Shown here piece after piece: positions 1 to 32,000 of a DNA stretch of 32,000 nucleotides (the stretch's first letter is position 1; each line of letters opens with the position of its first letter). Below the pieces are notes generated by a model. That model worked only from the letters and a program-made list of their open reading frames with translations, searched no databases and was not told the DNA's origin. Origin of the DNA: Candidatus Electronema halotolerans (GTDB lineage: Bacteria; Desulfobacterota; Desulfobulbia; Desulfobulbales; Desulfobulbaceae); contig OW818675.1 of NCBI GenBank assembly GCA_942493095.1, positions 1,200,001-1,232,000 on the forward strand. Reading direction: 5' to 3'. A program made the translations under genes and the position numbers.

Positions 1-2
1 TG

Positions 3-299
3 TCCGCAGTCTATTACGATCTGGGGGATGCTGATGCGGCGGAGCAGCTTATGCAGCGCGCACTGGCAATCAGCGAGAAGGCCTATGGAGCTGCCCACCC
101 TGTGACAGCCCAGACTCTGAGCTATCTTGCCAGCCTGTATGAAGAGCAGGGCCGCTGCGAGGCAGCGGAAATGCTCTATGAGTGCGCTCTTGTCAGCATC
201 AAGGCTGCGCTCCCCAGCGGGCATCCTGATTTGCAGCGGTTTCAGGAAAACCACGAGAGACTGAAAGCAAGGCTGGCTTGGCAAAACAGTCAGAGCTGA
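3..299 (+). CDS. C-terminal end of a TPR (TPR_10/TPR_12-like) repeat protein; the 5' part lies outside the window
   Basis: Frame 3 is open from the window edge (SAVYYDLGDADAAEQLMQRALAISEKAYGAAHPVTAQTLSYLASLYEEQGRCEAAEMLYECAL...). The repeated A-E-x-L-x-x-R-A-L-x-I-x-E-K pattern is typical of TPR_12 units. Stop at 297-299. Confidence 0.7.
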   Translation, partial: SAVYYDLGDADAAEQLMQRALAISEKAYGAAHPVTAQTLSYLASLYEEQGRCEAAEMLYECALVSIKAALPSGHPDLQRFQENHERLKARLAWQNSQS

Positions 300-315
300 T
301 CGTTCTCAATGCAGC

Positions 316-1182
316 ATGGGCAGGCAGCAGTCAGACCGCAGCGCAATCACTTTTTTTCTGCTGGAAACCAGCAAGGAGCGGGCAGCAATGAAAACACATT
401 GCAGCAACAAGGGCGGCAGCAGGCCGCAGCGCAGGACAGAGGAGGAGCCGGACGAGAGTCTGCTCTGGGGCATCAATGCAGTGGCTGAGGCCCTGCGCGG
501 CAGGCCCCGCAGTCTGAGCGAGGTGCTGATTGAAAAGGGCCGGGCCGGAGGCAGGCTGGAGGAGATTATTGAGGCGGCCCGCTCTGCCGGGGTGCGGCTC
601 CGCTTTGTTGAGCCTGACCGGCTGGGCCTGCCCAAGAGTTGCAGGCACCAAGGGGTTGCGGCCCGCCAGACTGAGGCCGAGCTGCTGCCGCTGGCCGAGC
701 TGCTGGCCGCCGGGCCGGAGCGCATTCTCCTGCTCGACTCAATTCAGGACCCGCGCAACCTTGGCTCCATCCTCCGCTCGGCCTTGGCCGCAGGCTTCAG
801 CTCAGTCATTCTCACTGCCGAGCGCAGCGCGCCCTTGAGCGGCACTGTGACCCGCGCCTCTGCCGGAGCGATTGCCCATATGCGCCTTGCCCGCGTGGTC
901 AATCTGGCCGAGGCTCTGCGCCAGCTCAAGGAGCAGGGCTGGTGGATTTACGGAGCTGTGGCCGAGCCGGAAGTCCAGTCCATCTATCAGACTGATTTCA
1001 GCGGCAGGATCGGCTTGGTCATTGGCAGCGAGGGCAAGGGCATCCGCCCGTTAGTGCGCAAACTCTGCGATCATCTGGTGACTATCCCCATGCCGGGCGC
1101 GTTCAACTCGCTCAACGCCTCAGTTGCCGCCGCCCTGATCATGTTTGAGGCAGTGCGGCAGCGGGCTGACCTTGCGCCGTGA
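316..1182 (+). CDS. rlmB: SpoU/TrmH-family 23S rRNA (guanosine-2'-O)-methyltransferase, RlmB-like
   Basis: Has an N-terminal SpoU_sub_bind-like segment (LLWGINAVAEALRG...VLIEKGRAGGRLEEIIEAARSAGVRLRFV). Shows the SpoU motifs LLDSIQDPRNLGSILRSALAAGF, LVIGSEGKGIRPLV and IPMPGAFNSLNASVAAALIMFE. An alternative ATG exists at 388. Confidence 0.85.
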   Translation: MGRQQSDRSAITFFLLETSKERAAMKTHCSNKGGSRPQRRTEEEPDESLLWGINAVAEALRGRPRSLSEVLIEKGRAGGRLEEIIEAARSAGVRLRFVEPDRLGLPKSCRHQGVAARQTEAELLPLAELLAAGPERILLLDSIQDPRNLGSILRSALAAGFSSVILTAERSAPLSGTVTRASAGAIAHMRLARVVNLAEALRQLKEQGWWIYGAVAEPEVQSIYQTDFSGRIGLVIGSEGKGIRPLVRKLCDHLVTIPMPGAFNSLNASVAAALIMFEAVRQRADLAP

Positions 1183-1422
1183 ACGCATCCAATTCCTCGC
1201 CTCGTGCCTGCCCTTTTGGGACTGGTGCTGCGGGATCACCGCTGCCTGCTGGGGCAGACGGAGCAAAGTAAGGACGGATTACCAGTGCTCCCATTCACAG
1301 GCTCTTAGTATGAGGAGGCTCATACGGACAGACATGGGAGGCGCATGTCTGTCGTATAGCCGGAGCATCATAAAGTGACGAATCATCCTGCTTCGGCTGC
1401 ATGCAAGCAGAGATGTCCTGCC

Positions 1423-1522
1423 GATCAAATGCCTGCATTCGTACCGATCAAATGCATGCATTCGTTCCTATCAAATGCCTGCATTCGTGTCGATCAAATG
1501 CCTGCATTCGTGCCTGTCAAAT
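1423..1522. repeat. Tandem direct repeat with a 23-bp unit, four full copies plus a degenerate fifth
   Basis: Units are GATCAAATGCCTGCATTCGTACC (1423-1445), GATCAAATGCATGCATTCGTTCC (1446-1468), TATCAAATGCCTGCATTCGTGTC (1469-1491) and GATCAAATGCCTGCATTCGTGCC (1492-1514), followed by TGTCAAAT... Each unit carries a 12-bp (near-)palindrome AATGCnTGCATT, and three units start with GATC. Confidence 0.9.
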
Positions 1523-1646
1523 AAATGACACGAGGAATAGTCAGGCTATCCGGCTTTGACTATATGAGCCTCCTTGCTCTTTGGTGGAGAAGGAAGGCGG
1601 GCGCACAACGCGCCCTTGGCAATGGCGCATCAACCAAGGAGCACCC

Positions 1647-1917
1647 ATGCAATACGTGAAAGAATGCCTGCAACTGCTGTACTGGATTTACTTCAAGCCC
1701 TACACCCTGAAGCAGCATGTACGGGAGATATGCCCGGAGGCAGCCCGGCGATGTGGGGGCAATCCTGCTGGCCGCCTTGACCAAAGGAGAGGCCGTGCCG
1801 CCGGAGCTGAACGCGGCTGCGGCTGTCCTCCTGCGCAAGGAAGTGCTGGTGCAGGAGAACAGCGGCTATGCCTTCAAGGTGCGGCTTATCGGGAAATGGA
1901 TTGCGGCGAGGGGCTGA
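1647..1917 (+). pseudogene. Probable remnant of a larger (STAND/AAA-ATPase-like) gene: an N-terminal piece and a C-terminal winged-helix-like piece lie in two frames
   Basis: ATG 1647 is preceded by AAGGAG (1636-1641) and gives MQYVKECLQLLYWIYFKPYTLKQHVREI..., which then degenerates to Arg/Gly-rich low-quality sequence. The +1 frame from about 1735 reads ...GDVGAILLAALTKGEAVPPELNAAAAVLLRKEVLVQENSGYAFKVRLIGKWIAARG*, which looks like a real protein C-terminus. No single intact ORF joins the two pieces. Confidence 0.3.
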
Positions 1918-1948
1918 CTGAGCAATGCCGACTGGAGGACTTTTGCCT

Positions 1949-3076
1949 TCACTGCTGGGGCTGCATCTCCTGCACCGCCTCTGTCGCCAAGTCGGCCACA
2001 GTTCGTTTCACTGGCTCGCCACGCTTGTATGTCACGATCTCGGTCTGATCGTTCTGCAAGCCCATGATCTGGAACATCACCTCTTTCGCTTTGACCCGGC
2101 CCAGCAGCCGGGCGGTCAGTCCGCGCACGGTTGGATTCTCGTGACCAAGCAGAGGAAAGAGCGAGTAAAACGGGATGCTGCGGACAAGATCAGGCCGGAC
2201 AGCGGCAATCTCGGTCAGCCCGTGCAAGGCAGCCTCGCGGGTGCCCTCATCACCGATGAAATTGAGCAGATGGCGGGTGAAGGCCCCGAAAATGTCGGTG
2301 CGGGCGGCAATAATCGCGCCAATGGCCTCAACCATGCCCCAAGGCATGGAGGCAGAATCTGAGCAGGCTTCAAAGAGGCGATGGAGCATGTCCGCTATCG
2401 GGCCGGGTTCGCGGGTGGCCAGCCGAGCACCAATCTGCCCGATCAGCCAGGCGATCTTATAGCGTTGTTCCGGCGCAGGCTCATAGAGCAGCTTCTGGAG
2501 AAAACGGAGGGTGCGCCTGTCGTCAAAGGTCAAATCAACCAGCGCATCGACATCACCGGCCTCAACAAGCTGCTTGACCAAGGGCCTGCTGGCCTTTTGC
2601 CGGACGCGCTTGGGATCGCGGGCAGGCTCCACCGGCGGCGGAGCAGCCTCTGCCCCTGTCACAGCTTGCGCCTCTGCCTCTTTTTTCTTGGCAAACCGGG
2701 CTGCCACTTCAGCAATGTCCTTGTGCAGACGGACAAAGTAGAGAATGCCGCGCACGGCCCTGCCGTCCAGATTCCGCTTGGGACAGACCTTATGGGTGAC
2801 ATCGTCGTAATCCTCAACAATGCCAGTCAAGTAATCATCTTCCGGGATCAGCTCCCAGGCCAAGTCCCATTCGTCGCCGCAGGCAAAAACAAGGCACTCA
2901 ACCATCGCCGCGCCAATGTTGTGGCCAGTGGCATCGCTGACATAGACGGCCCCGCACTCGCAGCGGCCCGCAGGAAATTCCTTCATGGTCCGCTGCACAG
3001 TCTCGGAAGGCCGCCCCACTTCCATGCCGCAAAAGGGACACCAAGGCCGCCGGTTCTCCTGTTTTCCCGCCGCCAT
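1949..3076 (-). CDS. Cys-rich (zinc-ribbon-like) N-terminal domain plus HEAT/armadillo-like repeat protein; resembles the family named after Desulfovibrio DVU0298 (recalled, unverified)
   Basis: 375-aa ORF with ATG at 3076. The N-terminus is WCPFCGMEV...GRCECGAVYVSD. The C-terminal half has HEAT-like helices (RYKIAWLIGQIGARL..., PWGMVEAIGAIIAAR, REAALHGLTEIAAVRPDL, NPTVRGLTARLLGRV). Its start lies 2 bp after the stop of the upstream TPR gene, so the two appear to form an operon. Confidence 0.75.
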   Translation of the reverse strand: MAAGKQENRRPWCPFCGMEVGRPSETVQRTMKEFPAGRCECGAVYVSDATGHNIGAAMVECLVFACGDEWDLAWELIPEDDYLTGIVEDYDDVTHKVCPKRNLDGRAVRGILYFVRLHKDIAEVAARFAKKKEAEAQAVTGAEAAPPPVEPARDPKRVRQKASRPLVKQLVEAGDVDALVDLTFDDRRTLRFLQKLLYEPAPEQRYKIAWLIGQIGARLATREPGPIADMLHRLFEACSDSASMPWGMVEAIGAIIAARTDIFGAFTRHLLNFIGDEGTREAALHGLTEIAAVRPDLVRSIPFYSLFPLLGHENPTVRGLTARLLGRVKAKEVMFQIMGLQNDQTEIVTYKRGEPVKRTVADLATEAVQEMQPQQ

Positions 3077-3078
3077 TG

Positions 3079-3717
3079 TTACTGCTCCAGCTTGGCGTTC
3101 AATCCCTGGACAAAGCGCGGATCAATCGAATAGCCCAGCTCCTTGGCCCGTTCTATCTGCCGCTGTGACTCCTTGTAGTCACCGTTGAAATACAGGGCCA
3201 CGGCCAGATTGTTGCGGGCCATGCCGCTGTCCGGCTCCAGTTCAATCGCCTTGCGGGCCGACTCGACCGCCCGGTCATCCTGCTCCAGCATGGTGCAGGC
3301 CGAGGTCAGGTTGAGCCAAGCTGTGAGCAGATACGGATCAATCTGAATCGCCTTTTCATAGCACTCCAAGGCGGCCAAGGCATCGCCCTGCTGCTGGCGG
3401 ATCAGGCCGATATTGACATGAGCCTCCGCCATCTTTGGCGTGACCGCCAAGGCCTTTTCGTTCAACTCCAAGGCCCGCTCCACCTCGCCTTGGTCAAAAT
3501 AAATTGCGCCAAGATTGATGTAGCTCTCCACCGAGTGGTCATCCAGCTTGATGGCCTGCTCCAGCTCGCGGATGGCCTCGTCCGTGCGTCCTGCTTGGCG
3601 GTAGAGCAGGCCAAGGGTGTGGTGGGCAATGATATTATTGGGATGCTCCTTGCAGATTTTCTCCTGCTCGGCAATCACTGCTGTCAGCGGAATTTCGCTT
3701 TGTTTTGCGTGAGACAT
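3079..3717 (-). CDS. Tetratricopeptide (TPR) repeat protein
   Basis: ATG at 3717 is preceded by GGAAGAAG. Five or six canonical 34-aa TPR units are present (AHHTLGLLYRQAGRTDEAIRELEQAIKLDD, SYINLGAIYFDQGEVERALELNEKALAVTP, AHVNIGLIRQQQGDALAALECYEKAIQIDP ...). The longer ORF-track start at 3858 adds non-protein-like sequence. Confidence 0.85.
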   Translation of the reverse strand: MSHAKQSEIPLTAVIAEQEKICKEHPNNIIAHHTLGLLYRQAGRTDEAIRELEQAIKLDDHSVESYINLGAIYFDQGEVERALELNEKALAVTPKMAEAHVNIGLIRQQQGDALAALECYEKAIQIDPYLLTAWLNLTSACTMLEQDDRAVESARKAIELEPDSGMARNNLAVALYFNGDYKESQRQIERAKELGYSIDPRFVQGLNAKLEQ

Positions 3718-3897
3718 CGGGTCTTCTTCCTTGCGGCAAAAATGAACGCCGCCTTGCGCGGCGGGATGGTTTCCGGGAACTATAGTCACAAACGGAAATG
3801 AGGCAAGGAATAATAGCAGAGACTGCGTTTTTCCGCAAGAGAAAGGGCGCAAGATCAATCCCTTGAATTGGCGGAATTATGCTGCTGCCGAACGGCA

Positions 3898-3932
3898 TGA
3901 AAAAAGCCCGGCGGATGACTCCGACGGGCTTT
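3898..3932 (-). terminator. Rho-independent terminator downstream of tRNA-Asn
   Basis: The minus strand reads AAAGCCCG-T-CGGA-GTCA-TCCG-C-CGGGCTTTTTTC. This is a GC-rich interrupted stem of about 12 bp followed by a T6 run. It sits between the tRNA-Asn 3' end (3966) and the TPR operon start. Confidence 0.55.
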
Positions 3933-3965
3933 CTATAACAAAACGCTTGGAAGCGGTGATGAACT

Positions 3966-4041
<76 letters not shown>

Positions 4042-4076
4042 ACAGCCTGCTGCCCTGCGGCAGCATTGACAGCCCA

Positions 4077-4105
4077 TATTTAGCATGCCCGCGAAAAAGA
4101 GTCAA
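4077..4105 (-). promoter_or_regulatory. Sigma70-type promoter for tRNA-Asn
   Basis: The minus strand has TTGACT (4105-4100), a 17-nt spacer and TAAATA (4082-4077). An A/T-rich UP-like tract lies upstream, and the element is about 30 nt before the mature tRNA 5' end. Confidence 0.45.
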
Positions 4106-4123
4106 GCAAAAAAATAAAACATC

Positions 4124-4152
4124 TTGCGCGGACCGAAAAAAAACGATACAAT
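4124..4152 (+). promoter_or_regulatory. Sigma70-type promoter for tRNA-Pro
   Basis: TTGCGC (4124-4129), a 17-nt spacer and TACAAT (4147-4152). An A-rich tract lies upstream, and the element is about 20 nt before the mature tRNA 5' end. Confidence 0.45.
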
Positions 4153-4172
4153 GCTGCACCCGCCGTATTTGT

Positions 4173-4250
4173 CGGGGCGTAGCGCAGCCTGGTTAGCGCG
4201 CCTGCCTTGGGAGCAGGAGGTCGCAGGTTCGAATCCTGCCGCCCCGACCA
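4173..4250 (+). tRNA. tRNA-Pro (anticodon TGG), CCA encoded
   Basis: Sequence is CGGGGCGTAGCGCAGCCTGGTTAGCGCGCCTGCCTTGGGAGCAGGAGGTCGCAGGTTCGAATCCTGCCGCCCCGACCA. The acceptor stem is CGGGGCG/CGCCCCG, the anticodon stem-loop is CCTGC-CT-TGG-GA-GCAGG, and the T-arm is GGTTCGAATCC. Confidence 0.93.
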
Positions 4251-4404
4251 TCTTCATCATTTCCTTTTGATCGGCCAGCACTGCTGCAACGTCACTTTGA
4301 CGGGAAGCTGGGACTGCCGCTTTCTCTCGCATTCCTGCACCCCGAAAAGCTGAACTCATCAGCCAAAGGTCTTCTTTCTGGTATATTGTCATCCGGGGCC
4401 TGCC

Positions 4405-4424
4405 GGGCACGGCGCGCCGTGCCC
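4405..4424. terminator. Perfect 20-bp GC-rich palindrome between convergent transcription units; possible bidirectional (U-tract-less) terminator
   Basis: GGGCACGGCGCGCCGTGCCC is self-complementary. It lies between tRNA-Pro (+) and the 3' end of the zinc-ribbon gene (-). There is no flanking T-run, so confidence is low. Confidence 0.3.
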
Positions 4425-4473
4425 GCACTCCGCCATCACAGCCCGGCCACTTTGCCGATCAGCTCGCCCACAA

Positions 4474-5127
4474 TTACTCCAGCTCCTTGCCGCAGTGCTT
4501 GCAGAGTTGGGCGCGAGCCTTGATCAGCTCCATGCAGTATGGGCATTCGCGCATGAAATGGCTGGCCAATATTTGTTTGATGGACATGTTGACCGCGTGC
4601 TCCAAACTGGGATCACTGAACTTGTGATTGCGCAGCGGCTCAATGCAGGCCAGATCGTCAAGCTGGGCCAAGAGCGCGGCAGCCTGCCGCCTGACCTCGA
4701 TGGCGGCGGCATTGTCGGTCAGCAGATGGAGTGCCGGAGCAAGGTCCTTGCGGGCCACGCAGTCGCAAAGCCCGGCAGCAGCCTCCTTCTCGCCCTGGTA
4801 ACGGCTGTTCTGCCGCTGCAGGGCCTCAACATCAACGATGCTGCCGGTGAATGCCTGTTTGCTGGCCACCATCATATTGTAGTTTTCTTTGCTGCCCGGC
4901 AGCTCCATGTGGCGATAGGAACCCACCCGGCCATACTGCTGCTCAATAAAATTCCAGCCCTTGACAAAGAGCGGGCAGTCGTCATTCAGACAGATGAAAA
5001 GAAATTCAGATCCCCAGCCCAGCCCGTCGCCGACATGCATGGGCGGCGCATGACAAAGGGTCAGCTTGGTGCCGCAGTGGGGGCAGAGATGTTCTTCGTT
5101 CAAATAGGCAAGCACTCGTTCCAGCAT
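4474..5127 (-). CDS. Uncharacterised protein with N- and C-terminal zinc-ribbon-like Cys clusters and a central HEAT-like segment
   Basis: 217-aa ORF. The N-terminal cluster is CPHCGTKLTLCH...CLNDDCPLF, and the C-terminal cluster is CPYCMELIKARAQLCKHCGKEL. The central segment DNAAAIEVRRQAAALLAQLDDLACIEPL is HEAT-like. Confidence 0.7.
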   Translation of the reverse strand: MLERVLAYLNEEHLCPHCGTKLTLCHAPPMHVGDGLGWGSEFLFICLNDDCPLFVKGWNFIEQQYGRVGSYRHMELPGSKENYNMMVASKQAFTGSIVDVEALQRQNSRYQGEKEAAAGLCDCVARKDLAPALHLLTDNAAAIEVRRQAAALLAQLDDLACIEPLRNHKFSDPSLEHAVNMSIKQILASHFMRECPYCMELIKARAQLCKHCGKELE

Positions 5128-5186
5128 GGCGCAGCAGCTCCTGTATTGTTATCGTAATCGTAAAAAATCAGTATGGTTGTGATGAT

Positions 5187-6902
5187 TCAGAGCATGGCTC
5201 CCAGCACCTGATCAACAGCCTTGGCCTGCTCCATCCGGCTGCGCAGAAACGGCTCTGTCAGATGTCTGCGGTTGTCCTCAATCAGGCCGCACAGCTCCTG
5301 AATCATGGTTTCTTGGGCTAAAGCAGTCACCCGCTCCAGATTGCGGACAAAATCCCGGACTATCTTGCCGCTGGCCCCGCGCATGGAGAGAATTTCCGCA
5401 TAGGTGCGCGGGTTCTGGGAATGCGCTCTGGCCATCGCCAGAATGGGATATAAAGATGTCAGGGTGCAGTGTCCGGCGATTTCCTCAGCCGTGATTGCAT
5501 TCTCTGCCAAGGTCATGGCCAAGGCTACAGACACGGCAGTGGGCAGCTTCTGGCCCACGCCCATGAGCAGGTCGTGCCGGGCAGGGGCATCCTGCTGGAT
5601 GCTGGCTCCGTGTTTATAAAGAAATGCCTCAAATTCGCTGCAAAATCTGCCGCTGCGACGGCTGCGCACCACGACCGCGTTCTTGTCCTTCATTGCAGCG
5701 GCCTGCGGCCCCCAGAGGTTATGCACAAGCATCACCTCCACGCCGTCGCTGGTCGATTCCAAGGCGGCCTGCAAGGTGCTTTCCGCCTCGCCTGCCAAAA
5801 GAATCAACGCCCTGCCTTCCGGGATCAGCGGGCCGTACTGGCGCACGGTCTCCGCCGTGACAGAGATTGGCACGCAGATCAGAATCACGTCAGCTTGAGG
5901 AATCATCTCCTCTGGCCGCAGTTCGGTGCTGCGGCCTGTCATGAAGACTTGATATCCCTCATTCTCCAGCCGCTCGGCAAACCAAGTGCTCATCTCGCCG
6001 GTGCCGATAAAACCGACTGAGCGGATGTGCTTGGGCCGCATATCCACCCGTGGAAAGCAGCCGAGCAGACGCAACGCGCCCTGCCGTCCGACAATTCGCT
6101 CCTCAATCCGGGCGACTGCCGCAGCCACGGCCTCATCTTCAATATGCCCTTCCACTTCCACATAAATGCGCAGCTTCTGGGTGCGGGGATCATTCTCCGA
6201 ATTCATGTCGAGAATGTTGATCCCGCGCTTGGAGAACTCGTTGAGCATATCCACCAAGAGGCCGACCCGGTCGTCAAGCGGCTCAGTCATCAGCACCGTG
6301 GCATCATAGCCGGTGGAGCGGGGCAATTCCCGGCCCAGCACTGCGTAACGGGTGCGGCTGTGGGGCGAGATTTCCCGCTCGGCAATGTACAAACCGTGCG
6401 CAGCCAGCATCTCGCCAGTGTCAATCACGCCGTGCAGGCAGGCATCCTCCTGGGTTCGTATCTGCGCCAAAGCAGCGGGCAGATCATGCACATTCGTCAG
6501 GGCGGCGGCAGGAAGGACTTGGCTGATGTATTCCTCGCATTGGCGGAACACGCCCCGGCGGCCTGTCAGGGCGGTCAGCTCCTCCGGCTTGACTTCCGGG
6601 GCAAACACGCCCAGCGAGAGACTGACCGGCAGAACCATATTGCTGATCCACCAGCCTTCCCGAATGCGGCTGAACAGACCGAAGCGGCGAGCACCGCTGC
6701 CTTCGCGGGTGTTATAGACCGGCAGCACAGCTTGGTCAATTTTGCCGGAGGCAAAGGCGGCCAGCAGGCTGTCACTGTCGGCACAGGCTTGCAGCTCCGC
6801 ATCCGGGGCCGCATCCAAGGCATGGAGCACCGCCGCCCGCCAGGCATGAGAATGCTGCGGGCCAAGAGTGCCAATGATAAATGACTGCTGCGTTTCAGAC
6901 AT
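5187..6902 (-). CDS. Fusion protein: prephenate dehydratase-like domain + ACT domain + prephenate/arogenate dehydrogenase (TyrA) domain
   Basis: The N-terminus shows PDT-like motifs (IGTLGPQHSHAW, LPVYNTREGS, SRTRYAVLGRE). The ACT-like block is TVLMTEPLDDRVGLLVDMLNEFSKRGINILDMNS...RIYVEVEGH. A Rossmann motif VGFIGTGEMSTWFAERL follows, then the TyrA-type helical domain (HDLLMGVGQKLPTAVSVALA..., SLYPILAMARAHSQNPRTYAEI). Confidence 0.8.
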   Translation of the reverse strand: MSETQQSFIIGTLGPQHSHAWRAAVLHALDAAPDAELQACADSDSLLAAFASGKIDQAVLPVYNTREGSGARRFGLFSRIREGWWISNMVLPVSLSLGVFAPEVKPEELTALTGRRGVFRQCEEYISQVLPAAALTNVHDLPAALAQIRTQEDACLHGVIDTGEMLAAHGLYIAEREISPHSRTRYAVLGRELPRSTGYDATVLMTEPLDDRVGLLVDMLNEFSKRGINILDMNSENDPRTQKLRIYVEVEGHIEDEAVAAAVARIEERIVGRQGALRLLGCFPRVDMRPKHIRSVGFIGTGEMSTWFAERLENEGYQVFMTGRSTELRPEEMIPQADVILICVPISVTAETVRQYGPLIPEGRALILLAGEAESTLQAALESTSDGVEVMLVHNLWGPQAAAMKDKNAVVVRSRRSGRFCSEFEAFLYKHGASIQQDAPARHDLLMGVGQKLPTAVSVALAMTLAENAITAEEIAGHCTLTSLYPILAMARAHSQNPRTYAEILSMRGASGKIVRDFVRNLERVTALAQETMIQELCGLIEDNRRHLTEPFLRSRMEQAKAVDQVLGAML

Positions 6903-6961
6903 GGCGCGAAATCAGGCGGCAGATCAGCGGACAAGCCCGCTGTCGGTTGAAAGTTTCTGTC

Positions 6962-6989
6962 ATTATACCCCTTGACCTTTCTTTCACAA
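6962..6989 (-). promoter_or_regulatory. Candidate sigma70 promoter for the PDT-ACT-PDH gene
   Basis: The minus strand has TTGTGA (6989-6984), a 16-nt spacer and TATAAT (6967-6962), about 60 nt upstream of ATG 6902. A small hairpin (CAGCGG-N6-CCGCTG) lies in the leader. Confidence 0.35.
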
Positions 6990-7195
6990 GGCAAAATTTT
7001 CCTGCGGCCTGCTGCTGGCTGAGATGCTTTGCCGTCTGAATGCCTGTACAACCTGAACTGGAATATCCGCCAGCCTGCCGTGACAGCCGGTGCTGAACTC
7101 CATTGGAGAACCTTCAATGTTGTCTTGATTCTCTTCGAGCTGTCTGCTACAGTTGTCCACTGTCGCGGTCAGCCATTCTTCTGTGGAGAACAGTG

Positions 7196-7552
7196 ATGCG
7201 CCTGTTGAACCTGATTAAAACCTACTGGATAAGCTGCACAGTCATTACGCTGGCAGCTATCACATTCCTCTCGCTCCGTCCAGACCTGTCTCTGCCTGAT
7301 GTGCCGGGCAAAGACAAAACCCTGCACATAGTCGCCTATGCCGCGCTCATGTTTCCAGCCGGCCTGCGCCGTCCGAGGCAGCTTCCGGCGATCTTTCTTT
7401 TTTTCATCCTCTACGGCGGCATGATTGAGTTGATTCAGCCCTATGTGAATCGCTCCTGCGAAGTGCTGGACTTGGCCGCCGACACCCTCGGCCTTGCCTG
7501 CGGCCTGCTGGTAGCTGAGATGCTCCGCCGCCTGAATAGCAGCGGAGCCTGA
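7196..7552 (+). CDS. VanZ-family-like small integral membrane protein
   Basis: ATG 7196 is preceded by GGAGAA. The product is 118 aa with 3-4 predicted TM helices (WISCTVITLAAITFLSL, LHIVAYAALMFPAGL, AIFLFFILYGGMIELIQ, LAADTLGLACGLLVAEML), a layout typical of VanZ-like proteins. Confidence 0.65.
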   Translation: MRLLNLIKTYWISCTVITLAAITFLSLRPDLSLPDVPGKDKTLHIVAYAALMFPAGLRRPRQLPAIFLFFILYGGMIELIQPYVNRSCEVLDLAADTLGLACGLLVAEMLRRLNSSGA

Positions 7553-7644
7553 ACGCTCTTCCAACCGTGATGACTGCTGAACAGCACGCGGCACCGCGTT
7601 TCTATCTTCTTCTGCGGCTTAACGAGCTATTCGATTTATGCAGA

Positions 7645-8298
7645 TCAGGGCTTTGTCTTGAACGTGTATACTGCTGTGCTGCATAGGGTTTCACCAATTG
7701 TTGGTGTTGTCATACCGCTTTTAGGACACTCTTTCTGCACGACCGCTTTCAGCAAACAACTTGCGTGAGGTGCATCTTTTGTGCCGCAGGAAGCGTAAGA
7801 TGTGCTCCACGTTCCATTTTGGCCAAGATTTTCTTGGGTGATAGGATTGCCAGAACGCCACCAGAGCTGACTGTCAGGGGAAACTTTCTGATAAATGCAA
7901 ATAGAATTTTCCCCCAGATCAGTAACCTTGCCTTCCACGGTAAAGGTGAAGGATTCTTCTTCTGACTTTTCGTTGTTGCAAGAAACAACACTGTTGTTTT
8001 GTGGGGAAGTTATTTCGATTGTACATGGTTCAATTCTATTAGTGCTATCGCCAGGATCGGTGATAGCAACTGGTGGCTCTGGAGTTTTTGGTGATGTAGA
8101 TATCATTACCCAAACAAAACCTGACATGCCGACAAATAAAAAAAAGAATACTGCTAATTTCACCCAAACTGGCTCTCGTCTGAAAAAATAAAGAGCTATA
8201 ATGCAAAGAGAAATCCATAGTAAACAAAAAAATCCAAGAGGACTTTTTGATGCCTCTTTAATTATTATTGCTATATTCTCAATAGTTTTTGAGTCCAT
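7645..8298 (-). CDS. Hypothetical membrane-anchored protein (two N-terminal TM helices plus a Cys-containing beta-rich ectodomain) in an AT-rich islet
   Basis: ATG at 8298 (MDSKTIENIAIIIKEASKSPLGFFCLLWISLCIIALYFF...VKLAVFFFLFVGMSGFVWVMI). The ORF-track start at 8355 is a TTG. I recognise no family. The composition is clearly AT-richer than the flanks. Confidence 0.55.
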   Translation of the reverse strand: MDSKTIENIAIIIKEASKSPLGFFCLLWISLCIIALYFFRREPVWVKLAVFFFLFVGMSGFVWVMISTSPKTPEPPVAITDPGDSTNRIEPCTIEITSPQNNSVVSCNNEKSEEESFTFTVEGKVTDLGENSICIYQKVSPDSQLWWRSGNPITQENLGQNGTWSTSYASCGTKDAPHASCLLKAVVQKECPKSGMTTPTIGETLCSTAVYTFKTKP

Positions 8299-8411
8299 CT
8301 TTTTGAACGCCTCGTGTTGGAGTTTATTACTTGCCAAGTTGCAGGGACAGAGCAATAGATTGCTCTAATCCCCGCCTCATGAGAGGGAGAATATCGGTGC
8401 TCCCTCCTTCC

Positions 8412-9485
8412 CTACATCTCCACATCCAAAACATCCACCATCCTGTTATGATAGCCGCTTCGGAGCAGTTCCACCAGTTCGGCGTAATTCTCCACCTTGA
8501 CGCTCAGGCTGCTGACGGCTGAACCGCTGAAACCGGGCAGCGTATAATCGCCATTGCCGGGCACAGTAACTGCGCCGCCTGCCGCGCCGTGCTCGCTCAT
8601 GTCCAGCAGACTGAGCAGGAGCTGGCCGCTGCGGGCATCAAGCACCGCCTGAATGCGGATGAGTTCGGATGCGGTCATTTCCGCAGCCGTAGCCTTGACA
8701 TAGGGGGCTGCCGCGCTGCCGGTCAGGATGCCGACCTCCTGCGGATTGTGGGCACTGAAGCCGCTCAAGACTAACGGAGTGCGCAGTCGCTGTCCATACG
8801 TCCCGGTGCGCAGGGTGCCGTGCTCAGTGTACTGGGTGCTGATGCTGATCGTGTATTCATTGTTCCACGGGTCGTCTTGACTTGGAATGTGCGGCACGAG
8901 CAAGATTTCCGTGTCGCTGATGCTGGCGAACTGAGTCTGCTTGATGCTGCCGCTGCGGGTGCCTGCAATCACACAGCCGCAGTTCGGCTTTTTCTTGTCA
9001 AAGGACAGATCGCTGCCTGAGAGACGGAGCACGCCCTCGCTGTTGAGCACATCGTGCAGTTCCAAGTCCGTGTCTTCGGCAGCAAGAATGACCGGCGCTT
9101 TCTCCTCCGGCGGCAGGACTGTGATACGGGTGCTTTGCTGCAAGGTCTTGATAAAAGGCTGCGAGGCCGCGACCGTGACATCCAGCAGCTCGTCCATGGG
9201 CGGGAGCGGGTCGTCCGGCCCATCCAGACGGGCGTGCAGGGAGGGCCGAATGGTGAAGGCGTTCTCCAGCGTGACCTGCATCCCCTCGGCCAGCATCTCG
9301 CCAACCTCCTCGTGGCCCGCCATCAGAATGGACTTGATCATGTCCGCAGACCAGTTGGGATTTTTCAGGGCAACCCGGGCGGCGACCTCGTCGTAGCCGC
9401 CAATGCCCTGATGGACAAAGCGGAGTTTGTAAGATGCGGGCGTGGTCAGCGGGTTCAGCTCAAGTCGGCATTGGATGCTGTTCAT
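8412..9485 (-). CDS. HU-fold (HU_CCDC81-like) DNA-binding N-terminal domain fused to a DUF4469-type (Ig-like) C-terminal region
   Basis: ATG 9485 is preceded by GGGAGGA 4 nt upstream. The N-terminus MNSIQCRLELNPLTTPASYKLRFVHQGIGGYDEVAARVALKNPNWSADMIKSILMAGHEEVGEMLAEGMQVTLENAFTIRPSLHARL matches the layout of Bacteroidota HU-like/DUF4469 proteins (recalled). The C-terminal part is beta-rich (VLRLSGSDLSFDKKKPNCGCVIAG...). Confidence 0.65.
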   Translation of the reverse strand: MNSIQCRLELNPLTTPASYKLRFVHQGIGGYDEVAARVALKNPNWSADMIKSILMAGHEEVGEMLAEGMQVTLENAFTIRPSLHARLDGPDDPLPPMDELLDVTVAASQPFIKTLQQSTRITVLPPEEKAPVILAAEDTDLELHDVLNSEGVLRLSGSDLSFDKKKPNCGCVIAGTRSGSIKQTQFASISDTEILLVPHIPSQDDPWNNEYTISISTQYTEHGTLRTGTYGQRLRTPLVLSGFSAHNPQEVGILTGSAAAPYVKATAAEMTASELIRIQAVLDARSGQLLLSLLDMSEHGAAGGAVTVPGNGDYTLPGFSGSAVSSLSVKVENYAELVELLRSGYHNRMVDVLDVEM

Positions 9486-9543
9486 AATGTCCTCCCAATT
9501 GGTTTCAACTGCTGATGACAGCGGATAAAAAGAGCTGTTCCGC

Positions 9544-9572
9544 AGCATACGGAGCGCTGCCCGGCCTGTCAA
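9544..9572 (-). promoter_or_regulatory. Near-consensus sigma70 promoter for the HU-like gene
   Basis: The minus strand has TTGACA (9572-9567), a 17-nt spacer and TATGCT (9549-9544), about 55 nt upstream of ATG 9485. Confidence 0.5.
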
Positions 9573-9599
9573 GAGGAAAGACGGCGGATTCGGACGCAT

Positions 9600-9691
9600 G
9601 TAAGTCCGCAAGACTTACGTGCATAAGTCCGGCGGACTTGCATGTGTAAGTCTTTGGGACTTACGCGGGTACGTCCGAGGGACTTGTGTGC
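9600..9691. repeat. Four head-to-tail 23-bp units, each containing an inverted repeat AAGTCC-N3-5-GGACTT (operator-like array)
   Basis: Units are GTAAGTCCGCAAGACTTACGTGC, ATAAGTCCGGCGGACTTGCATGT, GTAAGTCTTTGGGACTTACGCGG and GTACGTCCGAGGGACTTGTGTGC. They start at 9600, 9623, 9646 and 9669. Confidence 0.88.
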
Positions 9692-9858
9692 GTTGGCGGA
9701 AATCTCAAACGCAGGATCGACTTTTGCCGGGATGGGCAGTCGGGGCGGCACGGGAAGATTGTTGCCGACAAAATTCCTCTTGATTTTCACGGCAGATCAG
9801 ACTACGGTTTCGCAGCAATGGACATGCAAACCTGCATTCTCAACTCAACCCTGTGACC

Positions 9859-11070
9859 ATGAAGAAAAGACTTTTTTTTATCTGCTGCATCCTGCTGGCA
9901 TCTGCTGGAATCCTGACCGCTGCCTGCGCCTCCTCCTCGCGGCTGCCTGCGCGGAAAAAACTCATCAAATACGGCCAGGACAGACCGACCCCGTCCGATG
10001 CAGCGGCGCATATCAGGGAGATGGAGAAACGCCCGTTTGACGGCATCGTCATGACGCTGACCGGCAAAAATAAAGGAAATATCTTCCGAGGCGGCAAATG
10101 GGATGCGGCGGACTATGCGGCAGACATGGAAGCTCTGAAGAAGATCAAATGGGGCACGTTCACGGACAACTTTCTTATCATGAACGCGGCCTCGGCAATG
10201 GACTGGTTCAGCGATCAGGATTGGGACAACATTGTCAGCAATGTCGAAATCATGGCCACAGCAGCCAAGGCGGGCCGATGCAATCTGGCCTTCGATCCTG
10301 AACCCTATGGCAAAAATCCTTGGCATTACAAAGTGCAGGCCCATGCTAAGGAGAAATCATTCGGTGACTATGAAGCCAAGGTGCGCCAGCGCGGGGCGCA
10401 GTTCATCGAGGCGATTCAGAAGCATCTGCCGGAAACCGTGCTGCTGACGCTCTTCTCCTACAGCATCTTCCCCAACATCACCGACCAGCCGACTGCGGCC
10501 AAACGGACGCAAATGATAGGCCAGCAGGAACTTTATGGTCTCTATCCCGCCTTTCTGTCTGGCATCTTGGATGCAATGGGGCCGGGCATCACGGTTATTG
10601 ACGGCAATGAGCCTTCCTATTATTACCCGGATACGCATTCCTTTTACACTGGCTACCATCTGATGCGGCAGACCGCTTTGGGCTTGGTGCCGCCGGAAGA
10701 CACAGACACGTTCCTCCTCCAGACGCAGGCAGGACATGCCTTGTATTTTGACTACATCTTTGGCACAGTGAAGTGGAAGAATATTCTTGCTCAGTTCATG
10801 ACCGAGAAGGAACGCTTAAAGTGGTGGGAGCACAATGTCTATTGGGCGCTGAAGACCACAGACGAGTATGTCTGGCTCTGGAATGAACGAATGAACTGGT
10901 GGAAGGAGGAAGGAATGCCGCCCGGCATGGAGCAGGCCTTGATCTCAGCGCGGGAAAAGATTGCCCAGCAAAAGCCGCTCGGCTTCGAGATAGATGAGTT
11001 CATGGATCGGGCGCAAAAGGCGAAGGCGGCGGCCAAAGAGAAGGAGCTGCTGGAAAACGCGGAGGACTGA
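9859..11070 (+). CDS. Hypothetical exported protein, probable lipoprotein
   Basis: ATG at 9859 (the ORF-track start 9853 is GTG). The signal sequence MKKRLFFICCILLASAGILTAAC has a lipobox-like TAAC. The mature part is about 380 aa and Trp/Tyr-rich with a Lys/Glu-rich tail. I recognise no family. Confidence 0.75.
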   Translation: MKKRLFFICCILLASAGILTAACASSSRLPARKKLIKYGQDRPTPSDAAAHIREMEKRPFDGIVMTLTGKNKGNIFRGGKWDAADYAADMEALKKIKWGTFTDNFLIMNAASAMDWFSDQDWDNIVSNVEIMATAAKAGRCNLAFDPEPYGKNPWHYKVQAHAKEKSFGDYEAKVRQRGAQFIEAIQKHLPETVLLTLFSYSIFPNITDQPTAAKRTQMIGQQELYGLYPAFLSGILDAMGPGITVIDGNEPSYYYPDTHSFYTGYHLMRQTALGLVPPEDTDTFLLQTQAGHALYFDYIFGTVKWKNILAQFMTEKERLKWWEHNVYWALKTTDEYVWLWNERMNWWKEEGMPPGMEQALISAREKIAQQKPLGFEIDEFMDRAQKAKAAAKEKELLENAED

Positions 11071-11157
11071 AATAACGGCTGCCGCAGGAAAAAAGCTGGA
11101 AATGTCCTTGTTGATTTCTGCCCGGCAAATTATCTTGGCAGGAATGACCTTGCAAGC

Positions 11158-11201
11158 GCTGCCGGTTGCCGCATCAGGCAGGAAGCGGCAGCTTTCTTTT
11201 T
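11158..11201 (+). terminator. Candidate rho-independent terminator after the lipoprotein gene
   Basis: GCTGCCG...CGGCAGC stem followed by TTTCTTTTT (11193-11201), only 13 nt before the lysA ATG. Confidence 0.4.
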
Positions 11202-11214
11202 CAACTGAGCAATC

Positions 11215-12486
11215 ATGAATCATTTTAAATATCAAGACGGCGAACTTTATTGCGAGGACGTGCGCATTGAGGAGATCGCCGCCCAAGTCGGCACGCCGTT
11301 CTATCTCTACAGCTCCGCCACCTTGAAACGGCATTTCACCGCCTTTGAGTCCGGTTTCAAGGGCATGGCCCATCAGACCTGTTTTGCCGTCAAAGCCTGC
11401 TCCAATATTGCCATTCTCAATCTCTTTGCCAAGCTCGGCGGCGGGGCGGACATTGTCTCCGGCGGCGAACTGTTCCGCGCCCTGAAAGCGGGCATTGCTC
11501 CTGAGAAGATTATTTATTCCGGCGCAGGCAAGACCCGCAAAGAGCTGCGCGAAGCCTTGCAGGCCGATATTTTGATGTTCAACGTTGAGTCGCCGCAGGA
11601 GTTGGACCGGCTTAATGACGTAGCGGCGGAGCTGAACAAAACCGCCCGCATCGCCTTCCGCATCAACCCGGACGTTGATCCGAAGACCCATGCCTACATC
11701 TCCACTGGCTTGGCAAAGAACAAGTTCGGCATCCCGGTTGCTGAGGCAGCGCAGGAATATCTGCGGGCCGAGGCCATGCCGCAGATAGAGATTGTCGGCG
11801 TGAGCTGCCACATTGGCTCCCAGCTCACCCAAGTGGAGCCGTTCATTGAAGCCCTGCGCAAGGTCAAAGCCTTCATCGCCACGCTGGAAGCACACGGCAT
11901 CAAGATCAACTATCTCGACATGGGCGGCGGCATCGGCATTCCGTATGACGACGAGCAGCCGCCCCATCCGATTGATTATGCGGCGGCAGTGCGGGCCGAG
12001 TTGAAGGGCATGGACTGCACCCTGATTTTGGAGCCAGGCCGCGTTTTGGCCGGCAATGCGGGCGTGTTAGTCACTGAGGTGCAATATACCAAAGCCAATC
12101 GGGGCGGTGAGCAGGAGAAACGCTTCATCATTGTGGATGCGGCCATGAATGACTTGGCCCGGCCCTCGCTTTACGGCGCTTATCACGAAATTCTGCCGGT
12201 GCGCGAGTCTGCGCCGGAGAGCAGCAGGCAAAAGGCGGATGTGGTCGGCCCGATCTGCGAGACTGGTGATTTCCTTGCCAAAGACCGGCTGCTGCCCGAT
12301 GTGCGGCCCGGCGAACTGCTGGCCGTGATGAGCAGCGGTGCTTATGGCTTTTCCATGTCCTCAAACTATAACTCCCGGCCCAAAGTCGCCGAAGTGCTGG
12401 TCAGCGGCGGCAGCTTCAAGGTTATCCGTCAGCGTGAAAGCTATGAAGACTTGGTACGCGGTGAAATGGCGGACGCATTTGCATAA
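11215..12486 (+). CDS. lysA: Diaminopimelate decarboxylase
   Basis: 423 aa. Shows classic LysA / PLP fold-III decarboxylase motifs: GTPFYLYS, CFAVKACSNIAIL (PLP Lys), GADIVSGGEL, HIGSQ, LDMGGGIGIPY, EPGRVLAGNAG, CETGD and YGFSMSSNYNSRP. Confidence 0.95.
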   Translation: MNHFKYQDGELYCEDVRIEEIAAQVGTPFYLYSSATLKRHFTAFESGFKGMAHQTCFAVKACSNIAILNLFAKLGGGADIVSGGELFRALKAGIAPEKIIYSGAGKTRKELREALQADILMFNVESPQELDRLNDVAAELNKTARIAFRINPDVDPKTHAYISTGLAKNKFGIPVAEAAQEYLRAEAMPQIEIVGVSCHIGSQLTQVEPFIEALRKVKAFIATLEAHGIKINYLDMGGGIGIPYDDEQPPHPIDYAAAVRAELKGMDCTLILEPGRVLAGNAGVLVTEVQYTKANRGGEQEKRFIIVDAAMNDLARPSLYGAYHEILPVRESAPESSRQKADVVGPICETGDFLAKDRLLPDVRPGELLAVMSSGAYGFSMSSNYNSRPKVAEVLVSGGSFKVIRQRESYEDLVRGEMADAFA

Positions 12487-12492
12487 AACAGT

Positions 12493-12524
12493 GCAGTCTT
12501 GGCAATGAGGCTGCGGCTTTTTTT
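12493..12524 (+). terminator. Possible terminator after lysA
   Basis: Short imperfect stem GCAGTC-N10-GGCTGC followed by GGC and a T7 run (12518-12524). Confidence 0.35.
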
Positions 12525-12549
12525 CAATCCCTGCAACCACGAGGTGACG

Positions 12550-13660
12550 ATGAAAAAAGCAATCAAACTGAACGCAGTGCTTGCAGCGGCACTCTCTGTT
12601 CCCAGCACCAGCGTAGCTGCCAATTTGGAACTGCTTATGGCCGGGCCGTGGGCTTCTGGCCGCCAGCCTTATTATCCCATTGTCGATACCAAGCAGAGCA
12701 CCTGCTTTAACGATTTGGTATCTATTGCCTGCCCTGCGCAGACGACAGGCGACTTCTACGGCCAAGATTCTCAGCATGACGGGCTGGCTCCAAGCTTCAC
12801 GGGTAATGGCAACGGCACTGTCACAGATAATCGCACCGGATTGATGTGGCAGCAGGATCCGGGCGACAAGAAGACTCGTGATCAAGCCTTGGCTGAAATC
12901 GGCTCCTTTGCTTTGGCAGGTTACACAGACTGGCGGCTGCCTACGATCAAGGAGCTGTATTCGCTGATTCAGTTCAACGGCAAGGACGCAAGCGGCTGCG
13001 ATGATGAAGGCACTACTTGCACTGCTGACGATTACACGCCCTTCATTGACACCACGTATTTCACCTTTCAATATGGGGGGAACGTGTATGGCGACCGGAT
13101 CATTGACGCGCAGTATCTGTCCAGCAATTTGGTGGAAGGCGGCACGAGCAACAATGCCGAGTCAGCCTTTGGCGTGAACTTTGCCGATGGCCGCATCAAG
13201 GGTTATGAACTTGAACCAAAGGGCACACCTAAGACTTTTTTTGTCATGTATGTGCGTGACATCTCAAGCGACAAAAAGTACGGCATCAACAGCTTCAAGG
13301 ACACTGGCGACGGTACGGTGATTGACAGTGCGAGCGGACTGCAATGGATGCAGGCGGACAGCGGCGCAGGCAAGAACTGGCAGGAGGCTCTGGCGTACTG
13401 CGAAAACTTGAGTTTGGCAGATCATACAGACTGGCGGCTGCCTAATGCCAAAGAACTGCACAGCATTGTTGACTACAGCAATGCACCGGACACAAACGGC
13501 AAGCCCGCCATTGACACGGACTATTTCAACTCCACTTCCATCAAAAACGAGAACGGAGTTGATGACTGGCCCTTTTACTGGACCAGCACCACCCTTGAAA
13601 CGTGGAATAACAAAGGGGACAAGGCGGTTTTTGTCGCTTTTGGCCGGGCCTTGGGGTATA
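12550..13660 (+). pseudogene. 5' part (370 codons) of a secreted DUF1566 (Lcl C-terminal-like) repeat protein gene, interrupted by IS630
   Basis: ATG 12550 follows GAGGTGA. The signal peptide is MKKAIKLNAVLAAALSVPSTSVAA. There are two DUF1566-type modules (TDNRTGLMWQQD...GYTDWRLPTIKELYSL and IDSASGLQWMQAD...WQEALAYCENLSLADHTDWRLPNAKELHSI). The reading frame runs straight into the IS at 13661. Confidence 0.85.
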
Positions 13661-13746
13661 TAGCGGTTTCAGGTTGTATGGTTATCAGAAAAAGATTAAA
13701 CTTGACTTGTCTGTTTTTTCCATTTTTTTACACACGGAGGTCTGCC

Positions 13747-14115
13747 ATGATTTATTCTATTGATTTCAGAAAGAAAGTCTTGTCTGTTTATGAAAAACAG
13801 AAATCATTGAGAAGAACTGCAGATTTGCTTGACGTTTCCTATAAATTTGTTCAAAGTCTTGTAAAAAGATGGAAGACTGAGGGGACGCTTGAGCCGAAGC
13901 CTCATAAAGGCGGAAATCCTCCGAAAATCAAGGAAGTTCATATGCCTTTTCTGACCAGCATGATTGATGACGAGAACGATCTTACGCTTGAAGAGATGTG
14001 TGATCGCTTATACGAGAAATTCAATTTAAAAATAGCACCTTCCACGCTGTGCGAAACTCTCGCCAGACTGAAAATCAGCCGGAAAAAAAACTTTCCGCGA
14101 TCCGGCGGCGTATAA
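13747..14115 (+). CDS. IS630-family transposase, N-terminal HTH part (orfA)
   Basis: MIYSIDFRKKVLSVYEKQKSLRRTADLLDVSYKFVQSLVKRWKTEGTLEPKPHKGGNPPK...LTLEEMCDRLYEKFNLKIAPSTLCETLARLKISRKK. The frame ends shortly after an A8 run (14083-14090). Confidence 0.85.
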   Translation: MIYSIDFRKKVLSVYEKQKSLRRTADLLDVSYKFVQSLVKRWKTEGTLEPKPHKGGNPPKIKEVHMPFLTSMIDDENDLTLEEMCDRLYEKFNLKIAPSTLCETLARLKISRKKNFPRSGGV

Positions 14116-14680
14116 AGAGGAAAATATAGCAAAGACAGTTAATTACCTTGCAGGCCTGCTCGAGGCTGACAAAAAGAATTTCATCTTTATTGATGAGACA
14201 GGATGCTGTTTGAACATGTCGAGAAAATTTGCAAGATCAAGAAAAGGAACAAGAGCTTTTTCAAAAAGACCTTCAGGTAAAGGGAAAAGAATAAGCATGA
14301 TAGGAGCTGTAAAGTTTGGAAAAATATTGAAGTGCATGAAATTTAAAGGCACCATGACAGGAGATGTCTTTTATTTCTATATAAAAAATTATCTTTTGAA
14401 ATATCTTGACAGCAGCAAGACAGTCGTTCTTGACAATGCCAGTCCTCATAAAAACAAAGAAGCTCTCGCTTTGATCAGAAGTACAGGAGCGAAGATCATT
14501 TTCCTCCCTCCTTATCGTCCTGAACTGAACCCTATTGAATACTGCTGGTCAGTAATGAAAAACACTATAAGAAAATTGAAGCCGAGAACAGAGCGTGAGC
14601 TGATGGAAGCTTATGATATATCTCTGAAAACGGTTAAGTCAAAATCAATCAAATCGTTTTTCCGTCATTGCTGGGTTTGA
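14091..14680 (+). CDS. IS630-family transposase, DDE catalytic part (orfB, +1 frame relative to orfA)
   Basis: The +1 frame reads ...KKTFRDPAAYKEENIAKTVNYLAGLLEADKKNFIFIDETGCCLNMSRKFARSRKGTRAF...VVLDNASPHKNKEA...FLPPYRPELNPIEYCWSVMK. The D (FIDETG), D (LDNASPH) and E (NPIEYCW) motifs are all present. Removing one A from the A8 run would fuse orfA and orfB. Confidence 0.85.
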
Positions 14681-14704
14681 TATCTGTTCAATACGAAACC
14701 GCTA

Positions 14705-14858
14705 TATGAGCGATACATGGGTGAACATTCACGGAGCCGGAGCAGTGAAGGCAGACTTCAAATCCGGTGATCCTGAATCTTATAAATATGGAGACGGGCC
14801 GCAAAACGGGGCAGTGCGCATTTACAACTACGTGCGCTGCGTCAGGGATGCAACCTGA
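14705..14858 (+). pseudogene. 3' part of the IS-disrupted DUF1566 gene
   Basis: After conceptual excision of 13661-14706 the frame continues ...FGRALGY-MSDTWVNIHGAGAVKADFKSGDPESYKYGDGPQNGAVRIYNYVRCVRDAT* with stop at 14856-14858. The total restored ORF is 420 aa. The ending IRIYNYVRCVR is the typical DUF1566 C-terminus (recalled). Confidence 0.8.
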
Positions 14859-14877
14859 TCAGCACAGACGAGACAGC

Positions 14878-16104
14878 ATGAAATACATTCTCCTTATTGG
14901 CGACGGCATGGGCGACACGCCTGTACCGGAGTTGGGCAACAAAACTCCTTTGGAAGCGGCGCGCAAGCCAACAATTGACCGCCTCTGTGCCTTGGCCGAG
15001 CCGCTGCTCGTCCGCACTGTGCCCGAAGGCTGTCCGCCGGGCAGCGATGTGGCCAATCTTTCCCTGCTTGGCTATGAACCGGCCAGATGCTACACAGGCC
15101 GCGCCCCGCTGGAGGCGGCGAGCATGGGGATTGCTGTCCCGGAAGAGGGAGTGGCCTTCCGCTGCAACTTGGTCACGGTCCGCTATGAGGACGATGGCCG
15201 TCTGATCATGCTTGATCACAGCGCAGGCCACGTCAACAGCGAGGAAGCGGCTGAACTGATCGCGGCTGTCCAAGCCGCCTGCGGCACGGCGCGGCTTCAG
15301 TTTCATCCGGGCGTGAGCTACCGGCACCTGCTCATCCACCAAGGCAATGTGCCAAAGAGCCTGCGCACCGTGCCGCCGCATGATCATCTTGGCCAGGATG
15401 TCACCAGTTTTTATCAAGAGTATTTAGCTGTTGATTATCTTGCCGAGCTGATGCGCACCTCGGCCAAGGTGCTTGCGGAACATCCTGTTAATAAGAAGCG
15501 GGAGGCGGCAGGTAAGTTGCCTGCCAACAGCATCTGGATTTGGGGTGAAGGTGGCAGGCCGCAACTCGACACGCTTGCCCAACGCTGGGGATTGAGCGGC
15601 AGCCTGATTTCTGCTGTTGATCTGCTCAAAGGAATTGGCGTGTGCAGCGGCTTGGATGTTCTGGATGTTCCGGGCGCGACCGGCTACTTGGACACCAATT
15701 ACCAAGGCAAGGCTGAGGCTGCCTTGAAGGCCTTGGAGACACAGGACTTTGTTCTTGTCCATATCGAGGCCCCGGACGAGGCCGGGCATCAGGGTTCGGC
15801 AAAAGACAAGGTGCAGGCAATTGAGGACTTTGATGCTAAAATAGTCGCCCCGATCACAGCGGAAATGGACCGGCGCGGCGAGCCGTATCGTCTTGTCGTG
15901 ACAATGGATCATTACACCACTATTGCCAGCCGCACCCATGAGGCTTGGCCTGTGCCCATGTTCATTTATGATTCGCAGGGCGGCATAGCCAAGCCTGCGG
16001 GCTGCGCCTACACAGAAGAGAATATCAAGGCTGTTGCTCAATATCTTGCCAGCGGCACCGAGTTCTTTGCCCGCTTTGTCCAGCAGGAACAGCGGCATGG
16101 CTGA
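14878..16104 (+). CDS. Cofactor-independent phosphoglycerate mutase, archaeal ApgM type (the same family has been proposed to act as homoserine kinase in some lineages)
   Basis: ATG at 14878. MKYILLIGDGMGDTPVPELGNKTPLEAARKPTIDRL gives the metal-binding DG.GD motif. Also present are FRCNLVTV, HIEAPDEAGHQG and MDHYT. The longer ORF-track start at 14767 overlaps the 3' end of the DUF1566 gene. Confidence 0.8.
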   Translation: MKYILLIGDGMGDTPVPELGNKTPLEAARKPTIDRLCALAEPLLVRTVPEGCPPGSDVANLSLLGYEPARCYTGRAPLEAASMGIAVPEEGVAFRCNLVTVRYEDDGRLIMLDHSAGHVNSEEAAELIAAVQAACGTARLQFHPGVSYRHLLIHQGNVPKSLRTVPPHDHLGQDVTSFYQEYLAVDYLAELMRTSAKVLAEHPVNKKREAAGKLPANSIWIWGEGGRPQLDTLAQRWGLSGSLISAVDLLKGIGVCSGLDVLDVPGATGYLDTNYQGKAEAALKALETQDFVLVHIEAPDEAGHQGSAKDKVQAIEDFDAKIVAPITAEMDRRGEPYRLVVTMDHYTTIASRTHEAWPVPMFIYDSQGGIAKPAGCAYTEENIKAVAQYLASGTEFFARFVQQEQRHG

Positions 16105-16525
16105 TTTGCGCATGGAAATGAGCGAGCCGGTTTTCCGCCTGAACTACCGGATCATTTACGGCGATACCGACGCAGGCGGCATTGTCTATTATGCCAACTA
16201 TCTCCGCTTCATGGAGCTGGGCCGCAACGAGCTGATGCGCAGTTTGTCCACGCCCTACAGCGAGCTGGAACAGGACGGCATCATCATTCCGGTGACAGAA
16301 TGCCATCTCCGCTACAAGGCTTCAGCTTATTACGATGACGTGATCAGCATTCACACCTGTCTGGCCGAGCTGACGCGCTGGTCCTGCCGCTTTCATTACC
16401 GGATCAGCTGCCCGCAGGGAGACAGGGAGCAGCTCTTGGTCAAGGGCTTCACCAAGCACGCTTGCATTGACCGGCAGGGCAGGCTGCTGCCCATGCCGGA
16501 AAAAGTCATGCGGCTCGCCGGATGA
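16097..16525 (+). CDS. YbgC/4HBT-family acyl-CoA thioesterase
   Basis: YRIIYGDTDAGGIVYYANYLRFMELGRNELMRSL is the hot-dog fold 4HBT signature with the catalytic Asp. ATG 16097 overlaps the upstream stop (ATGGCTGA). An alternative ATG exists at 16112. Confidence 0.8.
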   Translation: MADLRMEMSEPVFRLNYRIIYGDTDAGGIVYYANYLRFMELGRNELMRSLSTPYSELEQDGIIIPVTECHLRYKASAYYDDVISIHTCLAELTRWSCRFHYRISCPQGDREQLLVKGFTKHACIDRQGRLLPMPEKVMRLAG

Positions 16526-16571
16526 CAACTTCTCATCTTTTCACCCAACTTTACTTCTCAGGAGAAACGTC

Positions 16572-16913
16572 ATGGCTGACAACTGCATTTTCTGCAAAAT
16601 CATCCAAGGAGAAATCCCGGCTGCCAAGCTCTATGAGGATGATGAGCTGCTGGCCTTCCGGGACATCAGTCCAGAAGCACCGCTGCATTTTCTCGTGATT
16701 CCGAAAAAACACATCAGCGGGCCTGCGGCAGTGGCGGCTGAGGACGAGCGGCTGATCGGCAAAATGCTGCGCATCGGCAGCGAGACAGCCAAGAAGGAGG
16801 GGTTTGAGAACTTCCGGGTGGTCTTCAACAACGGTGCCCAGGCAGGACAGACCGTGTTCCATATTCACATGCACATCCTTGGCGGACGCGACCTGACCTG
16901 GCCTCCGGGCTGA
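16572..16913 (+). CDS. HIT-family (HinT-like) histidine triad nucleotide-binding protein
   Basis: ATG 16572 follows AGGAGAA. Motifs are CIFCKIIQGEIPA, AFRDISPEAPLHFLVIPKKH and the triad QTVFHIHMHILGG. Confidence 0.9.
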   Translation: MADNCIFCKIIQGEIPAAKLYEDDELLAFRDISPEAPLHFLVIPKKHISGPAAVAAEDERLIGKMLRIGSETAKKEGFENFRVVFNNGAQAGQTVFHIHMHILGGRDLTWPPG

Positions 16914-16931
16914 TCGCGCCTGCTGCGCAAC

Positions 16932-16952
16932 GCCCAAGGCCTTGTCTTGGGC
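16932..16952. terminator. Hairpin between convergent genes (possible bidirectional terminator, no U-tract)
   Basis: GCCCAAG-GCCTTGT-CTTGGGC lies between the HIT gene stop (16913) and the yciO-like stop (16966). Confidence 0.3.
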
Positions 16953-16965
16953 TGATTGACAGGCA

Positions 16966-17595
16966 TCACAGCCCGCCCCTCTCCAAAAAAGGCGCAGTGT
17001 CGCCCTTGCCTTCCCGCAGAATTTCCGGCTCCTCGTCAATTAAAGAGATGACTGTTGAAGGTTCAGGACTGATGGGGCCGCCATCAACAATCAGATCCAC
17101 CTGATTGCCGAAAAGCTCTTCCACGTAAAATGCGTCCGCAGGCGGATCGCAGTCTTCCCGCAACGCGCTGGTGTTGAGCATCGGATTGCCGAGCTGCTCA
17201 ATGATCGCCAAGCATATCTGCGAGTCAGGCACGCGGATGCCCACAGTTTTCTGCTTGGTCAGCATGATCTTGGGCACTACTTTGGAACCAGGCAGCACCA
17301 TGGTGTAAGGGCCGGGCAGATGCCGCCGCAGCAGCCGGTAGGCCCAGCTGCTGACATGAGCGTACTGGCTGATATCCTTGAGCGAGGAGCACATGAAGGA
17401 AAACGGCTTCTGTCGGGGCCGCTGCCGGATTTCATGCACCCGCTTCACCGCCTTCTGATTGAAGATGTCACAGCTGATGCCGTACATGGTGTCCGTGGGA
17501 CAGCAGATGACACCGCCTTTTTTCAGGACATCAGCAGCCATGCTGATCAGCCTTGGCTGAGGATTGATTGGATTTATTTCGAGATGTCTGGACAT
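16966..17595 (-). CDS. yciO: YrdC/Sua5-family protein, YciO-like subfamily
   Basis: ATG at 17595. INPINPQPRLISMAADVLKKGGVICCPTDTMYGISCDIFNQKAVKRVHEIRQRPRQKPFSFMCSSLKDISQY...LPGPYTMVL...TVGIRVPD...LGNPMLNTS...VDLIVDGG...STVISL...ILREGKGD tracks E. coli YciO along its whole length (recalled alignment). Confidence 0.8.
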   Translation of the reverse strand: MSRHLEINPINPQPRLISMAADVLKKGGVICCPTDTMYGISCDIFNQKAVKRVHEIRQRPRQKPFSFMCSSLKDISQYAHVSSWAYRLLRRHLPGPYTMVLPGSKVVPKIMLTKQKTVGIRVPDSQICLAIIEQLGNPMLNTSALREDCDPPADAFYVEELFGNQVDLIVDGGPISPEPSTVISLIDEEPEILREGKGDTAPFLERGGL

Positions 17596-17702
17596 GGAAA
17601 ACTTTGTCGGCTGAAATATGAAGCGCACTACAGTGCCATTGTACACAGAAACACCTTCAGCGGCAAGCGGCTCCCGGTCGAAAAAAATTGCCTGTTTCAG
17701 AC

Positions 17703-17731
17703 TTGTCGGCGCAGGTAAAATTTCTTATACT
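17703..17731 (+). promoter_or_regulatory. Candidate sigma70 promoter for the E2-like membrane protein gene
   Basis: TTGTCG (17703-17708), a 17-nt spacer and TATACT (17726-17731). The predicted transcription start is at about 17738, which would make ATG 17743 nearly leaderless. Confidence 0.4.
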
Positions 17732-17814
17732 ATTTTCACAGCATGTCACAGCCTCTCCGCTGTCGGGCTGCCTTGCGTCCGATTGGCGGGATACTTCTGC
17801 CTTTTCAGAACAAC

Positions 17815-20517
17815 ATGGCTTCACAAAAAGATCAGCGGAACAGTGAGTTCGATGAATTGCAGCAGACTCTCGCCCAGCATTCGCGCATCAGGATAACCCA
17901 GACTGAGGGCGAGCCGCCAGACTGCTATGAAATCGAATACAATCTGACCGGGCTGGTCAAAGCTGCGGACGGCAGCATCAGCAAGGCCTCCAAGCACCTC
18001 ATGCTGCTCACCCTGCCGTTTGGCTATCCTCACTTCCCGCCTGCCGTCAAGCCGCTCACCCCGATTTTCCATCCAGACATGGACCCGGACGCAGTCCGCA
18101 TCTCCTCCTACTGGCAGAACAGCCCCTCGTTGGCCAAGCTCGTTCTTCATCTTGGCGACATGATCTGCGGCAAAGAGTATGAGCTGGAGGAGCCGTTCAA
18201 TCAGGAGGCGGCAGACTGGTATGCCGCTCATGCTAAGGAGCTGCCCTGCGACACTGCTGCCGGAACAGGCGGTGCTGCGGATGATCTTGATCTTGACCTC
18301 GGCCTTGCTGATCTTGATGAGCCTGCGCATGCGCAGGAGATGGATATTTCCTCAGCCTTGGCTCCGGCCTTGGAAATTGAGGACATGACCGACTTGGAGC
18401 CTGTTGAAACAGACAGCGGCGCGGAACTGTCCTTTGAGCTGGAATCGCCGCAGCCGGTGGATGATCTTGCCGGTTTGACTGGCCAAGAAGAGGAGCATGC
18501 CAGTCAGGAAGAGGCGGAGGAAGAGGATTTCGGCTTGGAGCTTGAGCTTGACCTCGCGCCTGAGCCTGAACCGGCAGTGGAACAGCCGCCGCAGGACATT
18601 GGGCCGAAGCTGGAGGAAATCCGAGCTCATATACGCAGAAAAGAGATGGAGATTGCGGCCCGGCTGCTGGCCAGACTGCCTGCGCTCCCGGAGGTGGAGG
18701 ACCTTAGACTGCGGGTTCGGACGGCATTGGCGGAACGGGACGAGCTGCTGGCAGAACTGAAAGTTTTTGAGGATGACGACAACTTTGACGAAGCCAAGAA
18801 AGTTTTCAAGAAGATCAAGGCGGTTGCGGCTGACACCCCGGATCTGGCCGAAATAGGCCGTCGGCTGGAGCAGTCGCAAAACATGCTGGATGCCTTTTCC
18901 ATGCCCTCGCAGAAGGAAGCGGCGGCGGAAGATGAATTTGCTGCTGAGGAAGAGAGCATTCCGTCTCTGAAAAAGAAAAAAGAGAAAAGAACTGTCAAGG
19001 AGGCTCCGCCGCGCAAGGAAAGGCAGAAGCAGGCTGCGCCCAAGGAAAAAAAAGAAATTTCCACGGTCAAAAGGCAGATTGTCCGCACGGTGTACCGGGA
19101 GGTGCCAGTGGCTCCTTTTGCCATAGCCGCCGGGGTTGCAGCAGTGATTGTGGTCGTTGGCCTGGTTTACACCAGAGACACCAACAATCTGCTCAATGCC
19201 CAGCTGGCATGGCAGGACGCGCAGCAGCTTTTCCGGCAGCGTGAATGTCAGAAGGCAGATGCCAAAGCCAATGCCGCGCTTGCCATCTTGCAGACAGTAC
19301 TCACGCCTTTGCCTGCAAAAGGCAGCATGAGGAAAGAAATTGCCGAACTGACAGCAAGTGCGGAGTATCAGCTCTGCAAGGATGGAAAAGGACTCTACAA
19401 TGGAACGCCAATACTATTGCCTGAGTTGAAAAAACGGGTGGAGCTTGACAAGCGGCTTGCAGCAATAGAACATGCCTTGGAACAAGGCAATATCAGTCTA
19501 TCTGTTGAACTGCTTGAGAAGGCAGAAAAATATGCTATAGAAAATGGGCTGCGGCTGCCGGACAATTTTGAAGCATTGAAAAAACGTGTTTTTGAAACGC
19601 TTCTGAAAGATGCCCTCAATTGTGTTGAAGAGGCGCGGAAGCTGAAAGACTGGGAGACTGTGGAGAAATGCACCCGGCAAGGCTTGCAGGCGGCAAAGGA
19701 GCTGGGGGATAATGAGGTTGAAAGAAAATTCAAAGAAATTTTGGCTGAATCTCTTTTCAACAGTGAACTGCATCGATTCAAACAACTGTTTGCCGGGGCG
19801 CACGGACAATGGCAGCAGTGTCTTGAACAGCTCAAAACACTGGAAGCATTGCTCCAGAAGAATTCAGATGCAGCCACTCCTGAGAAAAAACTGGAGCTGG
19901 AGCAGCTCAAGGCTAACTGTCAGTTTTATCAATTTCTTTTTCTTGCCAACGAAGCCTACAGCAGCAAGGGAGACAGCGATGCGGCAGTAAGCCATTATGA
20001 ACAGGCCTTGAGCCTGCTCAACAGCAAGCAGCACCTGTTCACGGCTGCGGAACAGGCGACTGCCGAACAAATCAGAAGCACCATTCAGCGGATCAGAATC
20101 AGTGATTTGTGGAGCAAAGCCGCCGCAGAGGAGAAGGATGGCGATCTTTCTTCAGCCTTGAAGCATTACAGGGGAATAAAAGAGATGCTGCGGAGGCTTG
20201 ACCTGAATGACAAAGACGCAGACCTGCAACTCTTTGACAAGGAGATTGATTCAAGAATCAGCCGCTTGCAGCAGGTGTTGCGAGGACAGCGGAACAATGA
20301 CTGGCTGCAGAGGAATTACAAGAAAATTTTCTCAGATGCCTATCCATCGGCCCGAACTGAACTTCTTCACAGTCCGCAGCTTGACTTCATCAATATGATC
20401 AATGGGCAGGAGCACTACAAGGTCAGTTGCCGCGAGGGGCAGATGTACCGTTTTGAACTGCATTATCTGCACAACCCGGCGACTGGTCAGTGGACACCCT
20501 GCCCAAATTGTCAATGA
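17815..20517 (+). CDS. Large membrane protein: N-terminal E2/UEV-like (UBC-fold, no catalytic Cys) domain, acidic linker, coiled-coil, Lys-rich segment, one TM helix, and a roughly 440-aa helical (TPR-like) C-terminal region
   Basis: The E2 core pattern is HLMLLTLPFGYPHFPPAVKPLTPIFHPDMDPDAVRISSYWQNSPSLAKLVLHLGDMICG...EPFNQEAADWY. The acidic tract (D/E/L-rich) spans about 18250-18600. The TM helix VAPFAIAAGVAAVIVVVGLVY (about 19108-19173) is preceded by KKKKEKRTVKEAPPRKERQKQAAPKEKK. An alternative start at ATG 17743 would add 24 Arg/Cys-rich residues. Confidence 0.8.
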   Translation: MASQKDQRNSEFDELQQTLAQHSRIRITQTEGEPPDCYEIEYNLTGLVKAADGSISKASKHLMLLTLPFGYPHFPPAVKPLTPIFHPDMDPDAVRISSYWQNSPSLAKLVLHLGDMICGKEYELEEPFNQEAADWYAAHAKELPCDTAAGTGGAADDLDLDLGLADLDEPAHAQEMDISSALAPALEIEDMTDLEPVETDSGAELSFELESPQPVDDLAGLTGQEEEHASQEEAEEEDFGLELELDLAPEPEPAVEQPPQDIGPKLEEIRAHIRRKEMEIAARLLARLPALPEVEDLRLRVRTALAERDELLAELKVFEDDDNFDEAKKVFKKIKAVAADTPDLAEIGRRLEQSQNMLDAFSMPSQKEAAAEDEFAAEEESIPSLKKKKEKRTVKEAPPRKERQKQAAPKEKKEISTVKRQIVRTVYREVPVAPFAIAAGVAAVIVVVGLVYTRDTNNLLNAQLAWQDAQQLFRQRECQKADAKANAALAILQTVLTPLPAKGSMRKEIAELTASAEYQLCKDGKGLYNGTPILLPELKKRVELDKRLAAIEHALEQGNISLSVELLEKAEKYAIENGLRLPDNFEALKKRVFETLLKDALNCVEEARKLKDWETVEKCTRQGLQAAKELGDNEVERKFKEILAESLFNSELHRFKQLFAGAHGQWQQCLEQLKTLEALLQKNSDAATPEKKLELEQLKANCQFYQFLFLANEAYSSKGDSDAAVSHYEQALSLLNSKQHLFTAAEQATAEQIRSTIQRIRISDLWSKAAAEEKDGDLSSALKHYRGIKEMLRRLDLNDKDADLQLFDKEIDSRISRLQQVLRGQRNNDWLQRNYKKIFSDAYPSARTELLHSPQLDFINMINGQEHYKVSCREGQMYRFELHYLHNPATGQWTPCPNCQ

Positions 20518-20759
20518 TGGTGGTGATGCCCGCTGTTGTCGTGCCCTGGCGCGGCCAGCGGGCCGCCAGCCCGCTCCAAGGCCTCTTCCAGAGAGCGGTG
20601 CGCTGACTGAAGTGCTTCTGAGGCCCGGCGCAGCAGACCGGCAAGTTCCGGCGTTTCCGCAGTCAAGGTTTCGGCCCAGCGGAAGAATTCCGCGCCATGT
20701 CCCTGATTGTGCTCAATCCAATGCGGCAGCAGCACCCGCAGTTTATCCACATCCTTCAT
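20511..20759 (-). CDS. Small helical protein with a C-terminal His5 tail (putative metal / Ni-binding accessory protein)
   Basis: ATG at 20759 (the ORF-track start 20765 is TTG), with AAGGA 8 nt upstream. The protein is MKDVDKLRVLLPHWIEHNQGHGAEFFRWAE...GHDNSGHHHHH*. Its 3' end overlaps the convergent E2-like gene by 7 bp. Confidence 0.6.
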   Translation of the reverse strand: MKDVDKLRVLLPHWIEHNQGHGAEFFRWAETLTAETPELAGLLRRASEALQSAHRSLEEALERAGGPLAAPGHDNSGHHHHH

Positions 20760-20788
20760 TGTCAAATCCTTTGTGCAGTTTTCTTTTG

Positions 20789-20995
20789 TTATGATGCCGA
20801 TTGCCTGACCGCCAGCACCACTGAGCCGTCAAGAAAATCAATATTTCTGATCCATGCGTCAGGCACAGTCAAAGGCTCTTCAAAATAGGTGCTGAGAATC
20901 ACGCCCTCCGGGGTCACATTGACGCTGGTGACAGATTCCATCACGGTTTTCCTGCTGCCATCCTGCTGCTCCACGATTGCTTTGAGCTGACACAT
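20789..20995 (-). CDS. cooT: CooT-family-like nickel-binding protein
   Basis: ATG 20995 is preceded by GAGGAGAG and gives a 68-aa protein starting Met-Cys (MCQLKAIVEQQDGSRKTVMESVTSVNVTPEGVILSTYFEEPLTVPDAWIRNIDFLDGSVVLA). Its length, the Cys2 residue and the beta-strand pattern match Rhodospirillum CooT (recalled). Confidence 0.65.
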   Translation of the reverse strand: MCQLKAIVEQQDGSRKTVMESVTSVNVTPEGVILSTYFEEPLTVPDAWIRNIDFLDGSVVLAVRQSAS

Positions 20996-21015
20996 TGCTG
21001 CTCTCTCCTCACTGT

Positions 21016-21996
21016 TCAAATAAGAAAACGGAATTCCCCCTTGCCGAGCAGGTCATGCAGATGGAGGATGCCCAGCACAGCGCCTGCCTCATCGGTCACT
21101 GCCAAGACAGTGATGTCCTTGCTCTGCATCAGACTGAGGGCATCAGCCGCCATCATGTCCGGGCTGATGCGCACCGGTGTTTTGGTCATTACCGCTGCCG
21201 TGCCGCCGCCCGCCTGTAGCTGCCTGCTGATCAGGTGCCGCCGCAAGTCGCCGTCCGTGATGATGCCGGACAGCTTCTGCTCAGAAGAGACAACCAGCAC
21301 GGCCCCCAGATTCTTGCGGTTCAGTTCAGCAACCGCCTCCGCCAAGCTGGCTTCCTTCCTGATCAACGGCATCTTGTCGCCAGTGAGCATGACCTCCCGC
21401 ACTTCCACCTTTAAGCGTTCGCCCAAACTGCCGCCCGGATGATTGCGGCGGAAATCTTCAGCCCGGAAGCGGTGCCGCTTGAGCAGGGCCACGGCCAAGG
21501 CATCGCCAAGAGCGAGCGTGGCTGTGGTCGAGGCGGTCGGAGCCAGCCCCAGCGGGCAGGCTTCTTTGGGCACTGCAACCTTGAGCAGCACCTTGGCCTG
21601 CTCGGCCAAGGAAGAAGTCGGATTGCCGGTCATGAGGATCACGGGCAGCGACATGGCCTTGAGGCTGGAGAGCAGCCGGTGCAGCTCCGTGGTCTCACCG
21701 GAATAGGAGATTGCCAGCACCACATCCTTTGGCCCGACCATGCCAAGGTCGCCGTGCATGGCTTCGACCGGGTGAAGAAACAAGGACGGGGTGCCGGTGG
21801 AGTTGAAGGTGGCGGCCATTTTCTGTCCCACCAGCCCGGATTTGCCAATGCCGGTGATGATCAGGCGGTTGGGCGGACAGGCCATGATCAAATCAACGGC
21901 TTGGACAAACTCCTGGCCCAAGGCATCACGGACCGCATGAATGCCTTCGGCCTCAATGGTCAACACCTCGCGGGCCTGCTCAATGGCTGTCATCAT
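21016..21996 (-). CDS. kdsD: KpsF/GutQ-family arabinose-5-phosphate isomerase (SIS domain + CBS pair)
   Basis: SIS motifs are LIITGIGKSGLVGQKMAATFNSTGTPSLFLHP.EA.HGDLGMV and AISYSGETTEL. The C-terminal tandem CBS region is (VMLTGDKMPLI...LGAVLVV...LSGIITDGDLRR; ISPDMMAADAL...ITVLAVTD...VLGILHLHDLL). Its ATG overlaps the upstream stop (ATGA). Confidence 0.9.
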   Translation of the reverse strand: MMTAIEQAREVLTIEAEGIHAVRDALGQEFVQAVDLIMACPPNRLIITGIGKSGLVGQKMAATFNSTGTPSLFLHPVEAMHGDLGMVGPKDVVLAISYSGETTELHRLLSSLKAMSLPVILMTGNPTSSLAEQAKVLLKVAVPKEACPLGLAPTASTTATLALGDALAVALLKRHRFRAEDFRRNHPGGSLGERLKVEVREVMLTGDKMPLIRKEASLAEAVAELNRKNLGAVLVVSSEQKLSGIITDGDLRRHLISRQLQAGGGTAAVMTKTPVRISPDMMAADALSLMQSKDITVLAVTDEAGAVLGILHLHDLLGKGEFRFLI

Positions 21997-23009
21997 GATT
22001 CATCTCCCAAATCCAGAACAATCCGGCCCCGCGTCCGGCCTGCAAGCATGTCATCAATGGTCTGACTGAGCTGGGCAAGGCTGATGCGGCGGCTCAGGCA
22101 GGCAAGCGCATCGTGCAGCAAAGGATGCCACGGCCCGGCCAATTTGTCCCAAATTTCCTTGCGCCTGGCCAGCGGACATGCAGCAGAGTCAATGCCGAGC
22201 AAACTGATCCCGCGCAGAATAAAGGGATAGACCGTGACAGGCAGCTCGCCGGAAGCGGCATTGCCGCAGCAGGTGACTATGCCATTGTATTGCGTCGCTT
22301 TAATCGCCCCGGCCAGTATATCGCCGCCAACTGTATCGACAACTCCGGCCCAGCGTTCCCGAAGCAGAGCGGCTCCGGCCCGGCCCGCAGCCTGCTGCCG
22401 GTTCAAGACGGCAGCGCAGCCGAGCTGGCCGAGCAAGTCATGCTCGCTCTCCTTGCCAGTCACTGCGGTGACAGAAAAACCGAGCTTGGCTAAAAGAGCC
22501 GCCGCAATGGAACCAACTCCGCCCGTGGCGCCAGTGACAAGCACCGGCCCCTGCTCAGGGCGCAGGCCAAAAGCGAGCAGTTTATCCACACACTGGGCGG
22601 CAGTGAAACCGGCGGTGCCGATCTGCATGGTTGCAAGCAGGGAGAGCGGCTCCGGCTTGGCCAGCACCCAAGCCGCTGGCACCCGGATATATTGACCAAA
22701 GCCGCCGTGCGTGTTCATGCCAAGGTCATAACCCATGCAGAGGACTTCGTCGCCTTCCTTGAACTGCGGCGCGCTGGAAAATGCGACCAATCCTGCCGCA
22801 TCAATGCCGGGCGTGTGCGGATAGTTCTTGGTCACGCCCCGGTTGCCGCTGGCAGACAGGGCATCCTTGTAATTGAGCGAGGAGAACTGGACTCGGATCA
22901 ACACTTCGCCGGGCGGCAGGTCAGCAAGGCGGCGTTCCTCCACTGCCCGCTGGAACAAGCCGTCCTGCTCCCGCACCACAAATGCCTTAAATACAGTTTC
23001 GTTGTTCAT
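21993..23009 (-). CDS. YhdH/YhfP-type MDR-family NADPH:quinone / acrylyl-CoA reductase-like oxidoreductase
   Basis: VLIRVQFSSLNYKDALSASGNRGVTKNYPHTPGIDAAGLV together with VLVTGATGGVGSIAAALLAKLGFSVTAVTGK is the YhdH/AcuI-type pattern (no structural-zinc ligands). Confidence 0.85.
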   Translation of the reverse strand: MNNETVFKAFVVREQDGLFQRAVEERRLADLPPGEVLIRVQFSSLNYKDALSASGNRGVTKNYPHTPGIDAAGLVAFSSAPQFKEGDEVLCMGYDLGMNTHGGFGQYIRVPAAWVLAKPEPLSLLATMQIGTAGFTAAQCVDKLLAFGLRPEQGPVLVTGATGGVGSIAAALLAKLGFSVTAVTGKESEHDLLGQLGCAAVLNRQQAAGRAGAALLRERWAGVVDTVGGDILAGAIKATQYNGIVTCCGNAASGELPVTVYPFILRGISLLGIDSAACPLARRKEIWDKLAGPWHPLLHDALACLSRRISLAQLSQTIDDMLAGRTRGRIVLDLGDES

Positions 23010-23016
23010 GAAAAGC

Positions 23017-24639
23017 TCAAGTTGCAGGCAGCCAGCGCTGCAAGGTGGCAGTGAGCTGGTCCTTGTTGACAGGTTTGGTCAGATAGTCGTCCATGCCTGC
23101 GGCAAAGCATTTTTCCTGATCACCGGTCATGGCATTGGCGGTCATGGCAATGATCAGCCGGTGCCTGCCTTGCAAGCGCTGGCGCAACTGCTCCAGCAGA
23201 CCGGTCTCTATTTTGCCTGCCGCCTCCGAGTCCAAGTCCCCGTTCTCCTCGCAGGCGCGGATGATCCGGGTCAGGCTGTAGCCGTCCAAACGCGGCATCT
23301 GCACATCAGAAAGAATCAGATCAAAGCTGTCATCCTCCAGCAGCATCTGGAGGGCGGCCAAGCCGTCAAAGGCCTCTGTCACCTGATGCTCGAACTTTTC
23401 CAGCACCACCCGGAGCAGGAAGCGGTTGGCTGGATTGTCCTCCACCAGCAGGACGCGCAGCGGCTGGAGTGCGGCAGGATTTGGCATGGCATGCACGGCT
23501 GCTTTTGGCATCTCAGCAGTCCGGCCAAAGATGGCGGTGAAAGTGAAGGTTGATCCCTTGCCCTGCTCACTCTGCGCACTGATGTCGCCGTCCATCAGCT
23601 CGCAGAGCTGACGGCAGATGGCCAGGCCCAGCCCTGTGCCGCCGAATTTGCGCGACACCGAGCTGTCCTCCTGCGAAAAGGCGCTGAAAATCGTGCTGAT
23701 TTTATCAGCCCTGATGCCGATGCCCCGGTCAATGACTGAAACTTGCAGGGTGACAGTTTCCGGCCCGGCATCGGCCATGCTGACCTGAATGCGGATCGGC
23801 CCCTGCTGGGAGAATTTGATTGCATTGCTGAGTAAATTGAGGATGATCTGGCGGAAGCGGAGACTGTCGCCCTCCACTGCCTTGGGCACATCCTCGGCAA
23901 TGTCCATGAGGATGGCCAGCCCTTTTTCCTTGGAAAGAAAGGAAACCGTGCGGACTGCCGCCTCCACTGCCTCAGCCAGAAGAAAAGGATGTTCATCCAG
24001 CTCCAGCTGTCCGGCTTCAATTTTGGAGAAATCAAGAATGTCGTTGATCAGAGAAAGCAGGGAATCAGCCGACAGCTTGACGGTTTCAAGGTATTTGCGC
24101 TGCTGCGAGTCAGCCGCCTTTTCCAAGGCCAGATCGGTCATGCCGATGATCGCGCTCATGGGCGTGCGGATCTCATGGCTCATATTGGCGAGAAAGATCG
24201 ACTTGGACTGCGAGGCAGCCTCGGCCTTGAGGCGCGCATCTTGGAGCTGCTGCCGCATCCGCAGCAGTTCAATCTGGGTGCTGATCCGGGCGCGGACAAT
24301 CTCCAGCTTGAACGGTTTGGTGATGAAATCGACCGCCCCTGCGTCCAGCCCTTGCAGCTCGTCGCTTTCCTTGTCCAAGGCGCTGAGGAAGATGACCGGA
24401 ATATGCCTGGTGCGGCTGTCTGCTTTCAGACTGCGGCAGACCTCGTAGCCGTCCATGCCCGGCATCATGATGTCCAGCAGGATCAAATCAGGCTGAGGCG
24501 CCTGCGCGGCCAGCTCCAGGCCCTGCCTGCCGCCGGTGGCCACTCTGACAGTGTACTCCGGCGACATGGCCTCGCCAAGAAGCATCAAATTGTCAATGAT
24601 GTCATCAATGATGAGGAGGATGGGTTTTCTGTCGCTCAT
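23017..24639 (-). CDS. Hybrid sensor histidine kinase / response regulator (REC-HisKA-HATPase_c-REC) with no recognisable sensory input domain other than REC
   Basis: REC1 is ILLIIDDIIDN...LILLDIMMPGMDGYEVC...PVIFLSAL. The H-box is FLANMSHEIRTPMSAIIGM. The N, G1 and G2 boxes are LLSNAIKFS, DRGIGI and GGTGLGLAICRQL. REC2 is VLLVEDNPANR...LILSDVQMPRLDGY...IIAMTANAM...DDYLTKPV. Confidence 0.9.
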   Translation of the reverse strand: MSDRKPILLIIDDIIDNLMLLGEAMSPEYTVRVATGGRQGLELAAQAPQPDLILLDIMMPGMDGYEVCRSLKADSRTRHIPVIFLSALDKESDELQGLDAGAVDFITKPFKLEIVRARISTQIELLRMRQQLQDARLKAEAASQSKSIFLANMSHEIRTPMSAIIGMTDLALEKAADSQQRKYLETVKLSADSLLSLINDILDFSKIEAGQLELDEHPFLLAEAVEAAVRTVSFLSKEKGLAILMDIAEDVPKAVEGDSLRFRQIILNLLSNAIKFSQQGPIRIQVSMADAGPETVTLQVSVIDRGIGIRADKISTIFSAFSQEDSSVSRKFGGTGLGLAICRQLCELMDGDISAQSEQGKGSTFTFTAIFGRTAEMPKAAVHAMPNPAALQPLRVLLVEDNPANRFLLRVVLEKFEHQVTEAFDGLAALQMLLEDDSFDLILSDVQMPRLDGYSLTRIIRACEENGDLDSEAAGKIETGLLEQLRQRLQGRHRLIIAMTANAMTGDQEKCFAAGMDDYLTKPVNKDQLTATLQRWLPAT

Positions 24640-24767
24640 AGATTTTCAGTGGGCCTGCCGAGCTGTTCTGATGCTGCCAGCGGATGCACAAAAAAGTATT
24701 ATGTTCTGTATCGCATATCCTGCTTTCTGGCAACAGATTTGTTTTTCCGCAACCAACAGCTGTCTGT

Positions 24768-25997
24768 TTATTTGCGCCGGTACTCATCCGCCCGGCTGAT
24801 GATGAACTCCTGCCAGGACGGATCAGCAAAGGCATGGGCAATGGTGAAGATGTCCTTGTCGCCCCGGCCTGACATGTTGATGATGATCGCCTGCTCGCGG
24901 GACATTTTTGGAGCCTCCTTGATCGCTTGGGCAAAGGCGTGCGAGGATTCCAAGGCCGGAATAATGCCTTCCGTTTTCATGGTCAGCTGAAGCGCCTCCA
25001 ACACCTCGTCATCCGTGGCCGCCTCGAAACGCACCCGGCCTTGCTCGCCCAGATCAGCCAAGATCGGGGAAATGCCGACATAGTCCAGCCCGGCGGAAAT
25101 GGAATGCGTGTCCAGCATCTGTCCGTCGCTGTCTTGGAGAAAGCGGGTCTTATAGCCTTGGGCAATGCCCGCCGCCGCCCGATCACTTAACATGCGGCAA
25201 GCATGTTTGCCCGTATCCAAGCCCTTGCCGCCTGCTTCCACGCCGACTAATTCCACACTGTTGTCGTTCAGAAAGCCTTGGAAGATGCCCATCGCGTTGG
25301 AGCCGCCGCCGACGCAGGCATAGACCCGATCAGGCAGCGAGCCGCGCTGCTCCATGATCTGCCGCTTGGCCTCTTGGCCGATGATCGATTGGAACCAAGC
25401 CACCATTTCCGGGAAAGGATGCGGCCCGCAGACTGTGCCAAGGACGTAATGCGTCGTGTCCATACTCGCCACCCAGTCGCGGAACGCCTCGTTGATCGCG
25501 TCCTTGAGGGTGCGGGAGCCGTCTTTCACTGGCACCACAGTCGCGCCCAGCTTCTCCATCCAGAAGACATTGGGCCGCTGCCGGGCCACGTCCTCCTCAC
25601 CCATGTAAATCGTGCAGGCAAAGCCGAAGCGGGCGGCCATTGTTGCGGTGGCCACGCCGTGCTGACCCGCACCGGTCTCGGCAATGACCCGCGTCTTGCC
25701 CATGCGCTTGACGAGCAAGCCTTGCCCCATGACATTATTGGCTTTGTGCGCGCCAGTATGGTTGAGGTCTTCGCGCTTGATGTAAATCTGCGCCCCGCCG
25801 AGCTGCTTGGACAGGTTTTCCGCATAAGTCAGCGGCGTGGGCCTGCCGGAGTAGTTGGCCATCAGGTCAACATATTCCTGCCAGAAACTGGCATCAGCCC
25901 GCGCCGCTTCGTAGGCCGCGTTCAGCTCGACAAAGGTTTGATGCAGCACTTCCGGGATAAACGCCCCGCCCCATTGACCAAAGTATCCTTTTTTCAT
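24768..25997 (-). CDS. trpB: Tryptophan synthase beta chain (TrpB1-like), stand-alone with no trpA adjacent
   Basis: ATG at 25997. Motifs are GYFGQWGGAFIPEVL, YSGRPTPLTYAENL, IYIKREDLNHTGAHKANN (PLP Lys), IAETGAGQHGVATA, GGGSNAMGIF and SAGLDYVGI. Confidence 0.92.
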   Translation of the reverse strand: MKKGYFGQWGGAFIPEVLHQTFVELNAAYEAARADASFWQEYVDLMANYSGRPTPLTYAENLSKQLGGAQIYIKREDLNHTGAHKANNVMGQGLLVKRMGKTRVIAETGAGQHGVATATMAARFGFACTIYMGEEDVARQRPNVFWMEKLGATVVPVKDGSRTLKDAINEAFRDWVASMDTTHYVLGTVCGPHPFPEMVAWFQSIIGQEAKRQIMEQRGSLPDRVYACVGGGSNAMGIFQGFLNDNSVELVGVEAGGKGLDTGKHACRMLSDRAAAGIAQGYKTRFLQDSDGQMLDTHSISAGLDYVGISPILADLGEQGRVRFEAATDDEVLEALQLTMKTEGIIPALESSHAFAQAIKEAPKMSREQAIIINMSGRGDKDIFTIAHAFADPSWQEFIISRADEYRRK

Positions 25998-26470
25998 AGT
26001 TTTTCTGCACTTTTTATTGACGATTTCCTGCTCATCTGCACTTTGACGGCTTTGCCGCTCCAATCAATATTCATAATATGAACAAGAAAACTGCCTGTTG
26101 AGGAAGTGAATTCCTCGGTATAGCCATTCTCTACAGCACGATTTGCTGTTTGCTTGCCATCAGGCGCAATGGTGAGCGTGACGATCTTATATTCCTCGTT
26201 GAAGGTGATGGAAATTCTGGTTTCAGCCTCTTCAATAAACTGTGTTTGATTTTCATGAAGCGTTGCGGAAAACGGGCCGGGAAGATGCTTTGCTTCCTCA
26301 ACAGGCTGCTCTATCTTTTGCTTTTGATCGTTGAGACCAAAGAAGTCCCTCATCTCAGGCGTTGCAACCGTGAACAGCAATGCAAGTCCGCCAATAATGA
26401 AACTGATGATGAGGCCAATCAGGGCAATAAGAAAATTCTTGTCCAATTTATCGTCGTTTTCTTGCTGCAT
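25994..26470 (-). CDS. Hypothetical single-pass membrane protein (158 aa), AT-rich, translationally coupled to trpB
   Basis: ATG at 26470. The TM helix is FLIALIGLIISFIIGGLALLF and the C-terminal part is beta-rich. Its stop TGA overlaps the trpB ATG (ATGA at 25997-25994). I recognise no family. Confidence 0.55.
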   Translation of the reverse strand: MQQENDDKLDKNFLIALIGLIISFIIGGLALLFTVATPEMRDFFGLNDQKQKIEQPVEEAKHLPGPFSATLHENQTQFIEEAETRISITFNEEYKIVTLTIAPDGKQTANRAVENGYTEEFTSSTGSFLVHIMNIDWSGKAVKVQMSRKSSIKSAEKL

Positions 26471-26590
26471 TTCCGTGTTTCAATGAATCAATGCGCAGGC
26501 GGAAACCTTGCCCCGCCATGCCGCAGTAAAAGGTTACTCGATCCAAGCGAATCATGATAGGTATCACGGCACTGTCATGATACTAATCAT

Positions 26591-26598
26591 GAAACTGT
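26591..26598. repeat. Left copy of the 8-bp target-site duplication of the IS1-family element
   Basis: GAAACTGT lies directly outside the left terminal IR. An identical octamer lies at 27487-27494 directly outside the right IR. Confidence 0.8.
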
Positions 26599-27486
26599 GG
26601 TGATGGTGAACTGTGAGTGATCAATTAAACAAAAGATTATTATTATAATCTTGAATGAACCTCCAGACAGATGCAGTTAAATTTTCGATGCTTCTCGAAA
26701 ATGAAATGGTCTTTCTGACAAGTGCAGACAATCTTTGTCTGAATGTCAAATTGAGCCTTTCGATATGACTTGTTTTTCCGCTTCCTTTGCTGACAATTCT
26801 ATGCCTTTCAGCTGGAAACACGCTCGAATAAGCGGCGAGTCCATCCGTAAAAAATATTCCGTTCTTTTTGCAATCTTCAGAAAGGGAGTCCCACAAGGCG
26901 GCTGCTCCTGCATTATCTCTTTTTCCAACATGATATCCGACAATAAGCTTTGTTCTTCTCTCGACAGCAAGCCATATCCAAATATCATTTTCCTTGTCAC
27001 CAACGAAAGTCCACATTTCATCGGCTTCGATGAAGATTTTTCCGTTGCGGGACATATTGAAAGCCTCTTTTTTGACTACATTTCGTTTTTTTTTAACATA
27101 TTCCTGAAGCCATCTTTTTGAGATGGAAACGGCTCTCGCAATCCCAGCCAAGGAGATTCTTTCAACAAGAAGCTTATCAACTATGCGCCATTCAGCATCA
27201 GATATTGTTTTGTTCTGAGGATTCTCAACGAATTGACGTGAGCAGTCCTTACATAAAAATTTCTTTTTCCCATTCGCATTGGAGCCATTTTTCACAATGA
27301 CTGATGAACCACATCTTGGGCATTGCACAGCTTTCTTCTCCATGTTTGTTTTTTTCATAATGACGGCTTGACATGCGCATCCGACGAAGAGCCGATGGGA
27401 CAGAGAGCATCCCTTGCCGCCAGTATATTATATTTTCCAGCAATTTCAACATATTTTCAACCCATCACTCACGATTCACCATTACC
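26599..27486 (-). mobile_element. IS1-family insertion sequence (888 bp), single fused transposase ORF
   Basis: The terminal IRs are GGTGATGGTGAACTGTGAGTGAT (26599-26621) and the reverse complement of 27464-27486, GGTAATGGTGAATCGTGAGTGAT (20/23 identical). They start with GGTGATG/GGTAATG as in E. coli IS1. The element is flanked by the 8-bp direct repeat GAAACTGT. Confidence 0.9.
26621..27358 (-). CDS. IS1-family transposase (InsA zinc-finger/HTH part fused in frame to the InsB DDE part)
   Basis: CPRCGSSVIVKNGSNANGKKKFLCKDCSRQF gives the zinc finger and ISLAGIARAVSISKRWLQEYV gives the HTH. Catalytic-part motifs are EADEMWTFVGDKENDIWIWLAVERRT, FFTDGLAAY and SHIERLNLTFRQRLSALVRKTISFSRS. Confidence 0.9.
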   Translation of the reverse strand: MKKTNMEKKAVQCPRCGSSVIVKNGSNANGKKKFLCKDCSRQFVENPQNKTISDAEWRIVDKLLVERISLAGIARAVSISKRWLQEYVKKKRNVVKKEAFNMSRNGKIFIEADEMWTFVGDKENDIWIWLAVERRTKLIVGYHVGKRDNAGAAALWDSLSEDCKKNGIFFTDGLAAYSSVFPAERHRIVSKGSGKTSHIERLNLTFRQRLSALVRKTISFSRSIENLTASVWRFIQDYNNNLLFN

Positions 27487-27494
27487 GAAACTGT
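27487..27494. repeat. Right copy of the 8-bp target-site duplication of the IS1-family element
   Basis: GAAACTGT, identical to 26591-26598. Confidence 0.8.
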
Positions 27495-27606
27495 CGTGAT
27501 ACATATAAGAACAGTATCGCATCGAGTATCAGGACGCAAAAAGGATACTCAATCCGACTCACAACTCGATTGCCCGGCGCAGGAGACCAATCTGCTGCTG
27601 TTCTAT

Positions 27607-28554
27607 CTATCTCAGACGAATGTCACGAAATTTAACTATAAAATTGCTTCCAGCATTAGCTTCGATTTCTAACAATGAGATAAAATTGGCTTGCGGAGCT
27701 ACTCCGTCAAAACTAAGGTTTGACAGAGTTTTTATGTTAGCAACAAGAAGGCTTTCTACATTTTTTACATCTTTCTTGTTAGCTATCTGAACCCCTGATA
27801 GGGAATATTCGTTTCCGTAATTATCAAAAATTCTTGACAAAGGTCTATCTCCCCAGCCAAGTTTAATCTTCATGTCTTTTTCCTTGCTTGTTATCGATAA
27901 TGAACAAATAACTTTTTGCCCTGAAAGGCTACATCCATGTAGTTCAAAAATAAAATTATCTTTTTCTACTTTCAAAACGGCATTTTGATTAACTGTATAT
28001 TCTTTCGACGGTTCGTTATATATCCTTTCAATAGTTATCAAGTCTTTACCCAGCAGCTCGTTAATAGCCGGAGTCTTGGCAATATCCTCTTTTGCTGAAT
28101 CAATGATATCCGCAGTATCTGAATCCAGCACTTTGACCGTAAGATGCACATTATCACCAAACGGTGTCAGTGTCCCTGTCACCAGCGCATCAACCCCGGC
28201 AATCTTGCCCAGCTTCCTTGCTGTTGCCGAGTCAATTAATCCTGTTGCCGAGAGCTTGTTTTCCTTGATAATGCTCTTCAAATGAGTGCGGTCAATCACC
28301 CGGAAACCTTTGCCAGCACCTGCCAGCGCAACCGAAAACTCCTCAGCAATAAAGCGGTCAAGCTGTGTCACATTCCCTTCAAGATCAGTGAAGTCCACCA
28401 CTGCCACGGTCTTTTTGCCTTTATCGGCAATCTTCTCCGCCATTGTCGCGGACAACTGCTCAATCTCTTTTTCATATCCCCACGCCGAAGATGCCAGCAA
28501 AGCAAGCAGCATTGCCGTGCCGCAGATTGAAAACAGACGATTCTTCGTGTTCAT
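27607..28554 (-). CDS. Secreted protein with an FlgO/CsgG/LpoB-like N-terminal domain and an unrecognised beta-rich C-terminal domain
   Basis: ATG 28554 follows AAGGAGGG. The signal peptide is MNTKNRLFSICGTAMLLALLASSAWG. The N-terminal domain pattern is TVAVVDFTDLEGNVTQLDRFIAEEFSVALAGAGKGFRVIDRTHLKSIIKENKLSATGLIDSATARKLGKIAGVDALVTGTLTPFGDNVHLTVKVLD. The 3' half is markedly AT-rich. Confidence 0.7.
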   Translation of the reverse strand: MNTKNRLFSICGTAMLLALLASSAWGYEKEIEQLSATMAEKIADKGKKTVAVVDFTDLEGNVTQLDRFIAEEFSVALAGAGKGFRVIDRTHLKSIIKENKLSATGLIDSATARKLGKIAGVDALVTGTLTPFGDNVHLTVKVLDSDTADIIDSAKEDIAKTPAINELLGKDLITIERIYNEPSKEYTVNQNAVLKVEKDNFIFELHGCSLSGQKVICSLSITSKEKDMKIKLGWGDRPLSRIFDNYGNEYSLSGVQIANKKDVKNVESLLVANIKTLSNLSFDGVAPQANFISLLEIEANAGSNFIVKFRDIRLR

Positions 28555-28578
28555 AGCTATACCCTCCTTGCTATTTTT

Positions 28579-29397
28579 TCATACCTTCAGTGAAGGCTGT
28601 TCATGACAACGTCCCGCTAGTTCGGCCAACTCGGCAGCAGAAAGCCCTGATGCCTCAGCGACCAGCTCCGGCGCAATGCCCTGCCGCAGCAGCCTTGCCG
28701 CAATGAGCCGCGCTGCCGCAACTTGCCCTGCCTCAAATTCGTTCTTCCGCAGCTCCTCCTGATGATGCTCCTCAATCATCCGGGCGCGCTCCTCCGGGGA
28801 GAACTGGCTGCGCTGGATGGCGGCGAAGAGCTTCTGGATCGCGCTCTGCTGGTACAGGCTCTCGTCCACCTCCTCGTCAAGGGTGTCGTTGATGGCCCGC
28901 AGCCAGGAGCGGCACGGCTCCGGCGTGTTCTCGTCCGCATATTTCGGGCAGAGATAGATCACCTTGTGCGGAATTTCCTGCAGCGGCCTGCCTGCAAGGT
29001 CATGCGGATCAAAATCCGTCACCGCGATGTCGCACTGATGGCGGTCGCCGGAGGTGAGCACGACCACGGTATAGACAGCCAGCGGCGGGCGGTAGTTGTG
29101 CGAGCTGGCGATTTGCTCCAGCAGGGCCGCGCAGTGATAGTACAGGAAGCGGTCGTAATGATCCGAGGTGCGGGCGTGCTGAATGTCAATGATCAGCCGG
29201 TGCTGCGTGTCCTCGGCAAAGAGATCGAAGCGCGGCTTGATATAGCCGACAGGCGGATCAAATTCCTTTTCCGTCTCCACGACATCGACCGTCACTGGCA
29301 GGCCGATGACATCCTGCGCAAAGGCAGTGAATATCTCAGGATCACAGAACGCCTTCTTGAACACGACCCCGTATTTCAACGATGCGACTTTTTTCAT
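28579..29397 (-). CDS. PD-(D/E)XK nuclease family protein (PDDEXK_2 / Rpn-like 'putative transposase' family)
   Basis: N-terminus SLKYGVVFKKAFCDPEIFTAFAQDVIG. Nuclease-core candidates are RFDLFAED...RLIIDIQHA...YDRFLYYHCA (D...D/E-x-Q/K layout). The helical C-terminal tail is (AAARLIAARLLRQGIAPELVAEASGLSAAELAEL). Its ATG overlaps the upstream stop (ATGA at 29397-29394). Confidence 0.75.
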   Translation of the reverse strand: MKKVASLKYGVVFKKAFCDPEIFTAFAQDVIGLPVTVDVVETEKEFDPPVGYIKPRFDLFAEDTQHRLIIDIQHARTSDHYDRFLYYHCAALLEQIASSHNYRPPLAVYTVVVLTSGDRHQCDIAVTDFDPHDLAGRPLQEIPHKVIYLCPKYADENTPEPCRSWLRAINDTLDEEVDESLYQQSAIQKLFAAIQRSQFSPEERARMIEEHHQEELRKNEFEAGQVAAARLIAARLLRQGIAPELVAEASGLSAAELAELAGRCHEQPSLKV

Positions 29398-30965
29398 GAT
29401 TTGATGCGATTTCGGCAGGCTGCCGCAAAATCCTCTGGGAAATGGCTGCTGATGTATCGATGCTGGGCCTCGCTAAACGACCCCATTGACCACGGCAGCT
29501 TGGGCATAAAGGCATAAAGCAGCCGCTGGCCGTTGCAGATGCCGATGCGCTTGGAATATTCAACCGAAGTCACCATTCGCGCTCCCAGTTTGGCAAAAAC
29601 ATGCTGGGCCAGCAGAATGCCTTGGTCAATCGACCGGCGCACTGCTGCGTCCGCCTCCAGCACATTGCCGACCGGCTGGCTGTCCGCATCCGCAATGACC
29701 ATGAGCTGCAATTCCCACTGCGAAACCTGGGCCTTGGGCACAAAGAGCAGCACATTGGCATCCTCATGAACGATCAGGCTGCACTCCTTGTCCGAGTCTC
29801 GGTCAGGCCGCTCATTTTCCCGGATGCAGCGGAGATAGTCACGGAAAAAATCGCCGCCGCAGTCCTGCCGGTATTGTGCAATCACTGCCGCCACTTGATC
29901 GCCACAGCTGTAGGCAGGCATGGTCTTGCCGTCCGTTGTCTCCACCATCTCTGGCGTGAGCGCATACTGCTGATGAATCATCTGATGCGAGGCATGGAGC
30001 CGACAGCCGGACCCGGAAAAATCATAGCCAAAATTCCAGCCCCAGAGCGTGGCCGGATGCGGGCCGCTCTGTGCTGCTGCCAGCACTTGTTTCCGCAGCG
30101 ATTCCAGCTCGTCTTCAGTCAAGCTGCGCTGCGGCAATTCTGGCCGCAGCCCGAACTGTTCTGCCAAAACCACGATCATGCGCTGATAATAGAGATGGCG
30201 CAGGCCCCGCATGTCGGTCAGGCTCAGATCAGCGGTGCAATAGCGGACTGCGTCATGAGCCATGTTGGCCGCGTAATGACCCCAAGGAATATATGAATTG
30301 CGGCGCAGGTACTCGAAAACATGCGTTTCCTCTTGGGCAAAGCGACCGACAATCTCGCTGCCGCCCTGCACGCCGGGCCGCAGAACCATGACTTCCTTCC
30401 AGCGGCTTGGCAGATGCGGGTTGTTGGCAATGGTTTCAAACAGCTCAAAATCGTCAATGTCGGCCTTGCCGGGCCGCAGATAGCGCAGGCCAATCGGCTC
30501 ACCATCGGCATCAAACTCCATCCGGCAGCAGTCTTTGGCCAGCAGCACCAGCTCTGCCGGGTCAGTCGAATTGGCAGCAAGAGCGTATTTGAGCGGCAGG
30601 GGCAGGCGGCTGATCATGCTCTGCCGCTCTGTGTCATTCAAATCAAGCGACTGGGCCAGCGAGCAGTCCGGCGGCGGCGCAATCCTGATCATGCTTGGAT
30701 CAGCGGCCCGCGCCGCCGCCCAGCCAGAGTCAATATAGGTCGCGCCAAGAAAGGGAAAAGCATTGGGAATTTCGTAAATCCAGCGGCCTGCCTGCTCCTC
30801 CACATCGCCGGGCGGAAAATTGGCCTGATTGACAACAGCGGCCTCATTCGGCAGACTGCCAAGGCGGAGGAAAAAATCCTGGTCGCGCAAATTGCGGACA
30901 CGATAGCTGGGCCGGTGCAGGCCGACTTTGAATTTGCCCGTTGATGTCACACAGGTTTTCAGCAT
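29394..30965 (-). CDS. Conserved-looking hypothetical protein (523 aa); the C-terminal ~320 aa may adopt a GalT/HIT-superfamily-like double half-barrel (speculative)
   Basis: Uninterrupted 523-aa ORF with protein-like composition. The motif WGWNFGYDFSGSGCRLHASHQMIHQQ resembles the N.G...G.S..H.H.Q nucleotidyl-transfer motif region of GalT. LIVHEDANVLLFVPKAQVSQWELQLMV and ...SHFPEDFAAACR resemble the second GalT half-barrel. None of this is verified. Confidence 0.7.
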   Translation of the reverse strand: MLKTCVTSTGKFKVGLHRPSYRVRNLRDQDFFLRLGSLPNEAAVVNQANFPPGDVEEQAGRWIYEIPNAFPFLGATYIDSGWAAARAADPSMIRIAPPPDCSLAQSLDLNDTERQSMISRLPLPLKYALAANSTDPAELVLLAKDCCRMEFDADGEPIGLRYLRPGKADIDDFELFETIANNPHLPSRWKEVMVLRPGVQGGSEIVGRFAQEETHVFEYLRRNSYIPWGHYAANMAHDAVRYCTADLSLTDMRGLRHLYYQRMIVVLAEQFGLRPELPQRSLTEDELESLRKQVLAAAQSGPHPATLWGWNFGYDFSGSGCRLHASHQMIHQQYALTPEMVETTDGKTMPAYSCGDQVAAVIAQYRQDCGGDFFRDYLRCIRENERPDRDSDKECSLIVHEDANVLLFVPKAQVSQWELQLMVIADADSQPVGNVLEADAAVRRSIDQGILLAQHVFAKLGARMVTSVEYSKRIGICNGQRLLYAFMPKLPWSMGSFSEAQHRYISSHFPEDFAAACRNRIKS

Positions 30966-31105
30966 GGCGGTGGTCCGGCAGTTGACGGAAAGGAACAGAT
31001 TGACGGAAAAACGTTGCGCGCTGGAAAAAATTCAGGTCATAATAGACTATATAATATGATTTTTCACCTCATTTTCAGCTCCGCCGCAGAGCGCGCCGCC
31101 AAGCT

Positions 31106-32000
31106 ATGGGAGTCCCAAGAGTAATTTTTCGGGTCTGCGAGACCCTAAACTGTCCGAAATTTCAGTACGGAGACTCCTTCACTGTGTCCGGCGTGGCCGT
31201 GATGATGCGCAACAACGGCGACAGCTCCTTTGTCACCAGCACGGCTGTTCATGCCAATCAGAACCGCGACAACTGTGAAATCCTCTACGGCGATTTAGTC
31301 CGCCTGATCATCAAATACGAGCGAGCCGACCAAATCCCGGACTGCCTGATTTCATGCACCGGCTGCACCGGCTCGCTCCGCATTGAACATTACCGATATC
31401 CCAAGAAAAAGCAGGAACAGGAGGAGCTGGGAAAAACTAACAAGGAAGTGGCTGTTCTTGTTGAAAGTCTGGCAAGATTTCCTTTTTTTCAAATCATCAG
31501 CACCGACAGCCTGCATGAAGTGCTGCGCAATGCCAAGGTTGAGGATTTTAAAAAAGATGACATCGTCATCCGTCAGGGTGCTCTTGGCACAAAACTCTAT
31601 ATTCTCGCCAAAGGCAAGGTCAATATTCTCAATGACACCGGCATCTCTATCTCCACTTTAGCAGAAGGCGAGGTTTTTGGCGAGATGAGCCTGATCTGCG
31701 ACGAGAATATCGGGGCTACGGTGCAGGCGGCCAGCGATGCGAAAATCGTCAGCATTGACTACCGGGATTTTCAATTCATTCTGGATCGCTATCCGGCCAT
31801 GCTCCGCTATTTCATCCGGCTGATGGCCCAGCGCCTGAGCCGGTCCAATAAAATCCGCTTTGATGACTACGCCTCCGGCATGATCGGCAGACTTGAGGAA
31901 ATTCCGCCTGAAGCCCTGTTTCAAACTCTGCATGCCAATGCCAAAACCGGCATTCTCACCATAACCGAAGTGCCCAAAGGCACAGGACGTTTTTCGCTGC
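31106..32000 (+). CDS. Cys-rich N-terminal domain + cyclic-nucleotide-binding (cNMP) domain + start of a DUF4388/PATAN-like domain; the 3' end lies outside the window
   Basis: The frame is open from ATG 31106 to the window end, so it is not in the ORF track because it has no stop. The protein starts MGVPRVIFRVCETLNCPKFQYGDSF...CLISCTGCTGSLRIEHY. The cNMP part is FPFFQIISTDSLHEVLRNAKVEDFKKDDIVIRQGALGTKLYILAKGKVNIL...LAEGEVFGEMSLI...ATVQAASDAKIVSIDYRDF. The last part, GMIGRLEEIPPEALFQTLHANAKTGILTI, is DUF4388-like. Confidence 0.8.
   Translation, partial: MGVPRVIFRVCETLNCPKFQYGDSFTVSGVAVMMRNNGDSSFVTSTAVHANQNRDNCEILYGDLVRLIIKYERADQIPDCLISCTGCTGSLRIEHYRYPKKKQEQEELGKTNKEVAVLVESLARFPFFQIISTDSLHEVLRNAKVEDFKKDDIVIRQGALGTKLYILAKGKVNILNDTGISISTLAEGEVFGEMSLICDENIGATVQAASDAKIVSIDYRDFQFILDRYPAMLRYFIRLMAQRLSRSNKIRFDDYASGMIGRLEEIPPEALFQTLHANAKTGILTITEVPKGTGRFSL

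Follow-up and report, generated by a model that had tools for sequence, protein, structure and literature searches.

A predicted membrane-anchored E2-like domain without the catalytic Cys in a core protein of the Desulfobulbales

We report a 900-residue protein of Candidatus Electronema halotolerans whose N-terminal domain has the fold of ubiquitin-conjugating (E2, UBC-type) enzymes but carries an Arg at the position of the catalytic Cys. Its gene, located in a 32,000-nucleotide stretch of genomic DNA (the window), is an order-wide, syntenic core gene of the Desulfobulbales that has been vertically inherited. In our judgment it is somewhat probable that the domain, like a UEV, binds without catalyzing as part of a transmembrane scaffold or transducer, and that it has lost its link to E1, Ubl, JAB, and RING partners.

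The ORF was called at 17743..20517 on the forward strand, where an in-frame ATG at 17743 yields the annotated 924-residue form, which shows 100% identity to CAK8716118.1, annotated in Candidatus Electronema halotolerans as a "hypothetical protein". Translation likely starts at ATG 17815, because most homologs begin with MASQ there; the ORF at 17815-20517 (forward strand) then encodes 900 residues plus a stop. The features of the gene and protein are listed in the table. The relative placement of the domains is unreliable in the full-length model, which has a pTM of 0.45.

Table. Positions in the window of the features of the E2-like/TM/TPR-like gene and protein
Feature	Position	Strand	Basis
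E2-like/TM/TPR-like CDS	17815..20517	+	ORF; MASQ start in most homologs
Weak sigma-70-like promoter match 5' of the gene (TTGTCG-17-TATACT)	17703..17731	+	consensus scan alone, 9/12
UBC-fold (E2-like) domain, predicted cytoplasmic, residues 1-150	17815..18264	+	Pfam UQ_con, AF2, Foldseek, conservation
Val78, second-Cys position (PPsCKP) in Cys-bearing relatives	18046..18048	+	alignments, state table
His86-Pro87-Asp88, HPN counterpart (Asn to Asp)	18070..18078	+	alignments
Arg95 at catalytic Cys position	18097..18099	+	invariant in 62-sequence alignment
Acidic disordered linker, residues 151-258	18265..18588	+	pLDDT <50; 33% D/E, no K/R
Conserved helical domain, predicted cytoplasmic, residues 262-361	18598..18897	+	five helices, pLDDT >90
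Lys/Arg-rich disordered juxtamembrane linker, residues 363-431	18901..19107	+	pLDDT <50; 28% K/R
Single TM helix, predicted N-in/C-out, residues 432-454	19108..19176	+	hydropathy peak 2.59; N-side positive charge
Predicted periplasmic TPR-like alpha-solenoid, residues 460-842	19192..20340	+	all-helical, pLDDT ~90
C-terminal four-strand beta module, residues 851-895	20365..20499	+	strands in predicted structure; conserved Cys872

An earlier, sequence-only reading of this DNA had assigned an E2/UBC-like fold to the N-terminal domain, and profile and structure searches recovered this fold rather than none or an unrelated one. The N-terminal 170 residues match Pfam UQ_con (PF00179) over residues 40-141 with 31.2 bits (cut-off 27; E 1.9e-7), and the full-length protein reaches 27.5 bits against the same cut-off of 27. 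In Pfam searches of these 170 residues at E<=10, the only further entry was RsbRD_N (E 0.23), with nothing else significant and no match to UEV (PF05743), RWD (PF05773), or Prok-E2; NCBIfam contained no meaningful match for the protein. A phmmer search of the PDB returned UBE2C, Ubc12, and UBE2D (best E 3.9e-6). The AlphaFold2 model of residues 1-152 is confident (pLDDT 90.4, pTM 0.85), and Foldseek aligned the domain model with 270 PDB entries at E<=1e-3, the best 50 of which are all canonical E2s (probability 1.0, TM 0.55-0.68). The loop region is followed by only two helices, and the E2-like fold is thus shorter at its C-terminal end.

We compared the active-site region with that of other E2s and found that neither the active-site Cys nor the Asn of the HPN motif of a catalytically active E2 is present. 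Both substitutions had been proposed from the sequence, and our alignments place them at the codons given in the table. Arg95 aligns with the Cys of Cys-bearing homologs from Desulfocapsaceae and a Planctomycete, and falls within a gapped segment of the active-site loop in alignments with UBE2D2 and UBE2C. The 62-sequence alignment shows no variation at H86, P87, D90, P91, or R95 and almost none at D88 and D92. With Arg in place of the thioester Cys and Asp in place of the HPN Asn, the proteins of the Desulfobulbaceae, the family that includes the cable bacteria, cannot hold a thioester-linked Ubl at the canonical site.

The residue at position 95 depends on the lineage, being Arg in Desulfobulbaceae, Cys in Desulfocapsaceae, and Lys, Ser, or others elsewhere. 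Among the 25 loci with a Cys or Ser state that we took as Desulfocapsaceae-type, 23 have kept the Cys, and a further count gives 93 HPD-type sequences in which this Cys and a second Cys, at the co-varying position 78, are both retained. HPD itself is found in all Desulfobulbales loci. A neighbor-joining tree rooted on Cys-bearing outgroups indicates that the residue at the Cys position has changed at least about 20-21 times, to R, K, S, A, H, Q, N, F, Y, and others, a count that is approximate given the ~150 columns used. Such replacements also occur inside the Cys-bearing clade, and the architecture and remaining motifs are unchanged across them. Judged from these sequences, the loss of the Cys is lineage-specific. 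The Cys-bearing Desulfocapsaceae orthologs imply that the ancestral protein may have been catalytic, and function may differ from clade to clade.

No other segment of the protein is as well conserved as the E2 core, whether sequences are compared within a clade or between clades. Across 61 homologs of the Arg clade, residues 61-136 share 72% mean identity, compared with 43% for the helical domain (residues 262-361) and 27% for the solenoid. The Cys-less domain is thus under the strongest constraint in the protein. Three motifs, LPFGYPHFPP, FHPDxDPDAxRI, and FNQEAADW, belong to the strongly conserved surface that surrounds the former active site.

We next consider where the gene occurs. The genomes of 271 species contain related sequences, and the 80 loci whose labels we examined belong almost all to Desulfobulbales or Thermodesulfobacteriota. 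P0239, a protein of 3173 residues with 24 matched stretches, was discarded as a spurious match, because it is a PPR protein from a eukaryote that contains a low-complexity repeat. The ORFs of the 32-kb window that we tested include no E1, JAB, or Ubl gene, and a survey of 86 loci, Cys-bearing ones included, revealed no E1, JAB, Ubl, or RING gene within about 10 kb. The domain had been called an orphan because E1, JAB, and Ubl genes were missing from the 10 kb on either side; the statement on neighbors holds for the window and the 85 other loci alike, but the gene is not a one-off. Its neighbors in the other 85 loci are of the housekeeping type: SecDF, HAD, PATAN or yciO, DUF8180, CooT, KdsD, ADH, LipB, DsrD/AB, MetK, and AhcY. 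The window itself contains no PATAN homolog. The gene forms a transcription unit of its own, convergent with DUF8180/CooT/KdsD on one side and divergent from yciO or PATAN on the other. Since its conserved neighbors are unrelated housekeeping genes, we rejected a functional link through gene neighbors. That an order-wide gene has no adjoining ubiquitin machinery suggests that the fold probably serves a new purpose here, as a binding module.

How could such a protein work? In the reading that we favor, the protein would be a bitopic inner-membrane scaffold or transducer with its N-terminal UBC-fold pseudo-enzyme in the cytoplasm. By analogy with UEV and RWD domains, the pseudo-E2 domain would bind a cytoplasmic partner non-covalently through the conserved face around the former active site. 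The flexible acidic and basic linkers and the small helical domain would tether it to the TM helix, which in turn would connect to the periplasmic TPR-like solenoid and beta module, where a periplasmic partner may bind. A bolder version, which we put forward only tentatively and regard as rather doubtful, is that Desulfobulbales took a ubiquitin-system E2 into their core physiology as an E1-independent transmembrane signaling or scaffolding device, in which the pseudo-E2 recognizes a particular protein of the cytoplasm, perhaps one that carries a beta-grasp domain or a C-terminal tail, and is coupled to the periplasmic TPR-like receptor.

It is also conceivable that Ubl conjugation still involves the domain, which would serve as a UEV-type cofactor to a true E2/E1/Ubl system whose genes lie elsewhere in the genome or, in the Cys-bearing orthologs, would be a genuine membrane-anchored E2, with the Arg, Lys, and Ser forms being regulatory variants. 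The nearest outgroup is a true E2 that shares its operon with Ubl, E1, JAB, and RING genes, and the 93 HPD-type sequences with both Cys residues and the 23 Desulfocapsaceae loci with Cys agree with this idea. Known UEVs act together with active E2s, a partnership that would suit the cofactor variant, as would the inactive E2/RWD-like domains found in polyUbl operons with JAB+E1 (PMC1779556). We nevertheless consider continued conjugation unlikely: E1, JAB, Ubl, and RING genes are absent within 10 kb in all 86 loci, even where the Cys is present, HPD stands in place of HPN throughout the order, and no second E2 paralog was found among the 80 loci examined. The many independent Cys replacements, some of them inside the Cys-bearing clade, additionally argue against a conserved thioester chemistry.

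Conservation of the old active-site region is so extreme, with five invariant and two nearly invariant positions, that one might suspect a new enzyme using either a different nucleophile, such as another Cys, or a different chemistry, such as metal binding by the acidic HPDxDPD loop; a core identity of 72% would also be more usual for an enzyme than for an adaptor. We rejected C118, otherwise the sole common Cys of the E2-like domain, as an alternative nucleophile because it is not conserved, being Ser in 10 of the 62 sequences and Asn or Ser across clades. Residue 95 varies by clade (R, C, K, S, and others) and thus offers no single catalytic residue at this position, and cofactor-binding families are unmatched in Pfam and NCBIfam, so that a new activity appears quite improbable to us. 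At the other extreme, the domain could be a functionless relic that is tolerated while the TM helix and the periplasmic TPR-like domain do the work, as the lost catalytic residues and a linker length ranging from 12 to 269 residues might suggest. Such a relic would hardly be the most conserved segment within and between clades, nor would it be expected to persist in 86 of 86 loci and in relatives from 271 species genomes, and we judge this explanation very improbable.

We compared the domain to other E2-like proteins. Its closest relatives outside the family are Planctomycete operon E2s such as the 'Ubiquitin-conjugating enzyme' of Aquisphaera giovannonii (~240 residues, with a Zn ribbon), which match the query E2 domain with E values of 1e-24 to 1e-28 and 36-39% identity, compared with ~30 bits for eukaryotic E2s. 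They share its shortened active-site loop and motif layout, and several Planctomycete-type E2s are likewise fused to TM segments or TPRs. In contrast to the window protein with its HPD and Arg, the Planctomycete outgroup retains HPN, the catalytic Cys, and the second Cys (137 C-N-C sequences). The window protein further differs in having a predicted TM helix and a predicted periplasmic region of 450 residues. The A. giovannonii E2 operon encodes a YukD-like Ubl, ThiF, JAB, FHA, and Prok-RING, and this Ubl-E1-JAB-RING arrangement is absent within about 10 kb from all 86 Desulfobulbales loci. The E2-like domain is best read as derived from a bacterial ubiquitin-type E2 lineage, not from a eukaryotic one.

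Eukaryotic UEV (Mms2/Uev1, Tsg101) and RWD domains also combine a UBC-type fold with the absence of the catalytic Cys and bind non-covalently. The likeness that we propose is one of function and not of sequence membership, there being no Pfam match to either family at E<=10, and the Foldseek matches listed for the window domain are catalytic E2s rather than UEVs. Unlike UEV and RWD domains, the window domain is bacterial and, by prediction, membrane-tethered, and it keeps the H-P-(D) and E2-type flanking motifs; it arose from a bacterial E2 independently of them. CBASS Cap2, Bil, and Bub E2s and the Prok-E2 families, which are likewise bacterial and E2-like in fold, keep the catalytic Cys and have adjoining E1 and JAB genes. 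The window gene has no PADLOC or Prok-E2 match and lies in order-wide core synteny, not in a defense island; PADLOC defense models also gave no match for a Cys-bearing ortholog or for the Planctomycete E2. Inactive E2/RWD-like domains without the conserved Cys were previously described in bacterial polyUbl operons by Iyer, Burroughs and Aravind in 2006 (PMC1779556). They are small proteins whose genes lie between one for a poly-Ubl and one for JAB+E1, and their resemblance to E2s is remote, with profile E values of ~0.01 (PMC1779556). They share with our domain a bacterial origin, a UBC-like fold, and the missing Cys, but the window protein scores above the UQ_con cut-off, is a 900-residue membrane protein, and lacks neighboring Ubl, E1, or JAB genes.

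The sequence-only reading could not place the architecture in any described system. Indeed, we found nothing on it in the literature searched, and the protein does not appear in work on cable bacteria, Desulfobulbaceae, or Desulfobulbus combined with ubiquitin, in prokaryotic E2 reviews, or in cable-bacteria genome papers. The E2 similarity itself is not new, because homologs are already annotated automatically as 'ubiquitin-conjugating enzyme E2', a name that probably misdescribes the proteins of the Desulfobulbaceae. Within the literature searched, we found no earlier account of the domain as a pseudo-enzyme or of the family as a whole. E2-fold pseudo-enzymes (UEV, RWD) are central adaptors in eukaryotes. 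To our knowledge, the bacterial E2-like proteins described to date come from Ubl/E1/JAB operons or defense systems. The window E2 domain matches the eukaryote-type UQ_con model, yet belongs to a core gene across an order of sulfur-cycling bacteria that includes the cable bacteria, where it is predicted to be membrane-anchored and stands apart from any neighboring conjugation machinery. Were it an E1-independent transmembrane device, it would represent a bacterial invention parallel to the eukaryotic UEV adaptors, and the Cys to Arg/Lys/Ser series across families would record an E2 becoming a pseudo-enzyme. The Cys-bearing and Cys-less orthologs provide a natural series for this transition, and as a conserved envelope protein the family is a candidate for order-specific biology.

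The remainder of the protein largely follows the order outlined by the sequence-only reading. The acidic linker that it placed behind the E2-like domain is present, with 33% D/E and a net charge of -36, and its net charge is negative in all but one of 37 aligned sequences (+1 in the remaining one); its length varies between 12 and 269 residues. The coiled-coil proposed to follow is instead a compact helical domain (residues 262-361, pLDDT >90) that has no significant family match. The Lys-rich stretch was correctly recognized (residues 363-431, 28% K/R), and a single TM helix with its N-terminal side in the cytoplasm is again predicted, a topology based solely on hydropathy and the positive-inside rule. 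This helix and the positive charge on its N-side are kept in nearly all full-length homologs, and we found no N-terminal signal peptide in the protein.

The C-terminal part, expected to be TPR-like, is modeled as an all-helical repeat of ~390 residues followed by a small beta module, both predicted to be periplasmic. The best Pfam TPR match remains below its cut-off (18.2 versus 25.7 bits; one repeat at 714-734), and Foldseek with the full-length model gave weak matches to the TPR domains of LGN and KLC (E ~4e-4, TM <0.25); TPR_2 or TPR_11 matches are present in some homologs. A phmmer search of the PDB with residues 256-900 returned only designed helical-repeat and consensus TPR proteins, and phmmer and Foldseek together yielded generic TPR matches and no specific family for the periplasmic region. 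Residues 460-842 are best called a TPR-like alpha-solenoid. YfgM and CcmI/CycH are bitopic inner-membrane proteins with periplasmic TPR domains and one or few TM helices, and resemble the window protein in general layout; neither gave a sequence or significant structural match to it in Pfam, Foldseek, or phmmer. We know of no bitopic TPR protein of this kind with a cytoplasmic UBC-fold domain. The beta module comprises strands 851-862, 865-874, 878-887, and 892-895. The terminal CPNC, which had been taken as part of a Cys-containing end module, is not conserved, and we dismissed it as a metal or redox module for this reason; in contrast, Cys872 (20428-20430) is conserved in 61 of 62 sequences.

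We searched the first 170 residues of the protein against Pfam and found a match to UQ_con (PF00179; 31.2 bits, E 1.9e-7, residues 40-141), above the curated cut-off of 27 bits. The only other family at E<=10 was RsbRD_N (E 0.23, not significant), and the UEV, RWD and Prok-E2 models gave no match at this threshold. Among PDB sequences, UBE2C, Ubc12 and UBE2D were matched by phmmer (best E 3.9e-6). Residues 1-152 were modelled with AlphaFold2 from a 26-sequence alignment (pLDDT 90.4, pTM 0.85); the model contains an N-terminal helix, a beta-meander and a loop region, followed by two helices. Foldseek returned 270 PDB matches at E<=1e-3, the best 50 of which are all canonical E2s (UBE2D, UBE2N, UBE2K, Rad6; probability 1.0, TM 0.55-0.68). 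The domain is a UBC superfamily member by profile and by fold, and the E2 likeness noticed in the sequence-only reading is thus confirmed, far beyond chance. It lacks the Cys and the HPN motif that are hallmarks of active E2s. H86-P87-D88 (18070-18078) and R95 (18097-18099) indeed lie where that reading had placed them, and R95 lines up with the Cys where relatives have one. In the alignment with UBE2D2 and UBE2C, R95 falls in a gapped active-site loop segment.

We compared the catalytic position across the window and 85 other loci carrying the gene. Arg is found in 59 of the 86 loci, the window included (Desulfobulbaceae-type), Cys in 23 (Desulfocapsaceae-type), Ser in two (including Desulfopila aestuarii) and Lys in two (Desulfurivibrionaceae-type), and all 86 have HPD, not HPN. 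A second Cys (PPsCKP, position 78, window 18046-18048) persists in forms with Cys, Ser or Lys at the catalytic position; nearly all Arg forms have Val, Ala or Ile there. In Planctomycete and Desulfocapsaceae forms both this Cys and the catalytic one are conserved. In a single-profile alignment of 460 E2 domains, positions 78, 88 and 95 read V/A/I-D-R in 184 sequences, C-N-C in 137 (Planctomycete type) and C-D-C in 93, with S, K, H, A, Q, Y, F, N, G, L, P or D at position 95 in the remainder. A neighbor-joining tree rooted on the C-N-C outgroup holds one large Arg clade of 146 sequences. Fitch parsimony gives Cys as the root state and at least 21 changes at position 95, an approximate count because about 150 columns underlie the tree. 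The Cys has clearly been lost independently and repeatedly. The E2 core (residues 61-136) is nevertheless the most conserved part of the protein: mean identity to the window protein is 72% versus 27% for the solenoid within the Arg clade, and 53% versus 19% across clades. Invariant residues include P68-F-G-Y-P-H-F74, P76, F85-H-P87 and D90-P91, together with R95, W100, Q130, A132 and W135. The domain's only other frequent Cys, C118, is replaced by Ser in 10 of the 62 aligned sequences.

The ORF is present in the window, and in its 924-aa form it encodes the same protein as CAK8716118.1 (100% identity), annotated as a 'hypothetical protein' in the cable bacterium Candidatus Electronema halotolerans. 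ATG 17815 is the likely start, giving 900 aa, because most homologues begin with MASQ and the 24-residue extension is confined to the closest relatives. In a full-length AlphaFold2 model from a 62-sequence alignment (mean pLDDT 79, pTM 0.45), the domains are reliable and their mutual arrangement is not. The acidic linker, the Lys-rich stretch and the single TM helix of the sequence-only reading were all recovered, and the segment it took for a coiled-coil is a small helical domain. The protein lacks an N-terminal signal peptide, and its TM helix is flanked by positive charge on the N-side, as in nearly all full-length homologues. The E2-like domain would thus be cytoplasmic, as had been proposed from the positive-inside rule, and the last ~450 aa periplasmic. 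The C-terminal helices do form an all-helical solenoid, for which all Pfam TPR matches are sub-threshold and Foldseek matches to the LGN and KLC TPR domains are weak (E about 4e-4, TM below 0.25). Residues 256-900 matched only designed repeat proteins by phmmer, and the solenoid is TPR-like only. The Cys-containing end module corresponds to a beta module with C872 kept in 61 of 62 aligned sequences; the terminal CPNC is not conserved.

Domains of the E2-like protein (residues from ATG 17815) and other features of the window (nucleotide positions)
Feature	Position	Strand	Remarks
E2-like ORF	17743-20517	+	
E2-like domain	residues 1-150		UQ_con match, AlphaFold2, Foldseek
Acidic disordered linker	residues 151-258		33% D/E, no K/R, net charge -36
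Compact helical domain	residues 262-361		pLDDT above 90
Lys/Arg-rich disordered linker	residues 363-431		28% K/R
Single TM helix	residues 432-454		hydropathy peak 2.59
All-helical solenoid	residues 460-842		pLDDT about 90
Four-strand beta module	residues 851-895		full-length AlphaFold2 model
yciO/Sua5-like protein			divergent from E2-like gene
DUF8180-like protein	20511-20765	-	His-rich tail (...GHDNSGHHHHH); directly downstream, convergent
CooT nickel-chaperone homologue	20789-21019	-	downstream, convergent
KdsD (SIS+CBS), zinc ADH			both downstream, convergent
Hybrid histidine kinase	23017-24639	-	HisKA, HATPase_c, three receiver-domain matches; convergent
HEAT-repeat, TPR-positive and Zn-ribbon protein genes	1949-5127	-	gene run
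Lcl_C/IS630-type HTH ORF, DDE_3 fragment	12499-14680		mobile-element remnant
Mobile-element remnants	26621-27358, 28579-29397		

A word-indexed search yielded 99 homologues, nearly all full length; the named ones all belong to Ca. Electronema, Ca. Electrothrix, Desulfobulbus or Desulfobulbaceae, and several carry the automatic name 'ubiquitin-conjugating enzyme E2'. An exhaustive phmmer search of 1.84 billion cluster representatives with the E2 domain gave 897 proteins at E<=1e-3 and 487 at E<=1e-10. One hit (P0239, 3173 aa, 24 matched stretches against residues 22-79) is spurious, being a eukaryotic PPR-repeat protein with a PFPFSFPFFPP low-complexity repeat. Across GTDB, sampled at one genome per species, relatives occur in 271 genomes. 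The 80 loci listed nearly all carry the label Desulfobulbales or, more broadly, Thermodesulfobacteriota, and include Desulfobulbaceae, Desulfocapsaceae (Desulfocapsa, Desulfofustis, Desulfopila) and Desulfurivibrionaceae; cluster look-ups added Desulfomarina and Desulforhopalus.

The neighbours named in the sequence-only reading, yciO-like, CooT-like and kdsD, surround the gene in the window and recur on Pfam-annotated contigs of Electronema VV, Electrothrix scaldis and another Desulfobulbaceae genome; the remaining surroundings are housekeeping genes and IS fragments. As had been claimed, none of the window ORFs tested encodes an E1 (ThiF), JAB or Ubl protein, or a RING protein, and orphan status (within 10 kb) holds across the 86 loci, Cys-bearing orthologues included. 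Clustering of their ORFs revealed order-wide synteny, with SecDF, a CxxCxxCC protein, a HAD hydrolase and a divergent PATAN/DUF4388 protein upstream, and DUF8180, CooT, KdsD, ADH, LipB, DsrD and DsrBA downstream; MetK and AhcY follow KdsD in the Cys clade. Most Desulfobulbales have the PATAN gene in this place (56 loci), whereas cable bacteria have the yciO/Sua5-like gene instead. The PATAN protein has ~224 aa (PF14332, E 6e-19; for example 9097-9774, minus strand, of locus L048), and tblastn found no homologue of it anywhere in the window. The E2-like gene is on its own, flanked by a divergent neighbour and a convergent one, and with the conserved synteny this marks it as a core gene inherited vertically. 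The conserved DUF8180-CooT pair could serve metal (Ni) handling. The DUF8180 and E2-like genes overlap tail to tail by 7 nt, also in Electronema VV (L001), and by 6 nt in Electrothrix scaldis (L003), which hints at transcriptional interference. The hybrid histidine kinase gene, three genes downstream, lies outside the synteny conserved in other genera.

The nearest relatives outside the family have ~210-560 aa, a canonical HPN, the Cys and Zn ribbons, and match our E2 domain at E 1e-24 to 1e-28 (36-39% identity); eukaryotic E2s match more weakly, at about 30 bits only. A search with one of them returned 3842 relatives, the named ones from Planctomycetota (Aquisphaera giovannonii, Isosphaeraceae). 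The A. giovannonii gene lies in a complete bacterial ubiquitin-type operon (885-9198 of L086, CP042997.1). From first to last, its genes encode a YukD-like Ubl fused to DUF4190, ThiF, JAB, one FHA and one Zn-ribbon protein, a pair of Prok-RING_1 proteins, of which one carries a trypsin fusion, UQ_con and DUF2752, and membrane domains occur in several of these products. The Ubl-E1-JAB-RING operon is not universal, since on a second Planctomycete contig the trypsin-domain gene is the sole neighbour left. HPN and Cys occur together with a TM helix and TPRs in a metagenomic protein (P0099), whose 7.7-kb contig carries no E1. In the most economical history we infer, a bacterial ubiquitin-type E2 would have been fused to a TM helix and TPR-like region and uncoupled from its operon; HPN would then have become HPD in the Desulfobulbales ancestor, followed by repeated Cys loss and fixation of Arg in Desulfobulbaceae.

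UEV and RWD domains work by binding. A constrained domain whose old active site varies between lineages is the pattern expected of a binding pseudo-enzyme of this kind, by analogy. As the domain is the most constrained part of the protein, Arg95 allows no thioester at the canonical site and position 95 is free between lineages, we lean towards a bitopic scaffold or transducer. Its pseudo-E2 binding module would sit in the cytoplasm on flexible charged linkers, and the TM helix would link it to a TPR-like receptor and beta module on the periplasmic side. That the domain serves a conjugation system encoded elsewhere, as a cofactor or as a true E2, is unlikely, and a neo-enzyme using the acidic HPDxDPD loop more doubtful still. 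That the domain is a functionless relic is very improbable and is contradicted by the conservation of the E2 core.

The results support and extend the earlier interpretation. By sequence, the domain belongs to none of the UEV, RWD, Prok-E2 and defence-system E2 families. Among described proteins, the closest precedent is an inactive E2/RWD-like domain from polyUbl operons, which is encoded with JAB and E1 and only remotely E2-like (PMC1779556). We found no literature on the window protein. E2-fold pseudo-enzymes are already known as a kind; a membrane-anchored one with a periplasmic TPR-like region and no E1 nearby, encoded by an order-wide core gene, is undescribed as far as could be found, in line with the earlier view that the architecture fits no described system. 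It would surprise specialists in ubiquitin evolution and offers a clean series in nature that leads from E2 to pseudo-E2; it resolves no long-standing question.

Elsewhere in the window, 13 kb from the E2-like gene and unrelated to it by position, the gene run encoding a HEAT-repeat protein, a 259-aa protein with strong TPR matches and a Zn-ribbon protein of 217 aa has repeat and Zn-ribbon themes in common with the finding. The mobile-element remnants, which include an IS1-family transposase and a PD-(D/E)XK transposase-like gene, coincide with low GC (0.43-0.47 at 13-15 kb, 0.39-0.42 at 26-28 kb).
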